Shown piece after piece: positions 1 to 64,000 of a stretch of DNA of 64,000 bases. The notes beneath the pieces are model-generated. The model saw only the letters and a program-made list of their open reading frames with translations. It had not been told where the DNA came from and did no database searches. Positions within the stretch are counted from its first letter, which is position 1, and every line of letters begins with the position of its first letter. The DNA is from a bacterium (lineage in GTDB: Bacteria; Bacillota_I; Bacilli_A; RFN20; CAG-288). The stretch lies in assembly GCA_963643715.1 (NCBI GenBank), contig CAVILQ010000009.1, positions 4,520 through 68,519 on the forward strand, in the 5' to 3' direction. The position numbers were made by a program, and so were the translations under genes.

Positions 1-204
1 AAGGCACTGATCTTCGAACAGTTATTCATACTAGACTGGCCTAAGACATCTACTGGTTTTGTCACTGGAAAGGATGAATCATTTGAAATCCGTTTAAAAT
101 ACGATCATTCCTTCTATCCAGAAGATAAATTCACAGGAACCAACGCATTTCCAAAGTTATTCCCTGTCTTGAAGAATATCTTCACCACACTGTTCGAGGA
201 GTGA
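1..204 (+). CDS. 3' end (67 codons) of an unidentified CDS that enters from upstream of the window
   Basis: Frame 1 is open from the window edge to TGA 202-204; the next ORF starts at 206 (TGACATG arrangement). No recognisable motif. Confidence 0.3.
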   Translation, partial: KALIFEQLFILDWPKTSTGFVTGKDESFEIRLKYDHSFYPEDKFTGTNAFPKLFPVLKNIFTTLFEE

Positions 205-205
205 C

Positions 206-568
206 ATGAAAAAAATCGATCATATCCTCTTTTGGAAAAGAAGACCGGATTCTGTAGAAGCGATTCAATCTATCCGTCTCGATTATCATAAAGGCTGTTT
301 CCTTGATGAGAACGGAAACAAATACGAAAAGAAAGAGAGTGATGAATTGATTCGAACACTCTTTGATGTCTTGAAAATAGAAGAGACTGAGAATGATTTC
401 AAAGCTTTTCTCTTTGAAAATGACAAAGAGAACTATCAGATCAAGTTCTTCCTTGAAATCGCATACGATGATGCTACCTATCTTGCCATAAAAGGAACTC
501 AGCCCTTCCATCAGAAAAACTACAAAGAGATTCAATCTCTGTTCCAACCTTACATAGAGAAAAATTAA
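206..568 (+). CDS. hypothetical protein (120 aa)
   Basis: Clean ORF followed immediately by an intrinsic terminator; non-repetitive composition; no recognisable domain. Confidence 0.4.
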   Translation: MKKIDHILFWKRRPDSVEAIQSIRLDYHKGCFLDENGNKYEKKESDELIRTLFDVLKIEETENDFKAFLFENDKENYQIKFFLEIAYDDATYLAIKGTQPFHQKNYKEIQSLFQPYIEKN

Positions 569-571
569 AGA

Positions 572-600
572 AGCCGATGAAAATCGGCTTTTTAAAAACA
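572..600 (+). terminator. rho-independent terminator (aagccgat-gaaa-atcggcttttt)
   Basis: Perfect 8-bp stem, GAAA tetraloop and T-run directly after the stop at 568. Confidence 0.7.
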
Positions 601-797
601 AAAATAAGAGCATAACCAGAAAGAAAATGGTTATGCTCCATCGAGATCTCAATACTTCCCTACTCTTCTCGTATAGAAAGGGGCTCAACAGCGAATATTC
701 AGCGACGACCAAAGAATGTCATCTCAGCAGCTTCCCGACTATACCATGGCCAATGATATACTTACTTGATGGAAGTTGGTGAATATTTAGGCAGATT

Positions 798-1064
798 TTA
801 GAAACTATATTCTTTGCAAAGTTTCTCAAATCCTAAAACGGCTTTATCCTCATCTTCGCCTTCGCAGACGACAGTAAGAGTAGAACCTTTCTCAATAGGA
901 GATAAAGCAAAAACATTCATAATAGACTTTAAGTCACATTCATCACCGTTTTCAAGTTTCAATGTGACAGAGCATCTATGATGATTCGCTTCTTCAACGA
1001 GTTCAGCGCTGGAACGGGAGGTAAGTCCACCCATGTTAGTTACAATGATTTTAAATGTGGTCAT
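798..1064 (-). CDS. HPr-fold phosphocarrier-like protein lacking catalytic His15 (Crh-like)
   Basis: 88 aa. It aligns along its whole length to HPr (MAQKTFKVTADSGIHARPA...KSIMGVMSLG). GLTSRSS replaces GIHARPA, so His15 is Thr. KSIMNVFALS keeps the Ser46 context. Confidence 0.65.
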   Translation of the reverse strand: MTTFKIIVTNMGGLTSRSSAELVEEANHHRCSVTLKLENGDECDLKSIMNVFALSPIEKGSTLTVVCEGEDEDKAVLGFEKLCKEYSF

Positions 1065-1337
1065 AAATTCTTTCCTTCAATTGTATTATATAGAAAAATG
1101 TAAGCGATTACAACCTCTTTGCCTAAAAGAAATAGATAATCTAAATTATTCTATCACAACAATCGAACAAATGAACACAATTTAAAAGGTAAATGTTATA
1201 AATTCACATAGGATGTTCATAGGAGACTTGGTGAAGCATTACAGAGATTAGGACCTATTTGTTCGCTGTTAAACGCTTTACAATAGCGGACATAACGAAC
1301 AGAAATAACCAACTATCCTTACATGTACAACAAAAAG

Positions 1338-1359
1338 TGACTTTCGAATATGGTATAAT
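1338..1359 (+). promoter_or_regulatory. candidate sigma-A promoter with extended -10 (TGgTATAAT) for trpS
   Basis: tgactt ... tggtataat about 35 nt upstream of the trpS ATG. The spacer is short, so this is only a candidate. Confidence 0.3.
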
Positions 1360-1394
1360 TTGAAATAGTCTGCAAATATCTTTGAGGTAATACT

Positions 1395-2558
1395 ATGGAA
1401 AACGAAAAAACAGAGAATAAACGTATCATGCTGACAGGTGACCGTCCGACTGGAAAACTTCACATCGGTCATTATGTTGGTTCTTTAAGAAGAAGAGTCG
1501 AACTTCAAAACCAAGGTGATTTTGATGAAATGTATGTCATGATTGCTGACACACAGGCTCTTACCGATAACGCTGGCACACCTCAAAAGGTCAGAGACAA
1601 CGTCATTGAAGTTGCTCTCGATTACCTCTCTGCCGGATTGGATCCTACTAAAACCACAATCTTTGTTCAGTCTCATGTTCCGGAATTGTTTGAACTGACC
1701 TGCTACTATTTGGATTTAGTGACATTATCAAGACTGGAAAGAAATCCTACTGTCAAAAACGAACTTGCTATGAGAGAATTCGGTGAATCCATTCCAGCCG
1801 GTTTCCTTTGCTACCCTGTTTCTCAGGCTGCTGATATCACAGCATTCGGAGCAAACATCGTTCCTGTCGGTGAAGATCAAGCCCCGATGATTGAACAGAC
1901 AAATGAAATCGTTCACAAATTCAATTCACTATATGGAGACACATTGACTCCTTGTAAGATCATGCTTCCTGAGAATGATGCCTGCAAAAGACTTCCTGGC
2001 ATCGATGGAAAAGCTAAGATGTCCAAATCATTAGGCAACTGTATCTATCTAAGCGATGATAGCAGAACCGTCTCAAAGAAAGTTATGACCATGTTCACAG
2101 ATCCGACTCACTTAAAGATTGAGGATCCTGGACATACGGAGAACAATCCTGTCTTCATCTATCTATCTGCATTTGTAGAAGATAGACACTTTGCAAAATA
2201 CCTCCCTGAATATCATAACTTCGACGAACTCAAGGCCCATTATGAAAGAGGAGGTTTAGGCGATGTCACTGTCAAACGCTTCCTTGCAAATGTCTTAAAT
2301 GACATTCTTGAACCGATCAGACTGAGAAGAAAAGAATTGGAAAGCGATATTCCTAGTGTTTACAAAATTCTTGCCGAAGGAAGTGAAAAGGCTGAGAGGA
2401 AGGCACATGAGACTGTCGTTAAGGTAAGACGCGCATTAGGTGTAAACTATTTTGAAAACAGAAAGCTTATTGAAAAGCAATCTAAAGCATTTAAAAAGAA
2501 ATTGGAAGACGAGAAAAAATTAGAGGAATATCTGAACAAGAACAAGAAATCCGCTTGA
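1395..2558 (+). CDS. trpS: tryptophan--tRNA ligase
   Basis: Class I aaRS signatures: TGKLHIGH (HIGH) and KMSKS are present. Size 387 aa with a Lys-rich C-terminal extension. Confidence 0.9.
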   Translation: MENEKTENKRIMLTGDRPTGKLHIGHYVGSLRRRVELQNQGDFDEMYVMIADTQALTDNAGTPQKVRDNVIEVALDYLSAGLDPTKTTIFVQSHVPELFELTCYYLDLVTLSRLERNPTVKNELAMREFGESIPAGFLCYPVSQAADITAFGANIVPVGEDQAPMIEQTNEIVHKFNSLYGDTLTPCKIMLPENDACKRLPGIDGKAKMSKSLGNCIYLSDDSRTVSKKVMTMFTDPTHLKIEDPGHTENNPVFIYLSAFVEDRHFAKYLPEYHNFDELKAHYERGGLGDVTVKRFLANVLNDILEPIRLRRKELESDIPSVYKILAEGSEKAERKAHETVVKVRRALGVNYFENRKLIEKQSKAFKKKLEDEKKLEEYLNKNKKSA

Positions 2559-2735
2559 TTCTAAAAAAATACTTTACATCAGTTTCTTCAACCCTTATCA
2601 TATACCGCAGGGTTAAAATCATGAACAGAACAAGAAACAGACGTACTTCTATCGCCTGCAGAACCAAATCAAAAGAGATGTTTTCCCTTTCCTGCTTCTG
2701 TTTATTGGTTTCCAATCCATAGTATCGTGTTTTCG

Positions 2736-2768
2736 AGGCTTAGGCATTCCACCTAAGCCTCTTTTTTT
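2736..2768 (+). terminator. intrinsic terminator (aggcttagg-cattccac-ctaagcct-TTTTTTT) inside the trpS-permease intergenic leader
   Basis: 8-9 bp GC-containing stem plus a 7-T run, 27 nt upstream of the permease start and 180 nt downstream of the trpS stop. Confidence 0.6.
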
Positions 2769-2794
2769 GAGAAAAACACGGAAAGGAGCACCAA

Positions 2795-4348
2795 ATGCAC
2801 GAGAACGGGATGTTACTAGAAGTGAATGAGTCGCCGAAGAAGATCAGTTCCTGGATTATCTTAGCTGTTCAACATGTCCTTGCTATGTTTGTCGCCTGTA
2901 TTACAGTTCCTCTCATCGTCTTCAGCGGTTATATCAATGTCTCCGGTGCCTCTTTAGCACAGACAATGATTGCACCGACAATTGTCTCTGCCGGTATTGG
3001 AACATTGATTTACATTATTCTTACGAAAATGAAGTCTCCGATGTTCTTAGCTTCTTCTTTTGCCTATATCTCACCGATGTCTGCTGCAGTCGCATTAGGA
3101 AGCCAGGAAGTCTATGATGCTGCCGGAAACTACTTAGGACAGACAGCCAACATGTGGGCTCTTCCTATCGGTATGGCATTCGTCGGACTTATCTATGTCC
3201 TTGTCGCTGTCATCATCAAGTTCGCCGGTGTCAAATGGTTGAACAAGCTCCTTCCTACTATCGTTGTCGGACCTGTCATCATGGTCATCGGATTAGGATT
3301 ATCTGCTTCTGCAATCTCAAATCTTACCCAGGCAAGCGGAAGCGGTCAGAGTTATAACCTCGTCGCCTTATCCTGTGGCCTTATCGCTATGATAGTCACT
3401 GCTATCTGTGCATTCTATGGAAAGAAGACCATTTCCTTAATTCCGTTCATGATCGGTATGGGTGCCGGATATGTTGCCGCATGTCTATTCACGTTAATCG
3501 GATACTATGGTTGCAAGAGTGATTACTTCCACATCATTGACTTCGATCCTATCATCAACTTATTCACAACAGTCAACAGCGAAGGAAACAGAGTCGCAAA
3601 TATCACAATCCGTTCCTTCCTCGACATCCCTGAATTCCTCTTCCTTCCCAACAACTGGAATTATGCAGCATCTACAAGTTTCTTCGACAAAGCCGGTAAC
3701 GCACTCACTTTGACAAATCCATTCAGTGCCTCTCAGATCGGTACGATCGCCTTATTATTCATCCCTGTCTCCTTCGTCACTATCTGTGAGCATATCGGTG
3801 ATCATAAGAATATGTCCGGACTTCTTCAGAGAGACTTGCTTACAGAACCTGGTCTTACTAGCACATTGATGGGTGATGGAATTGCAACTGCCGCCTCTGG
3901 CATCTTATGCGGTGCCGCTAATACTACATATGGTGAAAACGTTGCCGTCGTCGGTGTTACGAAGATTGCCTCTGTCAAAGTCATCATATTAGCCTGCTTC
4001 TTCTCTATCGTTTTAGGATTCTTCTCTCCTCTTATGGGACTCACTCAGACCATTCCTACCTGTGTCACAGGTGGTGTCTCTCTACTCTTATACGGATTCA
4101 TCGCTTCCTCTGGTGTTAAAATGATGATCAACGAGCACATCGATATGTCCAACACCAAGAATATCTTCGTCGCTTCTTCAATCTTAGTCAGCGGTATCGG
4201 TGGACTTTCACTTGTATTCGGAAATCTTAGCGCTCCCGTTGTCACAATCACATCCACAGCTGTTGCCATGATTCTTGGTATCATCATGAACCTCATCCTC
4301 AAAGACAAGAAGACAAAGACTGACGCTGAGACAGAAAAGACCGAATAA
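2795..4348 (+). CDS. nucleobase:cation symporter-2 (NCS2) family permease (uracil/xanthine-type)
   Basis: About 12-14 TM helices; N-terminal pattern ILAVQHVLAMFVACITVPLIV is typical of UraA/PbuX-type permeases; 517 aa. Confidence 0.75.
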   Translation: MHENGMLLEVNESPKKISSWIILAVQHVLAMFVACITVPLIVFSGYINVSGASLAQTMIAPTIVSAGIGTLIYIILTKMKSPMFLASSFAYISPMSAAVALGSQEVYDAAGNYLGQTANMWALPIGMAFVGLIYVLVAVIIKFAGVKWLNKLLPTIVVGPVIMVIGLGLSASAISNLTQASGSGQSYNLVALSCGLIAMIVTAICAFYGKKTISLIPFMIGMGAGYVAACLFTLIGYYGCKSDYFHIIDFDPIINLFTTVNSEGNRVANITIRSFLDIPEFLFLPNNWNYAASTSFFDKAGNALTLTNPFSASQIGTIALLFIPVSFVTICEHIGDHKNMSGLLQRDLLTEPGLTSTLMGDGIATAASGILCGAANTTYGENVAVVGVTKIASVKVIILACFFSIVLGFFSPLMGLTQTIPTCVTGGVSLLLYGFIASSGVKMMINEHIDMSNTKNIFVASSILVSGIGGLSLVFGNLSAPVVTITSTAVAMILGIIMNLILKDKKTKTDAETEKTE

Positions 4349-4378
4349 TTTTTCTCGTAATAAATCATAACCATGATA

Positions 4379-4415
4379 AAAGCCACTTTGGTAACAATTC
4401 CGAAGTGGCTTTTCT
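4379..4415. terminator. bidirectional intrinsic terminator between the convergent permease and ATPase genes
   Basis: gccactt-(14 nt loop)-aagtggc followed by ttttct, with an A-run on the other side. Confidence 0.55.
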
Positions 4416-4440
4416 AATGTATTCAATAGCAATCTTTTCC

Positions 4441-5832
4441 TTATTTTTTGATTTTCCCTAAAACGATATCATCTGCCAAAAGGAAAGTCATATAAAGAGG
4501 AACTGTCAAAATATCATTTTCTTCATTGTAGCCGAGTTGATTCGAAGAAATCTTGATTGCTGTTGTTCTCTTATTATGTTCACGAAAATCCTTCAATGAA
4601 TTCAGGAATCTTTTGCCTTTCTTAACATCAATCGGGCAAATATCTCCATTGATATCAACAATGAATTCAAACTCATGCTGTTGTTTTCCTGTCCAATAAT
4701 AAAGTGGTATTCCTTTTGACACGAACTCATCAGCGACATACGATTCATAAAAGACACCAGAAAGCTCGTTTCTGCTATCTTTTGAAAGAAATGACGACTG
4801 AAGTATATTGCTCTCCTTTGCAAACAGTCCACAATCAGAAAGATACAATCGAAACAGTCCGCTTTCGTCTTCCATTAAAGGCGAAGTGACCTTGCCTTCC
4901 TTTCGTTTGCTTCGATATATGACATGGGCCAAATCCAACCATTCATATGCCCCAAAATAATCTCGGTTTGATTTTCCTCTTTCTATAGAGGCTATTTTGA
5001 AATTCTTATTTTCCTTATTCAGTTGAGCAAATATGTTCTTATAGATATTTCTTGTTTTTAGAATCATCTCATCTGAGATGTTATATAGACTCATATCAGC
5101 AATATAGTTCTCATACAATTCATTCAGAATCTCTTTTGCTTCCACATAGGAATGATTTTTCAAAAAGGAATCTACAACTTCAGGAAGTCCTCCGATGCAA
5201 AGGAATTCATGAAGCAGATCAAGAGCTAAATCATGCTCATACTTCTCTAATGGTTTATTTCTATCGTAATAGGCTTCTTTGATTCTAGTAAGCAATGGTT
5301 TATTCACGTTGAGAAGATATTCCTCAAATCCCATTGGATACATCGATAATGAATTTATCTTTCCAACTGGAAACATTACATTATCCCCACCATTCCTACA
5401 AGCACGCTGTAAAGCGAGTCGAACCATAGATCCTGTAATAATGACTGGTAATTCAGGATGGTCCTGATTGAAATACTTCAAAGACGTTAGAACATTAGGA
5501 ACCGTTTGTGCTTCATCAATGATAAGTGGGCATTCTTCAGAAATGACTTTCCCATAATTGCTCTCAATAAAACGAAGATATTTTTCATCATCTACAGTCT
5601 CGCTAAAATACTCGGCTGCTCTTTGATCCTTTTTCAAATCAATGTAAACATAATCCTTTGTAAAGTTCTTAGCAAACATCTCTTTGACAAGATATGTCTT
5701 CCCGGTTTGACGAGCTCCCCATATAACAAGAGGTTTTCGTCTATCTTTTTTCTGATACCATGCTAGTATTTTACTCAAATATATACGTTCCATAAACCAT
5801 GCCTCTCTATATGAATTATAATTGAAATTCAT
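4441..5832 (-). CDS. AAA+ superfamily ATPase (COG1373-like, Walker A GARQTGKT with DUF4143-type C-terminal half)
   Basis: GARQTGKT Walker A and IIDEAQ Walker B-like motifs; 463 aa. Confidence 0.7.
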   Translation of the reverse strand: MNFNYNSYREAWFMERIYLSKILAWYQKKDRRKPLVIWGARQTGKTYLVKEMFAKNFTKDYVYIDLKKDQRAAEYFSETVDDEKYLRFIESNYGKVISEECPLIIDEAQTVPNVLTSLKYFNQDHPELPVIITGSMVRLALQRACRNGGDNVMFPVGKINSLSMYPMGFEEYLLNVNKPLLTRIKEAYYDRNKPLEKYEHDLALDLLHEFLCIGGLPEVVDSFLKNHSYVEAKEILNELYENYIADMSLYNISDEMILKTRNIYKNIFAQLNKENKNFKIASIERGKSNRDYFGAYEWLDLAHVIYRSKRKEGKVTSPLMEDESGLFRLYLSDCGLFAKESNILQSSFLSKDSRNELSGVFYESYVADEFVSKGIPLYYWTGKQQHEFEFIVDINGDICPIDVKKGKRFLNSLKDFREHNKRTTAIKISSNQLGYNEENDILTVPLYMTFLLADDIVLGKIKK

Positions 5833-5889
5833 CCAAATACAAGTTTTTCATGTTTTTAGAAGTATCCAAATACAAGTTTTTCATGTTTT
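5831..5889. repeat. 33-bp tandem direct duplication (atccaaatacaagtttttcatgtttt x2)
   Basis: An identical 26-mer occurs at 5831-5856 and 5864-5889. It overlaps the first codon of the ATPase gene and its upstream region. Confidence 0.8.
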
Positions 5890-6068
5890 ACGATGTTTTT
5901 TGCTCCACTGAATATAAAAAGGATGAGGAAGTCTTTCTCAGGCGCTCCTCATCCAAACGATCTTTTGACTTTATACGAGAGTTGTCAACAATTATGTGTA
6001 ACGACTAATGCTGTCAATGACTTCATTCTCATCTTCTCTTCCTTCTTGACCGACATGTCGGTCAAGAA

Positions 6069-6503
6069 CTACGCCGCCAGGGCGAATCCCATCCAGGTCC
6101 TCTCGTCCTCGGTCATTTCGCCGTAGTTTCGTATCCTTCTCTGCTTCCTCTCGTACTTCACGATGGTTCCTGCCATCGTGATGATTCCGTTCGCCTCGGA
6201 ATTGATAAGTCTTCTCTTCCTCGTGTCCGTCTTTATCATCGAGTTGAAGCTCTCGATCTGATTCGACGTGTACAGAGACGTCCTAAGGCATCTCGGAAAT
6301 CCGAGGTATGTGTCAAGGCCGTCCGTCTCCAGGAGCAGGCGCATCCTTCGCGGATACGATTTTTGCCATCTGCTGACGAATTCGGCAAGCCTTCCCTGGA
6401 ACGCCTCCTGAATCCTTTCTCTGACAACCTCATTGAACTCACAGACGATTTCTTTGTGGATTTCCTCTGGGTCGGAATCCAGATAATGTGCTAAAATGTT
6501 CAT
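6069..6503 (-). pseudogene. IS256-family (Mutator-type) transposase, C-terminal fragment only
   Basis: YTSNQIESFNSMIKTDTRKRR matches the IS256 C-terminal YTTN.IES.N signature. Only about 144 aa are present, against about 400 aa for an intact IS256-family transposase. GC is clearly higher than in the flanking DNA. Confidence 0.65.
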
Positions 6504-6557
6504 GGCGCAATCCTTTCGTGTTTAAGTGATCATTAACATTATAAAGGGTCGCGCCTT

Positions 6558-6591
6558 TTCTGTGTCTGAATTCCGGAATTCAGACACAGAA
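6558..6591. repeat. perfect 34-bp palindrome ttctgtgtctgaattcc|ggaattcagacacagaa
   Basis: Read directly; centred on GAATTCCGGAATTC, about 55 bp from the transposase-fragment start. Confidence 0.9.
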
Positions 6592-6763
6592 GCCATTACA
6601 CATAAATTAGTCTACTCTCTATTTGTTGCCTTTCTTTCCTTATAATCACACTTTTTTTCAAACACATCCGGTTCTAACGTCGGTTAAAAAACATTACGCA
6701 ATTAAAATGGCACCTATATTACGAATCATAGGTGCCATCAAACTTAAGAGTTTAATCTTTACT

Positions 6764-8767
6764 TTACGCTTTTACTAACTCACGTTGTTTCAGATAATCA
6801 ATGATCATCTGAGCTGATTTTTCTTTTCCGATAGATGAATCGATGCAAAGATCATAATGATGCTGATCGTTCCAGGATAAAGATGTGATGCTCTGGTAGT
6901 AATTTGATCTAGCTTTATCAGACTGTTTCATCATCTTCTTTGCTTCTTCGTAGCTGTCATTATACATTTCCATGATATTTTTGATCTTAACCTCTTCAGA
7001 TGCATAGATAAAGATAGAAACGACGTTTGGATTATCTCTTAAGACATAATCAGCTGCCCTACCGACAATGACACAGCTTCCTTGTTTTGCAATAGAGAGC
7101 AAAACCTCTTTTTGTGCTTCAATCGACTGTGCCTCTGGGCTCTTGCTTAAATAAAGATTTGAAGGAACACCCTGTTTCAAAGCGTTAGTATTAGAAAGGA
7201 ACTTCTCCGTCAATCCGCTCTTTTCCGCAGCTAATGAGAGCAATTCCTTAGAATAGAACGGAATATTCAATGTCTTTGCTACAATCTCACCAATACCTTT
7301 TCCCTGTGATCCATGCTCACGGGAAATAGTCAGAATAACACCAGGATGAGATTCCTGTATCTCAACCGTCTCAACTGGAGTGATATCCTCTTTTCCTAAT
7401 TCCTTAAATAGGATAAAGGTGAAAGTCAAAGCAATCAAGAAAGCTAAAACGTCCGCAATCATCGGAGCATAAAGAAGAGCAACAATACCAGAACCAGTCT
7501 CATTCTTTTCACTGATCAAAGGAAGAATCATGACAGCAGGGACAAAAAACAGGATATCACGTGCCAGAGAGGCAATCGTTGCTTTGATTGCTTTTCCACA
7601 GGCTTGGAAGAAGATAGAGGACATCTTAATAAAACATGTCAACATCGTAGTCGCCAAGAAAAGACGGAAGACAAGTCTTCCATATTCCATATATAGAGCG
7701 TCATCTTTCGCACCGAATATAGCAATAATTCCATCTGGCCAGATTTCGAATAAAAGTGTAGCAATAAAGGAGAGACCGATTGTCCACATAAGAATGAGGA
7801 AATAAAGATGGCGTACTCTCTTTATCTTTCCGGCTCCGATATTGTATCCGATGATAGGGAGGCCACCTAAGACAATACCGACAACGATATTAAGAACGAC
7901 AGTAAATACCTTTGTCTCAATCGATGTGATTGCGATCGGAATATCCTGACCAAATTTGGATTGGTTACCATATTTCACTAGCATTGTATTGCCGACAAGG
8001 TTGACAACAACAATAGAAATCTGAGTGATGAAAGAAGAGACACCTAACATAAATGGCTCTTTAAATCCAATGATATCTGGAATAAACGACTTCAAATTGA
8101 GTCGGAAGGTTTTTGAACGGAAGAAGTAAGCTGCACCAACTAAGAAAGAAACGACCTGACCAATGACAGTGGCCCAGGCAGCCCCTTCAATTCCCCAATC
8201 ACAGACATAGATAAAGATAGGATCCAATATGATATTCAGAATAGCACCTACTCCAGTAGAAAGCATTGCATATAGTGGAGAACCATCACTTCGAATGACT
8301 CCATTCATCATATTCTGGAGCATGTAGAACGGAAAGAAGAAGGCAACGATTCTCAAGTAGGATTTGGCAAGAGACAAGGAATTGTCACTCGCTCCACAGA
8401 ACCTTAGAATCGGTTCAGCAAAGACAAGGCTGAACAGGATGATAAGGAAAGAGGAAAGAAGGGTAAGCACTATACCTGTACCGATTGCCTTGTTCGCTTT
8501 CTCCTGTTCTTTTCTTCCTTGACAGATACTTAAGAAGGCAGCACATCCATCACCAAAGCACCAAGCAAAAGCCTGTGTGACAACAAGAATAGGAAAGACA
8601 GCGCCTGTTGCCGCATTTCCTAAATATCCTAAGGATGAGTTCCCGACAAAGATCTGATCTACGATATTGTATAAAGAAGAAATCAGCAAGGATGCAACAC
8701 AGGGAATTGAAAACTTCAATAGGAGTTTTCCAATCTTCTCTGTTCCTAAATATTTGTTTTCGTCCAT
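6764..8767 (-). CDS. MATE-family efflux transporter fused in-frame to a C-terminal cytidylate-kinase-like (NMP-kinase fold) domain
   Basis: N-terminal 12-TM MATE region (KLLLKFSIPCVASLL...), then a P-loop-like EHGSQGKGIGEIVAKTLNIPFY cytidylate_kin2-type domain. The start was chosen at MDENKY, which has a GGAGGAG ribosome-binding site; the ORF track extends 34 codons further upstream. Confidence 0.6.
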   Translation of the reverse strand: MDENKYLGTEKIGKLLLKFSIPCVASLLISSLYNIVDQIFVGNSSLGYLGNAATGAVFPILVVTQAFAWCFGDGCAAFLSICQGRKEQEKANKAIGTGIVLTLLSSFLIILFSLVFAEPILRFCGASDNSLSLAKSYLRIVAFFFPFYMLQNMMNGVIRSDGSPLYAMLSTGVGAILNIILDPIFIYVCDWGIEGAAWATVIGQVVSFLVGAAYFFRSKTFRLNLKSFIPDIIGFKEPFMLGVSSFITQISIVVVNLVGNTMLVKYGNQSKFGQDIPIAITSIETKVFTVVLNIVVGIVLGGLPIIGYNIGAGKIKRVRHLYFLILMWTIGLSFIATLLFEIWPDGIIAIFGAKDDALYMEYGRLVFRLFLATTMLTCFIKMSSIFFQACGKAIKATIASLARDILFFVPAVMILPLISEKNETGSGIVALLYAPMIADVLAFLIALTFTFILFKELGKEDITPVETVEIQESHPGVILTISREHGSQGKGIGEIVAKTLNIPFYSKELLSLAAEKSGLTEKFLSNTNALKQGVPSNLYLSKSPEAQSIEAQKEVLLSIAKQGSCVIVGRAADYVLRDNPNVVSIFIYASEEVKIKNIMEMYNDSYEEAKKMMKQSDKARSNYYQSITSLSWNDQHHYDLCIDSSIGKEKSAQMIIDYLKQRELVKA

Positions 8768-8900
8768 AACAGTTCTCCTCCAACAGGCAATAAAAAAGGC
8801 ATCTTTTCTGATGACATAAGTATCATACCAAAGAGATGCCTGATTAAAAAGATTTCGTATCGAAATCAAGAGATAACTATATAAGATATATCATCTAATC

Positions 8901-9605
8901 TTATTTACTCAGCAGTTCCATTGCTTCCTTGTCACAGTAGACAGTGACATTGTCATGTCTATTCAAGATAGAGGCAGGGCAAGAGATATCCGGATTCTCA
9001 AACATAGCCTTTACTGCTTTTGCTTTATTTTTTCCAAAGGCAAGGAGAACAATCTCTTTTGCTTCCATAATGGTAGATAATCCCATTGTGACAGCCTTTG
9101 TCGGAACATCATCGATAGAAGCAAAGAATCTTGAATTATCTTTGATGGTCTCCTCTTTTAAATCTGCAATATGCGTCTTGCTGTCAAAGGGTGTGCCAGG
9201 TTCATTGAATGCGATATGTCCATCACTGCCAATGCCTAAAATCTGAAAATCAATGCCACCCGCCTTTCTGATTTTCTCATCATAAGAGGAGGGATCATTC
9301 TCCGGTGGGAAATTCGTGTTTTCTTTCTTGATATCGATAAAATCGAAAAGATGAGAATCCATGAAATATCGATACGACTGTGAAAAGTCATTATTGTTCA
9401 CATATTCATCGAGATTGAAGGTGGTAACATCAGAGAAAGAGACTCCTCTTTCCTTGCTTCCTTTGATGATTTCGTTATAGCTTTCAATTGGGGTTGAACC
9501 CGTTGCCAATCCTAAGACACAATTCGGTTTCTTCACCACTAAGGTTAAGATTCTATTTGCAACATCCTTAGCAACTTCTTCCTTTGTCATACAGACTAAT
9601 TTCAT
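8901..9605 (-). CDS. nagB: glucosamine-6-phosphate deaminase
   Basis: GLATGSTP and FNLDEY motifs; 234 aa. Confidence 0.85.
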   Translation of the reverse strand: MKLVCMTKEEVAKDVANRILTLVVKKPNCVLGLATGSTPIESYNEIIKGSKERGVSFSDVTTFNLDEYVNNNDFSQSYRYFMDSHLFDFIDIKKENTNFPPENDPSSYDEKIRKAGGIDFQILGIGSDGHIAFNEPGTPFDSKTHIADLKEETIKDNSRFFASIDDVPTKAVTMGLSTIMEAKEIVLLAFGKNKAKAVKAMFENPDISCPASILNRHDNVTVYCDKEAMELLSK

Positions 9606-9611
9606 AAAGCT

Positions 9612-10763
9612 TTATTCTCCTTTTCTATATACACATTCACCGTGGACGAACGTCTGATACACATTCACATTCTCATCTAAGACTACAAAGTTCGCTTCTT
9701 TCCCTACTTTGATAGATCCTAATCTGTCATCTACCTTTAAGTTTCTAGCTGGATTGATTGTTGCCATATCGATGGCATCCGTTAAGGATATGGAAAAGAC
9801 ATCCTTTGCGTTTCTGATAGCATCATTCATCTTCAGAATAGATCCTGCCAAAGTTCCATCAATGAGTCTAGCCGTTCCATCTTTGACATAGACTGGATTT
9901 CCACCTAACTCATATTGACCATCCTCAAGATACTTTGCTTCCATGCTATCCGTAATCAGTGTGATATGATCTTTCCCTTTCAATCGATAAAGCACGTCTG
10001 CTGATTCTTTTGAGACATGATGAAGATCGAGAATCAGTTCACAACAGACACGGTCATCTAGCATCAAAGCCCCGACAGTACCAGCCTCTCGATGGTGGAA
10101 TCCTCTCATTGCATTATAAGTATGAGTCGTAAGCCTGACACCTTTGTCAAATGCCTCTTTCGCTTCCTTATATGTATCATCTGTATGCCCTAATGACAAT
10201 GTAATATTATTTTTCTTAGCTAACTCGATGAAATCATCGTTTCCACTCTTATAAGAGAACGTCATCTCTTTGATTGTATTTCCAGATGCTTTAATGAATT
10301 CATTCAATGCATTCGCATCTAAATCAAGAATATCATCAATGTTCTGAGCACCAGAATATGATTTTGAAATAAAAGGGCCTTCAAGATGAACACCTAAAGC
10401 CTGAGAGCATCTTTTCCTTTGTCTAGGAAGATAATCGCGTATTATGTTTAATGCAGATAGAATTCTCTCTTTTTTCATCGTCATCGTCGTATAGAGGAAG
10501 GATGTTGTTCCTTCCATCAAGATAGATTCAGCAATCTTCTTAAGACTCTCTTCCTTAGAATCCATTGCATCAGCACCATTCGCACCATGAGTATGTTCAT
10601 CAATGAATCCAGGAGAAACAATCAGTTTCTCAGGAAGAGTGATACTATCTTCATCATCGATATCATCTGAGATTTCTTTGATGATTCCATTCTCTATTTT
10701 CAAAGAGGTTCTGATGATGCCTTTTCCTTCTACATAAATATTTGAATCCCGTATGACTGACAT
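9612..10763 (-). CDS. nagA: N-acetylglucosamine-6-phosphate deacetylase
   Basis: GFIDEHTHG metal-binding motif; 383 aa; lies directly upstream of nagB. Confidence 0.85.
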   Translation of the reverse strand: MSVIRDSNIYVEGKGIIRTSLKIENGIIKEISDDIDDEDSITLPEKLIVSPGFIDEHTHGANGADAMDSKEESLKKIAESILMEGTTSFLYTTMTMKKERILSALNIIRDYLPRQRKRCSQALGVHLEGPFISKSYSGAQNIDDILDLDANALNEFIKASGNTIKEMTFSYKSGNDDFIELAKKNNITLSLGHTDDTYKEAKEAFDKGVRLTTHTYNAMRGFHHREAGTVGALMLDDRVCCELILDLHHVSKESADVLYRLKGKDHITLITDSMEAKYLEDGQYELGGNPVYVKDGTARLIDGTLAGSILKMNDAIRNAKDVFSISLTDAIDMATINPARNLKVDDRLGSIKVGKEANFVVLDENVNVYQTFVHGECVYRKGE

Positions 10764-10855
10764 AAGAGCCTCCTATTTTTTTACTTTGTAAAATAATTAT
10801 ACCACAATTCTTTTTGATTATGGTAGAATCTTAACAGAAAGTCGAGGATTTACGC

Positions 10856-12268
10856 ATGATTCAGTTTGGAACTGGCGGTTTCAGAGGAGTGATTGCTGAT
10901 GATTTTACCAAGTCTAATGTTCAATTGATTGCACAGGGCATCAGCAATATCTATAACGAGAGAAAATATAAGAAACCGATTTTGATCGGATATGATTTCC
11001 GCTTTTGTTCAAAAGAGGCATCCGAATGGATTGCGGAAGTATTAGCCGGAAATCATATTCCAGTTCTACTATCCAATGAACCTTCTCCAACTCCAGCCAT
11101 CATGCAGCAGAGTAAAATCATGGATAATGAATTCGGAATCATGATTACTGCCAGTCATAATCCTTATTGGTTCAATGGCGTAAAGTTATTCCAAAATGAG
11201 GGAATGGATGCTGAAAAGAAACTGACCGATGAACTAGAAAATAGAATAGAAGAAGTAAAGGAAGTTCATAAAGTTTCTATTGATGATGCTATTCAAAACG
11301 GAAAGATACAATATGTCTCTGTCTTGAAACCATATCTAGAATATATCCAGAGATTCCTCCTGATCGATCAGAACAAAAAAGACACAAAGATCCTGATTGA
11401 TCCTATCTATGGAACCGGTCTTCTCACTTTAAAACCAACATTTGAAGAGATGGGATTTGAAAACATCAAGGTCATCCACGATGAACACAATCCTCTATTT
11501 GGTGGGCTTCTTCCGAACCCGATTGAAAAGAATATGCTTGCCGACAAGGAAATTGTCCTAAAGGATCATTACGATATCTGCATCGGAACAGACTCTGACT
11601 GTGACCGTCTTTCCATATTGGATGAGAAAGGTAACTTCGTCGATGCCAATGAAATCTTAGCTTCCATCTATTACTATCTCATCAAATACAGGCATGAAAA
11701 AGGAGACATCGTCAAGAACCTTGCAACGAGCAATCTAGTCGATGCAGTTGCTAAGAAATTTGGATATAAGTGCCATGAAGTTGATGTTGGATTTAAAAAC
11801 ATCTCTTCTGGAATTAAAGAATATGATGCACTCTTAGGTGGCGAAAGCTCCGGTGGACTCACAATGCGTGGATACATCTATGGAAAAGACTCTACATTCG
11901 CATCTGCTCTATTCTTAGAGATGGTATCGAATATGAAGAAACCTGTATCAGAGATCATCAAGGAGGTAAGAGAATTCGCACAGTTTAATAAGGTATCCTA
12001 CGAAGATAGTATCCGTTTCAAAGATAGAGAAAGAATTATGGATGCCTGCGTCAAGGACTTTCCACACTTCTCAGAAAAGAAATTCATCTTCAAAAAGATT
12101 ACGAATAACTTTAAATACTATTTCCCTTCCGGTGACTGGGCATTGATCCGCTTTTCAGGGACGGAACCATTGATACGAATATTCATCGAAAGCGATAAGA
12201 AGAAAGATGTCTGCTTAAAAGATATTGAAGCCATCAAGGCTTTCATCAGAAAACATGACAGCAACTGA
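10856..12268 (+). CDS. alpha-D-phosphohexomutase family protein (phosphoglucomutase / phospho-N-acetylglucosamine mutase-like)
   Basis: TASHNP active-site serine loop and a GGESSGG sugar-binding loop; 470 aa. Confidence 0.75.
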   Translation: MIQFGTGGFRGVIADDFTKSNVQLIAQGISNIYNERKYKKPILIGYDFRFCSKEASEWIAEVLAGNHIPVLLSNEPSPTPAIMQQSKIMDNEFGIMITASHNPYWFNGVKLFQNEGMDAEKKLTDELENRIEEVKEVHKVSIDDAIQNGKIQYVSVLKPYLEYIQRFLLIDQNKKDTKILIDPIYGTGLLTLKPTFEEMGFENIKVIHDEHNPLFGGLLPNPIEKNMLADKEIVLKDHYDICIGTDSDCDRLSILDEKGNFVDANEILASIYYYLIKYRHEKGDIVKNLATSNLVDAVAKKFGYKCHEVDVGFKNISSGIKEYDALLGGESSGGLTMRGYIYGKDSTFASALFLEMVSNMKKPVSEIIKEVREFAQFNKVSYEDSIRFKDRERIMDACVKDFPHFSEKKFIFKKITNNFKYYFPSGDWALIRFSGTEPLIRIFIESDKKKDVCLKDIEAIKAFIRKHDSN

Positions 12269-12275
12269 GGACAAT

Positions 12276-14735
12276 ATGAACATTTATCAAGAACTTCTCA
12301 ACAATTTCTCTTCATTAAAAGAGAAAGCCGACAAAGAAAAGAATCATTACCTTTTTTGGAATAATGGTATCTTTTTAACCAATGACAAAAGAAGCGATGC
12401 CCGTTACCCGTATGTCAAAGACGGAATGGTATTATGGGCACACAATAACGGAAAGATTCATCTCAGTGAATCTGATTTCTTTATTCTTCCGGAAACAGTA
12501 GAAGGAGAAACTTCCTTCCTTTCCTTTTTCTTAGGAATCAAAAAGAAAGATCAGTATCTTCCTATTTCACTCTTTGAGTTTGATAGGAATGTCTTAGAAG
12601 ATGATGTAGAAAGAGCAACCTTCTTTTCCTATCATTCCGCAACCTATATCCTGCATGCGAACGGAATCTTTTTCTTTGTCACACTGGCATTGAATGAAAA
12701 GAAAGAACTTCTTCTCTATGGCAAAGTCATCAATGATACAAATGAAGAAAAAGATATCTATACCTCTTTATATTTCAATCCTATGCTGATGCATAATAAC
12801 TACTCCAGTGTCGAAACTAAGTGGTTTAAGAAATGTCATATCAAAAACGACTGTTTCCAGTTTGATACAACAGAAGATATCTCAAGGGAAATCCATCTCT
12901 ATCATCATTACAATTTCAAAAGAAACACAGTCAATGTACAGAAAAGTGAGGACACAACATCAAGACTTGTCTATTCGAATTCCAAGACCGGAAACAAGAA
13001 TGCGTCAGATTGTCTTTTAAAAGGAGAATTCTTCGAAGAGAAGAAGACAACCTGTTTTTCTGATACAGCTATTAGTGGAGACTTCTTGAAATCACATCTA
13101 TGTGGAAAAGAATCTTTCTCCTTCTCTTATCAGCTGACAAAGTCAGATGAATTCATGAGTCTGAAAGAGATTGAAGATTATTTCATATCCATTTCAAATG
13201 ATGAAGATGTTTATAATATCTTCTCCTTTGATAAAGGTAGTATTATCGATTCAAAAAAGTTCACTGACTTTTCCAAAATGTTAGTTAAGCAGGTAGATTA
13301 CTGTGCCGGGACGAAAAACAGCACACTTAGAATGCTCGGTTTCCGTGATATCTTCCAGGCGTTAGAGGCTGCAGTCATCTTCAAACCCGAAATGGTGAGA
13401 GAAAAGATATTAGGATGTCTAGACTATGTCTCCACAACAGGAAGATGTCCAAGGCAGTTTGCCTGGTCTGAAGGAAAGGATGTCCGCATCGATTCTAGGG
13501 AATTCATCGATCAGGGACTTTGGGTCATTGACTGCATCTATCAATACCTATCTTATACGGATGATTATTCCCTTCTTTCTGAGAAGAGAAGATATATCGA
13601 GATTCACGATGATTCCTCTGCCTGTTTTTCAGATAGAGCAGATGATGTCTTATCTCACTTAAAGCAGATGCTGAGTTATCTGATTGACAACATCGACGCA
13701 GATACAGGATGTCTAAAGACACTCTACGGAGACTGGAATGACGCTATCGATGGATTAGGAAAAACAGAGAACGGCATCGGTTTTGGTAATGGTGTCTCCA
13801 TCATGGCTACCTTCCAACTCTATTCTGCATTAAATAAATCCATCGAGATATTCAACAAAATAGGTGGACAGGAAGATTGGATTACAAAGGCAGAGAGAGC
13901 AAAGTCTCTTATTGAAGAGGGACTTCTCCATCACGCCTTTGTAACAAAAGGAAACGAAACCAAAATCATCCATGGCTGGGGAAACAATCGTTCCTTTTAT
14001 GTTGGTTCCTTCTTTGATATCGATCAGATGGAAAGAGACACACTGACTTCTAACGCCTTCTATGTCTTAAGCGGATTTTATCGTTCTCATCCAGAATATA
14101 TCAATGCGGTTTTCACGGCATATGAGAAATTAGAAGGGAAATACGGATTCAAAACCTTTGAGCCTTACTTTGACAAGGATGCCTATCAAGTAGGAAGAAT
14201 TGTTAATCTTCCTAAAGGCACTGCAGAAAATGCAGCAACCTATATCCATGGAAGTGTATTCGCTTTAGATTCTCTCTTCCTACTGAACAAACCCAAGATG
14301 GCGTGGGATGAGATAGAGAAACTCATTCCTATCACACATGAATTCATCTCTACTACTCCCTTTGTCATGCCAAATAGTTATGTCTACAATCCAGAATTAG
14401 GATGTGATGGAGAAAGCATGAATGACTGGTTCACAGGAAGTTCTTCTACCTTATTCAAATCACTAGTCCGTAACGCATTTGGATTTGACCCTCATCTTGA
14501 TCAGCTTGTTCTTAATCCTGCAGACTATTTCCCGTTTGAAGAAGCAGATATGACTATCACTTTCCGAAACAAGCTAATTCATCTACACCACATCCAAAAA
14601 GGAAAAGAAAGAAATATTCTCCTTAATGGAAAAGAATTGAATCTTTTAGACGAAGAAAACGGATTGAGAAAAAAGATTGCAACCATCCCCTATACGGACT
14701 TAGAAGAAGAGAATACAATCGTCATATCAGACTAA
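12276..14735 (+). CDS. GH94-family glycoside phosphorylase (chitobiose / cellobiose / laminaribiose phosphorylase family)
   Basis: YGDWNDAIDGLG...VSIMATFQLY lines up with the GH94 catalytic-Asp DWND motif of chitobiose phosphorylase. NAFYVLSG and ENAATYIHG match further GH94 blocks. Start set at 12276, downstream of the mutase stop. Confidence 0.6.
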   Translation: MNIYQELLNNFSSLKEKADKEKNHYLFWNNGIFLTNDKRSDARYPYVKDGMVLWAHNNGKIHLSESDFFILPETVEGETSFLSFFLGIKKKDQYLPISLFEFDRNVLEDDVERATFFSYHSATYILHANGIFFFVTLALNEKKELLLYGKVINDTNEEKDIYTSLYFNPMLMHNNYSSVETKWFKKCHIKNDCFQFDTTEDISREIHLYHHYNFKRNTVNVQKSEDTTSRLVYSNSKTGNKNASDCLLKGEFFEEKKTTCFSDTAISGDFLKSHLCGKESFSFSYQLTKSDEFMSLKEIEDYFISISNDEDVYNIFSFDKGSIIDSKKFTDFSKMLVKQVDYCAGTKNSTLRMLGFRDIFQALEAAVIFKPEMVREKILGCLDYVSTTGRCPRQFAWSEGKDVRIDSREFIDQGLWVIDCIYQYLSYTDDYSLLSEKRRYIEIHDDSSACFSDRADDVLSHLKQMLSYLIDNIDADTGCLKTLYGDWNDAIDGLGKTENGIGFGNGVSIMATFQLYSALNKSIEIFNKIGGQEDWITKAERAKSLIEEGLLHHAFVTKGNETKIIHGWGNNRSFYVGSFFDIDQMERDTLTSNAFYVLSGFYRSHPEYINAVFTAYEKLEGKYGFKTFEPYFDKDAYQVGRIVNLPKGTAENAATYIHGSVFALDSLFLLNKPKMAWDEIEKLIPITHEFISTTPFVMPNSYVYNPELGCDGESMNDWFTGSSSTLFKSLVRNAFGFDPHLDQLVLNPADYFPFEEADMTITFRNKLIHLHHIQKGKERNILLNGKELNLLDEENGLRKKIATIPYTDLEEENTIVISD

Positions 14736-14743
14736 TATCCATA

Positions 14744-14777
14744 AAGCATCAGAGTGTAAAAATCTGATGCTTTTTCT
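14744..14777 (+). terminator. intrinsic terminator (gcatcaga-...-tctgatgc-TTTTT)
   Basis: 8-bp stem plus a T-run 10 nt after the GH94 stop. Confidence 0.65.
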
Positions 14778-15037
14778 ATAAGAAACCTGGCTGGAATACA
14801 GCCATTAAAAGCGCTCTAACTTGAAATATGACAATATCGATGTCCTATCTCATTAATTTCTCCAGTGCTATTTCTTTGTAATTCTCCAATATGACATTCC
14901 ATTCCATCTCGTCTATTATTTAGCCAATCACATAAAGATTTTCATCGCATGAACCATAACAAAAACAATCACAACTAAAATGAGACTATCGTAAGCACAG
15001 ACTTACAAATAGTCTCATTTTTAATTCGTTTATGAAA

Positions 15038-16477
15038 TTATGCGCGGCTGAAGCTATCCTGAGCAGCTTTGTAAATAGTATCGAAGCTAGATTCTACTGT
15101 CTTAGAGCTCTGCTGAAGGAGTCCTAAGAAAGGACGGTTGCTACTAGCGACCCAAGCGTTAGAGATATATCCATTAAGATAGATGGATGCTTTGGAATCA
15201 TCTGTTGCTGCTTTCTTTACGCTGTTTTTGACATCAAGATAAGAACTGATATAAGAATTCGATGTATCGATAGAAGAGGAGTCTGTATTCTGATAGGCTA
15301 AGAATCCATGAGACTTATTTGTAAAGTTGGATAAGGACCAGTTGCTGATCATTGTCTTGATAAAGGATTTCGCCAAATCCTGTTTCTTACTGGATGCAGG
15401 AATAGCAATATACTGATCGCTTCCGATGACATAAGACACATCCGTATCTTTTGCACCATCGAAGACCGGAGTCTTCATCAGCTTCATTTCAAATCCATCC
15501 GGTTTGGTTCCATATTCCAAGGTTTCATTATAGATCCAGTCACCATCAAAGATCATCGCCGCTTTTCCGTTGAAGAAATCCTGCTGTGCCTGATGATTCG
15601 TATAGGATAAGGATCCACCAATATAGGTTGAGGTCTGTTCTGTTGTCTTTTTTCCACTCTCATCGGTTGTCTCAATTGTGACATCACTGAATAAGGTCTT
15701 CCAATAATCTACAACGGTTTTCAAGGATGAGTAGGCAGAATCCTTATTCTGCCAGTTGAAGTTCTCGGCACTCTCGTAGTTATAGAATTCTTTGACTTTA
15801 TCATATCCAGCCAACTGCATCCACCAATTAAAGATAGCATAATCGAAATAGTCTGTGTTTTCACCGGTATAGACAAAAGGCTTTACGCTAGCAGCATCAT
15901 CACCTTTGACTTCGACTGGATTCTCAAGAATCTCTTTCACCAATGCAGTCAATTCAGAAGTAGTAGTCGGAACCTTCCAACCATTCTCTTCAAACATCTT
16001 CGCATTGTAATAGATTCCACCGAAACCGCTAGTCCATGGTAAACGATAGACATGCTCTTCTCCGCTAACATTCATCTTCAAGGAAGAACGGAATTCATCA
16101 TTGACCTTCTCTTCAACAGTCATGCCATCTACTGTTTCATTCATCAAGTCATCAAGAGGAGCAAACTTTCCTTGATATGCATAGTTTCTCCATCCACTAT
16201 CCGTGGTGATATATAAATCATCAGTATTATTCCTAGAGGATAAGTGTCTATTGATCAAAGTCTTGACTTCATATTTGGCAGTAAGGTTTACCTTGTAGCC
16301 CTCGTTTTCACTTTCCCACTTTGTGATGACATCTTCTAGCCATTCACTTCCCCATCCTGCATTATAAAGAATGATATTGAGCGTGGATTTATCTGATTCA
16401 TCATTGGTAGAACCAGAGCATCCTGTAAGCATCAATATAGAAAGTACACCGACTAATCCTCTTCTTATCTTGTTCAT
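15038..16477 (-). CDS. ABC transporter extracellular solute-binding lipoprotein (carbohydrate)
   Basis: Signal peptide plus lipobox LTGC; 479 aa; sugar-SBP-like composition; lies in a sugar ABC locus. Confidence 0.7.
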   Translation of the reverse strand: MNKIRRGLVGVLSILMLTGCSGSTNDESDKSTLNIILYNAGWGSEWLEDVITKWESENEGYKVNLTAKYEVKTLINRHLSSRNNTDDLYITTDSGWRNYAYQGKFAPLDDLMNETVDGMTVEEKVNDEFRSSLKMNVSGEEHVYRLPWTSGFGGIYYNAKMFEENGWKVPTTTSELTALVKEILENPVEVKGDDAASVKPFVYTGENTDYFDYAIFNWWMQLAGYDKVKEFYNYESAENFNWQNKDSAYSSLKTVVDYWKTLFSDVTIETTDESGKKTTEQTSTYIGGSLSYTNHQAQQDFFNGKAAMIFDGDWIYNETLEYGTKPDGFEMKLMKTPVFDGAKDTDVSYVIGSDQYIAIPASSKKQDLAKSFIKTMISNWSLSNFTNKSHGFLAYQNTDSSSIDTSNSYISSYLDVKNSVKKAATDDSKASIYLNGYISNAWVASSNRPFLGLLQQSSKTVESSFDTIYKAAQDSFSRA

Positions 16478-16702
16478 ATCCGTCTCCTTTTTCAGTTAGT
16501 GAAAAAACTCACTATCACTATTGTAAAACACAAGGAAACCGCTTGCAATATTTTTTAAGTGTCAAAGTATTTTTATTTTTCCCATATAATACGGAAATAT
16601 TCTACATTTATTTATTTTTATGGAATCGCCGTTTTTCTATTTTCTTAACTTTATGAAAAATATCTTGAGCATTCCTATTTTGTGTTCTATAATGTAAGCG
16701 CT

Positions 16703-18199
16703 ATGAAAAAAATATATAAAACTTGTCTGATTCCACTAGTCCTCCTGCAGTTCTCTCTTTCATCCTGTAACGGAAAGGCTTCCGCTATAGAAAGCAGTCC
16801 TATTTCAAATGATGATAAGAACTCAGAGAACACGGGAAAGGATCAATTCACAATTGGTGAAAACTACCACCTCTTAAACAATGTCGAAGAAGATGTCGTA
16901 AACGGATTCTACGATGGTTTCGATACGCTAAGCAAATCCAACTGGCTCGTATTGAAAGGCTATTGGGGCGCTAATAATGGGGGCGTCTCTCCCGAAAACG
17001 TATCGATCACGGAAGATGGAACATTAGCCTTAGCCGGAAATGGTCTCTACTACAACAGAGGCGATATTGAAAGCTACGGTCAGTTCAAAGACGGAAGAAA
17101 ATGCGGAGCATCTTTGATTTCCACTTTCAAAGCCTTACCTGGACACTATGAGATCAAGATGAAGGTTCATCCTCGTATTGGTGCCTGCACTGCCTTCTGG
17201 ACCTATGGAAATAGAGCCGTAGAAGGAGAAAGTGAGAACGAGAACGCTGAGATCGATGTCGAACTACCAGGCGGTTCTAAATCTGGTAAGATCACCTACA
17301 AGAAAGCTTTATACACCAACTGGATCACCGAAAAAGCAAGCGACTCCGTCGAAGTAGATATCAGCGATACCGATAAGACATCTGTAGCCTATAACGATAA
17401 CCAGTGGCACACATTCGGATTTGACTGGTATACCGACCCTGAACTTGTCGTCTATTACTGTGACGGAAAGATCACCAATATATCAGATACATTCGTTCCG
17501 ACATTGGCTGGTAGATTATGGCTCGGTGTCTGGTTCCCGAACGGATTCACAGGAACAGCTAACTTTGAAAAAGACTATATGTTTGTCGACTATGTCAAAT
17601 ACAACCCTTTCAAAGATCAGCCTTATACCGATTTTGACGCTGTTCCCTCCTCTTCTCTCTCTGTCGCATCTGATTCCATATATCAGAAGAAACCGATTAA
17701 AACACCTATTGCCAACAAAGTCAGCAACGGCGACTTTGAATATGCAGGAAAAATCGATACCTCATCTGAAGAGACCTATAATTCCACACTGAAGAACAGA
17801 GGATGGACTTTCACGAAGAAAGTCAGTGAAAAGAAAGCACAAAAAGAAGTGTGTTGGATTGAAAGCGGAACGATGAACTCTACCTATTCCGTCTTTGTCA
17901 AAGATGGTGGTGTCTTAAGACAAGAGATTGAAGCTGTCTATGACGGATACCAATACAATTATGAATTCAAAGCCAAAGCAGATGCTTCCTCTAGCGGAAC
18001 GGTAACATTCCACTACTACGGAGCAAATGATGAGACCCCATTAGATTCCTATACAGTCAATATCACTTCCACTGATACTCAGACCTATCAAGGCACATTG
18101 ACTGCTCCAGAAGGAACTGAGAAAATCCGAATCGAAGCACGTACTTCCGGAACCGGAAATAAGATTATGTTAGATGATTTTTCAATAACGAACAAATAA
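16703..18199 (+). CDS. GH16-family glycoside hydrolase lipoprotein with C-terminal beta-sandwich (CBM-like) extension
   Basis: Lipobox LSSC; the ENAEIDVELPGG stretch contains the GH16 catalytic E-x-D-x-x-E motif. Start moved to the MKK codon. Confidence 0.6.
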   Translation: MKKIYKTCLIPLVLLQFSLSSCNGKASAIESSPISNDDKNSENTGKDQFTIGENYHLLNNVEEDVVNGFYDGFDTLSKSNWLVLKGYWGANNGGVSPENVSITEDGTLALAGNGLYYNRGDIESYGQFKDGRKCGASLISTFKALPGHYEIKMKVHPRIGACTAFWTYGNRAVEGESENENAEIDVELPGGSKSGKITYKKALYTNWITEKASDSVEVDISDTDKTSVAYNDNQWHTFGFDWYTDPELVVYYCDGKITNISDTFVPTLAGRLWLGVWFPNGFTGTANFEKDYMFVDYVKYNPFKDQPYTDFDAVPSSSLSVASDSIYQKKPIKTPIANKVSNGDFEYAGKIDTSSEETYNSTLKNRGWTFTKKVSEKKAQKEVCWIESGTMNSTYSVFVKDGGVLRQEIEAVYDGYQYNYEFKAKADASSSGTVTFHYYGANDETPLDSYTVNITSTDTQTYQGTLTAPEGTEKIRIEARTSGTGNKIMLDDFSITNK

Positions 18200-18200
18200 T

Positions 18201-19202
18201 ATGAAAAGCATTACACCAAATTTGGAAAACAGTGAAAGAGTATTGTCTTTCACTGATTCCACCACAAAAGAGAAAAAGAGAAAACTCTCCAAGAAACAGA
18301 GAGACTACATTTTCGTTGCCATCATGCTTCTCTATCCTTTAGCACAATTCATCTTCACTTGGAGTTTTGTCAATATCCGTTCGTTATTGCTCGCCTTCCA
18401 AAAAGGTTCCATCACCGGTTATGAGTGGGTTGGTTTCGAGACGATCAGCCGAGTCTGGTATGACTCATTCCACAACTATGCCAATACAACAGGTGTATCT
18501 TGGTTGAACAATTCCTCTGTCATCATCTTAAACTCATTAGGATTTGCACTCATCACCATCTTCATTTCATTGCCTTTAAGCATGTTGTTCTCTTACTTCT
18601 TATCGAAGAAAATGCCATTAGCCAATCTCTTCCGCATCATCTTCTTCCTTCCGAACATCATTCCTGTGGTCGTTCTGACATTTGCATTCAAGATGGCATA
18701 TCAGCCAAATGTAGGATACCTCTATCCCCTCATCAAAGCATTAGGCATATCTGAGACAGCATCTAAAACCTATCCAATGTCACAGATCATCGTTTACCTG
18801 TATTGTATCTGGGCAGGACTCGGATACAACATCATCCTCCTTTCCGGTGCAATCGGACGTATTCCTAAGGAACTTCTTGAATCAGCAAAGATCGATAACT
18901 GCGGATACTTCAAGGAATTCTTCCACATCGTTGTCCCAATGATTTGGCCTACTGTTGTCACGCTTGTCATTTTAGGCATGACAAACGTCCTCACCTTATA
19001 TCTACAGCCTCTCTTCCTAACAGGCGGTGAAGGAAATACCTGGACAATCTCACTTCAAATTTGGGATTCCGTCGATACAAGAAATCCAAAAGATCTTTGT
19101 GAAGCTGCCGCAAAAGGTCTCATCTTCTCTGCCATCTGGTCGCCTGTCATCCTTCTCACAAGAAAACTGATGTCGAAAAAATACAGTGAGGTGGATTACT
19201 GA
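18201..19202 (+). CDS. carbohydrate ABC transporter permease (MalF/UgpA-like)
   Basis: 6-TM permease; its stop lies next to the next start; 333 aa. Confidence 0.75.
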   Translation: MKSITPNLENSERVLSFTDSTTKEKKRKLSKKQRDYIFVAIMLLYPLAQFIFTWSFVNIRSLLLAFQKGSITGYEWVGFETISRVWYDSFHNYANTTGVSWLNNSSVIILNSLGFALITIFISLPLSMLFSYFLSKKMPLANLFRIIFFLPNIIPVVVLTFAFKMAYQPNVGYLYPLIKALGISETASKTYPMSQIIVYLYCIWAGLGYNIILLSGAIGRIPKELLESAKIDNCGYFKEFFHIVVPMIWPTVVTLVILGMTNVLTLYLQPLFLTGGEGNTWTISLQIWDSVDTRNPKDLCEAAAKGLIFSAIWSPVILLTRKLMSKKYSEVDY

Positions 19203-19203
19203 T

Positions 19204-20118
19204 ATGCTGAAAATCGAAAACATGACTGCCATAAGACAGAACGAAAATAGCAAGCCGAAAAAGAGCATATCCTATCAGGCAACGAAATGGATTGTCTTCG
19301 CTATTTTTGCAATCTATGCTCTTTCTTTATGTATTCCTTTCTTCTGGATGCTGTTGAATTCGTTCAAAACCAATCAGGATTTCAATTCCGGAAATGTTTG
19401 GGGGTTCCCACGTCAGTTTGAAGGTCTGAACTTCATCGAAATCCTTCAGTACAAAGTGACAACAATCGGAGGAACGGAAGAGACAATATGGGAGATGTTC
19501 CTATGGTCTGTTTTGACTACGATTGTAGGAACGCTTGTCAGTGTCTTCTTTTCCGCCGTCGCTGCTTACGTATTGGCAAAATACAAATTTCCTGGAAGAG
19601 ATGTAATCTATGCTGTTGCGATATTCGCAATGGTTGTCCCCATCGTCGGAACCCTTCCAGCCCAAGTCAACATGATGGAATTCCTCCATCTCGATGACTC
19701 TTTCTTCGGCGTCATCTTCCTATATTCAGGATGCTTCGGATTCAACTTCATCATGCTCTATTCCGCCTTCAAATCAATCAGTTGGTCTTATGCTGAGGCA
19801 GCTAGCATGGATGGAGCAAATCGTTTTTCCATCTTCTTCCGTGTCATGCTTCCGATGGCAAAAGGACCTATCATCGCCTGTTCCATTCTTCAGGCCATAG
19901 CCTTATGGAACGATTACTCTACTCCCTATCTATTCATGCCTAGTCACTATACTCTTGCAGTCGGATTATATGAACTGCAGAGTGAATTCAGCGGAAGCGG
20001 AAACTATCCGATGATGTTCACTACCGTCATCATCGCACTAGTTCCGGTTCTTGTCCTTTATTCATGTTTCCAGAAGAAGATTATAGAAAATACAAATGCA
20101 GGAGGATTAAAAGGATGA
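19204..20118 (+). CDS. carbohydrate ABC transporter permease (MalG/UgpE-like)
   Basis: 6 TM segments and an EAA-like loop (EAASMDGAN); the stop overlaps the next ATG (ATGA). Confidence 0.75.
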   Translation: MLKIENMTAIRQNENSKPKKSISYQATKWIVFAIFAIYALSLCIPFFWMLLNSFKTNQDFNSGNVWGFPRQFEGLNFIEILQYKVTTIGGTEETIWEMFLWSVLTTIVGTLVSVFFSAVAAYVLAKYKFPGRDVIYAVAIFAMVVPIVGTLPAQVNMMEFLHLDDSFFGVIFLYSGCFGFNFIMLYSAFKSISWSYAEAASMDGANRFSIFFRVMLPMAKGPIIACSILQAIALWNDYSTPYLFMPSHYTLAVGLYELQSEFSGSGNYPMMFTTVIIALVPVLVLYSCFQKKIIENTNAGGLKG

Positions 20119-23100
20119 AAAAGTCATTGATTTTCTTAGCCAGTGCCGGATTTCTCGTTTTAGCAGGATGTGGTAAAACATCGGATGAGTCTAATGTCAA
20201 CACAGGCAAATCAAACACCACCGAGAAGAAGGAAGATACGATCAGTTTCGAAAAGGATTCCTATACAATCAATCCAAAAGACAAAGTCACAGTAAAAGAA
20301 GCAGTCAGTGGTGTTGTCTATTCTTTCCAAGGAGGAGCACCGGAAGGAGTCACTCTAGATAGCACAACAGGCGAAATCGATTTCGACGCTTATGCTAACC
20401 CGATTCCAGAGAAGGTCTATATTGCAACTTACAACGGAAAGACTGCAACCACCATCATCAAATTCAACATGCAGCAAGAAAAGCCAGTCCTCACCTTCCA
20501 GAATCTGAGCGACTATCTTGTCGACGGCGATATCGTCTATTGCACAGCTAAAACAGATAAAGGAAGAGAATATGCTGTCAGTTACTCCTTGAAGGAGAAC
20601 GTCGACGGAATCAGCATCAATGCTGAGACCGGCAGAGTCAGTTTCTCTGACAAGGTCAATCATGGCACATCTTTCATCGTTGTAGCAGAAAGTCAGGGTG
20701 TCACTAGCGAAAAGTCTTTCATCGTCATGAAGGATAACATCATCTTCTCTGAGAATGATGTCATCTTGGAAAAAGGGTCAAATGAAGATGCTCTCTTCAC
20801 CTTGAATTTCAACGGCAACAGCGATGGTGAAAAAGAGACAACACAGAATGACGTCAAATTGATTGTTGATGATGTCATTGTCGCTGTCGAAGGTTTCACA
20901 TACGATAAAGAATCAAAGACAGTGACAATTCCACACAGTTATCTTGCAACGCTAGGTAGCGGGGAACACAATCTCAAAGTCACAACGAAGCGAAACAATG
21001 TACCTCTCTCTTTGGCAATCGCTGATAAGATCATCTATGATGCCACCGATTTCATTACCATCTTCGAAGCTGACTATTCCACAGAGACTCCTACATTCAA
21101 AGAAGGAAGCCTTAGCGGCTACTATACTTTAGGCTGTGACATCGATTTATCCGATGTGATCAAAGCTAATGGAGACTGGGCTCCTATCGGTGCCTATAGC
21201 GATGGAATTCATGATGTTCCATTCACCGGAACATTCAACGGAAATGGATACACCATTTCCGGATTCTCCTATAACGGAATGGCACCTGTCAACGGATTAT
21301 TTGGCAGAAACAAAGGAACCATCAAGAACTTCAGACTCAATGGTGAAATCAAGAGTGCAAAGTCTTGGTCTGGTGCTTTGGTCGGAAACAATGCAGGAAC
21401 GATTGAAAACATCATCATGGATGTCAGCTTAGTCAATGAAGGACAAAACGCAACTGGTGTACTTTGCTCCGTCAACCACGGAACCATACAGAACTGTCTT
21501 TCAATCAATGAAAACGTTGTCGGAAATATCGATCCCGACCTTTCCTGGAAACAGAGTGGACTTCTTGTCGGATTGAATGAAACAGATGGTTCCATCAAAA
21601 ACAGTTATGCCGTCGGAAACGGAAACCTCTTCGGGTATAGCCAAAACACAGAAGTGACAGAAGAGAGCGCTGGAAAAGTATTCGATACGATTGCGGAAAT
21701 GAAAGCCTATGATTTCTCCAACCTTCCAACTCACTACTTCAATGTTGAAGAGAATGCTCTTCCAACTCTTAAGACATTATCGATTCCGCATACTCCCGGA
21801 TATTTCGCATTTGGAACTCTTCCTACCTACGCATTAAAAGGAGATAGCGTCGCACTTTCAGCTGTTATCAAGCCTTTTGAAAGAGAAGCAGAATACAAGA
21901 CCTATCTTAGTTATAGCATCGAAGGTGAAAATTATGGTGCGACGATCGTCGACAATTCCCTTTCATTAGCCAACGTAGCTGTACCTGAAGAAGGAGCAAC
22001 ACTTACATTAAAAGCAACATTAAAGATTGATCAGTACGGCATTGATTTATCAACTACTGCAGATATTCTAGTCTACAATTCAATCAGTGGACTCAAGATT
22101 GCTAACAATGAGACGATATTGCAGGCTGGTGATACAATCGAATTAAAGACTGCAACCACACCGGAAAGTGATATCCAAGCCACCTTTAACGCCTCTACAA
22201 CTCCCGTTTGGAAAGGATGCTACTTCACCTTATCCGGCAATAAACTTTCCATCAAGGATGATTGCCCGGATGGACTTGAAATCACAGTCACTGCATCCGC
22301 TATCGGTGAAACAGCCGAAAAGACATTCACTGTCAAGAAACTGAACACTTTAGATAACAGCAATGTCATCCACTATAAAGATGATGTCTCTTCCTTCTCT
22401 TATACTCTTTCTGGAGTTGAGACTATCAAGAATGTTGCCATTGATGGTGCCTCTATCGAAAACACAAAATACACATACTCTAACAACACATTGACATTGG
22501 ATAGTTCACTCATCACAAAAGATGACATTCAGCATGTCATCAAGATCACAGACAATAATGATAATAGTTATCGTGCATTTGCCACTTCCACTAATGAAGA
22601 GAAGGTGACAGAAGAATGGTTGAACAACGCTTTTGGAGCCACAGGATACAAGAAAATCTCATCACTCAGCGACTTCTACACTTACTTTGCTGTTGATGGT
22701 GCTACACACTCAGAACTTGTCTCCAATATGTCTCAGTCCAATGTCTACGCTTTGACTGCCGATCTTGATTTCTCCGGCGTCGATTTCCACGCCATTGGTG
22801 AAAACTTAGGAAGCAGTGATGGAACAATATTCAATGGAAAGTTCTATGGACTTGGTCACACAATCAAAAATGTCAGCATTCAAAAAGATGGAAGCAACTG
22901 GGGTGATGGATTCTTCCGTCAGATCGGTGGTGAAGGAGTAAAGGCTGTTGTCCAGGACATCAACTTTGAAAACTGCACCATCAACAAGACAGGTGGTGAT
23001 GCCACCGGTATTTTAGCCGGTTATGTCGGCGATTCCTCACAGATTCGAAACATCAATGTTTTCTCTTCCACTGTCATCGCCGGTGATGATCAGCCGTTCA

Positions 23101-23204
23101 ATCATGCAACAAATTTAGCCGGTGTTGTTGGAAGAACATGGTCTTCAGATATTAAATATTGTACCTTTAACGGATATAATATCAATTTGATAGGTAATAA
23201 GTAA
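20115..23204 (+). CDS. large surface lipoprotein with GLUG-type beta-helical repeats
   Basis: Lipobox LAGC. Repeated F.G.F.GNG.TI...GLFG / GALVG motifs (FTGTFNGNGYTISGF, NGKFYGLGHTIKN) are characteristic of GLUG repeats; 1030 aa. Confidence 0.55.
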   Translation: MKKSLIFLASAGFLVLAGCGKTSDESNVNTGKSNTTEKKEDTISFEKDSYTINPKDKVTVKEAVSGVVYSFQGGAPEGVTLDSTTGEIDFDAYANPIPEKVYIATYNGKTATTIIKFNMQQEKPVLTFQNLSDYLVDGDIVYCTAKTDKGREYAVSYSLKENVDGISINAETGRVSFSDKVNHGTSFIVVAESQGVTSEKSFIVMKDNIIFSENDVILEKGSNEDALFTLNFNGNSDGEKETTQNDVKLIVDDVIVAVEGFTYDKESKTVTIPHSYLATLGSGEHNLKVTTKRNNVPLSLAIADKIIYDATDFITIFEADYSTETPTFKEGSLSGYYTLGCDIDLSDVIKANGDWAPIGAYSDGIHDVPFTGTFNGNGYTISGFSYNGMAPVNGLFGRNKGTIKNFRLNGEIKSAKSWSGALVGNNAGTIENIIMDVSLVNEGQNATGVLCSVNHGTIQNCLSINENVVGNIDPDLSWKQSGLLVGLNETDGSIKNSYAVGNGNLFGYSQNTEVTEESAGKVFDTIAEMKAYDFSNLPTHYFNVEENALPTLKTLSIPHTPGYFAFGTLPTYALKGDSVALSAVIKPFEREAEYKTYLSYSIEGENYGATIVDNSLSLANVAVPEEGATLTLKATLKIDQYGIDLSTTADILVYNSISGLKIANNETILQAGDTIELKTATTPESDIQATFNASTTPVWKGCYFTLSGNKLSIKDDCPDGLEITVTASAIGETAEKTFTVKKLNTLDNSNVIHYKDDVSSFSYTLSGVETIKNVAIDGASIENTKYTYSNNTLTLDSSLITKDDIQHVIKITDNNDNSYRAFATSTNEEKVTEEWLNNAFGATGYKKISSLSDFYTYFAVDGATHSELVSNMSQSNVYALTADLDFSGVDFHAIGENLGSSDGTIFNGKFYGLGHTIKNVSIQKDGSNWGDGFFRQIGGEGVKAVVQDINFENCTINKTGGDATGILAGYVGDSSQIRNINVFSSTVIAGDDQPFNHATNLAGVVGRTWSSDIKYCTFNGYNINLIGNK

Positions 23205-23206
23205 TA

Positions 23207-24367
23207 ATGAACGAAATTTTAGGAAAAAATCAATCGATAGCAAGAATACTGAATAACGAAATAGTTCTAAAGCAGTTGAGGGAAAAACCGACGAGCGGAA
23301 CTGAATTAGCTGAGAAGCTATCCCTTTCCAATGCAACTGTGAGTTCCATTCTCCGTTCCCTTTTAGCTAGTGGCATCATTCAAATCTGTGCAAATGAAAA
23401 GACAAACGCCAAAGGAAGAAAGAGAGTCACCTATTCCATCAATCAGAATTATGGGTTAGTCCTTGTATTCTCAATCACAAGCTATCATTCTCATCCGATC
23501 ATCGCAAACCTTCTAGGTGAGAATCTCTATGAGTCTGACCATGAAATCGAAAACTATTCTCTCTCCGTCTTTGAGAATGAAATTAAGAATGTAAAAGAAG
23601 TCCTGAAGCGCTCCGCGTTCAAGAATATTCCAATCCGCTCTGTCATCATCTCTCTTCCAGGATTGGTCAATCAGAAGACAGGTCAATTACAGGTATCACC
23701 TCAATTCGATAAAGACCTCTTCTCTAACTCTCAGACTTTGATTTCTCTCTTCCAGGATGCTTTTCATTGTCCTGTGACATTAGAGAATGATACCAAACTG
23801 ATGATGATGGCTGAACTGGCCAAGAATTCATTCAAGGATGGAAACTCTGGTCTATTAGCCTATATCGATTATGGTATCGGCGGTGCATTTGAATTCGACA
23901 ATAAGCTCTATTGGGGAGCTAGAGGATACTCTGGTGAAATCGGTAGACTCGTTGTCAAAGTGGATGGTGAATCCCATCATCTTGATGACTTTGCCTCTCT
24001 CCGCGCTATTCAGAAAAACGTATCGGAAAAGAAAGGAAAGAACATTCCAATCTCTCAGATATACGACTTGTTCCATCAAGGAGATGAAGATGTATTAAAG
24101 GCAGTATCCATCTCTGCAAGAAGTGTCGGAAAAGCACTCAAAGAGATAATCCGTGTCATCGACATCGATCAGTTCATCCTCTCTGGCAGCATCACAAACT
24201 TCGGTGACTACTATTTGAAGTATGTACAGGAAGAGACAATGCTAGCCAACGATTCAGCTATTGTCAAATTCTCAACATTGAACGACTATGCAATCTGTGA
24301 TGGTGCAAAAGAGATGGGAATCTCTTATGTCCTATCAACTGCTTTAGAATCTCTAAAGAACCAATGA
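23207..24367 (+). CDS. ROK-family transcriptional regulator (NagC/XylR-like)
   Basis: N-terminal wHTH (GTELAEKLSLSNATVSSILRSL) plus a ROK sugar-kinase-like domain; 386 aa. Confidence 0.8.
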   Translation: MNEILGKNQSIARILNNEIVLKQLREKPTSGTELAEKLSLSNATVSSILRSLLASGIIQICANEKTNAKGRKRVTYSINQNYGLVLVFSITSYHSHPIIANLLGENLYESDHEIENYSLSVFENEIKNVKEVLKRSAFKNIPIRSVIISLPGLVNQKTGQLQVSPQFDKDLFSNSQTLISLFQDAFHCPVTLENDTKLMMMAELAKNSFKDGNSGLLAYIDYGIGGAFEFDNKLYWGARGYSGEIGRLVVKVDGESHHLDDFASLRAIQKNVSEKKGKNIPISQIYDLFHQGDEDVLKAVSISARSVGKALKEIIRVIDIDQFILSGSITNFGDYYLKYVQEETMLANDSAIVKFSTLNDYAICDGAKEMGISYVLSTALESLKNQ

Positions 24368-24376
24368 GGTAATCTT

Positions 24377-25996
24377 ATGGAAACACTACGCCTAGAACAT
24401 GTATCGAAAACCTATAAGGCAAAAAAGAGAAAAGAGAAGGATGTTGAAGCAGTAAAAGACTTTTGTCTCTCTGCAGATGATGATGAGTTCATCGTCTTTG
24501 TCGGACCATCCGGATGCGGAAAATCCACCACTCTTAGAATGATTGCCGGTTTTGAAGATATCACAGATGGTGACCTTTACATCAACGGTCAGAGAATGAA
24601 TGATATCGAACCAAATTACCGTGATATCGCGATGGTCTTCCAAAACTATGCGCTCTATCCTCACATGACTGCATATCAGAACATGGCTTTCGGATTAAAA
24701 AACAGGCATGTTCCAAAAGAAGAGATCGATGAGAAGATTCGTGCAGCTGCTAAGATTCTCGATATCGAGGAACTGTTAGACAGAAAGCCTGGTGCAATGT
24801 CAGGCGGTCAAAGACAAAGAGTCGCTTTAGGTAGAGCTATTGTCAGAAGACCGAAGATCTTCCTTCTCGATGAACCTCTGTCCAATTTGGATGCTAAGCT
24901 TAGAGCAACGATGCGCGTTGAAATCACTCGTCTCTTTGAGAAACTGAAGACAACATTCATCTATGTCACACATGACCAAGTAGAAGCAATGACGATGGGA
25001 AGCAGAATCGTTGTCATGAAAAGCGGTGTCGTTCAGCAAATTGATACTCCAACGAACATCTTCGACTATCCAAAGAATAGATTTGTCGCCGGTTTCTTAG
25101 GAACACCTCAGATGAACTTCTATGAAGGAATCGGAAAGAGAATCGAGAACGATTTCATCTTCACGATGCATGGAAAGGAACTCCGTTATCCTCTTTCTGA
25201 ACTAAAAGAATTGCATCAAAGCATGTTAGACGGAAATGAACATAAAATGATTCTCGGTATCCGTCCAGATGATATCAAGATTTCTGATATGGGTGATTTC
25301 AAGACAAGAATCAACATTATGGAAATCCTTGGAAATGAAGCAATCGTCTATACCGACTTCAGTGAGAATAACGATGGAAGCAAAGAGAGCGAAACCTCTC
25401 TTGTCATCAAAGTTCCAGGAAGAATCGAAGCAAAGAAGGGAGACGACATCTCTATCCTTTTGCCTGCTGAAAAGATTCATTTCTTCGAAAATGATGAGAA
25501 AGATGAAAAGTCCCTTATCATCTCTCCACGCAGTTCATTGACAGAGATGAAAGGATACTTGTCATATGAGAACGAATCCTTTGAATTCCTCTTTGAAAAC
25601 GGAGTCAAGTTCACACTTGATTTCATCAACAAAGAAACAATCAATGAAGTATATCGAAGCGGAACACATCGTGTAAAGATGGTCATTCCAACCGATGCTG
25701 TCTCATTCGATGACAATGGCGAAATCGAAGCCATCTATGAAGGTGATGGCATTTACGGAAAGAAGAGACTATCTCGACTTGAGCTGAATCTTTCACTCGA
25801 TTATCAGTCCTCATTCGATTCACCTATATCCCATCTGTATGTACCATACAAAGCAGGGTACAAGTCTCAAGACCACGTTCACATCCATATCGACACTTCT
25901 GCCATTGATTTCATCGGTGATGATCATTTATCCATCTACGATTTAAACAAGAAAGAGAAAGAGATTACTGAATATAGAGTAAGTGAGTGTGAGTGA
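24377..25996 (+). CDS. sugar ABC transporter ATP-binding protein (MsmK/MalK-like) with extended C-terminal region
   Basis: GPSGCGKST Walker A, LSGGQRQR signature and a LLDEPLSNLD Walker B-like motif. At 539 aa it is about 170 aa longer than a typical MalK. Confidence 0.8.
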   Translation: METLRLEHVSKTYKAKKRKEKDVEAVKDFCLSADDDEFIVFVGPSGCGKSTTLRMIAGFEDITDGDLYINGQRMNDIEPNYRDIAMVFQNYALYPHMTAYQNMAFGLKNRHVPKEEIDEKIRAAAKILDIEELLDRKPGAMSGGQRQRVALGRAIVRRPKIFLLDEPLSNLDAKLRATMRVEITRLFEKLKTTFIYVTHDQVEAMTMGSRIVVMKSGVVQQIDTPTNIFDYPKNRFVAGFLGTPQMNFYEGIGKRIENDFIFTMHGKELRYPLSELKELHQSMLDGNEHKMILGIRPDDIKISDMGDFKTRINIMEILGNEAIVYTDFSENNDGSKESETSLVIKVPGRIEAKKGDDISILLPAEKIHFFENDEKDEKSLIISPRSSLTEMKGYLSYENESFEFLFENGVKFTLDFINKETINEVYRSGTHRVKMVIPTDAVSFDDNGEIEAIYEGDGIYGKKRLSRLELNLSLDYQSSFDSPISHLYVPYKAGYKSQDHVHIHIDTSAIDFIGDDHLSIYDLNKKEKEITEYRVSECE

Positions 25997-26015
25997 AGAC
26001 TGATTAATTTGCTTA

Positions 26016-26049
26016 CTAGAGTTCTACATTTATTGTAGAACTCTTTTTT
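26016..26049 (+). terminator. intrinsic terminator (agagttctac-...-gtagaactct-TTTTTT)
   Basis: 10-bp stem plus a T-run after the ATPase stop. Confidence 0.7.
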
Positions 26050-26386
26050 GTGTAAAAGAAATTGTTTAATTAACTTAGTGATGAAATAAAGCAATATTAA
26101 ATTATAAGAATTATAAGCAAAACATAGAATAAGTTGTGATAAAAACATCACTCTCCTAATACAACAACGCCGTAGAATGAAATGACAATCTAGTCGTTCA
26201 TAAATATGGTATCAAGTTTTGAAGGCTGTATTAAATCCTTCTCGCTATATGCGATTTTTCGTTTATGATTCATTAGGATAACCAATTCTTATCTTCTATA
26301 TATGTTCCAATGCTGAGAATCACAAAAACATTGGCTATATGATTCTTAATTTCGTTTACTTGTTTTTACTGATTTGATATAATTTA

Positions 26387-26470
<84 letters not shown>

Positions 26471-26483
26471 TTTTATTTTCAAA

Positions 26484-26936
26484 ATGACTAAGACTGATTT
26501 AAAGATCATATTAGACCATCTATATGAAGAAGCACAGATTTCATGCCAAGAGCATGAAATCCCTGTTTCTGCATGTCTTGTATTAGAAAATGGAAGACAA
26601 TTCTATAGTCATAATGAAGTAGAGAAATATAACGACCCCTTTATGCATGCTGAATTCTCCGTGATCGATAGAGCGCTAAAGCTTACAGACGGTCGTTATC
26701 TGAAGAATAGTACGCTTATCGTTACAATGGAGCCCTGCCTATTATGCATGGGTGCAGTCATAAAGGCTGGAGTATCCTCTTTATATTATGTGCTTCCCGA
26801 TGAGAAGGGCGGGGCCCTATCTCATTATCACGCATTTGTTGATGATAAACTGAAAGTCTCTGAAATCGAAGATGCTCGATTCAAGAAATTGATGAATGAC
26901 TTCTTCAATACACTGAGAAATCAAGATAAGAAATAG
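26484..26936 (+). CDS. CMP/dCMP-type zinc deaminase family protein (TadA-like tRNA adenosine deaminase)
   Basis: HAEFSVI...MEPCLLCMGAV zinc-binding H-A-E / PC..C motifs. Start moved to MTKTD so it does not overlap the SRP RNA. Confidence 0.65.
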   Translation: MTKTDLKIILDHLYEEAQISCQEHEIPVSACLVLENGRQFYSHNEVEKYNDPFMHAEFSVIDRALKLTDGRYLKNSTLIVTMEPCLLCMGAVIKAGVSSLYYVLPDEKGGALSHYHAFVDDKLKVSEIEDARFKKLMNDFFNTLRNQDKK

Positions 26937-26996
26937 GCTTCTTGTGATAAAATTATTTTTTGGATACTATTTTGATAAAGAAGGAGAATACGAACG

Positions 26997-28097
26997 ATGG
27001 ATTACATGATCGAAAGACTCAAGGCGATGAAGATTCGTCTCACCGATATTGATAATATACTTACTGAAGGCAAGGCTGATATTCCGACAATGACAAAACT
27101 CAGTAAGGAAAGAGCCACATTGGAAGATCCTGTCAGAATGTATGATGAACTGACAAGAAAAGAATCAGACCAGAAAGACGCCTTGGAAATGATGAAAGAC
27201 TCTGATCCTGAAATCAAGGCAATGGGAAAAGAGGAATTCGATACCCTTGCCGATGAAATCGAAAAGCTAAGAGAAGACCTCAAGATCGCTCTTCTTCCGA
27301 AAGATGAAAACGATGACAAGAACATCATCATGGAAATCCGTGGTGCTGCAGGCGGAGATGAAGCCAATATCTTTGCCGGCGATCTTTTCCGTATGTATTC
27401 CCACTATGCCGATAGAATGGGATGGAAAATTGAAATCCTTGATTCTCTTCCGACACCATTAGGCGGATACTCCCTCATCTCCTACAAAGTCAAAGGAAAA
27501 ATGGTCTATTCCAAGCTCAAATTCGAAAGTGGAGCTCACCGTGTCCAAAGAGTCCCTGTCACCGAAGCGAACGGAAAAATCCAGACCTCTACTGCAACAG
27601 TTTTAGTCATGCCTGAAATCGAGCATGTCGATATCACCATCAACCCTGCCGACTTGCAGATTGACACATATCACTCCTCCGGAGCCGGCGGACAGAACGT
27701 CAACAAGACAGAATCCGCTGTCCGTATCACACATATCCCCTCTGGAATCGTTGTCTCCTGCCAGGTCGAAAGAGACCAGCTTGCCAACAAGGAAACCTGC
27801 ATGGAAATGTTAAAAGCCAAGCTTCAGGCTAAGCATGACGCTGAGATTGAAGAGAAGGTCGGCGGTGAAAGAAGGCTCAAAGTCGGAACCGGCGAAAGAA
27901 ACGAAAGAATCCGTACCTACAACTATCCTCAAAACCGTGTCACCGATCATCGTATCGGTTATAGCTGCCTTAACCTTCCTAAGATCATGAATGGCGACTT
28001 AGACGAAATGCTTACAGCCTTGAATGAAGCAAACCAGAAGGATCTTTTGGAAGAGCAGACAAAGCAGTTACAGGCTGAAATGAAAGACAAAGAATAA
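26997..28097 (+). CDS. prfA: peptide chain release factor 1
   Basis: GGQ motif (SGAGGQNVNK) and the PVT tripeptide anticodon motif typical of RF1; 366 aa. Confidence 0.85.
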   Translation: MDYMIERLKAMKIRLTDIDNILTEGKADIPTMTKLSKERATLEDPVRMYDELTRKESDQKDALEMMKDSDPEIKAMGKEEFDTLADEIEKLREDLKIALLPKDENDDKNIIMEIRGAAGGDEANIFAGDLFRMYSHYADRMGWKIEILDSLPTPLGGYSLISYKVKGKMVYSKLKFESGAHRVQRVPVTEANGKIQTSTATVLVMPEIEHVDITINPADLQIDTYHSSGAGGQNVNKTESAVRITHIPSGIVVSCQVERDQLANKETCMEMLKAKLQAKHDAEIEEKVGGERRLKVGTGERNERIRTYNYPQNRVTDHRIGYSCLNLPKIMNGDLDEMLTALNEANQKDLLEEQTKQLQAEMKDKE

Positions 28098-28104
28098 GCG
28101 TTCG

Positions 28105-28968
28105 ATGACTTACAATGAGTTTTTCCGTGAAGCACAGAAGATAGGCATTCCATTAGCGGATATCCGGGTTGTTTTTAACGGATATTTCCATATGCCGTTT
28201 GATTATATCGGGATTCATGGAGAAGAAACTGCTGAAAATGCTGAGAATGCTCTTTTTCTATTGAAACAAGGATATCCAAGCAACTATTTAGCTGGATATA
28301 TCGATATACTCTCTCTTCACATTTTCCTTGATGAATCAACACTGATTCCAAGGAATGAGACTGCGGATTTTATATACAACTATCTCTATAAGCTCAATTT
28401 AAATGAAAAGAAAATACTAGATCTTTGCACGGGTTCCGGTTTTATCGCAATCGCACTGAAAAAGAAGTTCCCGAAAGCGGAAATCTTCGCCTCCGATATA
28501 TCAAAACAAGCTTTGACAATGGCGGAAAAATCAAGCAAACTCAACGAGGCACCAATTCACTTCATTCATTCCGATTTCTTGAAAGACATTCATGAATCTT
28601 TTGATATCATCGTATCAAATCCACCATACATCGAAGAGAATAGCAAAGAAGTCTTAGCTCCATTTGAGCCAAGGCTTGCCTTATTCTCTGGAATGGATGG
28701 CCTTGATTCGTATCGAAGCATATTCAAAGACCTCGATTCTCATCTAAACAAAGATGGAAAAGCATATTTTGAAATGGAATCCACAAACAGTGAGAATACA
28801 AAATCTTTATTCGATTCGATGCATTCAGAAAAATATTCATCTAGCATTTGGAAAGACTCTTACGACAGAGATCGTTATTTGATTATTGAATCACTCTGCT
28901 GTTCCACCCATCCACGTTCTACCTTCCACAATCAAAGCAATCAGGAAAGAAAGCATCAGGATAACTAA
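28105..28968 (+). CDS. prmC: release factor glutamine N5-methyltransferase
   Basis: SAM-methyltransferase motifs (LDLCTGSG; NPPY) immediately downstream of prfA. Confidence 0.8.
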   Translation: MTYNEFFREAQKIGIPLADIRVVFNGYFHMPFDYIGIHGEETAENAENALFLLKQGYPSNYLAGYIDILSLHIFLDESTLIPRNETADFIYNYLYKLNLNEKKILDLCTGSGFIAIALKKKFPKAEIFASDISKQALTMAEKSSKLNEAPIHFIHSDFLKDIHESFDIIVSNPPYIEENSKEVLAPFEPRLALFSGMDGLDSYRSIFKDLDSHLNKDGKAYFEMESTNSENTKSLFDSMHSEKYSSSIWKDSYDRDRYLIIESLCCSTHPRSTFHNQSNQERKHQDN

Positions 28969-29796
28969 GTCAATAATGAGGAATACAGGTCTCATTTGAA
29001 ATTCTTTTGATATGACAAGAATAAGAGTCAGAAAGAATCCGGCGGTATAGAAATATAGGTATTTATAATCTCTCGGGAATTTCAAAGAACCTAGAAATGT
29101 CAAGGCAATCAAAATCATTGCAAGCAGGTCTAATCCGGAAAAGACAGCCATGAACGATGTTCCCTTTTTCTGCATGCTTGTTATGTAATATATCATCAAA
29201 GTCACAAAGACAATTCCGAAAGAGAAGATTCGTGCCAGCCTTGAAAACTTCGCCTGTTTTCTCTTCTTCATCTTCGCTTTTTCTATGCCATCCATGATAT
29301 TCTCAATATCATCCTCAATGTGCTTATTCGCTGAAGTGGCATTCAGAAAATCATAAAGTGTGTCTTCATTCGTATCCTCTTTGACTGCCCCCGCCTGTTT
29401 TTTCTTTCGCTTAGCATAATGAAGATAAGATATAATACTGATTGCAAAACCGATTAAGCAATATACGATCTGAACCCAGAAAACAGCGGTGAAATTAAAA
29501 TCAAATCCATCCGGAGAAAAATCACTGAACTGAAGAACATATATAATCACCAATTCTAAAAAATAGAAAAAGGTTGTTCGAATAGGTCTCACCAATGTCA
29601 TCGTTCCCGTTCCCACGATGGCACCTATTAAAGTAATGCAGCGTATGACAATATCCGTAACCTGATTTGTCTCGTCTGTGTAATAGAGAACATAAGTCGG
29701 CATCACTAAAAACATAGCCATAGAAACAAACACAATGATTCTATCTAGATTATCGATTCGAAAGACAAAGGCTAAAATCTTTTTCATAGTAAACAT
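28891..29796 (-). CDS. hypothetical polytopic membrane protein
   Basis: 301 aa with about 8 hydrophobic helices; overlaps the prmC 3' end convergently by 78 nt. Confidence 0.45.
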   Translation of the reverse strand: MFTMKKILAFVFRIDNLDRIIVFVSMAMFLVMPTYVLYYTDETNQVTDIVIRCITLIGAIVGTGTMTLVRPIRTTFFYFLELVIIYVLQFSDFSPDGFDFNFTAVFWVQIVYCLIGFAISIISYLHYAKRKKKQAGAVKEDTNEDTLYDFLNATSANKHIEDDIENIMDGIEKAKMKKRKQAKFSRLARIFSFGIVFVTLMIYYITSMQKKGTSFMAVFSGLDLLAMILIALTFLGSLKFPRDYKYLYFYTAGFFLTLILVISKEFQMRPVFLIIDLVILMLSFLIALIVEGRTWMGGTAE

Positions 29797-29877
29797 TATA
29801 CTTCTTTTTCTTCTTATAAATGAGATAGAAATGTACGTTCTCGGTTATAATATTAAAGTCTTATATAGAGGTAAGAA

Positions 29878-31533
29878 ATGGCATATCAGGCATTTTACAA
29901 CAAATATCGTCCACAGACTTTCGATGAGGTCGTAGGACAGAAAGCCGTCGTCACTACATTGAAGAACGCAATTGCAGAAGATAAGATTGCACACGCCTAT
30001 CTTTTCTGTGGTCCAAGAGGAACCGGAAAAACGACTATGGCACGTCTATTTGCAAAGGCGTTGGACTGCAAAGAAGGGCTTGGCCATCAGTGCAACCACT
30101 GTGATTCCTGTGAAAAGATCACACATGGTCAGCATCCGGATGTCATAGAAATCGATGCTGCTAGCAATTCAACAGTCGATTCAGTCAGACAGCTCATCGA
30201 AAATGTCTCCTATCAGCCTCTTCTTTCCCGATACAAGGTCTATATCATCGACGAAGTTCATAATATGTCAGACTCCGCATTCAATGCCCTCTTGAAGACA
30301 ATCGAAGAGCCTCCGAGTTTTGTCATATTCATTCTTGCAACTACCGACCCTCAGAAAGTTCTTCCTACCATTCTTTCCCGTGTTCAGAGATTCGACTTTT
30401 CCAAAGTCCGTGATGACGATCTGATCAAGAACATGAAACGTGTCCTTGATAACGAGCATATCACCTATGAGGATGATGCTTTAAGGCTGATCTGTTCTCT
30501 TAGTGATGGTGGCGTCCGTGACTCACTGTCTCTTCTAGACAAGGTCGTCTCTTACTGCGGAGATGATATCAAAGCCAAAGATGTAAATGATCTATTAGGT
30601 CTCTTATCCTTAGACGAAGAAATCAATATCATCAACAATATCTCACAGAAGAAAGCTTCTGAAGTTCTTAACGCAGTCAAACAAAGATACCAGCAAGGAC
30701 TGGATATTAGAAGATTCCGTAATGATCTCATCAACATCTACAAAGACTTCCTGATCTACAATGTCACACAAGACAAAGGATTATTGGAACACCTAAAAGA
30801 GAATGAAGTGAAGAAAATACATCTCAATGTCGATGACTGTCGTCTCAATATCGAGATACTGATGCAGAACATCCGAGACAATCGTCTTAGCGATGATGTC
30901 TTCACACAGTTTGAGCTCGCTTTGATGACAATGATGGCACCGAAAAAGACAGTCAGTGCACCGATCATCTCCCCAACACAAACCGCTGTAAAGGAAGAGC
31001 CTAAGAACGAAATCAAATCAAAACCGATTGAAATTGTATCTGAGAATAAAGAAAAAGCATTCAAAGCCAGCGCAAATGATGTCGAGACAAGCACAGACAT
31101 CATTCAGTATGCAAAAGAAGACATCCTCTATCTTATGCACCATTTCGACAAAGAAAAGAAGGCATCCATTGTCCAGACTTGGAACAAACTGATGACTCTA
31201 TTCAATAGCGACAAAGCCTTTGAAGCAAAAGCCTTGTTCAGCTGCACTCCCAAGCTCTTCGGTGAGAACATACTGATTGTCACAAACAAATCCCCGATGG
31301 AAATCAGCAAGATAAATAAGAAGAACGTTCAAAACACACTGCTATCTATCACAGATGAATGTTTCGGAAAAGCGTTCAATGTCCTTCCTATCACTGAGAC
31401 TGAACTGAAAGAAGCCTATGATGACTATAAGAAAGACGTAAAGCCAAAAGACACTCTCAACATTGACTTCGGTGTCCAGAGAAATGTCAGTGCTTCTACC
31501 GATTTCTTCAACAACATAATAAGTGAAAAGTGA
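29878..31533 (+). CDS. dnaX: DNA polymerase III subunit gamma/tau
   Basis: GPRGTGKTT Walker A, a zinc-binding Cys cluster (CNHCDSC) and a sensor arginine region; 551 aa. Confidence 0.9.
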   Translation: MAYQAFYNKYRPQTFDEVVGQKAVVTTLKNAIAEDKIAHAYLFCGPRGTGKTTMARLFAKALDCKEGLGHQCNHCDSCEKITHGQHPDVIEIDAASNSTVDSVRQLIENVSYQPLLSRYKVYIIDEVHNMSDSAFNALLKTIEEPPSFVIFILATTDPQKVLPTILSRVQRFDFSKVRDDDLIKNMKRVLDNEHITYEDDALRLICSLSDGGVRDSLSLLDKVVSYCGDDIKAKDVNDLLGLLSLDEEINIINNISQKKASEVLNAVKQRYQQGLDIRRFRNDLINIYKDFLIYNVTQDKGLLEHLKENEVKKIHLNVDDCRLNIEILMQNIRDNRLSDDVFTQFELALMTMMAPKKTVSAPIISPTQTAVKEEPKNEIKSKPIEIVSENKEKAFKASANDVETSTDIIQYAKEDILYLMHHFDKEKKASIVQTWNKLMTLFNSDKAFEAKALFSCTPKLFGENILIVTNKSPMEISKINKKNVQNTLLSITDECFGKAFNVLPITETELKEAYDDYKKDVKPKDTLNIDFGVQRNVSASTDFFNNIISEK

Positions 31534-31543
31534 GGTACACATT

Positions 31544-31894
31544 ATGGATGATGAAAACATGAAAAAATCAAAAGACGCCGTTGACCTTTTGATGCTTCAG
31601 ACAAAAGCAAGAGAATTCCAAAATAAGACCAACGATCTCCAGCAGAAAGAATATCAGGGCAAATACCAAGGATTGTCCATGAAGATGAAAGGTGACCACA
31701 CCGTATTTGAAGTTCACATCGATCAAGGTTTCTATGAAACCTCTGGGAAAGGTCAGATGGAAAAAGCCATCTTCAGCCTATTGAATAACCTGAACACTGC
31801 CATCAAACAGGATCAGGATGAGCTCCAGAAGGAATTCCAAGGTGACATCGAAAGAATGCAGAAGGATGCCATGTTCAACAATGCAGGAAATTAA
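31544..31894 (+). CDS. YbaB/EbfC family nucleoid-associated protein
   Basis: About 116 aa and Gln/Lys-rich; position between dnaX and recR; pattern resembles YbaB. Confidence 0.7.
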   Translation: MDDENMKKSKDAVDLLMLQTKAREFQNKTNDLQQKEYQGKYQGLSMKMKGDHTVFEVHIDQGFYETSGKGQMEKAIFSLLNNLNTAIKQDQDELQKEFQGDIERMQKDAMFNNAGN

Positions 31895-32501
31895 GACAAT
31901 CACAGATTTAATCAGCGCGTATAAAAAGCTTCCTGGTATCGGATATAGAACAGCAGAGAGACTTTCCTATGCAACTCTTTCCCTTTCGAAAGAAGATATA
32001 GATAGCTTCATTCAGGCACTGAATGATGCCAATACCAAGGTGAAAAGATGCCCGTATTGTGGAACATTCTATGATGATGTCTGTCCAATCTGTTCAGATG
32101 ATACAAGAGATAAAAGAACCTTGCTTGTCATATCCGATAGCAAAGACATCCTCACCATTGAAAAGACAAATGGATTTCATGGCACCTATTTCACATTGCA
32201 AGGAACGCTCTCTCCTTTGAAGAATCGGACGCCGGATAAAATCGGAATCCCAGAACTGAAAAAGAGAGTCTTGGAAAATCAGGTCGAAGAGATTATCCTT
32301 GCGCTTCCTACCGATTTGGAAGGAGAAACGACGGCTTCCTATATTGCTAACCTCTATAAGGACAATAAAGACATCTGCATTTCAAAATTAGCGAATGGCA
32401 TACCCATTGGCACCAACTTGGAATATCTTGACAGTCTTACAATCACCTCTTCCTTAAAAGGAAGAATCTCAATCAAAGAAGGAGAAAAGAAAGATGAATA
32501 A
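31881..32501 (+). CDS. recR: recombination protein RecR
   Basis: LPGIGYRTAERL HhH motif and a CPYCG...CPIC zinc finger, followed by a Toprim region. Confidence 0.85.
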   Translation: MQEIKTITDLISAYKKLPGIGYRTAERLSYATLSLSKEDIDSFIQALNDANTKVKRCPYCGTFYDDVCPICSDDTRDKRTLLVISDSKDILTIEKTNGFHGTYFTLQGTLSPLKNRTPDKIGIPELKKRVLENQVEEIILALPTDLEGETTASYIANLYKDNKDICISKLANGIPIGTNLEYLDSLTITSSLKGRISIKEGEKKDE

Positions 32502-33126
32502 AGGTTTGTTTATATCATTTGAAGGATGTGATGGCTGTGGCAAAACGACTGCTTTGGAAAACGTTCTCAAGCGATTAAACGACCTTGGCATTCATCCTCT
32601 TGTCACAAGAGAACCAGGCGGAAGCAAGATTGCAGAACAGATTCGCAACATCATCTTGGATAAGAACAATACAGAAGAGGATCCTAGAACAGAAGCTCTT
32701 CTCTATGCGGCAAGCAGAAGACAGCATTTAGTCGAAGTTGTCTTGCCTGCTTTGAACGAAGGGAAAATCGTCATCTCTGACCGTTATATCGACTCTTCTT
32801 TAGCATATCAGGGATATGCTAGAGGAATCGGAATCGATGAGGTCATGTCCATCAATGCATTCGCTATCGATAATGTCTATCCGGATGTCACATTCTTCCT
32901 CGACCTTTCTCCTGAAGAAGGAATCAAGAGAATGAAGGATAGAAAAAGAGGAGCGGATAGACTCGATCAGGAAGCATTGGATTTCCACCAAAGAGTCTAT
33001 GAGGGATATCAAATCGTCAACAATATGTTTAAGGACCGCATCATCAAAATCGATGCTTCTCCAAAACCGGAAGTCATTGCTGACAATATCGTAAAAGAGA
33101 TACTAAAAAAGATAGAAGAAAACTGA
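32494..33126 (+). CDS. tmk: thymidylate kinase
   Basis: FEGCDGCGKTT P-loop and a DRY motif; 210 aa. Confidence 0.85.
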   Translation: MNKGLFISFEGCDGCGKTTALENVLKRLNDLGIHPLVTREPGGSKIAEQIRNIILDKNNTEEDPRTEALLYAASRRQHLVEVVLPALNEGKIVISDRYIDSSLAYQGYARGIGIDEVMSINAFAIDNVYPDVTFFLDLSPEEGIKRMKDRKRGADRLDQEALDFHQRVYEGYQIVNNMFKDRIIKIDASPKPEVIADNIVKEILKKIEEN

Positions 33127-33129
33127 TTC

Positions 33130-34140
33130 ATGGACAAAGACACCTTTTTACAATACGAGCCAAAAGCGGCGAAACTATTCATCAATTCGCGTAAGACAGG
33201 AAGATTATCCTCTGCCTATCTTCTTTATGGTGAAAGAAACGCACCGTTAAAGGAAACTGCCCTTTATTTAGCAAAGTCATTAGGCTGTGAAAAGGAATTA
33301 TTGGCCTGTGATGAATGTGACAGCTGCAAAAGATTCAATAAAGGCATCCACCCTGATTTTGTTCTGATCGACGGTGAAACGACAAGAATCAAAAAAGAAG
33401 ACATTCAAAATCTTCAGGATAAATTCTCAGAATCCGCTTTTGAGAAAGGTCACCGTCTTTGTTATGTAATACATAGAATTGAAAACATCACGGAAAAAGC
33501 AGCAAACACAATCCTAAAGTTTCTAGAAGAGCCAAGGGAAGGTCAAGTTGCGATTCTGACAAGTTACAACATCGATAAAGTTCTCAAGACCATCTTATCA
33601 AGAAGCGTGCTAGTTAGGATCGATCCTCTCGATATGGATAAGATGCAAAGGGATTTGATCAACAATCCTATCATCCTATCTGGAGAAAAGAAGAAAAAGG
33701 AAGAAGAAATTCATTTCAATGAGGGTGAAGCATACATACTATCCCGTTACTTTTCATCCTATGAAAGCGTCAAAAATACCCTGGCACAGGATTCCTCTTT
33801 CCTAGAAGGCTACCAGATAGCAGAGAGCTTCTTAAATGACCTGACTGTATCCACTTCTCAGGCTGGATACACTCTTTTACTGCAGACAAGCCTGAAAAAA
33901 GGAACATCGTGTTATAATTGGATGTATTTGATTCTACATGATGTTTTCGCTTCTGTTTTGCTTGATAACGTCAAGGATGACAATCCTTTCCGGGATATCA
34001 TCCTGAAACTCAGCAAAAACAAAGATAAAATTGCAAGAGCCGATGCTGTCGTCAAAGAAGCTCTTGCTTATCAACATATCAACTACAACCCTACTTTGCT
34101 TTCCGCAAGGCTGATTCGAGCCTTAGATGAGGAGAAATGA
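33130..34140 (+). CDS. holB: DNA polymerase III delta' subunit
   Basis: AAA+ clamp-loader fold with a Cys cluster (CDECDSCKRF); follows tmk as in Bacillus. Confidence 0.75.
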   Translation: MDKDTFLQYEPKAAKLFINSRKTGRLSSAYLLYGERNAPLKETALYLAKSLGCEKELLACDECDSCKRFNKGIHPDFVLIDGETTRIKKEDIQNLQDKFSESAFEKGHRLCYVIHRIENITEKAANTILKFLEEPREGQVAILTSYNIDKVLKTILSRSVLVRIDPLDMDKMQRDLINNPIILSGEKKKKEEEIHFNEGEAYILSRYFSSYESVKNTLAQDSSFLEGYQIAESFLNDLTVSTSQAGYTLLLQTSLKKGTSCYNWMYLILHDVFASVLLDNVKDDNPFRDIILKLSKNKDKIARADAVVKEALAYQHINYNPTLLSARLIRALDEEK

Positions 34141-35336
34141 TTATGATCACATTATTAGGTATCCCATTCGATTTCATGGGAATGACGTATTATAGAACTG
34201 ACAAGGACATCAGCGTTGGAAACAATGTTGTCGTCAAAACAAGTCATGGCACCTTCGTCGGTACTGTTGTCAAGACAAGAGTTGCAACGGAAGAAGAACT
34301 CAAGAAGAAAGACTTCAACACAGTCTTCCCTGCGATCGAGAGAATTGCAACTTTTTCTGATTGCTCTTTTAAAAGGAAAGCTGAAGGAAAAGAACTTCAG
34401 ATTTCTCAGGAAACACAGAAACAGGCCGATCAGTTGAATCTGGGAATGAAAGTCCTCAAGACCTATCTGGATGTCGATGATGACAAAGCATTGATCACCT
34501 TTGCATCGGAAACAAGAGTTGATTTCCGTGAGCTTGTCAAAATCCTCAATTCTGTTTTCCAACTCAAGATCGAATTAAGACAGATTGGTCCTCGTGACCA
34601 GGCTAGACTTGTCGGTGGCATTGGTCCATGTGGACTTCCTTTATGCTGCAAGACATTCCTTACATCATTTGATGGAATTTCCATCAATATGGCAAAGAAT
34701 CAGTTACTCCCTATCAACATTCCTAAACTTTCCGGACAATGCGGAAAACTGATGTGTTGCCTTAAGTTTGAAGATGAAGCATATAGCAAATTAAGACCAA
34801 CCTATCCGAAAATCGGTGAAAAGTTCAGCTATATGAACAAACAATATGAAGTCACTGGACTCAATCTACTAACGGATACTATCACAACCTACAATGGCGA
34901 TAATTATGAATCTTTCAGCAAGGAAGAGTATGAAAGAGTGAAGAAGGGCTTAGCAAAGAAAGATGAAAAGTCTTTGAATGCCAATAAAGATGTTAATGCC
35001 GGTGTCAATCTTAGTGGCTATGGTATTTCTGATACGAACAATCGTATCGCTCAGATCAAAGAAAAAGAAGAGAAACATAAAGAAGAACTCCACAACAAAG
35101 AAAACAAGAAGAATTTCAACAATAAGAACAAAGGCAAGAATAACTCTTCCTTTAACGGAAAGAACAACAACCATAAGACTTTCAACGGAAAGCAAGACCA
35201 TCATTACGGAAACAAGAACAACTTCAACAACAAAAATAAATCATCCTCTTCTTCTGGGTTCATTCCTGTCTCTGAGTTAGATGATTCCTCCTTCCTTGAT
35301 ATCACTCCAATCAAATCAAGCCATGATAAGAAATAA
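34137..35336 (+). CDS. PSP1-domain protein (YaaT/RicT-like) with long Asn/Lys-rich low-complexity tail
   Basis: Cys-rich PSP1 core (GPCGLPLCCKTF...CGKLMCCLKFE); the C-terminal ~120 aa are N/K/G-rich. Confidence 0.7.
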   Translation: MIMITLLGIPFDFMGMTYYRTDKDISVGNNVVVKTSHGTFVGTVVKTRVATEEELKKKDFNTVFPAIERIATFSDCSFKRKAEGKELQISQETQKQADQLNLGMKVLKTYLDVDDDKALITFASETRVDFRELVKILNSVFQLKIELRQIGPRDQARLVGGIGPCGLPLCCKTFLTSFDGISINMAKNQLLPINIPKLSGQCGKLMCCLKFEDEAYSKLRPTYPKIGEKFSYMNKQYEVTGLNLLTDTITTYNGDNYESFSKEEYERVKKGLAKKDEKSLNANKDVNAGVNLSGYGISDTNNRIAQIKEKEEKHKEELHNKENKKNFNNKNKGKNNSSFNGKNNNHKTFNGKQDHHYGNKNNFNNKNKSSSSSGFIPVSELDDSSFLDITPIKSSHDKK

Positions 35337-36183
35337 GCCTTACGAAAACGAAAACGTCGGCATCGTTGCTTTAGTGACGACACCGATTGGAAATCGTGAT
35401 GACATCACACTTCGTGCCCTCAAGTTTCTCAAGGATGCCGATATTATCGCATGTGAAGACACAAGAAACACATCTCTTCTTCTTTCCTATTACGGAATTA
35501 AGAATAAGAAGTATGTTTCCTTATACGCACAGACAGAGGCAAAAGAAGCTAGAAGTCTTGTAAACACAGTAAAAAAAGACAAATTGAAGTTAGCATACTG
35601 TTCTGATGCCGGTATGCCTGGTATCTCAGATCCCGGCTCCATTCTTGTACAGGCGTGTTTAGAAGAGAATGTTCCTGTTACCATCCTTCCAGGTCCAACC
35701 GCTTCTTTAAGTGCCTTGGTCTTATCTGGCATTGATAGTGCAGACTTCTCTTTCTATGGATTCCTTCCGACAAAAAGTGGTCAGATCAAAACAATGCTGA
35801 CTGAATTAAAAGCAAGAAAAGAAACATTGATTTTCTATGAATCTCCAAAGAGACTTGTAAAGACACTCTCCTATATGAAAGAAGTATTTTCTGGTCAAAG
35901 AGAAGTGTCCGTCATCCGAGAACTCACAAAAATACATGAGGAAGTCATTCACGGAACATTGGATGAACTGACTTCTTCTCCTATAGAAGAAAGAGGCGAA
36001 TGTGTTATTGTTGTTAAAGGCGCGACTGAGGATGAGACAAAATTAGATGATGAAGAATTAAAGAAAATCATCAAGAAATACAAAAAAGACGGATACTCCG
36101 TTTCCGATTTATCCAAGGAAATCGCTTCTAAGTATTCACTCAAGAAAAGTGATATTTATCAATTAGCACTGAAAGTAAAATAA
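35323..36183 (+). CDS. rsmI: 16S rRNA (cytidine1402-2'-O)-methyltransferase
   Basis: Tetrapyrrole-methylase fold motifs (TPIGNRDDITLRA; ACEDTR). Confidence 0.8.
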   Translation: MIRNKPYENENVGIVALVTTPIGNRDDITLRALKFLKDADIIACEDTRNTSLLLSYYGIKNKKYVSLYAQTEAKEARSLVNTVKKDKLKLAYCSDAGMPGISDPGSILVQACLEENVPVTILPGPTASLSALVLSGIDSADFSFYGFLPTKSGQIKTMLTELKARKETLIFYESPKRLVKTLSYMKEVFSGQREVSVIRELTKIHEEVIHGTLDELTSSPIEERGECVIVVKGATEDETKLDDEELKKIIKKYKKDGYSVSDLSKEIASKYSLKKSDIYQLALKVK

Positions 36184-36210
36184 CGATGGCATTACCATCG
36201 TTATTTTTTA
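36181..36210 (+). terminator. intrinsic terminator (aacgatgg-catta-ccatcgtt-TTTTTT)
   Basis: Perfect 8-bp stem plus a T-run that overlaps the rsmI stop. Confidence 0.7.
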
Positions 36211-36332
36211 GTTCTTTAGTGCTGTGATCAAAATTTATCTAGTCTTTTGCATCCGGCATATTTTTCATTAAGCGGTTTTAGCCGTCACAAGATAAAACTT
36301 TCTGTCAGTTCTATACCCTAACTATCGACTAG

Positions 36333-37184
36333 TTATTTCGTATTTTCTTCATCAACCTGCTGATAGTGCAAACGATATAATTTATCCATCGGAGCTACCT
36401 TATCGATAATGAGCTTTGCAATATTATCAAGCTGTTTTCCTTCTGAATAATCTGCTTCGCAAAGGAAATCGACACGTCTATCATTGAACAGTTTGCTAGC
36501 TGGTTTTTTCTTCTTCTTATCATAGACAGCAATTGCAATTCCGCCATTGCTTCTTACCGTCTTCATGCATGGGACATCCGTCTCTCCGTCAGCAATATAG
36601 ACCATGTTCTGGAACGGAACGGGTTTATCTTCATCTGGCATAGACGCATTTACTTTTGCATTCTCAGAAATATCAAGGACGCCTTTATTGATTCGATATA
36701 AGAACTGTGTCTTTGTCGTATAGTTAACTACACTCTTAGGCCAAACAGCAATTCCATTTTCGTAAAGGTATTCACAGGCATAGACTTCCTTAAAGTAGGA
36801 AAAAATAGAAGAGCCTTCTATGATTTCCTTATTGCCCGAAGAAATGACATAGTGTTGAACCTCAACCCCCTTTTCTTTTCCGTATTCATCTAATCGTTTA
36901 AACCATGTTTCGACACCAGGAAAATACTGAATGTCTTTTCCTAACTGAACGAATGCTTCTCTATTGATAGGAAGATTCTTTTTCTTTGATTCCTCAATCA
37001 TCAAATACATATAGGCGAGAAGTGGGTCCATGTGATTAACCTGAGTCAAATCATTTGCCTTAGACCAGAACTCTTTCGGTTTAATATCCAACGATGGAAT
37101 GAAAGAATAATTCTGCATATCCGTTGTGCAGAGCGTATGATCGTAATCATAAATGAAAGCTACTATCGTCTTTTTCTTGTTCAT
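36333..37184 (-). CDS. HAD-superfamily hydrolase
   Basis: The N-terminal FIYDYDHTL matches HAD motif I (DxDxT); 283 aa. Confidence 0.5.
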   Translation of the reverse strand: MNKKKTIVAFIYDYDHTLCTTDMQNYSFIPSLDIKPKEFWSKANDLTQVNHMDPLLAYMYLMIEESKKKNLPINREAFVQLGKDIQYFPGVETWFKRLDEYGKEKGVEVQHYVISSGNKEIIEGSSIFSYFKEVYACEYLYENGIAVWPKSVVNYTTKTQFLYRINKGVLDISENAKVNASMPDEDKPVPFQNMVYIADGETDVPCMKTVRSNGGIAIAVYDKKKKKPASKLFNDRRVDFLCEADYSEGKQLDNIAKLIIDKVAPMDKLYRLHYQQVDEENTK

Positions 37185-37894
37185 ATTTCCATATCCTTTA
37201 TATCATTATAAAGGAAAAAGAAACATTTTCAAAAAATATCATAATATTTCTATATAAAATGATGTGAATCAATTCCTAAATCCCATTGTGATGGCATCCT
37301 CACTTTTCAATAATTGTTTCTCTTTTCTACATTCCAAAATCACCATTCATCCTATTGAAACACATTTTTCGGTGTAATAAATGGCAGTAGTGCCGCTTTT
37401 TCCGTGGAAAAAGTGGCAAGTTGCATTGTTGTTCATTGCATTTTTCTGTAACATAGATCATAAGCATTTAATTCTCGGTCTTGAATTACATGTCGATCAT
37501 AAGATAGATCCGAATAACAATCTATTGGTTTTCGAAGAGATTCTAGATGTTGACCGGGTATTGACTTCCCTAAAACACTTCTGCGAAAATGCACAAGAAT
37601 ATCAAATAATCTATGCTGAATCACTTTTAGGAATAACACTCCATCACAGATTGCGAAAGAAAAATTTCGTATATGGTGTAGTGAGATAAGATGGGGGAAG
37701 CAAAAAGATGAAGTGACCATCATGCGGCTTTCTACTTTATGCGATTGAAAACATCAAAAAAGAGATAAAGAAAAGAGAATGAATTCTCTGTCTAACATCC
37801 CAATAGATATACAAGAACATCGCTTTATCAGTCATAAAAGAGTCTATAATAGAGTCTGCTTCAAAAAGCGTATTCTTATATTTCAGAGGTAACT

Positions 37895-38164
37895 ATGAGA
37901 ACCTGTCCAAATTGTAAAAAAGAAGTCCCAGATCATGATTGGTATTGTCCCTACTGTCATACAAAACTGCCTTCATTAAACAAAACGATAGTCGGACATG
38001 CTACATTTGGCGATTTAGATGCTTACAACGCAAAAGCTGTTGTCTCTATCGAAGATAAAAACATGATACGCGATAAAAATCATCAATCATCAGACGGAGA
38101 TGATGATTTCGATTGTGCTCAGCCTTATAACTTCACAACAAGAGAAAACGGAGATAGAAACTAA
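37895..38164 (+). CDS. small zinc-ribbon protein
   Basis: CPNC...CPYC at the N-terminus; 89 aa. Confidence 0.45.
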   Translation: MRTCPNCKKEVPDHDWYCPYCHTKLPSLNKTIVGHATFGDLDAYNAKAVVSIEDKNMIRDKNHQSSDGDDDFDCAQPYNFTTRENGDRN

Positions 38165-39972
38165 GACTGTATTTCTTTTGTTGTGTCGACTACTGAATAA
38201 TACTGAAAATGCTCCACATGATACTTTGACAGTTTATCTTCACTGTATGTATTGTCTGAATTATAGATAATATAAGTGTTTCCTTTTTCGAGTTTGGAAG
38301 GAAGAGAGAAGACATATCCAGAAAATGATTTCACATTTTCAAATGCAGAACCAGGATTTGTAAACACAACACTATCCACATAATCCCTTGTATTGTATTT
38401 CGTATAATACAGAACCAGAGTGTAATTAGCATGTGATGAAATATAAGTGGTTTCATGTTCAATGCTTTCTGAATAGAGTAATGCTTCTTTAAAGGAATAA
38501 AAGAAGTTCGGTTCAATCCTATTCTTATTCCAGTAGATAGAATAATAGGAAAAGAAAGAAACAAACGAAGCAATATAAAGTGTAGAGAGCGAAGACTTAA
38601 CTATAAGCTTTGCTTTTTCTTTTTTGTCAAATAAAGAAATGAATAATGATATACCGTCAATCGCAAGAAGAATCAACGGGAACCATATAATATTGATGCG
38701 ATTGATGTTACTACTTAGGATAAACATCATCATCAAAGAAACGATTAACCAGTCCTTCACTATAAAAGCATAGGTGTCTTTTGCAATGATTTTCCTATCA
38801 ATGCCAGCTAGCATTCTATCTTTATAGGAACGAGTGAACCCTTTAAACAATCCTAATATTGAAAAAGGAATTGTAAATAGATATAAGGTACCAAAGGCGG
38901 GTATGCTATTCCATGGCAGTCCATCATTCTGAGTAACTAGAAGCGTCAAACCATTTTTCAGATTCTTCATTCCGTCTGTTATGAAGTTTTTAGAAAAAAT
39001 AGAGGTAACGGAATGGAAACGATCAACTTTCAATTTCGGAATATCGAAGAAAAGAATATGCATTGTTTCTTTATCAAAGATATTGATATAGAGGAAAAGA
39101 ATAATCGGAATGCATAATACTCCAATGGTCAAAAGATAAAGAAGCAAATGATACCATTTAAAGACCTTCTTCAATAGAAGATAAGCTAAAAAGAAGATAA
39201 CAAAGAAGAACAAGAAGAAGTAGGAAGTTCCATAACTATAAGAAGATAATGCAAATAGAATCGCTGATAAATAGAAGAAAATATAGTTTCGTTTCTGAAC
39301 GGAAACCAAAAGAAGCAGGACAGCAAGAAAGACCATCTCTGGAAAAAGATTGCTTTCTAACGCCCATCTGCTCTTCATAATATGCCAAGGATTGATTGCT
39401 AAGAAAGCCAAAGATAATGTTGCCGTCTTTTCATTTATCATCGATTTGATCACAAAGTAGAATACGAACAAAGAGAGACAAGAAGATAATGCCATCGGTA
39501 ATCTCAATGCAATCTCAGTATTAGACATGATTTTCAGAAACGGAATGCATAAATACGAATAAGCAGCATTCTGACCACTTCCCCATGCAATCAAATGAAT
39601 AGGATATGACATTCCATTCCTATCGATTCCATAGGTCATAATACTAAAAGCGTCATAACCTGAACTAGCCTCATCCTGATTCAATCCACCAGGAAGAAGA
39701 TCAAGAAAAGAAACACGAGTCAGACAGCCTATCATAAAAAAGAGTGTAGCAACACAGAGAGGAATATTCTCATTGAATACAAATCTTGTTTTCTTTCTTC
39801 TGTGTTTGAAATAGGAAACAGCTAAAGGCACTGAGGAACACATAACCGATAACATAATCAGAATTCCGTTGATCATAGATAAAACCCCATCACTGAATAA
39901 TGATAGCATAATCCACCATATGAATATAAAAAGAAACCAGAATGTATTCGTCCTGGTTTCTCCGCTTTTCAT
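38161..39972 (-). CDS. GT-C-fold glycosyltransferase (PMT/ArnT-like, GT39/GT83 type) polytopic membrane protein
   Basis: About 12 TM helices with the first-loop LNQDEASSGYDAFS DE motif typical of the PMT/ArnT family. Start set at MKSGETR to avoid overlapping glpK; the start is uncertain. Confidence 0.55.
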   Translation of the reverse strand: MKSGETRTNTFWFLFIFIWWIMLSLFSDGVLSMINGILIMLSVMCSSVPLAVSYFKHRRKKTRFVFNENIPLCVATLFFMIGCLTRVSFLDLLPGGLNQDEASSGYDAFSIMTYGIDRNGMSYPIHLIAWGSGQNAAYSYLCIPFLKIMSNTEIALRLPMALSSCLSLFVFYFVIKSMINEKTATLSLAFLAINPWHIMKSRWALESNLFPEMVFLAVLLLLVSVQKRNYIFFYLSAILFALSSYSYGTSYFFLFFFVIFFLAYLLLKKVFKWYHLLLYLLTIGVLCIPIILFLYINIFDKETMHILFFDIPKLKVDRFHSVTSIFSKNFITDGMKNLKNGLTLLVTQNDGLPWNSIPAFGTLYLFTIPFSILGLFKGFTRSYKDRMLAGIDRKIIAKDTYAFIVKDWLIVSLMMMFILSSNINRINIIWFPLILLAIDGISLFISLFDKKEKAKLIVKSSLSTLYIASFVSFFSYYSIYWNKNRIEPNFFYSFKEALLYSESIEHETTYISSHANYTLVLYYTKYNTRDYVDSVVFTNPGSAFENVKSFSGYVFSLPSKLEKGNTYIIYNSDNTYSEDKLSKYHVEHFQYYSVVDTTKEIQS

Positions 39973-39988
39973 CAATTGATAAGATTGT

Positions 39989-41479
39989 TTAATTTCTATG
40001 CTTTGGTTTAAAGACTCTTGTCGCTGCAACAGCCATCTTCCAGCCATCGTATAATTCATCCACTTCATCTTTGCCCATCATTGGGAAATATTTTTTCTGA
40101 ATGTTGTGATTCTGTTCAATATCAGATTTGCATTTCCAGAATCCGACACCCAAGCCTGCCATATATCCAGCACCTAAAGCAGTTGTCTCGATGTATTTAG
40201 GAAGATGAACTTCACACTGAAGAATATCTGACTGGAACTGCATCAATAACGCATTAGCACTTGCTCCGCCATCAACACGAAGAGATTTCAATTCCAAGCC
40301 GGCTTCTTTCTTCATCGCTTCAATGACATCCTTAGATTGATAAGCGATTGAGAACAAAGTGGCTCTCACAAAATTATGTCTATCGGCTCCTCTTGTCAAT
40401 CCAAATACAGCGCCTCTTGCCTCATCATCCCAGTAAGGAGTACCTAAACCGACGAAAGCAGGAACGACATAAACACCTGCAGTATCACTGACACGATTGG
40501 CGTATTCCTCACTCTGAGCAGAGGATTTGATCATATCCATCTGATCCCTTAACCACTGAATGATAGCTCCACCCATAAAGACAGAACCTTCCAAAGCATA
40601 GGTTGTGACTCCATTCTCTCTCCAAGCAACTGTAGTCAAGAGTCCTTGTTTGGAGATGATTGGTTTATCACCGATATTCATCAACATGAAGCAGCCTGTT
40701 CCGTAGGTATTCTTACTGTCTCCTGCCTGATAGCAGCACTGGCCGAATAAGGCTGCCTGCTGGTCACCGGCAACACCAAATATATGAACATTTCCTTGGA
40801 AGAAGGAGGCTTCTCCATAATCATCCGAATTGTCCTTGACTTCAGGAAGCATGCAAGACGGAATATTCCAGATTTTTAAAAGTTCATCATCCCACTTCAT
40901 ATCAAAGATGTTGTATAGCATAGTTCTAGAAGCATTGGAAACATCGGTGTAATGATGTTTACCATTTGTCATCTTATAGATCAGCCAGGAATCAATCGTG
41001 CCAAACATAAGTTCACCTTTTTCGGCTCTTTCCTGACCATCCGGAATATTATCCAATATGAATCTGATCTTAGATGCTGAAAAGTACGGATTCATTCTAA
41101 GTCCAGTCTTCTGCTGAATCAAATCCATGTACTGTGCGTTCTTATCGCAATATTCCTGTGTCTGCTTTGACTGCCAGATAACAGCATTGTATACCGCATT
41201 TCCTGTCTTCTTATCCCATACAACAGTCGACTCACGCTGATTGGTGATACCGATGGCCGCCACCTCATCCATGGAAGAATTGGAAACAACCATCAATTCA
41301 TTGATGACATCAATGACGGAAATCCAAATCTTATTCGGATTGCTTTCAACCCATCCTGGTTTTGGATAGAGGCACTCGACTTCTCTCTGTGCCTTAAAAA
41401 TCTCTTCACCTTTGTCGTTGATCAAGATAGCACGTGTTGATGTTGTACCCTGATCGATTGATAGAATGTATTTTTTCAT
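39989..41479 (-). CDS. glpK: glycerol kinase
   Basis: FGGY kinase N-terminus (LSIDQGTTSTRAIL); 496 aa. Confidence 0.9.
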   Translation of the reverse strand: MKKYILSIDQGTTSTRAILINDKGEEIFKAQREVECLYPKPGWVESNPNKIWISVIDVINELMVVSNSSMDEVAAIGITNQRESTVVWDKKTGNAVYNAVIWQSKQTQEYCDKNAQYMDLIQQKTGLRMNPYFSASKIRFILDNIPDGQERAEKGELMFGTIDSWLIYKMTNGKHHYTDVSNASRTMLYNIFDMKWDDELLKIWNIPSCMLPEVKDNSDDYGEASFFQGNVHIFGVAGDQQAALFGQCCYQAGDSKNTYGTGCFMLMNIGDKPIISKQGLLTTVAWRENGVTTYALEGSVFMGGAIIQWLRDQMDMIKSSAQSEEYANRVSDTAGVYVVPAFVGLGTPYWDDEARGAVFGLTRGADRHNFVRATLFSIAYQSKDVIEAMKKEAGLELKSLRVDGGASANALLMQFQSDILQCEVHLPKYIETTALGAGYMAGLGVGFWKCKSDIEQNHNIQKKYFPMMGKDEVDELYDGWKMAVAATRVFKPKHRN

Positions 41480-41573
41480 AGATTTTGAATGTTTGTTGCT
41501 TTTTATAGCTCTCCTTACAACATTATAATCAATTGTAAGTGCTTACTCCAACAATTATTCACAAAAACTGACA

Positions 41574-42518
41574 TTATAGTGAAGAAATAGATCCATAGAA
41601 CAACATGACATCATCGTAAAAACTAGCATAAAGGAAAGGTCGATCCAATGTGAGTTCTAGATCATAGGAGGGATCTACGTCTATTGGACCTTTTACTGTA
41701 AAGGAAGAGGCAGACACTCCATAATGATCAAAACTGAACTTATTCCCTTGATAACGGAATCCCGAAGTATCCATGTTCGCATACTGATATTCTTTTTCAA
41801 ACTCCGGAACATAAGCGTGAACTCTTTTCGTTTCTGTATTTTCTTGATAAAAATCTGATACAGAAACATCACTCAACGAATGATTTTCTGTTGGAAATAG
41901 AATTCTAAGTTCTGTCTGATTGATGGTCAAAGAAACATAGGTATAAGAATCATTCAAGACAGTAGAATAATCGCCGATAAATTCAACATAGGTATGTTTT
42001 CCCTCTCCATTGAACTTCATATCCTTCTTTGTATCATGAGGAATCAGGAATCGATCATTCAAATTCAACATAGAGAAATAATAGGTTCCGTTATTGGATA
42101 ATTTGACATCCTTATCATAAAAACGAGATAAAGAGTGATTCAGTTCATCAACAGTCCCCTCAAAATAAGAGACTTTAGAAACACCCTTATCTTCTATTTT
42201 TTCTGTCGAAGCCACTGCAAAATTATCCGACAATTCGAAATTATCTTCATTCTGGTTCAGTTTCTTATATAATGCAGAAAAAGTGTCTTTATCATTTTGA
42301 TAACTGTCGACCAATCTAAGGCTGACAGGTGAGACAACACAATTATCCGAAACCGTCAGATCATTTGAATTCTCTTCCTTCAGATACTTCTTTTCATCTT
42401 CAGAAAACGAGATTCGTTTATTAGAAATAGTAGGTTTACTGATTGTTTCTTCCGCATAAGCGACATTATTACAGGAAATGAGGAAGACAGACAATAATGG
42501 CAAAAGTTTACGTTTCAT
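41574..42518 (-). CDS. hypothetical secreted lipoprotein
   Basis: Signal peptide with lipobox LISC; 314 aa; no recognisable domain. Confidence 0.45.
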   Translation of the reverse strand: MKRKLLPLLSVFLISCNNVAYAEETISKPTISNKRISFSEDEKKYLKEENSNDLTVSDNCVVSPVSLRLVDSYQNDKDTFSALYKKLNQNEDNFELSDNFAVASTEKIEDKGVSKVSYFEGTVDELNHSLSRFYDKDVKLSNNGTYYFSMLNLNDRFLIPHDTKKDMKFNGEGKHTYVEFIGDYSTVLNDSYTYVSLTINQTELRILFPTENHSLSDVSVSDFYQENTETKRVHAYVPEFEKEYQYANMDTSGFRYQGNKFSFDHYGVSASSFTVKGPIDVDPSYDLELTLDRPFLYASFYDDVMLFYGSISSL

Positions 42519-42522
42519 AATA

Positions 42523-43521
42523 TTAGCTCCTTTGAGTATATCCGCATATCGAACATCTAAATGTTATTTTCTTTCCTTGTCTTATGATTTCCATAACATG
42601 CTTATGATAATACGGATAGGTATAAACATCATCACCACACGAACAATACGCAGTGGAATTGCTTGAATCAACATATAGATAATTATGTATATGTGATAAA
42701 AAGTTAACATATACAATGTACTGAATGCCTGGGGATTGCTCTGAACCATCATCATTGAATTCCATCAATGTCGGTGAACTTTTCCAACCATTATGAACTA
42801 ATAATTTCTTGGTATTTGGAACATATCCATAAACCACAAACGAATGCTTAGGAGTATTTGCAATCACTGGCTGACCAGACTGCAATAATGAAATGATGGT
42901 GTTATAAACAGAAGATATATTCAAGACAGACTTATCCTCAAATATTGTATAGTCGGTTTTCTCAACATATCCATAATCTGTTAGATATTGATTTATCAAA
43001 TTCGCCTGCTCTGAATAGCTTGTAAAAACAGTCGGCATATATTGAAGAACAGGATAGGTAAATGAGGATTTATACTTATTGACAAAATCACCATAGAACG
43101 AACCAGAAGCATACGAATCTAAAACACCTGGTGATTCGGCATAAGATGAAAAGTCGGTTCCCGTGCCAATAGAACGAACGATATACTCCTCTTTAATAGT
43201 CGGAGAATAGAAGGTATTCATATATGACAAATACATTGTCGCCGCTACCCAAGTACACTCACCAACACTATTAGTAGGATAATTCTCTTGTAAATTATAG
43301 AAAAAATAATAATTGTTGATGACATAGCCTTCATCAATTTGCTTCATCATAACAGGAACATCACTAGAACTAGCAGAATTCCGATTGATTTCATCATCCG
43401 ATGAAACATCAGATGTTATAGGCTCAGAATCATGTGGGCTATATTTAAGAGTCACAACACATGCTGGACAAAAATCAACAATCAGCGAAATCAAACTTAT
43501 CAACAGTAAATTAAATTTCAT
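42523..43521 (-). CDS. secreted papain-fold cysteine peptidase-like protein (Peptidase_C39-like / YvpB-type) with C-terminal Cys4 motif
   Basis: Signal peptide. GECTWVAATMYLSYM resembles the YvpB-type C39-like catalytic Cys block, with a His in HSFVVYGY. The C-terminus carries CSCG...CSICG. Confidence 0.4.
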   Translation of the reverse strand: MKFNLLLISLISLIVDFCPACVVTLKYSPHDSEPITSDVSSDDEINRNSASSSDVPVMMKQIDEGYVINNYYFFYNLQENYPTNSVGECTWVAATMYLSYMNTFYSPTIKEEYIVRSIGTGTDFSSYAESPGVLDSYASGSFYGDFVNKYKSSFTYPVLQYMPTVFTSYSEQANLINQYLTDYGYVEKTDYTIFEDKSVLNISSVYNTIISLLQSGQPVIANTPKHSFVVYGYVPNTKKLLVHNGWKSSPTLMEFNDDGSEQSPGIQYIVYVNFLSHIHNYLYVDSSNSTAYCSCGDDVYTYPYYHKHVMEIIRQGKKITFRCSICGYTQRS

Positions 43522-43857
43522 AAAGTTCCTCCAGATTTCTATATGTAATAATAAACAATGTAGTCTATACTTTTTTCAAGAGTATTTATATGTTTGATTG
43601 TTTGAAAGTATGTTTTCTTAGATATTTGGCTCTTTTTTGCGCATAATAAAGATATTTTAAACTGACAGAAATTCATTTTTGTCAAACCAAATCAACTTAA
43701 TTCAAAGCACTTTTCTTAAAAACAACTTAAAACTATCGACAGCATACAACCATAATATTTTCTAGGAAAAAGTAGGAGCTAAGCATCATCAAGATAATTT
43801 CGCACATAAAAAATCGGCCCTTGCTTAATAGCAAAGGCCGACTATTAATTGTTCGAA

Positions 43858-44862
43858 TTACTTAATGAGAGAATTCTTGCACTTTCCAGTGGCGAGATAT
43901 TCTTCCATGTTCTTGATTGAAACTTCGATCATATCGATCAAAGCCAAATCAGTGGCGGAACCGATATGCGGAGTGATGAGGACCTTAGGATAGAGGTCAA
44001 TGATTTCCTGATGGACAGGATCACCCATATTCTTCGGATCATGATCGATGTTGAACAATGTCTTTTCATGATCGATGACATCGAGTCCGAGACCATCGAG
44101 ATGTCCGTTCTTGACAGCATCCAAAGCAGCCTTGGTATCCATGACTTCACCACGGGCAACATTAACAAGGATAGCATGATCCTTCATCTTGGCGATCTTC
44201 TCAGCATCGATGAAGTTATCATTCTTGCCCTTGAAGTAAGCCATATGGCAGACGATGATATCTGCATCAGCAAGGAAGGAATCAATGTCTTCGAATTCAA
44301 CGATCTGCTTTGCATAATCAGACTGGAAGACATCATAACCGATGACTTTGGCACCTAAACCCTTGAAGAGGCTAGCTGTTGTGCATCCGATTCTTCCGCA
44401 GCCCATGATACCGACTGTGCAGCCACGGACTTCTCTGGAGAACATCTGATTGGTGACCTTGAAATGTCCCTGATGTGTCTGATCACAGGCATAAGCGGCA
44501 TTTCTAAGGAGCATCATGGCAAGAGTCAAAGCGAGTTCAGAGATGGCATTCGGAGAATAGCCAGGAACGAAGGCTGTCTCGATACCGAATTCCTTGCAGG
44601 CAGCGACATCGACATGATTGTAACCAGCGGTTCTGGTGAGATAGTACTTAAGGCCGTTGTCCTTGAGCATCTTCATATGATCTCTGTCAAGGATGCAGTT
44701 GCCACGGACCATGACAATTTCATAGCCTTTGGCAAGTTCCCATGTATCATTGCTGATGTAGACAGGGCTGAGAACTAATTCATATCCGTACTTTTCGCCT
44801 AATTTTTCGAAATAAGGCTTTTCATAATCACGGACACCGAAACAAATGATTTTCTTTTCCAT
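43858..44862 (-). CDS. ldhD: D-isomer-specific 2-hydroxyacid dehydrogenase (D-lactate dehydrogenase-like)
   Basis: NAD-binding GxGxxG (GIMGCGRIG) and a catalytic His region; 334 aa. Confidence 0.8.
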   Translation of the reverse strand: MEKKIICFGVRDYEKPYFEKLGEKYGYELVLSPVYISNDTWELAKGYEIVMVRGNCILDRDHMKMLKDNGLKYYLTRTAGYNHVDVAACKEFGIETAFVPGYSPNAISELALTLAMMLLRNAAYACDQTHQGHFKVTNQMFSREVRGCTVGIMGCGRIGCTTASLFKGLGAKVIGYDVFQSDYAKQIVEFEDIDSFLADADIIVCHMAYFKGKNDNFIDAEKIAKMKDHAILVNVARGEVMDTKAALDAVKNGHLDGLGLDVIDHEKTLFNIDHDPKNMGDPVHQEIIDLYPKVLITPHIGSATDLALIDMIEVSIKNMEEYLATGKCKNSLIK

Positions 44863-44885
44863 TGTAATTTACCTTTCTATCTTAA

Positions 44886-46097
44886 TTAGGCAGCGACATA
44901 GAAGAAGTTGAGTTCTTTAACAACAGTGAGAAGGATAACCCAGATGATGATACCAACAACAGCACCAAGAGTGGAAACCAAGGATATGTGAGAAGCCATT
45001 TCTTTTTCTTTGTCGAAGGAAATGCAATAACCGACAGCGACAGTGGCAGGCGGAACCATCCACGTGATGACAGCAGAGTTGACAGTATTCATAGAAATAA
45101 GCTGTGAAACATCAGAAGTAACACCATTAACAGTCTTTAAGATACCTGTTGCATTTGCGATACCCTGGATAGCGAAGAGAAGGACTAAGACGATGATAGG
45201 AGCGACGAAGACCTTAAGAGCGGTCCAGATCCAAGCATACTTATCAGCAATAGCTTCCTTGAAGTTTGTCTTTCCTAAAGTGCATCCGATAGCGATCAAG
45301 ATGACTGTGGAGGAAAGTCCACCTAATGTGTTAGCAGCCTGGTAGATCCAAGGCAATGTGACATCAATTCTCCAGAAAGCAACTTTCGTTTCAGAAACAT
45401 TAGTGCTGAGCCAATCAGTACGGACCATACCAGAGCCCGGGATAGCCTGTAAGAGCCAGAGGATAAGACCGGCGAAAGTAGCGATAACGATAGGATTGAG
45501 CAAAGCCTTCTTCAACATAGACTTGATATCAGTCTTAGGCTTTGCAGGAGCATCACCATTCAAGGAAATGTCTGCTTCAGCATCGGTATCGGTAAGGTTG
45601 GCGATAGCGACATAAGCATAAGAATATAAGAAGACACGATAGGCAACGTTCATGACGTTGAAGTTGTTACCAGCATCCTTGCCAAAGAGAGAAGAAATTA
45701 AAGGATAGGCGAAGAATGTGGTAGAACCGAAAGCGAACAAGACAGCAAGAACGACACGTTTCTTTTTGTCCTTAACCCAGATAAAGAGAAGCTTGCCGAC
45801 GAAGATGAAGAGAATGTAGAGAATGAAACCAAAGACGAAGTTGAAGAGAGCGTCGATGGCACCACTGACCGTGAAAGTTGACATAAAGGAGCAGAAGGCA
45901 AGGCAAGGAATACAGATTGCCATGACGAACTTGGTCAAAATCGTACCGGTGTTCTCAGGGATAAGTTTCTTTTTTGTAAAAATGAAACCTACAAGAATAA
46001 AGATGATAGTCTTTGCAATGTTGATCCAAAGATTGTTGGAAGACATTGCTTTTGCGATATTGGAACCAATATCACTTGCTAGTACAAAGTCAGACAT
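44886..46097 (-). CDS. AEC-family membrane transporter (malate permease / auxin-efflux-carrier type)
   Basis: 403 aa with about 10 TM helices in two halves; AEC-like N-terminus. Confidence 0.55.
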   Translation of the reverse strand: MSDFVLASDIGSNIAKAMSSNNLWINIAKTIIFILVGFIFTKKKLIPENTGTILTKFVMAICIPCLAFCSFMSTFTVSGAIDALFNFVFGFILYILFIFVGKLLFIWVKDKKKRVVLAVLFAFGSTTFFAYPLISSLFGKDAGNNFNVMNVAYRVFLYSYAYVAIANLTDTDAEADISLNGDAPAKPKTDIKSMLKKALLNPIVIATFAGLILWLLQAIPGSGMVRTDWLSTNVSETKVAFWRIDVTLPWIYQAANTLGGLSSTVILIAIGCTLGKTNFKEAIADKYAWIWTALKVFVAPIIVLVLLFAIQGIANATGILKTVNGVTSDVSQLISMNTVNSAVITWMVPPATVAVGYCISFDKEKEMASHISLVSTLGAVVGIIIWVILLTVVKELNFFYVAA

Positions 46098-46378
46098 TTA
46101 GTTAATACCTCCAATAAACTGACACGCATATTCTACTAAGTTTTTGCATTAAAACCATAGCAATTTGATAAAAAATTCGTGTAAGCGGTAGATTTTTCCA
46201 CATACGTGAAATAAAAATGATTGTTTCTTTATCAAACAATGCACATATTTTTGCTTTTAAGCAATAAATGTGCAAAAAGCAATGGATTAAAGTGATACTA
46301 CTTCAAAGCTGTCTTGATAAATCTTCTCACTAAAATAGTGAATTCATCTCTTTTTAATGTTGTCTTAAGAAACCAAAA

Positions 46379-46439
46379 TTGCCAACTTGCCAAACAAAAC
46401 ACTGCCAAATTGCCAAATAAATCATTGACAAATTGCCAA
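46379..46439. repeat. array of six TTGCCAA-like heptamers (TTGCCAA x4, CTGCCAA, TTGACAA) about 120 nt upstream of the RHS gene
   Basis: Read directly; copies are 8-15 bp apart. Confidence 0.8.
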
Positions 46440-46554
46440 ATGGAAAGTGTTATTCCTTCTTTTTTTCTGGCATACTTATGAAGAAGAAATAGGCATCAAA
46501 TCATTTTTACCCTTAAATAAAGCTTAAACTACTTTATATAATGTGATATGATAT

Positions 46555-49500
46555 ATGTGTAAAAAACGAAAGGACTTATGTCCTATGACAGCAAGCAAGG
46601 TATCAGCACAACGCATCAACTCACATCACTCATATATCGGAAGCAACCCGGAATGGTCGCTCCTTGACGGCTCCGTCCACTATTCTTATCCGATCTGCTC
46701 ATTCGGAGGAGGCCATTCCTTTTCATGTGAACTCATTTATGACTCGAACCTGCCTATCATCACCAGCGAAAAGTTCGGCGGCATGCCGTACTGCTTCATG
46801 CTGTCCTGCCACGCAAGGCTGATGCAATCGGAAGGCGGATATATCTTCGTCGATGAGGAAGGCATCCCCCATCTTTTCACAGGCTTCATCGATCAGGGAG
46901 ACACCTACTATCATGACAACGACGGGCTTGGCATGATCCTAGATGACCACAGCGACATCAGAATCGACAACGGATTCGGAACTATTCTTTACTTTGACGA
47001 CAGCATGAGACTGAGCAGGAAATGCTCTCCTGGCGTCTTTGAGATCTCCTACTCTTACGATAACATAGGAAGACTGACTTCAGTGTCGGACACGACAGGA
47101 AAGAAGCGAAAGTTTGTCTTCGAATACGACGGTGCCCTAGCCTTTGTCAAATCATATTATGAAAACAAAGTAGTTTCGATAACAAAGATAGGCTATTCAA
47201 CGAAACACGTTCTTAACATCGTAGCGAAGTGGCAGTTGCTTTCCCTTGACAGGATATCAACGGAGAACGGTTCGCAAGCAGAGCCTTTGCTCAGAATAAA
47301 GTATAAAGAGCAGGTCTTCAGCGAAGAGCCTCCCGCAGTCGAGTTCGATGACCTTTACAATCATTCAGCATTCCGGATAACATATGTAGGGGAAAAAGCC
47401 GCTAGACTGTCGTTCTCCGACATTGCCGCCGGCCTTTCGTTTAAAGAAAAGTCCTGTCTGGAAATGGCCGCTGACGAAGACATGGTCACCGTCAAGGACC
47501 AGGACGGCAAGCAAACATCATACATGCTAGACCAAAAAGGATACATCGTCTCATGTTTTAGAAAGGACGAATACGGGAATTTGCTCTCACTAGACAAGCC
47601 TATAGGAACCCGACTCGTCCTGACTAACGCTGAGACAGGAATAGATACGCTTCCGATCAGGACATGCGACAGAGGTCTCCCCGTCAAGATAACGGAATGC
47701 ATCCCACAGGGCAAAGACAAGGCCTCTCCTCTCTCAACGCTTCTCATCGACAAAGGCTGTTCTCTTTCCGTCTATGTCAGGCTGAAGGAGTCGCATCCTG
47801 GTGCCGTCCTTTCCGCCTCGGGATTCGTTTCGGCCGCGCTGAACCCCTATGCTGTCGGAACATGGCAAAAGGCACGGCTCGGGTTCAAGGACAGCAAGAC
47901 ACCGTCCGAACTGAAAATCAGTGTCACCAATGACCTGGGGGTCGCATTCAAAGCCGACATCTGTGAGCCGGTCATCGTGAATTCCGGCACCGAAAGACTG
48001 ATCCTCGGGGAAGCAGAACTCAATGAATTCAGCAGCCTGACAAAGAATTGTGAAAGAATCCGCGGCGTCGTCTCCAAGACAGACCTTCTGACCAGCATGA
48101 AGCATTTCGTGTTCTCTGACAGCATCACATATTTCCTGTGGATGAACAACGGACACGACGTCATCCAGATGGACAACGTTTCCTTCACCCTGAACGGCAG
48201 AGAGGTCCTTTTCACCGATTTCCTGAGGACGCAGGAACTGACGCTCGTGAAATATGACACGCAGAATGGATTCATGCGCGAAAGGAAACTCAAGAGAAAC
48301 GGAAACCATCAGATAACGGATGAAAAGACGATATCAGATGCCAACGGAAACGCCATCGAGCACGAGAAAAGAATGCGCGATGTCACAAATGAGGTGGTGC
48401 TCGACTCCTACGGTCTCCTTCACAGAAGCCAATATACTTCAGACGGACTGCCCTGGAGGCAGTACGACAGCAATGGCAAAGTCATCTCCGAGAATGAGTA
48501 TGACAGCGATGGGAATCTTACCTGCGCGAAGACCGATACCTCCACGCATCATTACACCTACAGCATGGGAACTCTGTCCTCAATCGCAAACGGCGGCGTG
48601 ACAAGAAGCATATACTATGACGGATTTGGAAGAACCGGCGGAGTTCGCTTTACAGACGGAAGCGAAAATCGGTTCGGCTATTTCGGGAGCCATCTGTCGT
48701 CAATCAGCGACAGTTCGATAGGAGTCGCCTTTATCACGGATTCCAGAAGGGATTATGAAGACTACTACATAAACAAGAGCCTCATAGAGCATGTGGAAAA
48801 CGGCAGTCAGACAAGGAAGAAGACATACCCTAACGGAACAGGAATCACGGAATGCTATGACAATGACGGGAATCTGATATCCGTGGTCGGCAACGGAACG
48901 GACACGGCCACAATCACAAGAAGCCCTGACACTTCCTTGCCTGTCACAGTCAAGGACGGATTCGCCGACATGACTACTGACATCGAATACAGAGGAGACA
49001 AAAGCGTCCGAAAGACTACGACGAGAAAAGGCGGAAAAGTCTATCTCACAAAGGAAGAGATACATAGCGAGTATGACACCGAATTTGTCATTGGACCTGA
49101 CTCCCTGCCATACAGAAAGGCTATAAGCAAACAAAATGCGCTCATCCGTATCATCTATGACAATGGCACTCACAAGGTCAAAGGGCTCGGAAGCGACACC
49201 TATCTCGATGCTTTGGCAAGACCGTCCAAGAAGCAAAGCGGACCGATAAGCTGCTCCTACCAGTATAAGAACGGTTCCTCTCTCCTTCATAAGCTTAGCT
49301 GTGACGCCTTCACCGAGGAGCTAGAGTACGAAAATGATTCCTTCCTCGTGTCGAAGGCAGTCTTTTCCGGATACATAAATGAAACCGATAGTTTCCGATA
49401 TGACTCATGCGGCAGACTACTTGAGGCAAGAAGAACAGGTAACGGCGATTACCGGCATATTTACAGCTACAAAGGCTCCAGGCTTGATGAAATCAAAGAT

Positions 49501-50769
49501 TACCTAAAGATAATACGCGGCAGCGACGGACTCATCAGCTCCGTTGAAGACTACCTTGGGAGAAGGCATATCGGAATCAGCTATGACAGTGCCGGAAACA
49601 TGACAAAACATGGAGACAAGGAACTCAGCTACCAGTACGGGCATAGGTTAAGCAGTGTGAAGGAAGGGCTTAACGAATCCAAATACCTATATTCCTATGA
49701 CGGGATACGCATCGAAAAGGACGTGAACGGGACCAAGACAACCTTCTACTATGACGGCAAGACTCTCTTAGGCGAGGATCGCGGCGATGAGATACGCATC
49801 CGCTATTTCCAAGACACGAACTCCTACACCGGATTCACACTCGAAGAGAAGGGGACTGACACGTTCTACCTATATCTAAAAGACTCGTTCGGAAACATAA
49901 TCGGCATCATCGACAGCCAGGGATATCTCGTAGGAAGATACATCTACGACGAAAAGGGAAGGCTTCTCGGAACGGTGCCAAACAGCAACATCAAGGATGC
50001 CGAGCACATCCTTGACATCAACCCTCTCAGGTACAGAGGCTACTACTATGACGAGGAAACCGGCTTCTATTACCTCCACGCAAGGTACTATGATCCGATT
50101 TCCATGTCTTTCCTTACCCCTGATGACAAGGAAAACATCGACGGATATTCCGTTTCGGGCGCTGATCCATACTGCTACTGCAACTATGATCCCGTCAACT
50201 ACTTCGATCCGTACGGGACCATCAATGTCCTTATAGCATTGATGCTGATCGGAGCCGCAGTCGGCGCACTCAGCTACACGGCATCGTCACTCATTTCCTA
50301 CGCCGTGACTAGAAAATGGTCCTGGTCTTGGTGCCAGTTTATCGTATCAACATTTTTTGGTGCTCTAGAAGGTGCATTGACCTTTGCTCACATACCACCC
50401 GTTTGGAGTTATTTAATTTTTAGTTCTTTACCAACAGGTATTGGTATGTGTTTACAAAATATCTTTGAGGGGACAGATTACACAACCAACCAAATCTTAA
50501 TTTCGTCAGCTTTTAGTTATTTTTTATCAGCTTTTCTCTCACGAATTCCACAGTTCTTAATCAAAGGACTTAATTATGGAAGAAACAGTTTTTCAGAAAT
50601 TGCTAGTTCAATAACAACAAAATATGCGAACAATGTAATCAAAAACATGTCAATGAAGACCATGGGAAAAATATTCATTTCCAATCTTTATGACTCCACA
50701 TATGGGATACTTTCCGATGCCTTTTTTAGTATCCTCGACGACGATGAAAAGGAGGAAGCATTTGCATAA
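46555..50769 (+). CDS. RHS/YD-repeat polymorphic toxin with hydrophobic multi-helix C-terminal domain
   Basis: Many YD repeats (YDSNGKVISENEYDSDGN, YYDGFGRT, YSYDGIR...). The RHS core ends at ARYYDPISMSFLTPD...DPVNYFDPYG, followed by about 180 aa containing four hydrophobic helices. The body is high-GC and GC drops at about 50335. No signal peptide. An alternative start exists at 46585. Confidence 0.85.
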   Translation: MCKKRKDLCPMTASKVSAQRINSHHSYIGSNPEWSLLDGSVHYSYPICSFGGGHSFSCELIYDSNLPIITSEKFGGMPYCFMLSCHARLMQSEGGYIFVDEEGIPHLFTGFIDQGDTYYHDNDGLGMILDDHSDIRIDNGFGTILYFDDSMRLSRKCSPGVFEISYSYDNIGRLTSVSDTTGKKRKFVFEYDGALAFVKSYYENKVVSITKIGYSTKHVLNIVAKWQLLSLDRISTENGSQAEPLLRIKYKEQVFSEEPPAVEFDDLYNHSAFRITYVGEKAARLSFSDIAAGLSFKEKSCLEMAADEDMVTVKDQDGKQTSYMLDQKGYIVSCFRKDEYGNLLSLDKPIGTRLVLTNAETGIDTLPIRTCDRGLPVKITECIPQGKDKASPLSTLLIDKGCSLSVYVRLKESHPGAVLSASGFVSAALNPYAVGTWQKARLGFKDSKTPSELKISVTNDLGVAFKADICEPVIVNSGTERLILGEAELNEFSSLTKNCERIRGVVSKTDLLTSMKHFVFSDSITYFLWMNNGHDVIQMDNVSFTLNGREVLFTDFLRTQELTLVKYDTQNGFMRERKLKRNGNHQITDEKTISDANGNAIEHEKRMRDVTNEVVLDSYGLLHRSQYTSDGLPWRQYDSNGKVISENEYDSDGNLTCAKTDTSTHHYTYSMGTLSSIANGGVTRSIYYDGFGRTGGVRFTDGSENRFGYFGSHLSSISDSSIGVAFITDSRRDYEDYYINKSLIEHVENGSQTRKKTYPNGTGITECYDNDGNLISVVGNGTDTATITRSPDTSLPVTVKDGFADMTTDIEYRGDKSVRKTTTRKGGKVYLTKEEIHSEYDTEFVIGPDSLPYRKAISKQNALIRIIYDNGTHKVKGLGSDTYLDALARPSKKQSGPISCSYQYKNGSSLLHKLSCDAFTEELEYENDSFLVSKAVFSGYINETDSFRYDSCGRLLEARRTGNGDYRHIYSYKGSRLDEIKDYLKIIRGSDGLISSVEDYLGRRHIGISYDSAGNMTKHGDKELSYQYGHRLSSVKEGLNESKYLYSYDGIRIEKDVNGTKTTFYYDGKTLLGEDRGDEIRIRYFQDTNSYTGFTLEEKGTDTFYLYLKDSFGNIIGIIDSQGYLVGRYIYDEKGRLLGTVPNSNIKDAEHILDINPLRYRGYYYDEETGFYYLHARYYDPISMSFLTPDDKENIDGYSVSGADPYCYCNYDPVNYFDPYGTINVLIALMLIGAAVGALSYTASSLISYAVTRKWSWSWCQFIVSTFFGALEGALTFAHIPPVWSYLIFSSLPTGIGMCLQNIFEGTDYTTNQILISSAFSYFLSAFLSRIPQFLIKGLNYGRNSFSEIASSITTKYANNVIKNMSMKTMGKIFISNLYDSTYGILSDAFFSILDDDEKEEAFA

Positions 50770-51323
50770 TGAAAAAGAAAATATATTTTCAAGACAGCAT
50801 CCCATATCACATTTTATTTTCTATCCCTTTAATAATTGGCATAGCAACAATCACGTTTGCAGTTGTAGAATTGATACATTCTCCTTCTACGAACTTATAT
50901 TTGAATATTTTTTTGATATTTGCTGGATTGTATTGTTTTTACGTCTTTTTAGACACAGAGTCTTTTATCATCCACATGGATGATAAAAAGGTTTGGATGA
51001 TAGGAGAACCTGTCATTGAACCTTTACGAACTCAGTACAAAGCTGAAGTCCTGTTTTCTGACATCATTAACATTTATATTGTCAGGTCTCACACAAACAG
51101 CAAAGGAAAAAAATATGAAAACAGAAACAGAAAAGTAAGACTTGGAATTAGAGCCTATTTGGTGTTTACAAAGAAGAATGGTCACAAGGTCAGAATGTTG
51201 GTCAGTTATCACACAAGGGAACATCTATTAGAAATCATCAGTGAAATCATCGTTCGAATCAATGCTACAGGTAACATATACGAAGGAAATGACCCTCTTT
51301 GGATTGTCAATCACATCAAATGA
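50769..51323 (+). CDS. candidate immunity protein (two-TM, 184 aa) translationally coupled to the RHS toxin
   Basis: Its ATG overlaps the RHS stop (TAATG). Two N-terminal TM helices. It is a paralogue of the next ORF, sharing the C-terminal IIRRINATGN.YEG..PLWI block. Confidence 0.65.
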   Translation: MKKKIYFQDSIPYHILFSIPLIIGIATITFAVVELIHSPSTNLYLNIFLIFAGLYCFYVFLDTESFIIHMDDKKVWMIGEPVIEPLRTQYKAEVLFSDIINIYIVRSHTNSKGKKYENRNRKVRLGIRAYLVFTKKNGHKVRMLVSYHTREHLLEIISEIIVRINATGNIYEGNDPLWIVNHIK

Positions 51324-51413
51324 AGAACTGCAATCTTTTTATAGCCATATAAGTTTGGCCTTATCAATATTATCGTTATAAACCATTTGAATTCAGTAAA
51401 GGAGAAACTGGTA

Positions 51414-52004
51414 ATGAAAAAGAAAACATATTTACAAAACGATATATCGTATTATATAGCAATGTTTTTAATGTTTGTGCTTGCACTTACATCTGTCGGT
51501 TTAGGAATTTATCCTCTTATAAAATTGTTTACATCAGAATCTGACACTCGAGACGCTTTAAATATCATCCTTTTGATAATTTTCTTAATTATTTTTCTCG
51601 CATTAGCAGCGTATGTAGTTTTTATTACGATTGGTGAAATGAGCATCATCATATATATGGATGATGAAAAAATATGGATGAACGATGACCTAAAGTTAAA
51701 AAGGCTGCGATTACAGTATAAAACTGAAGCATACTTCTCGGAAATTAAAGATATCCGTTTAATCAAGAACAAAAAGGATAGCAAATCACATAGTTTTCCA
51801 AAAGACAGCATCTATCCCGGAAAACAAAAATATCTTGTCCTTACAATGAAAGACGATCATGTCGAAAGACTGAATGTCACATATTTCAGAAAAGGAACAA
51901 TCGGAAAAATCATCTGTGAAATCATTCGAAGAATCAATGCTACAGGTAACACATACGAAGGAAAATACCCTCTTTGGATTTTCAATAACATCACCTTAGA
52001 ATAA
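51414..52004 (+). CDS. paralogue of the preceding protein (second candidate/orphan immunity protein)
   Basis: Same architecture with strong C-terminal identity and a diverged N-terminal TM region. Start taken at MKKKTYLQ, which has an AAAGGAG ribosome-binding site. Confidence 0.6.
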   Translation: MKKKTYLQNDISYYIAMFLMFVLALTSVGLGIYPLIKLFTSESDTRDALNIILLIIFLIIFLALAAYVVFITIGEMSIIIYMDDEKIWMNDDLKLKRLRLQYKTEAYFSEIKDIRLIKNKKDSKSHSFPKDSIYPGKQKYLVLTMKDDHVERLNVTYFRKGTIGKIICEIIRRINATGNTYEGKYPLWIFNNITLE

Positions 52005-52030
52005 TCCTATTAGAATCATCAGCCAAGAGA

Positions 52031-52065
52031 AAAGGCAAGCCGTATGATTGACTTGCCTTTTTTTG
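52031..52065. terminator. bidirectional intrinsic terminator (aaggcaag-...-cttgcctt-TTTTTT)
   Basis: Hairpin plus a T-run between the convergent 51414-52004 and 52073-53362 genes. Confidence 0.6.
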
Positions 52066-52072
52066 ATTTGAA

Positions 52073-53362
52073 TTAAGAACGTGCCTGATAGACTGGCTTA
52101 GATGTATCGGTTGTCGTGGGAGGACAGATACGATTCATGATGAAGACAGCACGGATAAGGTTTGCACCGATGATAATCATCATCGAATAGTTGGAAGCGA
52201 AGAATCCGAAGATCATGCTAAGGAGTGCAGGAGTGAGAGACATGTTCACAGCGGTGTTGATAGCATGGAAGTAGTTGCTTTCACGATAGATAGAGGACTT
52301 TCTCTTGAAGAAGATGATAAGAAGGACAGAGGAGACAAGGATAGAAGCAGCACCAGCAACGGTGAGAGTAAGAATATTCATCCAAACGGAATGAATCGTA
52401 TAATCTCTTGCCGATTCATTCGCTAAGGAAACGAAGTTGTTTGTGAATCCATCTTGGATGTTATAAGCACCCTTATTGAGGATGAAATCATAGAGAGAAG
52501 TAGAACCATTGAGATCCATCTTAGCAAGACCTAAATCCAATTTGCCAACATAGGAACCAGATGCGCTTGTAGTGGATGTTGTAGCAGTGAAAGGATAGAA
52601 GGCGACTAACATATAATCCTTGAGAAGGATCATATAGGAATGCGGAACGTTATGATTCACACCATTGAGGTCTTTGTTCAAGATAATGGTAGTGGTGAAG
52701 TTAGAAAGATATGTGGAGAAATTATCATCGTTTCTGGAAAGCTCCGGTAACATATAGAGTTCAAGATAGATTCTTCTTTCTGTTGTTTCGGTCTTTGTCT
52801 CAGTGCCGTCGCTGTTCTTAGTTGTGTTGGTGACATTGATATCTGCACCGATGGAATCGAAGTAGTAGATTTTCTCCATATCGGTAGCTGTCTTAACATA
52901 GGGGCTAGCACCATCACTGACCTTATCGACATAAGTAGAACGGAATAATGCTTTATCGCTGGTTCCATTCAATTCGTTAGTCCAGTTATAGGCGCTATCA
53001 TCACCTGTTTTTTCACCATAGTACTTTTCATCATTCAATCCAGAGAGATCAAGAGTGCGAACACCATCTTTTTCAACGATATTGATGCTCTTGAAGTAAT
53101 CCTCTTCAGAGATGACATGCTTCAAAGCAGTAGAGACTTCATAATTGCTCGTGCTAGAAAAGACAGCTCCTCCATTGGTACGATATCCTGTGGAAAGGGT
53201 AGGAATCCAAGGAAGAAAAATAGCAAGAACAAACATAGTCAGAGTGACATACCACTTCATTTTGCGGTTGTCTAAGGCTGCTTGGTTGCTGTACAAAGAT
53301 TTTAATATGTTTTTGAGTGTGAACATTTTTCTTTTTTCCTTATTATAAATATATAAAGACAA
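52073..53362 (-). CDS. hypothetical membrane protein (N-terminal TM, large extracytoplasmic domain, C-terminal TM bundle; ABC-2-permease-like topology)
   Basis: Hydrophobicity pattern only; no partner ATPase is adjacent. Confidence 0.4.
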   Translation of the reverse strand: MSLYIYNKEKRKMFTLKNILKSLYSNQAALDNRKMKWYVTLTMFVLAIFLPWIPTLSTGYRTNGGAVFSSTSNYEVSTALKHVISEEDYFKSINIVEKDGVRTLDLSGLNDEKYYGEKTGDDSAYNWTNELNGTSDKALFRSTYVDKVSDGASPYVKTATDMEKIYYFDSIGADINVTNTTKNSDGTETKTETTERRIYLELYMLPELSRNDDNFSTYLSNFTTTIILNKDLNGVNHNVPHSYMILLKDYMLVAFYPFTATTSTTSASGSYVGKLDLGLAKMDLNGSTSLYDFILNKGAYNIQDGFTNNFVSLANESARDYTIHSVWMNILTLTVAGAASILVSSVLLIIFFKRKSSIYRESNYFHAINTAVNMSLTPALLSMIFGFFASNYSMMIIIGANLIRAVFIMNRICPPTTTDTSKPVYQARS

Positions 53363-53673
53363 AAGTCTTTACGAGTTATTATTATCTCTTAAATAGAATG
53401 ATTTTACAATAAAAATCAACCAATGCTTATTTGCTGTCGAAAAAGAGAGGATGTCAGTTTTTTCCATACTAGTTCACTTATATTTTTTTGAAAACATCCC
53501 TAAATCATCCACATATTTCAAATAAAATCATCGGACAGAGAAATAATAAAAGAGACAAAAACATAAACAACTTGTTGAAAATTCAAAATCGCTAAGCATA
53601 GTTTTTGTAGTTATAAGTTGTCTTTTTACTATTTTTTTAGTATACTTGTAATACCATTTTGGAGGAAAAAAAT

Positions 53674-54321
53674 ATGGCTAAAGAAAGATCTACACCACGT
53701 TACATCAAAATCGCTCAGGACGTCTGCGGTAAAATCCTTACCGGTGAATATCCTGAAGGAACATTATTGAAGGGCCGTTCCATCTTAGGAGCCGCCTATG
53801 GCGTTTCCCCGGAAACTGTCAGAAAGGCTCTCAACATTCTTGAAAAGGAGAAGGTCGTTTCTTCTAAGAGAGGTGTCGGCGTCTATGTCGATTCCGTCTT
53901 ACACGCTCAGGAATTCGCAAACAAGTGGAAAGCCGAGACTCAGATCAAGGACAAGTATGCTACTCTCGAGAAGCTTCTCATCGAACAGAAAGAACTTCAG
54001 GCCAAGATTAACACAGCCATCGATGATATGAAGGATTCCTTCACCTATCAGACAACCGAAGCCGTCAAGTTCTCCCAGGTCGAAGTCCCTCAGAACTCTT
54101 GGATCAATGGAAAGACAGTCGGCGAAGTCTACTTCTGGAACTACACCGAAGCCACCATTGTTGCTGTCATCGGCAGCGACAATATCGCCAAGCAGTCTGT
54201 CGGTCCGGATTTCGTTCTCCATTCTGGAGACAGAATCATCTTTGTCGGAAAAGACAACCTCACTTTCGACAGAGTCCTTTCCTTCCTCACCTATGGTGTC
54301 ATCAACCAGGGTCAGGAATAA
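53674..54321 (+). CDS. GntR-family transcriptional regulator with C-terminal TrkA-C-like domain
   Basis: N-terminal GntR wHTH (RSILGAAYGVSPETVRKALNILE), then a coiled segment and a small C-terminal ligand-binding-like domain. Confidence 0.6.
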   Translation: MAKERSTPRYIKIAQDVCGKILTGEYPEGTLLKGRSILGAAYGVSPETVRKALNILEKEKVVSSKRGVGVYVDSVLHAQEFANKWKAETQIKDKYATLEKLLIEQKELQAKINTAIDDMKDSFTYQTTEAVKFSQVEVPQNSWINGKTVGEVYFWNYTEATIVAVIGSDNIAKQSVGPDFVLHSGDRIIFVGKDNLTFDRVLSFLTYGVINQGQE

Positions 54322-54443
54322 TCTTCTGATTCAATCGATTTGAAACATATCTCCCGGTACATCTACCGGGAGATTTTTCTTCCTTTCTTTTGCCTTGAAT
54401 CCTTTAACTACCAATTCAAGACAAAAAAATTTATACTTATACT

Positions 54444-55415
54444 ATGACACTCAAACAAGATTTAAAGAACCTAAAAAACAAACTTACCGGTGACAAAGAT
54501 AAAGATATCGCTACTTTGAAAGCATCATTGACTGAATACGATGATCGTCCCTATAAAAAAGAGATAGTAGACCTGATCAATGAGATGATCGCACAGATGC
54601 TTTCTCCTTCAACGGATAATCCAGATTCCTTTTTGAAATCATTCCTTTCAAATTATGAGAATACTCTTCTTGAAATTAAACATTATTTGGACCAAGGGGA
54701 ATATGAACTTGCACTCAAACTATGCGCTCCAGCGGAAGAACTGTTAAATAAGCTCATAATTTTGGAATTAAAACTTCAAAAGTGCCCACCCTTGCCATTA
54801 AGATTTTACTTTTCCACGATAGAGTATGATTTAGCAATGAAATATTATCCAGAAGAGCAATTCATACCTCATGCTGATCCTGTCTCATTATCTATCCTAA
54901 AAGGACAAGCACTCTTCTTCTTAAAAGATGACAACGCTGCAATCGAAAGCATACGTCACGGCCTAGAACTAGATCCCGTATCAGCTGATGTATGTTTCCT
55001 TTTAGCTGATATCGAAAGACAGAGAATGAATTCCTACTCCTATCTTTCCTATATCGAACGTGCAAAGGATTGTCTTTACAAGAATGAAGACTACATCCGC
55101 TATTTGAAATATCTATCCGACTATTATCATGACTTTGAGCATGACGATAAGACAGCCACCAATCTTAAGACTCTCTATACCAAAGGAAAGACTTACAAAG
55201 AGATTACCCATGTAGGAAAGGAAAAATGGGCAAAGTCCCATAAAAAGATACTGACACAATTGGAGAAGAATAAAATTGATATATCTGTATCAGACAATGT
55301 CATCACCACTGCACTTGAGAAATACAAAGAATACATAAAAGAAAACGATAATGAAGGTGCCACATACTATAAAGGCATCTTAGACACCTTTATCGACACA
55401 TCAAAATTAGACTGA
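54444..55415 (+). CDS. hypothetical helical-repeat (TPR-like) protein
   Basis: 323 aa, alpha-helical-repeat composition; no enzymatic motif. Confidence 0.4.
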   Translation: MTLKQDLKNLKNKLTGDKDKDIATLKASLTEYDDRPYKKEIVDLINEMIAQMLSPSTDNPDSFLKSFLSNYENTLLEIKHYLDQGEYELALKLCAPAEELLNKLIILELKLQKCPPLPLRFYFSTIEYDLAMKYYPEEQFIPHADPVSLSILKGQALFFLKDDNAAIESIRHGLELDPVSADVCFLLADIERQRMNSYSYLSYIERAKDCLYKNEDYIRYLKYLSDYYHDFEHDDKTATNLKTLYTKGKTYKEITHVGKEKWAKSHKKILTQLEKNKIDISVSDNVITTALEKYKEYIKENDNEGATYYKGILDTFIDTSKLD

Positions 55416-55484
55416 TTTTCATTCCTCTTTCATTGTTTAAAGCCCTTTCATATTGATATAATGTAAAGAAAGGAGCTTTTCAAC

Positions 55485-56255
55485 ATGAAACTTGAAAACA
55501 AAGTCGCAGTCGTAACTGGTGCTTCTTCCGGCGTCGGAAGAGAGACCGCCCTCCTCTTTGCAAAAGAAGGATGCAATGTCGTCGCAGTCGCTAGAAGAGA
55601 AGAAAGACTCATCGAACTGGCAAAAGAAGCAGAAGACAAAGGTTACAAAGGAAAGATACTTCCATTCAAAGGAGACATCTCATCTGAAGAAACCAATGTA
55701 GCTATGATCGATTACGCTATTGAGAAGTTCGGTCATTTCGATATCCTTATCAACAATGCCGGAATGATGGATAACTTCGCTCCAGTCGATGAACTCGACT
55801 CTGAGCTCATGAAGAGATTGATGGCTGTTGATGTCTATGGTCCTACCTATGCCACAAAGAAAGCCGTTCAGGAATTCATCAAGAGCAACGTGAAAGGAAG
55901 CATTGTCACTATCGCATCTATCGCTGGTATCTGCGGCGGTAAAAGCGGTTGTGCCTATACTATGGCAAAGCATGCTGTCTTAGGTATGGTCAAGAATACC
56001 GCCTTCAACTATCGTGATATCTGCCGTTGCAACGCTATTTGCCCTGGCGGAATCGCAACCGAGATGGTTGGGCCTTCTGCCTTCCAGAATGCATCGCAGA
56101 AAGGTCTTGCCTCTGTCATGTTAGCCACTCAGTTCAACACACCTATGGCTACACCTTTACAGATTGCGGAGGTCGCTCTCTTCTTAGCAAGTGATGATTC
56201 CTCCATTGTCAATGGAGCTATCGTAACCGCTGACAGCGGACTCACCTCCTTCTAA
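55485..56255 (+). CDS. SDR-family oxidoreductase
   Basis: TGASSGVG cofactor motif, NNAG, and a catalytic Y..xK (YTMAKHA). Confidence 0.85.
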   Translation: MKLENKVAVVTGASSGVGRETALLFAKEGCNVVAVARREERLIELAKEAEDKGYKGKILPFKGDISSEETNVAMIDYAIEKFGHFDILINNAGMMDNFAPVDELDSELMKRLMAVDVYGPTYATKKAVQEFIKSNVKGSIVTIASIAGICGGKSGCAYTMAKHAVLGMVKNTAFNYRDICRCNAICPGGIATEMVGPSAFQNASQKGLASVMLATQFNTPMATPLQIAEVALFLASDDSSIVNGAIVTADSGLTSF

Positions 56256-56319
56256 CAACAAAAATAGAGCGGCGTGATAAAATAATCACGTCGCTTTTTT
56301 CTGTTCTAGAGGATTTGAA

Positions 56320-56610
56320 ATGCATTACATTTACTTAGGCAAAAACGGAGACTTCTCCTCTCCTGACAAATTGATCATCCAATACAATGAGAAATGGTTC
56401 TATCGTAAAAGGACTACAGACTGGGAAGAGATGGAAGAGAATGACATCCATTCCCTATTGTCTGGAAACGATGAGAACTACTACAGCATTGAAAAGTCAC
56501 AGTTTGATTCCATCCTTTCTTTATGGGGAGGGAGTCGTTTTGGGTATAAGAACATCGATTTAAGAGACGCAGAAGAAGATACTGAGTACGGAAGAGACTA
56601 CGACTACTAA
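56320..56610 (+). CDS. hypothetical protein (96 aa)
   Basis: ORF with reasonable composition; no motif. Confidence 0.3.
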   Translation: MHYIYLGKNGDFSSPDKLIIQYNEKWFYRKRTTDWEEMEENDIHSLLSGNDENYYSIEKSQFDSILSLWGGSRFGYKNIDLRDAEEDTEYGRDYDY

Positions 56611-57110
56611 AGATTATCTTTCGTCATCGGTATCATCAGCACTGATATCCTCATCAGTATCGGTATCTTCATTCTCATCTCCTACAAAGACAAACATTCC
56701 TTTTGATTCTAAAATCTTTTCGATTTCAGAATCTCTTCCTCTTCAGCAATAAAAAGCTTAAAACAACGATAGATACGCTATACAAGATTAGCAACTTCTT
56801 TACCGTTCTTCATACGTCTAACGCATAATAACCTGCTTCTAACAACACGTCTATCATTCCTTTTTTCAGCAATCAAAATCATATCTGTCATTTTTTCGAT
56901 ATAGCCTAGTATAAGACTATATAAGGAAGGAATATGGAATGCAGAATTTGATAAGTCGATTAAAAAAACTATGCGTTAATCATAACGAGAATCTCACGAT
57001 TGATTTCAGCAAATACGTCTTCTATTTTTAAAGATTATCTCCTGCTTCTTTTTTGCTATAACTGCCTTCTACGATGCTAAACATTCCATTACAGTTATGC
57101 TACAATATCA

Positions 57111-58976
57111 TTGAAAAAAGAGACACAAAGTATGGAATCCAAGGAAATTCTTTACAAACCAAAAGAACTTTATGAAAGGCTGTTGAAGCAACAATATCAC
57201 CAAGCGGCTGAAGAATACTTCGATAAGCTGGTTAAAGACACGAAAACTGATGTCGCCATCAATTCTCAGCATGTTAAGGAATATAACGAACTGCTATCCA
57301 AACAAAAGGTAGCAGAAAACAGTGTAAATCAATCTAGTGGATTAAAGGCATTCCTTATCGTTTTGGTTGCATTCAGTTTCCTTGGCGCCTTCATCTTTTT
57401 ACTTGTTGCTTTATCCGATATTACAAGATCTTGGTGGGCATTATTCATAATGGCAGCACTAATATGCCTAGCCATCTTTTTACTTGTCTACACACATAAA
57501 AACATTGATAAAGCCATCACACAAAAGCAGGCATTCGCAGATAAAATAAAACAATCAACAGACTCAAAACTGAATGAATGTTATAAGGATATGCAGGCAT
57601 TGAACAACGCATTCGACTGGTCACTTCCCAACAAAATTATGCAAAAGGTGACTAATATCATCGAATTGGATCCGTATTTTTCTAGAAAACGTCTGAATTA
57701 TCTCGTTGAGAAATTCGGTTTTGATGAAGATGGTGACGATAACGAATCAACTCTGGGCATTCTCTCAGGCAGCATTCAAGGAAACCCATTTGTCCTAAAA
57801 AAGACACTTACTGAGAAATACGGATATCAGAGATATGTCGGCAGTCTTACAATCACATGGGAAACCTATTCCACCAATTCAAAGGGTGAGCTTGTCACGA
57901 ATTATCATTCTCAAGTTTTGACAGCAAGTGTTGTCCATCGTGCTCCGTTCTATTCTACAAGCACTGTTCTTATCTATGGAAACGAAGCTGCTCCTCATCT
58001 TACTTTCACACATTCCCCATCCAAGATCAATCAGCTCAACGCAAAAGAAAGAGAAAGAGAAGTCAAACACAGAATGAAGGAAATCAACAAGTCTGCAGAT
58101 AAAGCAATCCAGAATGGTACCTCATTCGTTCCAACTGGAAATGATGAATTCGATGTTTTCTTCGGTGGATTAGATAGAAACAACGAAGTAGAGTTTCGTC
58201 TATTATTTACACCACTTGCTGAAAAGAATATGTTGGAACTTATCTCTGATCCGATGCCCTTCGGCGATGATTTCCATATGATAAAGCAACACATGGTCAA
58301 CTGCATCGTTTCAAAGCACTCGCAGTCATTCGACTATTCTGCTTCTCCTGGTCAATATACATCATATGACTTAACAGTATCCAAGAGCGCCTTTGTAAGT
58401 TATTGTGATGACTTTATTAAAAATCTCTTCTTCGACTTAGCCCCACTATTATCCATTCCACTCTATCAGATGCATAAACCAAAAGAATACATCTATGAAA
58501 AAGAGCCTTCCTCAAACTACTCTTACTGTGAACATGAAACAATTGCAAATTCAATGAATCCAAGTCTATTCATGCCCTATAATGCCGATCCTTCCTTACC
58601 GGTTATGATCAAATCAAAATCGGCATCTATGTGTGGAAATGTAGACCGTGTTCACATACATTCCTACTCCTATCAGACAACACCAAGGGTCGATTATATC
58701 TCAGTATACGGAAGAGATGGTTTCTGGCACAGGGTTCCAGTTCCCTGGATACAGTATGACAGAGTCGACGATGACCAATCATTCGATTTAGCTTATACTG
58801 GCGCTAATAAACAAGAAGTCAATTCTAAACTTAGCGAAGATAATTCATTTACGCATCTTATGTCTACCGCCAAAGGTGCATTCTTAGGAAGAGGGATGGT
58901 GTCCTTATTAGAAGATGGACTATCACAAAATGACATCGACAAAATACTGAAAGATACATTTCAAGAAAAAAACTGA
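57111..58976 (+). CDS. hypothetical two-TM membrane protein (paralogue of 60456-61574; DUF3137-like, LemA-associated)
   Basis: Cytoplasmic N-terminus, two adjacent TM helices and a large C-terminal domain that shows similarity blocks with the 60456 protein. An alternative start exists at 57132. Confidence 0.5.
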   Translation: MKKETQSMESKEILYKPKELYERLLKQQYHQAAEEYFDKLVKDTKTDVAINSQHVKEYNELLSKQKVAENSVNQSSGLKAFLIVLVAFSFLGAFIFLLVALSDITRSWWALFIMAALICLAIFLLVYTHKNIDKAITQKQAFADKIKQSTDSKLNECYKDMQALNNAFDWSLPNKIMQKVTNIIELDPYFSRKRLNYLVEKFGFDEDGDDNESTLGILSGSIQGNPFVLKKTLTEKYGYQRYVGSLTITWETYSTNSKGELVTNYHSQVLTASVVHRAPFYSTSTVLIYGNEAAPHLTFTHSPSKINQLNAKEREREVKHRMKEINKSADKAIQNGTSFVPTGNDEFDVFFGGLDRNNEVEFRLLFTPLAEKNMLELISDPMPFGDDFHMIKQHMVNCIVSKHSQSFDYSASPGQYTSYDLTVSKSAFVSYCDDFIKNLFFDLAPLLSIPLYQMHKPKEYIYEKEPSSNYSYCEHETIANSMNPSLFMPYNADPSLPVMIKSKSASMCGNVDRVHIHSYSYQTTPRVDYISVYGRDGFWHRVPVPWIQYDRVDDDQSFDLAYTGANKQEVNSKLSEDNSFTHLMSTAKGAFLGRGMVSLLEDGLSQNDIDKILKDTFQEKN

Positions 58977-59043
58977 TACGACCAACAGAAAATCAAATAT
59001 AATATTGATTGAACATAGTTGACTAGAAAGGAATTAAAATAAT

Positions 59044-59712
59044 ATGGCACAATTAGATGAAACGGATGTTAGCCTAGAAAACAAAGAAGGAAGAAGTGTG
59101 CATGTTATCGACAAAAAAGTACCGGTAGAACTGAATACGACAGACAAGGTTGTCAACGTCGCCGTCTGGTTTTTATTCATCATCGGAGGTGTCGCATACA
59201 CAATCAAGAAGAACCATGCCCGTTCCTATTTCAAACAACTAGAGCAGAAAATCCAGCATGATGCTTCAACTATTGATAACTATATGGAGCAGCGAGTCAT
59301 CATTCTTCAGAACACAGCAAAACTGATTGATAAAGCTGTTTCTTTAGACAAAGAGACCTTTGTCGATGTAGCCAAAGCACGTAATGGCATCTCTTCCGAC
59401 AATGACCTAGCCAGAAACGAACTACAAGAGAATCTGGACACAGTTCAAAAATCTCTCAATGTCGTCTTAGAAAGATATCCCGAACTAAAGGCACACCAAG
59501 AAATCCAGGACGCCTTACAGCAAAACTCCTATCTCCAACAGGAAATCACTGCAGCAAGAGAAGTTTACAATGACTCTGTTGCAAAGTGGAACACTGAAAT
59601 CTTTACCCTTTGGGCAAAAAAATATGTTGCTGCTAAAGAAAGATATACAACTCGAATTCCATTCATTGCTTCAAAAGAAATTAAAGACAAATCCGCAGGC
59701 GTTTTCTTCTAA
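59044..59712 (+). CDS. LemA-family protein
   Basis: Single N-terminal TM plus helical LemA-like pattern (ARNELQENLD..., ...WNTEIFT...); 222 aa. Confidence 0.65.
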   Translation: MAQLDETDVSLENKEGRSVHVIDKKVPVELNTTDKVVNVAVWFLFIIGGVAYTIKKNHARSYFKQLEQKIQHDASTIDNYMEQRVIILQNTAKLIDKAVSLDKETFVDVAKARNGISSDNDLARNELQENLDTVQKSLNVVLERYPELKAHQEIQDALQQNSYLQQEITAAREVYNDSVAKWNTEIFTLWAKKYVAAKERYTTRIPFIASKEIKDKSAGVFF

Positions 59713-60001
59713 ATTTTTAGAGTTTCTTACTGCATTTCAAATTATTATTCAACAACCTTCAATATCGATCAAACACGCAATTGTCTCAACAAAAAAAACA
59801 TCATTTCGAATATTTCGTGTTTTCATATTGCACTATTGATATGAGCTTCGCCTCTCTAGTTGAACACTAGAGAGGTTTTCAGTATAGACCTACCCAAAAC
59901 AAGTGCTGCTCTTGCTTTACCTTTCAGATTTCTGGTTATTTTTTCTATTTTCATCTCATTTTGATGAAATTCAGTCCATAAAAAAGTAAAATATCTTAGT
60001 T

Positions 60002-60466
60002 ATGAAAGAAAAAATACTAGTATCAGCATGTCTTATCGGTGAAAACTGCAGATATGACGGAAAAAACAATCTAAAAAAAGAAATACTTGCCTTGACCAAG
60101 TACTATGACTTGATTCCGATTTGTCCGGAAGTCAATGGTGGCATGAAAACACCTAGACTGAACTCTGAGATAGTCGGAGACAAAGTCATCAATGCCAGAG
60201 GGAAAGATGAAACTCAGTTCTATTATGATGGCGCCTACTGGGCGACATCCATCGCTAGAATCTACAATATCAAACTAGCTATCATGAAAGAGAGAAGTCC
60301 AAGTTGTGGATGCAAGGTGATACACAATGGAAAGTTTGATGGTAAAGTCATTCCTGGCAAAGGAATCACTGTCAGACAATTAGAAAAAATCGGAGTTAAA
60401 GTCATCGACGAAGATGATGCAATAGAACTACTAAAACAATTGGAGGAAAAAAACAATGTTCAATGA
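60002..60466 (+). CDS. DUF523-family protein (TudS-like Cys-rich)
   Basis: ILVSACLIGENCRYDG, CPE and SPSCGC Cys motifs typical of DUF523; 154 aa. Confidence 0.65.
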   Translation: MKEKILVSACLIGENCRYDGKNNLKKEILALTKYYDLIPICPEVNGGMKTPRLNSEIVGDKVINARGKDETQFYYDGAYWATSIARIYNIKLAIMKERSPSCGCKVIHNGKFDGKVIPGKGITVRQLEKIGVKVIDEDDAIELLKQLEEKNNVQ

Positions 60467-61574
60467 TCAACAGTTCACACAGGAAATCAAATCCAAACCC
60501 TATGTCATCAAACAGATGTCAGAGATTCTAAACAATTCTGAATACAAGACTCTTCGCGATAATCTTGCAAAGAAGAGAAAAACAAACACCATCATCATTC
60601 TCATTCTCGGTTTGGTCATTGCTGTCGTTGCTTTCTTTGCCGGATGGGTGGTATCTGAAAAACAGATTTTTGTTGGTATCATACCTGCCGTCATCGTTTT
60701 ACTCGCCACTTTAGGCGGTGTCTATGTTGTTTATAGAAACGCAAAGAAGAATTATACTTCCGTAATCGCACCACAGATCATCGAAGCATTATATGGCCCA
60801 AAAGCCAATTACAATCCAAACGGCGGATATGCAAGAGATTACCTTGTTGGCATTGATTGCTTCCCTGTCAACAGATTGAATCAGGACACCTTGATTGAAG
60901 GCCATTACTTCGGTATTCCTTTCACTATTGCCAATGTTGAATCCTATCACTATGAAACTAGAGGAACCGGAAAGAATGCACATGAAGAGAAGGTCACCGA
61001 CTTCTATGGTTCTGTTATGTCCTTCAAGATGAATAAGCCATCTGAATCCACTATCAAAGTCGTTGAAGGATCAAACCTCTTCAAAGGAAAAACAATCGAT
61101 TTCGAAAGTTCTGCCTTCAACAAGAAGTTCAACGCCTATTGCGATGATAGAGAACACGCCTTCTATATCATCACTCCTCAGCTTCAGTTAGCTATGCTCG
61201 ATATTGAAAAAGCTCTTCCGGGCGGATTGAAATTCATCTTCCGCGGACAGGAACTTGTTCTTGTCGCATCTAGCAATACAACATCCTTCAAAGGTGTCGA
61301 TATCAAGAAGTCTGATAACCACAACATCAACGCTATCTTAGATGATATCTTGGGTCCTGCCTTCATCATCGAAAAGATGAATTTAGACCACAAGTTCTTC
61401 CTTAATGAAAGTGATTTGAATAGTGGCTCAACTGAAACCAAAAAAGATGATGACAACACAATTCTTTCTGATGAAGATGTCGCTTCTATCAAGAAAGCTG
61501 TCAAAGACGACACCGGTATAACAAAAGAAGATATCGATAAGGTCAAAGAGACAATCGATTCAGAAAATAAATGA
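60456..61574 (+). CDS. hypothetical two-TM membrane protein (paralogue of 57111-58976; DUF3137-like)
   Basis: Same architecture as 57111-58976 and alignable blocks with it (G.YFGIPFTIANVESYHYETRG vs G.QRYVGSLTITWETYSTNSKG; F.IITPQL.LAML vs F.LLFTPLAEKNML). Confidence 0.5.
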   Translation: MFNDQQFTQEIKSKPYVIKQMSEILNNSEYKTLRDNLAKKRKTNTIIILILGLVIAVVAFFAGWVVSEKQIFVGIIPAVIVLLATLGGVYVVYRNAKKNYTSVIAPQIIEALYGPKANYNPNGGYARDYLVGIDCFPVNRLNQDTLIEGHYFGIPFTIANVESYHYETRGTGKNAHEEKVTDFYGSVMSFKMNKPSESTIKVVEGSNLFKGKTIDFESSAFNKKFNAYCDDREHAFYIITPQLQLAMLDIEKALPGGLKFIFRGQELVLVASSNTTSFKGVDIKKSDNHNINAILDDILGPAFIIEKMNLDHKFFLNESDLNSGSTETKKDDDNTILSDEDVASIKKAVKDDTGITKEDIDKVKETIDSENK

Positions 61575-62563
61575 AACCCTTCTCCATTGCAGGAATCGAA
61601 ATCAAAAACAGATACGTTCTAGCTCCCTTAGCTGGATTTACCGACTACGCCATGAGAAAGCTTTCTTACGATTATGGCGCAGGTCTTTTATATACCGAAA
61701 TGGAGTCTTGCGAAGCTCTCTGTTTCGATTCAAAGCTAACAATCGAAGATATCAAGAATACAAAACTGGATAAAGCAAATTGCCCCGATGGAAAACTGGC
61801 TTTACAGATTTTCGGCGGAAAGGAAGAGTCCATTCTAAAATCCATACCAATAGTAGAAAAATACGGGGACTATGATTTCCTTGATTTCAACTGTGGTTGT
61901 CCTGTACCGAAAGTCATCAAACAGCACGCAGGAAGCTATTGGCTCAATCGAGAGGATGAACTCATTCCGCTTCTGAAAAGAATGGTTTCCATTTCATCAA
62001 AGCCTGTCATTGTCAAAATCCGTATCGGATATACACAGATTCAGGATATCGTACCGTTATGTAAAAGAATTGAAGATGCCGGTGTCAAAGCTATCGCCGT
62101 ACACGGAAGAACAAGGAACGAGTTCTTCTCCTCTCCTGTTCATTATGATGTCATAAAGGATATCAAGAAGAATGTATCCATCCCTGTGATTGCCAACGGG
62201 GAAATCACCGAGGATAATTTCGTTAATGTCTTAAACGAAACGAATGCCGATGCTGTCATGATTGGTCAACACGCCATCGGATATCCAAAGATATTTCGCG
62301 ACATGATTGCAAAGGAAGAGAATAGACTAGTAGCGGAAAAGACATTATCTAGTCAGTTAAACGATTTAAGAAAGCATCTTGATCTGATCTTCTCTATCAA
62401 AGACGAAAGAAGCGCATCCTCTATCATGAGAAGCTTTGCTGTCAACTACGTTAAAGGATTCTCTGATAGCAAGAAGTATCGAAATCTATTGGTTCACTGC
62501 TCTAGCAAGGAAGAATATTTTTCTGTTATCCAGTCCATTGAAGACGAATTTTATGCTCAATAA
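61571..62563 (+). CDS. tRNA-dihydrouridine synthase
   Basis: LAPLAGFTD N-terminus and an FMN-binding TIM-barrel pattern (VKIRIG; AVHGRTR). Confidence 0.85.
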   Translation: MKPFSIAGIEIKNRYVLAPLAGFTDYAMRKLSYDYGAGLLYTEMESCEALCFDSKLTIEDIKNTKLDKANCPDGKLALQIFGGKEESILKSIPIVEKYGDYDFLDFNCGCPVPKVIKQHAGSYWLNREDELIPLLKRMVSISSKPVIVKIRIGYTQIQDIVPLCKRIEDAGVKAIAVHGRTRNEFFSSPVHYDVIKDIKKNVSIPVIANGEITEDNFVNVLNETNADAVMIGQHAIGYPKIFRDMIAKEENRLVAEKTLSSQLNDLRKHLDLIFSIKDERSASSIMRSFAVNYVKGFSDSKKYRNLLVHCSSKEEYFSVIQSIEDEFYAQ

Positions 62564-62685
62564 ATGCTTACTTGAGCATTTTAGACCTAGTACCATTCAA
62601 AAATTGTATTTTTTGTGATTAAAATACGCAAAGTATCTACATTTTAAAGATTAAAAATAGTAAAATAGCTTACGGAGATTTTAAT

Positions 62686-63474
62686 ATGAGCTTCAAAACA
62701 CGTGATAGTGAAATTCTAAGACTATTGGATGAAAGTCCAAGCCAATTCGTCGCCGTTGAAAATTTAGCCGAATATTTCAAGACAAGCGAATCAACCATCA
62801 GAAGAGACCTGCAGAGAATGGCATCTCAGCACCAGCTTATGAGAGTTCATGGCGGTGCAGCAAGCCTTCACTTCTCTGGAAACTTCAAGTTCGATCGTTT
62901 GGACAAGGAATATCTCGAAAGAGAAAGAACGGAACCCGAAATAAAAAAATACATTGCAAAGAAAGCGGCATCCTTTGTCAAAGATAGTTCCTGCATCTAT
63001 CTCGATGCATCCACGACTGTCGCTAGCATGATTCCGTACCTTCCTACACATAAGAACATCTGTTATGTCACCAACTCACCGCTTCTAGCACAGAAGCTGA
63101 CTGAAAAAGGCATGACTTGCTATGTGACAGGCGGTGAACTCAAACTTACAACAAACGCATTCATTGGTTCCTATGCTTTGGAGTTTTTGAAGAGATTCAA
63201 TTTCGATATTGGATTCTTTGGAACCAACGGCATTCATCCTCAGGCTAAGTTCACAACACCTGACCCTCAGGAATGCGCCATCAAATCCGCAGCCATCAAC
63301 AAATGCTTCGCTTCCTATATCTTAGCAGATCATACGAAGTTCGATCGTATCGCAACGGCAACATTCTCAGACTTCTCTCGTCCTATCATCATCACAGAAC
63401 AGATTGAAGAAAAATACAAATCCATTGCGAAAATGATTAAAGTCGACATTCCGAAAAAAGAACCACTTAACTGA
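62686..63474 (+). CDS. DeoR-family transcriptional regulator (FruR/LacR-like)
   Basis: N-terminal DeoR HTH (STIRRDLQRMASQHQLMRVHGGA) plus a DeoR C-terminal sensor domain. Lies immediately upstream of a 1-phosphofructokinase gene. Confidence 0.8.
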   Translation: MSFKTRDSEILRLLDESPSQFVAVENLAEYFKTSESTIRRDLQRMASQHQLMRVHGGAASLHFSGNFKFDRLDKEYLERERTEPEIKKYIAKKAASFVKDSSCIYLDASTTVASMIPYLPTHKNICYVTNSPLLAQKLTEKGMTCYVTGGELKLTTNAFIGSYALEFLKRFNFDIGFFGTNGIHPQAKFTTPDPQECAIKSAAINKCFASYILADHTKFDRIATATFSDFSRPIIITEQIEEKYKSIAKMIKVDIPKKEPLN

Positions 63475-63496
63475 TTACAAGGAGAATTTATATAAA

Positions 63497-64000
63497 ATGA
63501 TTTACTCACTTACAATTGCACCGGCTATGGATTATAGCCTCAACTTAGGAGATAAGGAACTCAACATCGGTTGCACAAACCGTCTTAAGGAAGGTGTCAT
63601 GTCCTTAGGCGGAAAAGGCATCACTGTCGCTAGAATGCTGAACAACCTCCGTGTCAAGAACATTCCGATCGTCGCTGTCGGCGGCTCTATGGGAAAACAG
63701 ATGAAGGACATCATCGACAAGGAATATGATAAAGCCATTTATCTTCCTACCAAAGGTGATTCCCGTCTCAATGTCATGATCACCGGAACACATCAGGACA
63801 CACGTTTCAACGTCGAAGCTCCAAAGGTTACAGACAAAGGCATGGAGAAGCTCTACACCTACTTAAAGAAGAACCTCAAGAAAGGTGATATCCTCATTCT
63901 CGCAGGTTCCTGTGGTCAGGAAGGCAGCGGACTCTATGCAAAGATCATCTCTGAATATTGCAATCCTGTCGGCGCACTTGCCATCTTAGACACAACTGGT
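63497..64000 (+). CDS. fruK: 1-phosphofructokinase (PfkB family), 5' part; continues beyond the window
   Basis: MIYSLTIAPAMDYSL...GGKGI..A motif typical of FruK/PfkB; no stop before the window end. Confidence 0.75.
   Translation, partial: MIYSLTIAPAMDYSLNLGDKELNIGCTNRLKEGVMSLGGKGITVARMLNNLRVKNIPIVAVGGSMGKQMKDIIDKEYDKAIYLPTKGDSRLNVMITGTHQDTRFNVEAPKVTDKGMEKLYTYLKKNLKKGDILILAGSCGQEGSGLYAKIISEYCNPVGALAILDTTG

Follow-up and report, generated by a model that had tools for sequence, protein, structure and literature searches.

A predicted membrane-targeting C-terminal domain of an Rhs protein in a gut Bacillota organism and its linked family of putative two-TM immunity proteins

The locus described here raises the question of what the hydrophobic end of a large Rhs protein does, and whether the small membrane-protein genes behind it serve as its antidotes. 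The window, i.e., the whole stretch of 64,000 nucleotides that we have analysed, carries on its forward strand a Rhs/YD-repeat polymorphic toxin gene at 46555..50769, the longest ORF of which encodes 1404 aa. Its true start is probably M11 (nt 46585), which would give a protein of 1394 aa, the length found in each of the syntenic homologues. The ORF is matched by PF05593 (RHS_repeat, E 1e-10) in Pfam and by TIGR01643 (E 5e-8) in NCBIfam, its YD/RHS repeats are of the shell-forming type, and solved Rhs shells in the PDB match the protein with E values of about 1e-14 to 1e-4. Pfam and sequence inspection reveal no signal peptide, LXG or PAAR in it, and Pfam and NCBIfam likewise give neither PAAR nor any other N-terminal domain.

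The Rhs-associated core, which comprises the plug/aspartyl-protease region, is recognised by TIGR03696 (Rhs_assc_core, E 2.8e-15) at residues 1154–1221 (50014..50217, + strand), and the match ends at DPYG (D1218–G1221, nt 50206–50217). The core contains RYYDP and terminates in DPVNYFDPYG, that is, in the PxxxxDPxG pattern by which the variable C-terminal domain is set apart. The protease motifs are in place (R1177-Y-Y-D1180-P and D1212/D1218-P), and self-cleavage is predicted between G1221 and T1222; the DPYG of the window aligns with the junction DPDG/Q of mosquito SGS1, which is reported as the cleavage site of that protein (PMC9935623). Just downstream of DPYG, at ~nt 50330, GC content and sequence identity both break, and GC falls from ~0.50 to 0.33 across the cassette of C-terminal domain and immunity genes, as in swapped toxin modules.

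Behind DPYG, where the original prediction had placed a module of ~180 residues, there is indeed a C-terminal domain (CT) of 183 aa (residues 1222–1404; 50218..50766, + strand). We have modelled it with AlphaFold2 on 55 sequences (pLDDT 86.5, pTM 0.78; five sequences gave a pLDDT of 45), and the model is a six-helix bundle. H1 (residues 1223–1252; 50221..50310, + strand) contains the GxxxG motif 'IGAAVGA' and is of TM grade, being the only helix of the CT above canonical TM thresholds (KD19 2.1, Hessa sum -0.1); an interfacial Trp belt, KWSWSW (1254–1259), follows directly. H2 (1259–1277), H3 (1282–1304) and H4 (1311–1330), which occupy 50329..50544 on the + strand, are rich in small residues and marginally hydrophobic (KD19 1.2–1.5, Hessa sums 5.5–6.2). 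Since each of the helices H1–H4 has at most one charge and the hydrophobic moments are only 0.11–0.27, these helices are not amphipathic. All the peptides that had been quoted as four hydrophobic helices are present and match H1–H4 of the model, but only the first is a canonical TM helix, and the domain has six helices instead of four. The absence of a nuclease or deaminase signature has held up, since the CT has no match in Pfam or NCBIfam, and no enzymatic fold or family is matched by the predicted structure either. Overall, the suggestion of a membrane-targeting toxin has gained support, with neither the amphipathicity of the helices nor the structure model speaking against it.

Judged from sequence, the hydrophobic pattern of the CT is not a product of chance. 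We have searched the whole 1404-aa protein for strongly hydrophobic 19-mers (Kyte-Doolittle mean >1.6, or position-independent Hessa-scale sum <4), and all of them start at residues 1219–1230, i.e., at the core/CT junction and H1, with none starting before residue 1210. The pattern is kept in the 55 aligned relatives, among which H1 is TM-grade in 73–80%, while H2–H4 contain 3–11% charged and ~50% G/A/S/T residues. In the same alignment, G1233 and G1237 are conserved at 96% and 91%, and S1258/W1259 at ~80%. The family consensus is IGAxVGA in H1 and GSxxGGAxGG in H2, and the window has V1264, F1268 and E1272 at three of the Gly positions of H2, though it retains G1233/G1237 and G1269/G1273. A few members of the family match the Pfam Gly-zipper models, and they do so weakly (best E 0.003–0.016).

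The last ~70 residues (1336–1404) are not hydrophobic. According to the 55-sequence alignment and the AlphaFold2 model, they hold a polar/basic tail (50578..50739, + strand) that consists of the motif G1342-R-N-S1345, H5 (1346–1358) and H6 (1367–1395), after which comes an acidic end (1395–1404). This tail, absent from the original description, is packed with H1–H4 into a single domain. It is the best-conserved part of the CT, and the near-invariant family motif G-R-N/G-S…T-K…K lies entirely within it: across the 55 sequences, conservation reaches 100% at G1342, 82% at R1343, 95% at S1345, 93% at K1356 and 98% at K1372, and the conserved positions beyond the GRNS motif are T1355-K1356, I1362, S1366, K1368-T1369 and K1372.

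The CT belongs to a large family. An exhaustive HMMER scan gave 326 representatives at E<=1e-3, each standing for a cluster at 50% identity, whereas a word-indexed homologue search had returned only four relatives and badly underestimated the family. The CT of the window matches the family HMM A5 with an E value of 6e-62 over profile positions 2–177. Its placement in other proteins was counted on 109 full-domain matches among the 159 sequences in hand: wherever upstream sequence exists, the domain stands directly behind the Rhs core (NNPxxxxDPxG), leaving aside 5 without a recognisable core and ~20 too truncated to judge, and in all but four it lies at or near the C-terminus, with residual tails of 0–52 aa. 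The relatives come from Bacillota MAGs, and the family has no match in Pfam, NCBIfam or PDB sequences. In the window, the full-length profile match, the C-terminal placement behind the core and a downstream gene of a two-TM family occur together. We regard the CT family as a putative toxin-antidote family of gut Firmicutes, widespread and uncatalogued. A plasmid-borne Rhs protein of B. thuringiensis (L002), with a tblastn match that extends past DPxG, was rejected as a member, since all it has in common with the family is a first helix with GxxxG, behind which comes a strongly basic tail.

Two immunity candidates follow on the same strand. The first, imm1 (50769..51323, 184 aa), overlaps the Rhs stop codon with its start (ATGA), and the second, imm2 (51414..52004), encodes 196 aa from the ATG at 51414, as its homologues also do; in the program-made list its ORF starts earlier, at TTG 51387. 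They are paralogues with 36–38% identity. That both have two TM helices, as was originally proposed, is confirmed by their N-terminal hydrophobic segments (~13–35 and 42–63 in imm1, ~11–33 and 49–73 in imm2). In imm1, the two helices are joined to a soluble domain of ~120 aa, which is predicted to be cytoplasmic by the positive-inside rule, and the N-terminus carries the MKK that is invariant in the family (MKKK in the window). Neither Pfam nor the PDB yields a match for the immunity family, and its NCBIfam matches are weak and below the cut-off (MAG1140_fam and STM3941_fam, E 5e-4 to 3e-3).

The association of this family with the CT is close. Its members lie immediately downstream of the CT in 12 of the 13 genome loci, and they also adjoin orphan CT cassettes without a shell. 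Where the Rhs gene is deleted or frameshifted, the immunity genes are kept, and one close relative has lost its Rhs gene and retained them. A downstream gene that varies with the CT is thus found in imm1, by linkage, overlap and co-divergence, and imm1 is the probable cognate immunity protein. On the other hand, imm2 is 89–99% conserved across strains irrespective of their toxin variant; it probably represents an orphan immunity gene or one kept in reserve.

What, then, should the CT do? We estimate a probability of roughly 0.65 that it is released by autoproteolysis, enters the target membrane and depolarises it, and is countered by a membrane-anchored immunity protein, as in Tse5/Tsi5. By homology, the YD-repeat shell would encapsulate the 183-aa CT, and the aspartyl protease of the Rhs core would cut after DPYG, between G1221 and T1222. 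After export by a presumed route, the released CT would act on the cytoplasmic membrane at the target cell, where H1 with its GxxxG motif and H2–H4 would insert as a four-helix bundle and dissipate the membrane potential, either as an ion channel or as a proteolipidic pore. The basic H5–H6 tail would probably lie at the membrane interface, and may aid insertion, oligomerisation or gating. Most likely, imm1 would bind the toxin in or at the membrane and so protect the producer, while imm2 would be a conserved paralogue without a cognate toxin at this locus.

The closest precedent is Tse5 (PA2684, RhsP1) with Tsi5 of Pseudomonas aeruginosa, an experimentally proven pair of an Rhs CT and a two-TM immunity protein (PMC9637101, PMC10684867). 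In both systems, a CT of ~15–20 kDa that combines TM with amphipathic helices and shows no enzymatic signature is released, in our case by prediction, from an Rhs shell whose plug is an aspartyl protease; in both, the adjacent gene encodes an immunity protein with two predicted TM helices, located in the membrane (a prediction in our case). With such a CT, devoid of an enzyme domain, and such a neighbour, the window locus fits the description of the Tse5 pair (PMC9637101). However, sequence similarity to Tse5 (PDB 8cp6) is limited to residues 1148–1221, the Rhs core, and the CT profile run against all PDB chains gives no Tse5 chain at E<=10. The window system also differs in lacking PAAR/VgrG/T6SS delivery, in its Gram-positive-type host, a gut Bacillota organism, in the extra soluble domain of the immunity protein, and in the GRNS…TK…K tail, which is specific to the CT family. 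Several observations stand against the depolarising reading itself. The most conserved residues are in the polar tail, as would also be usual for a catalytic or binding site; hydrophobicity on its own identifies H1 as the only TM helix, H2–H4 being marginal; the window has lost three glycines of H2 and has a Glu (E1272) inside this helix; and the protein shows no secretion signal of the kinds looked for (signal peptide, LXG, PAAR). The remaining one comes from the comparison of toxin-immunity pairs.

Near-isogenic loci diverge only in H2–H4 of the toxin and in imm1, above all in the TM helices of imm1. Compared with the locus L012, the window has 95% identity in the Rhs core and 100% in H1, but only 35% in H2–H4, with DNA identity dropping to 42–62% at nt 50360–50600. 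Along with H2–H4, imm1 diverges (54% and 70% identity), its TM helices being 26–29% identical to those of L012, while the tail stays at 79–87% between strains. The toxin variant of the window is also found in L004, L005 and L007; P0050, once considered as the Rhs protein of L004, was ruled out by translation of the locus and belongs to L012/L013. If the tail set the immunity specificity, the reverse strain pattern would be expected. Over 16 distant toxin-immunity pairs, in contrast, immunity divergence follows the tail (Spearman 0.76) rather than H2–H4 (0.27–0.34), a correlation that could be no more than an effect of saturation in the low-complexity helices. The neutralisation in the membrane that was originally suggested is hence favoured by the co-divergence of H2–H4 with the imm1 TM helices and not by the 16 pairs, and is to be taken as plausible.

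The same data bear on an alternative in which H1–H4 serve only for membrane entry or crossing and the tail of ~60 residues is a cytoplasmic effector, neutralised by the soluble domain of imm1. It would account for the near-invariant residues in the tail, for the predicted cytoplasmic side of the imm1 soluble domain (MKK N-terminus, two TM helices) and for the fact that the divergence of this domain over the 16 pairs correlates best with the tail. Analogues can be named in the cytoplasm-entry domains of CDI toxins and in the glycine-zipper translocation motif of A. tumefaciens Tde1, as documented for that protein (PMC10240207). However, the tail has only two helices and matches no enzymatic fold or family, AlphaFold2 packs it together with H1–H4 as one domain, and between near-isogenic strains it is the tail that stays conserved. 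We consider this alternative unlikely.

The predicted fold opens another possibility. The CT bundle resembles ECF S-components, NDUFA11, Tim22 and MreD, though proteins with the Tim17/Tim22/Tim23-NDUFA11 (B14.7)-OEP16 four-TM fold and ECF S-components are resident subunits of membrane complexes and not secreted toxins, and the scores are too low for a claim of homology to Tim17/Tim22/NDUFA11 or to ECF S-components. Still, the proteins that this compact, confidently predicted bundle resembles are subunits docking onto bigger membrane assemblies, and the ionophores of contact-dependent inhibition need specific inner-membrane protein receptors (PMC11630599); the CT might accordingly insert, bind a membrane component on which the cell depends, either a protein such as a transporter or a lipid carrier as in the lipid II/undecaprenyl cycle, and kill by blocking it, without forming a pore. 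Our data contain no pointer to a specific target, and the characterised hydrophobic polymorphic-toxin CTs of this size, namely Tse5-CT, the CdiA-CT EC93 group, TspA and EsxX, all depolarise membranes (PMC9637101, PMC11630599, PMC7456083, PMC12744356), so that we find this mode of action rather improbable. Finally, it is hardly credible that the C-terminus merely tethers the Rhs protein to the envelope of its producer and that the two-TM genes encode unrelated membrane proteins: H1 alone would suffice as an anchor and the protein has no recognisable export signal, but the CT lies beyond a conserved self-cleavage motif and across a GC drop, occurs with its immunity gene in cassettes without a shell, and is strictly linked to a two-TM family that co-diversifies with it and survives deletion of the Rhs gene.

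The depolarising reading can be set beside other membrane-active toxins as well. TelE is a glycine-zipper membrane-depolarising T7SSb toxin of Bacillota. TspA and EsxX of S. aureus, of the same glycine-zipper kind, are Gram-positive polymorphic toxins that depolarise membranes with helices of small residues and GxxxG motifs, as the CT may do (PMC7456083, PMC12744356). The immunity proteins of toxins of the TspA/EsxX type are bound to the membrane, and their genes often form tandem arrays of paralogues, as imm1 and imm2 do, but these toxins belong to other sequence families and use an LXG domain and T7SS delivery, where the window protein has an Rhs shell and no LXG match in Pfam; its CT has, moreover, partly lost the zipper of H2. 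The CDI ionophores (CdiA-CT of E. coli EC93, groups 1–6) are likewise small bundles of helices for which a membrane-spanning position is predicted, and their polymorphic helices contact membrane-embedded CdiI proteins (PMC11630599). Polymorphism within their groups falls in particular helices and in the membrane CdiI, as it does here in H2–H4 and the imm1 TM helices. They differ in being five-helix bundles, against the six helices of our model, and in their carrier, the CdiA of Proteobacteria (T5SS, VENN, entry domain) instead of an Rhs protein with DPxG; Pfam and sequence inspection give neither a VENN motif nor a CdiA or PT-VENN match in the window protein, and its CT has no sequence match to the CDI ionophore toxins. 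Tox-WTIP, a pore-forming Rhs/PVC toxin domain catalogued by Zhang et al. 2012 (PMC3482391), is likewise a hydrophobic non-enzymatic CT on Rhs proteins, but one from Proteobacteria with two helices and the motifs RxxR and Wx[ST]IP, neither of which is seen on inspection of residues 1222–1404. The CT is not a ten-helix colicin channel domain either, and the T7SS-associated Rhs toxin system LrhA/LrhI of Listeria (PMC10327511) was rejected as a system of the same kind, its immunity protein having a single TM helix and an extracellular domain.

A more distant likeness leads to the mosquito proteins SGS1 and SGS4 (PDB 8fjp, 9on3; PMC9935623), in which DPxG is likewise followed at once by hydrophobic helices, enclosed in a YD shell. 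No PDB sequence matches the window protein better than SGS1 (E 2.7e-15), and the match extends 65 residues past DPYG. Over H1–H2, SGS1 aligns in register with the CT; its score with the CT-only HMM is 14.8 bits, and none of 1000 shuffles scored as high. This likeness is weak and covers H1–H2 only, a PDB search with the CT-only profile does not list SGS1, and SGS1 goes on with a longer helical stretch and with a Tox-SGS domain specific to arthropods; it has a eukaryotic function and no immunity gene. A doubtful extension is that the family, as a Tim17/22/NDUFA11-like four-TM bundle capped by a basic two-helix 'GRNS-TK-K' element, would form a new type of ion channel, the N-terminal helices of which are ancestral to the TM helices of SGS1. 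If so, SGS1 would retain a membrane-inserting toxin module, and its 'daisy-chained' helices would be of bacterial origin.

The principle of a depolarising Rhs toxin is already known from Pseudomonas Tse5, so what is new here is mainly the family and its taxonomic setting. The CT is an unnamed but common toxin-immunity module of Rhs proteins in uncultured gut Clostridia, Oscillospiraceae and Bacilli, and nearly all differences between its natural near-isogenic variants (window, L004, L012) fall in H2–H4 and imm1. The weak link to SGS1 suggests a possible source for the TM helices buried in that protein. If the CT does depolarise membranes, the Tse5 paradigm, in which an Rhs cocoon chaperones an integral-membrane toxin, would extend beyond T6SS-bearing Proteobacteria to Gram-positive gut bacteria.

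We have delimited the C-terminal domain (CT) of the Rhs protein, whose ORF spans 46555..50769 on the + strand (1404 aa) with the CT at its 3' end. The ORF contains RHS repeats in Pfam (PF05593, E 1e-10), and in NCBIfam YD repeats and the Rhs-associated core TIGR03696 (E 2.8e-15), which covers residues 1154–1221 and ends in DPVNYFDPYG. Since the core stops exactly at DPYG (residues 1218–1221, nt 50206–50217, +), the CT is everything past it, i.e., the 183 residues 1222–1404 (nt 50218–50766, +). The longest ORF has 10 extra N-terminal residues (MCKKRKDLCP, nt 46555–46587) that are absent from the 1394-aa homologues, and therefore M11 (nt 46585) is probably the true start, from which the N-terminus leads straight into the Rhs shell. 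No signal peptide, LXG or PAAR was found in the window protein by Pfam or in the sequence; signal peptides or long N-terminal extensions are present in other members of the CT family.

The original prediction placed four hydrophobic helices past DPYG and interpreted the domain as a membrane toxin. All four peptides it quoted are present (H1–H4), but only H1 (1223–1252) is a canonical transmembrane (TM) segment, with KD19 up to 2.15 and a position-independent Hessa-scale sum of -0.1, and a non-hydrophobic tail of ~70 residues had gone unmentioned. H2 (1259–1277), H3 (1282–1304) and H4 (1311–1330) are moderately hydrophobic (KD19 1.2–1.5, sums 5.5–6.2). As each carries at most one charge and their hydrophobic moments are low (0.11–0.27), they are not amphipathic, which had been named as the alternative to transmembrane helices. 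In the hydrophobicity profiles, the CT values are not approached by any other 19-mer of the 1404-aa protein. Residues 1336–1404 are polar with an acidic run at the end, and the H5/H6 segment is basic (net charge about +4 for 1338–1375). The window CT is a divergent subtype with V1264, F1268 and E1272 in place of three conserved H2 glycines. Since this subtype recurs in three further metagenomic contigs (L004, L005 and L007), it is no error.

From five sequences AlphaFold2 produced no useful model (pLDDT 45); from 55, the model is confident (pLDDT 86.5, pTM 0.78), with helices at CT residues 2–31, 38–56, 61–83, 90–109, 125–137 and 146–174. Its matches in structure comparison include MreD, OEP16-3, TatC, FtsX and Mgr2, and the non-membrane exceptions are few and patternless (Glypican-3, and scattered soluble proteins further down the list). 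Foldseek gave nothing significant (best E 0.49), its weak matches being again mostly membrane proteins. These scores do not prove homology of the modelled CT to Tim17/22-type proteins. A soluble enzymatic fold had been named as the outcome that would refute a membrane toxin, and the model does not show one. The CT has no match in Pfam or NCBIfam, in line with the predicted lack of a nuclease or deaminase signature. It is conceivable, though unlikely, that H1–H4 are an entry module and that the tail holds a small cytoplasmic effector; in the structure comparisons, none of the nuclease, deaminase, ADP-ribosyltransferase, peptidase and colicin folds is prominent.

A word-indexed search found only four CT relatives. 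A CT-only profile, run exhaustively with HMMER against 1.84 billion representatives, matched 326 proteins at E<=1e-3, of which 97 reach <=1e-10 and 25 reach <=1e-30. The full domain is present in 109 of the 159 sequences analysed out of these matches, and wherever upstream sequence exists it starts a few residues past the end of the Rhs core (NNPxxxxDPxG); 5 of the 109 have no recognisable core and ~20 are too short upstream to judge. In all but four it reaches the C-terminus or ends at most 52 residues short of it. The carriers are either Rhs-sized proteins (1281–2143 aa) or short ORFs that are orphans or fragments. In an alignment of 55 members, the hallmark of H1 is IGAxVGA (G1233 96%, G1237 91%), followed by an interfacial SW (about 80%), and that of H2 is GSxxGGAxGG (G1269 100%, G1273 96%). 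In the tail, G1342 (100%), R1343 (82%), S1345 (95%), T1355/K1356 (87%/93%) and K1372 (98%) are conserved, as are I1362, S1366, K1368 and T1369. The polar tail G1342–K1372 (nt 50578–50670; G-R-N/G-S, T-K, I, S, K-T, K), rather than the hydrophobic helices, holds the best-conserved residues of the family. H1 is TM-grade in 73–80% of members, and H2–H4 are nearly uncharged across the family, about half of their residues being G/A/S/T. Pfam over the members gave nothing meaningful beyond faint, sporadic resemblances to glycine zippers and transporters, and the family profile has no match among PDB sequences. We have also observed that in four members (P0093, P0095, P0101 and P0103) one more helix, very hydrophobic, lies between DPxG and H1, that the first helix of a B. 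thuringiensis plasmid Rhs (L002, 5603–6190) is similar, with GxxxG, but leads into a very basic tail unrelated to that of the family, and that H1–H4 are the sole part matched in a Chryseobacterium Rhs (L026). In view of these cases, the N-terminal helices may be a module common to other CT types.

By sequence, the CT is not a member of the Tse5/Tsi5, CDI ionophore or LXG glycine-zipper (TspA, EsxX) families, though it appears functionally like them. Signatures of the VENN, LXG, colicin and W-TIP types were absent from the window protein and its CT, and the CT profile found no Tse5 chains in the PDB. With Tse5, the match of the window protein ends at the Rhs core. Its best sequence matches among solved structures are the mosquito salivary proteins SGS1 and SGS4, with which the alignment runs beyond DPxG into H1–H2 (IGAxVGA, W.W, GxxxGAxxGA). 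SGS1 is the best PDB match of the whole protein (E 2.7e-15) and extends 65 residues past DPYG; window 50140–50412 (residues 1196–1286) aligns with 8fjp 2714–2796 and with 9on3. Against the CT-only HMM, SGS1 2734–2796 scores 14.8 bits, a value reached by 0 of 1000 composition-preserving shuffles; in the PDB-wide CT-profile search, SGS1 falls under the reporting threshold and is unlisted. Shared ancestry of the H1–H2 module and the 'daisy-chained' helices of SGS is a weak lead.

Most likely, by analogy, the CT follows the Tse5 paradigm. Experiments on Tse5 have revealed that its hydrophobic CT is encapsulated by the Rhs shell, requires aspartyl-protease cleavage, partitions into lipids, makes ion-selective pores and depolarises cells, and that the 2-TM protein Tsi5 protects against it (PMC9637101, PMC10684867). 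In the window protein, cleavage is predicted by homology at G1221|T1222, which aligns with DPDG|Q of SGS1 (PMC9935623). The released 20-kDa CT would insert via H1 and the small-residue-rich H2–H4, with the basic H5/H6 segment at the membrane interface, and the putative immunity protein imm1 would counteract it within or at the membrane. That the CT instead acts inside the membrane by inhibiting a membrane protein seems somewhat less probable even than a tail effector, and a mere membrane anchor is very improbable. Overall, the original observation is confirmed and the membrane-toxin interpretation is supported.

As predicted, each putative immunity protein has a pair of hydrophobic segments, after which comes a soluble part of ~120 aa: imm1 (50769..51323, 184 aa) and imm2 (51414..52004, 196 aa from ATG). 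Both begin with MKKK and are paralogues, and the TM helices of imm2 are far more hydrophobic. Since its homologues have 196 aa, imm2 probably starts at ATG 51414 rather than at TTG 51387. From the invariant MKK N-terminus and the two TM helices, the positive-inside rule implies that the soluble domain of imm1 should be cytoplasmic. No cognate toxin for imm2 was found in the window.

A profile of imm1, imm2 and one homologue matched 45 clusters. In species-representative genomes, the 2-TM family lies directly 3' of a CT of this family in 12 of 13 loci, with tandem copies in some; the genomes are MAGs assigned to Oscillospiraceae, Clostridia, Bacilli, Candidatus Coproplasma and Haloplasmataceae. 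The thirteenth locus, from Chryseobacterium, has a weak CT match (H1–H4 only) and no immunity homologue. A family member also follows the orphan CT cassette P0003 in L001, and in L008–L011 an immunity protein merely 29% identical to imm1 follows orphan Rhs-CT fragments. The syntenic locus L003 (GCA_963624285.1, compared with window 46023–52143) has a clean deletion of nt ~46856–50759, i.e., the Rhs body and CT, and keeps a 5' Rhs stub of ~300 nt together with imm1 (99% identical) and imm2, which thus persist as orphan immunity genes. In L006, intact immunity genes stand behind a frameshifted Rhs gene. The flanking genes are housekeeping and are present also where the Rhs gene is absent. Three neighbouring ORFs without Pfam match, at 52073–53362 (-), 54444–55415 (+) and 41574–42518 (-) (429, 323 and 314 aa), are probably unrelated to the toxin, since their synteny is conserved with or without the Rhs gene.

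We have compared three versions of the same chromosomal locus, with the window as reference. Identity in the Rhs core is 95% (L012), 92% (L013) and 93–94% (L004/L005). For L012/L013 and L004/L005, respectively, it is 100% and 95–97% in H1, 35% and 73% in H2–H4 (1260–1337), 79% and 87% in the tail, and 54% and 70% in imm1; imm2 is 99% and 89–90% identical, although H2–H4 and imm1 differ widely. DNA identity to L012 stays at 95% or more as far as nt ~50330, then is 42–62% at 50360–50600, 83–93% at 50600–50780, 50–67% at 50780–51200, and ~100% again from 51260. Within imm1, the two TM helices are least conserved (26% and 29% against L012, 52% and 62% against L004), while its C-terminal 44–46 residues are 83–89% identical. 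Diversification is therefore confined to H2–H4 and imm1, especially the imm1 TM helices, a pattern also reported for CDI ionophores and membrane CdiI proteins (PMC11630599). This supports toxin-immunity recognition within the membrane. On the other hand, in a mirror-tree style comparison of 16 distant pairs (window, L001, L004, L010, L012, L014–L018 and L020–L025), identity in the soluble domain of the immunity protein follows that of the toxin tail most closely (Spearman 0.76) and that of H2–H4 least (0.27–0.34), the opposite of the close-range pattern. This could reflect saturation in the low-complexity helices, or the tail and the soluble domain could truly be in contact.

GC content drops from ~0.50 in the Rhs core to about 0.33 (0.29–0.36) from H2 onward through both immunity genes (nt ~50300–52000). 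This would fit horizontal exchange of a cassette with its 5' junction inside the CT, after H1, rather than at DPxG. Together with the loss or frameshift of Rhs genes beside kept immunity genes, this is behaviour typical of polymorphic toxins. The kind of system is an established one, in which the CT makes up a new family not yet catalogued.

Follow-up and report, generated by a model that had tools for sequence, protein, structure and literature searches.

Classical Rhs elements of the Enterobacteriaceae pair a G+C-rich core with an A+T-rich core extension and have a low-GC trough past the gene (PMC2935791), and they undergo C-terminal displacement (Hill and colleagues; Jackson et al. 2009, PMC2935791). 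The Rhs locus that we analyzed, within a 64,000-nt stretch of DNA (hereafter the window), was like these elements in having a YD-repeat core ending in DPxG, an AT-rich C-terminus that varied and had a small gene next to it, and a low-GC trough that ran past the Rhs gene (0.49 in the core vs 0.31–0.34 through 52.0 kb). As in those elements, core and tip evolved separately, with homologous recombination at conserved sequence. Unlike the classical elements, an internal 279 nt of one toxin family was swapped rather than unrelated whole tips, no displaced orphan-tip array and no vgr/hcp/PAAR context was found at the locus, and the host was AT-rich (40% GC) with strong Shine-Dalgarno sites. A G+C-rich core with an A+T-rich tip is already known for Rhs; the exception is the junction, which here fell within the toxin domain, 41 codons beyond DPxG.

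Tse5-CT, which is carried on a Pseudomonas Rhs protein, and the glycine-zipper LXG proteins TspA and TelE are membrane-depolarising toxins. Pore-forming colicins have integral-membrane immunity proteins whose specificity depends on recognition between helices inside the membrane; the colicin fold and delivery route are unrelated to the tip described here and the comparison is an analogy only. The glycine-zipper LXG toxin EsxX is also membrane-depolarising (PMC12744356). Halvorsen et al. (2024, PMC11630599) describe CDI ionophore toxins as helical membrane-spanning domains of one fold, with strong within-group variation at sites that face the immunity protein, and their CdiI partners as small, highly polymorphic, cognate-specific membrane proteins.

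The Rhs gene and two downstream ORFs, I1 and I2, formed a unit closed by a hairpin terminator that also served a convergent 429-aa ORF (Table 1). Identical public copies of the Rhs protein begin at ATG 46585 (1394 aa), i.e., from M11 of the longest ORF, and the record identical to ours from M11 to the stop (P0126) had both NCBI and Logan sources. YD (RHS) repeats were identified with PF05593 RHS_repeat (E = 1e-10) and TIGR01643 (E = 4e-8), and the core had the PxxxxDPxG ending, with DPYG at 50206–50217 as the canonical core/tip junction. The 41 tip codons that follow encoded a strongly hydrophobic helix (KD hydropathy 1.78; AF2 helix 8–35) and retained a core-like GC3 of 0.63. Residues L1231–F1262 (46555 numbering) were invariant in five lineages with cores merely 57–92% identical. 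The WSWSWCQF motif occurred once in the 64-kb window (0 expected), and displaced orphan tips or core fragments were not found, with no core-derived repeats downstream. A Pfam scan of the Rhs protein and neighbouring ORFs found no PAAR, LXG, or secretion-system gene, the Rhs N-terminus was not signal-peptide-like as judged by eye from the translation, and PADLOC anti-phage defence annotation gave no match for Rhs, I1, I2, or the 429-aa ORF.

Table 1 Features of the Rhs-I1-I2 operon, in window coordinates
Feature	Position	Strand	Description
Rhs/YD-repeat protein gene	46555..50769	+	Longest ORF from 46555; PF05593, TIGR01643, TIGR03696
RHS repeat-associated core domain	50014..50217	+	TIGR03696, E 2.8e-15, residues 1144–1211; ends DPYG
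Constant first 41 tip codons	50218..50340	+	Hydrophobic helix LIGAAVGALSYTASSLISYA and start of second helix
WSWSWCQF motif, 24 nt	50317..50340	+	Almost invariant in DNA; codon alignment
Variable cassette V, 93 codons, predicted helices 2–4	50341..50619	+	Class B (IVSTFFGALEGALT...); GC 0.33
Conserved last 49 tip codons	50620..50766	+	Amphipathic helix and acidic tail; AT-rich, unexchanged
I1, putative immunity protein	50769..51323	+	Predicted TM helices (two) and PH-like domain; ATG overlaps Rhs stop (TAATG)
Second variable patch, 5' three-quarters of I1	~50769–51210	+	Beta type in window
Conserved 3' block of I1	51232..51318	+	Repeat family D1; right-hand anchor of I1 patch
I2, I1 paralogue (36% aa)	51414..52004	+	Strong Shine-Dalgarno; GC 0.31
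Hairpin terminator	52027..52064	+	-18.6 kcal/mol, z -3.5; closes Rhs-I1-I2 unit

GC content dropped sharply inside the Rhs gene. The first-pass annotation had placed such a break near 50335, about 115 nt past the core/tip junction, in an RHS body of roughly 50% GC, and both of its positions were close. GC fell from 0.49 to ~0.33 (LLR 66), and the break was at 50341, which is 123 nt (41 codons) 3' of the core-ending DPYG since that motif ends at 50217. In 200-nt sliding windows the step appeared as a change from 0.46–0.53 over 47.3–50.4 kb to 0.28–0.36 over 50.4–52.0 kb. The all-base maximum likelihood (ML) change point was 50409 (2-lnL interval 50332–50416), and the GC3 change point fell at codon 1253/1254 counted from ATG 46585 (nt 50341–50346; 2-lnL interval codons 1248–1257; LLR 26.6), a likelihood ratio that 0/5000 codon permutations matched (permutation maximum 13.7). 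The Rhs step was the strongest by far among the 44 ORFs of the window, with a runner-up within-ORF LLR of 4.7.

GC1/2/3 was 0.47/0.39/0.60 in the core and 0.35/0.39/0.30 in the Rhs ORF past the break (overall GC about 0.33–0.34), and GC3 had the largest fall of any codon position (0.60–0.61 to 0.29–0.30). Use of C-ending codons in the two-fold pyrimidine sets fell from 0.66 to 0.26, and C was specifically enriched at core third positions (0.41). Mean GC of the window was 0.395, and its 41 other ORFs had a GC3 of 0.416 ± 0.058 (range 0.29–0.57), all lower than the core. The sequence past the break had been likened to both the host and the two small ORFs. Judged by the GC3 range of the other ORFs, the tip (0.30) fell near the bottom of host values rather than in the middle. 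The C-ending share in I1 and I2 was host-like.

For comparison we used 14 loci in synteny with ours, taken from metagenome genomes of relatives, and profiled nine of them for GC; a scan of genome contigs gave 2 loci. The step fell at the same codon in 9/9 profiled loci, whichever of the two allele classes described below they carried and even at 63% core identity, and GC computed segment by segment dropped in all nine. For the window and four of these loci, the all-base change point lay 59–117 nt 3' of the motif. Core GC was 0.49, 0.455, 0.425, and 0.413 in four lineages vs 0.30–0.40 for the tip and small ORFs, and core GC3 varied by lineage (0.44–0.61) while that of the tip and small ORFs stayed low. 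Segments outside the exchanged parts (50620–50766 and 51414–52004) were equally AT-rich. Because the step occupied the same codon with either class, it does not record a recent swap; it is a long-standing boundary and not the trace of an exchange in this strain. Nor does the step belong to this toxin family in general: L010 and L011, distant Rhs loci whose tips are of the same family, had no GC3 step at the motif.

Variation of core GC3 by lineage beside constantly low values in the tip and small ORFs would be expected if a process acted on the core, either GC-biased gene conversion in a constant region that recombines often or selection for C-ending codons in the long repeat shell, with the variable region, sheltered from homologous exchange, drifting to an AT-rich equilibrium of mutation. 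The enrichment of C and of C-ending codons in the core points the same way, as does an excess of AT-to-GC over GC-to-AT changes among polarised synonymous sites on this species' branch (56:27), although saturation of the outgroup makes this ratio weak evidence and it came to only 21:14 with two outgroups. However, homogenisation alone was insufficient as a cause of the GC enrichment: within species, the final 49 codons of the tip and I2 were homogenised (94–100%) and still AT-rich. We doubt that a core-acting process is the whole explanation, but it could supplement the one that we favor, set out below, instead of displacing it.

Strains with nearly identical cores carried either of two cassette classes, A or B, at V. 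Class A and B cassettes shared 47–52% nucleotide identity (dS 1.3–4.5) next to cores with dS of 0.016–0.10. In one strain pair, dS was 0.016 in the core vs ≥1.3 in the next 279 nt, and we therefore rejected the idea that V diverged where it stands through point mutations. Alignment put the breakpoint at the first base after WSWSWCQF in four within-species pairs (window/L003, L006/L009, L005/L008, and L005/L001): the first A/B mismatch was exactly +24 from the motif start, and the last base common to both classes was 50340. L006 and L009 had 2 mismatches in the 900 nt before this junction. Between the window and the conspecific L003, identity was 97–100% in the flanks and 91–100% in the core, 46–56% over 50341–50619, 90% over 50626–50772, 55–63% over 50773–51218 in I1, and 98–100% after that. 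Both ends of the tip (41 codons at the start, 49 at the finish) and I2 tracked the species tree and were unexchanged, with nucleotide identities within species of 90–97% for the last 49 tip codons and 94–100% for I2, the latter falling to 79–81% between species.

Both classes were present on the core backgrounds of both of the sister species sampled. Same-class V cassettes had a dS of 0.63–0.80 between species vs 0.26–0.29 in the flanks, so the alleles predate the species split, and we rejected recent between-species cassette transfer on the same values. Nucleotide identity of same-class loci between species was uniform at ~79% across the junction. No pairwise dN/dS value was above 1, and those of V were 0.15–0.52, with no sign of positive selection between pairs. 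The type of the I1 patch tracked tip class in 9/10 loci of the two species: beta-type I1 accompanied class B in 6/6 loci (three distinct alleles), and alpha-type I1 accompanied class A in 3/4 (Fisher p about 0.03 counting independent contigs, which are phylogenetically related). The discordant locus, L008, had a beta-type I1 although its cassette was of class A, making the link between V and I1 imperfect. A simple assembly chimera is unlikely at L008, whose I1 had 89–94% aa identity to class B I1s, not ~100%.

The first-pass annotation took the pattern to be expected if toxin tip and immunity gene had been exchanged together. In its full form this reading has the strain recently swapping the whole of both for a host-adapted AT-rich cassette, the core keeping the GC of a foreign donor, and the step remaining as the scar. 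The cassette difference from a conspecific strain did begin exactly at the step, core GC3 exceeded that of all 41 other ORFs beside host-like C-ending use in I1 and I2, and synonymous divergence between species differed in the direction expected, with a dS of 1.09 in the core vs 0.61 in the tip and small ORFs. The junction was a real one of recombination or polymorphism, and the putative immunity gene was involved. The whole module was not: the difference was confined to the internal 279 nt of the tip (50341–50619) and the separate I1 patch, leaving the other tip codons and I2, which were as AT-rich, outside the exchange. Furthermore, the step recurred with either class in every profiled syntenic locus, and same-class comparison across species had no identity step at 50340. 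The tip also had a GC3 below the host mean, and changes on this branch leaned GC-ward, weak as that ratio is with a saturated outgroup, whereas a core gradually shedding the composition of a foreign donor should have more GC-to-AT than AT-to-GC changes. A recent swap is already contradicted as a sufficient explanation, and we regard it as improbable.

Amino acid composition offered a still poorer account, in which the tip, being hydrophobic and having many F, I, L, and S residues, is full of AT-rich Phe/Ile/Leu codons and so produces the step with no separate history. GC1 did fall as well (0.47 to 0.35), but the biggest change was at synonymous positions (GC3 0.61 to 0.29, C-ending use 0.66 to 0.26), the equally hydrophobic constant helix upstream kept its GC3 of 0.63, and L010 and L011 carried the same toxin family without a step at the motif. 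The GC3 and codon-choice results refute composition as the cause, and we give it very little credence. An assembly artefact, in which the window would be spliced from two organisms within the Rhs gene, is scarcely credible. The window appears to come from a metagenome-type assembly, and the junction is at a conserved block of the sort where assemblers can switch strains, but the identical protein occurred in NCBI and Logan sources, both flanks were 97–100% identical to L003, and the architecture and the GC step were repeated in independent contigs. Strain switching could also give false mosaics among the comparison sequences, all of them metagenome contigs; recurrence of the mosaic pattern in about a dozen independent contigs from NCBI, ENA, and Logan counts against this.

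I1 was translationally coupled to Rhs, and its Shine-Dalgarno sequence (AAGGAGG) sat inside the acidic-tail codons of the Rhs gene. The AF2 model of I1 (pLDDT 80) had helices at 11–37 and 43–66, then strands and a helix at 150–166. Its best PDB match was EROS (8kei_D, E = 4e-3, probability 0.95), with further matches to the PH domains of Btk, Sac2, and FACT; none reached E ≤ 0.001, and a Pfam search of I1 gave no match. The conserved 3' block of I1 recurred at the 3' end of I2 (51907–51993) with 87% identity. I2 could be an orphan immunity gene; no toxin fragment was found ahead of it.

The tip belonged to a family of 322 representatives at 50% identity, mostly C-termini of RHS-repeat proteins directly after DPxG, and the first helix and WxWSW motif were kept throughout. 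Word-indexed searches with the tip profile and the immunity profile returned 13 proteins each. Sequence and fold searches of the tip against Pfam, NCBIfam, and the PDB found no match and no characterised homologue. The AF2 model of the tip (pLDDT 74, pTM 0.63) was all-helical with six helices, one strongly hydrophobic (KD 1.78) and three moderately so (0.7–1.2). The family consensus contained a glycine zipper, GxxxGGxxGG (GxxxGGAxGG), that class A alleles retained; in the class B allele of the window, three near-invariant zipper glycines were replaced by V47, F51, and E55, and the IGAAVGA stretch of helix 1 was retained. The tip is a putative, unannotated toxin domain of predicted helices that is probably membrane-active. 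Like Tse5-CT, EsxX, TspA, and TelE, it is a C-terminal, hydrophobic, small-residue-rich and, by prediction, helical domain with a zipper in the family consensus and with putative membrane-protein immunity genes downstream, sometimes more than one per toxin. Unlike them, it had no homology to these toxins by sequence or fold search, its class B form lacked the three zipper glycines, I1 and I2 were paralogues of one family and not two unrelated immunity families, and no T6SS or T7SS marker was found at the locus.

By analogy, the V cassette and the alpha and beta types of I1 look as though they follow the same logic as the CDI ionophore toxins and CdiI proteins. Unlike CDI, the shell here is Rhs and not CdiA, and we found no sequence similarity and no entry domain. 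Helix-helix recognition of the colicin type would explain why toxin helices 2–4 tend to vary with the I1 TM hairpin.

The step and where it falls, the junction, and the allele classes with their age were all observed here, and we think it likely that the GC step is the boundary between two differently evolving parts of a polymorphic Rhs toxin operon. The constant, GC3-rich part (46585–50340) runs from the YD-repeat shell through the DPYG that ends the core to residue 41 of the toxin, and the AT-rich part (from 50341) comprises the remaining tip and the paralogous, predicted membrane proteins I1 and I2. The passage from G+C-rich core to A+T-rich extension would be shifted 41 codons past DPxG because the first helix of the toxin is invariant. 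The 24-nt WSWSWCQF motif probably serves as the left anchor, and the GRNSF/KYANNVIKNM block as the right anchor, for homologous exchange of the 279-nt cassette (helices 2–4). A second putative cassette would span the I1 TM hairpin and the greater part of its PH-like domain, between the conserved 3' end of Rhs on one side and the 87-nt block common to I1 and I2 on the other. Each of the two sister species has two or more old cassette classes (A and B among them) segregating, and a class age that predates the species split would fit long-term balancing selection on toxin/immunity specificity. We infer that the tip would be released at DPYG and then act as a membrane-inserting, depolarising helical toxin, which I1 would neutralise within the membrane, with the variable regions setting specificity. 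More tentatively, the tip may represent an undescribed, widespread Rhs-borne toxin family in which helix 1 and WxWSW provide a built-in recombination junction, toxin helices and immunity part are swapped separately, and old alleles, one without the zipper, persist across two gut-associated species on a carrier Rhs without a recognisable export signal.

The locus provides a nucleotide-precise, population-level case of Rhs toxin diversification, here through a short intra-domain cassette on a 24-nt invariant anchor and not through whole-tip displacement, and the cassette in the putative immunity gene is able to move on its own, apart from V. It also flags a common unannotated Rhs toxin domain and a TM-hairpin/PH-like putative immunity family, for which the natural chimeras (A/B cassette × alpha/beta I1) would map immunity specificity directly. 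Finally, a composition step can mark an old border where gene parts of differing history meet and is not necessarily the scar of a recent transfer, a caution for GC-based calls of horizontal transfer.

The Rhs gene carried a sharp break in base composition. In a 200-nt sliding profile, the Rhs body had a GC content of 0.46-0.53 and the stretch from ~50.4 kb to 52.0 kb dropped to 0.28-0.36, with a mean of 0.395 for the entire window. An all-base maximum likelihood fit placed the change point at 50409 (2-lnL interval 50332-50416). Third positions located it more sharply, at codon 1253/1254 (nt 50341-50346; interval codons 1248-1257; LLR 26.6), a value attained by 0/5000 codon permutations, while the runner-up within-ORF step among the 44 ORFs of the window had an LLR of 4.7. 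GC1/2/3 of the Rhs ORF were 0.47/0.39/0.60 5′ of the break and 0.35/0.39/0.30 3′ of it. Profile, change points, and permutations thus confirmed the break reported in the first-pass annotation. Its estimate of ~115 nt past the core end was also close, because TIGR03696 puts that end at DPYG and the GC3 change point lies 123 nt (41 codons) beyond. The downstream sequence was AT-rich as described, but only loosely host-like: tip GC3 (0.30) was at the low edge of the range for the 41 other window ORFs (0.416 ± 0.058), all of which the core (0.60) exceeded. C-ending codon use was highest in the core (0.66) and lowest in the tip (0.26), with ~0.40 for the two small ORFs and 0.41 for the host. The window's largest GC step, at ~53675, was an ordinary gene/intergenic boundary at the 3′ end of a very AT-rich stretch (GC 0.24-0.30) between the 429-aa ORF and a GntR gene.

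Coordinates of features in the window and in comparison loci, with nucleotide identity between the window and L003 (a locus of the same species)
Sequence	Feature	Position	Strand	Identity to L003	Remark
Window	Small bacterial SRP RNA	26383-26480	+		RF00169
Window	Mem_trans gene	44886-46097	-
Window	TTGCCAA/CTGCCAA array	46377-46442
Window	Rhs ORF	46555-50769	+		ORF list
Window	Rhs core			91-100%
Window	Rhs core end, DPYG	50206-50217			NCBIfam TIGR03696
Window	WSWSWCQF motif	50317-50340			Break falls directly 3′
Window	Variable cassette (V)	50341-50619		46-56%
Window	Rhs 3′ end	50626-50772		90%
Window	I1/I2 46-nt 5′ block	50767-50812, 51412-51457
Window	I1 5′ part	50773-51218		55-63%
Window	Remainder, with whole I2 (51414-52004)	~51219 onward		98-100%
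Window	I1/I2 87-nt 3′ block	51232-51318, 51907-51993
Window	AT-rich intergenic stretch	53200-53680
Window	Flanking genes			97-100%
L001	GH36 alpha-galactosidase	5934-8108
L005	GH36 alpha-galactosidase	9537-11711
L008	GH36 alpha-galactosidase	7574-9748
L002	GH36 alpha-galactosidase	11026-13200
L002	AbiLi-like ATPase and 149-aa ORF	8793-10387	-
L004	AAA_14/DUF4143 ATPase	6589-7869
L014	AAA_14/DUF4143 ATPase	427-1707
L005	AAA_14/DUF4143 ATPase	1-1187

The tip, the toxin part after DPYG, begins TINVLIALMLIGAAVGALSYTASSLISYAVTRKWSWSWCQF. The block from L1231 to F1262 (46555 numbering) was invariant in 5/5 lineages, even those with cores sharing only 57-60% identity, and the 24-nt DNA of the WSWSWCQF motif was nearly invariant. 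This DNA could fold into a 5-bp hairpin (CTGGT...GCCAG) with TTTAT 3′ of it (50322-50337), probably by chance, as a scan found eight terminator-like sites with 5.3 expected. The identical protein in public copies begins at ATG 46585. Two species 1 proteins from ENA contigs, P0123 and P0127, were 1216-aa Rhs with a frameshift at ~residue 1137 and out-of-frame sequence thereafter; they represent inactivated copies or else errors of assembly.

Close homologues formed only four clusters among 5.8 billion proteins (92, 76, 59, and 57% identity), all with the architecture of the window Rhs and on syntenic contigs (2-hydroxyacid dehydrogenase, Mem_trans, Rhs, 1-2 small ORFs, ~417-aa membrane ORF). 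Besides the window, cluster members and contigs yielded 14 syntenic loci (L001-L009, L013-L015), all on metagenome contigs, which we sorted into four groups by core identity. Species 1 comprised the window, L003, L006/L007, and L009 (core 95-99% nt), and species 2 comprised L001, L005, L008, and L013-L015 (96-97% within the measured subset; 78-79% against species 1). L004 and L002 represented two more distant lineages (core about 63%).

V fell into two classes with a mutual nt identity of only 47-52%, class A reading AGS(V/I)IGG... and class B, that of the window, IVST(F/I)FG.LEGALT..., and each species contained both. Four within-species pairs had their first mismatch after the motif at +24, the first base past it; L006 and L009 were mismatched at 2/900 nt ahead of the motif end. 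Between-class dS in V was 1.3-4.5 vs 0.016-0.10 in adjoining cores (Nei-Gojobori), a contrast that excludes local mutation as the source of the divergence; old allelic lineages have therefore recombined onto recent cores. Same-class V from species 1 and 2 had dS of 0.63-0.80, above the 0.26-0.29 of flanks, which rules out recent transfer of the classes between species. The classes are therefore older than the species split, and from sequence the alleles look like old polymorphism common to the two species.

The exchanged unit was smaller than the toxin tip plus immunity module that had been proposed: the junction and part of the gene for I1, the putative immunity protein, were borne out, but only V and the I1 5′ part were swapped. 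On the right, the edge of the I1 patch coincides with an 87-nt block that I1 and I2 have in common at their 3′ termini (87% identity). These genes also share a 46-nt 5′ block (76%), and the blocks could mediate cassette exchange, or duplication/deletion, between them. The two patches are separately mobile; L005 and L008 differ in V yet share I1 (96% nt). Beta-type I1, as in the window, was found in 6/6 class B loci and alpha-type in 3/4 class A loci of the two species, with L008 beta. I1 type followed tip class imperfectly, in an association drawn from few independent alleles. In flanks otherwise 97-100% identical to L003, the Mem_trans gene had two local dips (0.81 at 45048-45197; 0.74-0.79 at 45283-45482) and raised dN, and looks like a second recombination mosaic beside the Rhs locus.

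The GC step is not, as had been suggested, a scar of the cassette swap, since it is common to syntenic loci with either class. The window and four of its syntenic loci had the all-base change point at most about 120 nt past the motif, and segment-wise GC dropped in nine loci of either class. Step amplitude tracked the core (GC 0.49, 0.455, 0.425, and 0.413 in four lineages), with tip and small ORFs at 0.30-0.40 across these. The tip end and I2 were not exchanged, yet were AT-rich like V. At the motif, two distant Rhs genes of the same toxin family lacked any GC step, which makes the step specific to the clade and not to the toxin domain. The window and L005, both class B, shared a uniform ~79% nt over core, V, I1, and I2, with flanks at 93-97%. 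Even so, the core and the tip/small-ORF part of the operon have different histories: between-species dS was 1.09 (CI 0.92-1.25) for the core, 0.61 (0.49-0.77) for V, tip end, I1, and I2 combined, and 0.26-0.29 for flanks. Along the branch leading to species 1, polarised synonymous changes favoured GC by 56:27 (21:14 with two outgroups), which does not fit a foreign core slowly shedding donor composition, although the outgroups were saturated.

The tip had no match in Pfam or NCBIfam, but a five-tip profile recovered 322 representatives among 1.84 billion proteins, mostly the C-terminus of RHS-repeat proteins directly past DPxG. The first helix, the WxWSW motif, and a GxxxGGAxGG zipper were conserved family-wide, with V, F, and E at three zipper positions in the window allele. 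Its AlphaFold model (pLDDT 74) had six helices, including a strongly hydrophobic constant one and three moderately hydrophobic ones inside V, and no significant Foldseek match in the PDB. I1 and I2 are paralogous (36% aa), with relatives only in the window's clade by profile search. The I1 model (pLDDT 80) combined a TM hairpin with a PH-like domain, and its best PDB matches were EROS and classical PH domains (best E-value 4e-3). We infer toxic activity, DPYG cleavage, I1/I2 specificity, and the export route.

At 50744-50771, the Rhs stop and the I1 start share TAATG, and the I1 Shine-Dalgarno (AAGGAGG) doubles as Glu/Lys codons in the acidic tail of Rhs, which may help explain conservation of the tail. 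A hairpin terminator follows I2. Just 5′ of the Rhs gene, five TTGCCAA/CTGCCAA copies in 66 nt overlap a TTGACA at 46427 and could be an operator array for the toxin operon. Neither a secretion-system gene nor a signal peptide, PAAR domain, or LXG domain was found among the Rhs protein and the neighbouring ORFs scanned, and PADLOC matched none of Rhs, I1, I2, or the 429-aa ORF. At the I2 position of L002, a defence gene pair, an AbiLi-like ATPase (PDLC02335, E 4.5e-34) and a 149-aa ORF, appears to be inserted in the low-GC trough. An AAA_14/DUF4143 ATPase gene was variably beside the Rhs locus, directly 5′ of Rhs in L004 and L014 and absent from the window. In species 2 and L002, a GH36 alpha-galactosidase gene separated the small ORFs from the ~417-aa membrane ORF; the window's species lacked it. 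The L001 locus (CAVALL010000051.1; 40% GC) had strong Shine-Dalgarno sites and was syntenic with the others. Such sites, together with distant homologues labelled Ruminococcus, would place the host in Bacillota. The SRP RNA (57.6 bits) was the sole Rfam match in the window.

The locus represents a polymorphic Rhs toxin operon whose constant and variable parts meet at the GC step. In enterobacterial rhs loci, it has long been known that a G+C-rich core is followed by an A+T-rich core extension and that low GC continues as a trough past the gene, with cores and tips evolving separately via homologous recombination at conserved sequence (PMC2935791). Unlike in those loci, the junction here is inside the toxin domain, with an invariant helix and motif ahead of it; the swap is confined to an internal cassette within a single toxin family and, independently, a portion of the immunity gene; the window has no displaced orphan tips; and its alleles look anciently shared between two species. 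CDI ionophore toxins are the closest functional analogue, with within-group variation at immunity-facing positions matched by polymorphic membrane immunity proteins (PMC11630599). A further parallel comes from glycine-zipper toxins that depolarise membranes and are paired with more than one immunity protein (PMC12744356). L008 (SRR19415677 contig) pairs a class A cassette with a beta-type I1 of 89-94% aa identity to those of class B strains. This haplotype arose either by natural recombination or as a subtle mosaic of assembly; the former would raise the question of which protein confers self-immunity.
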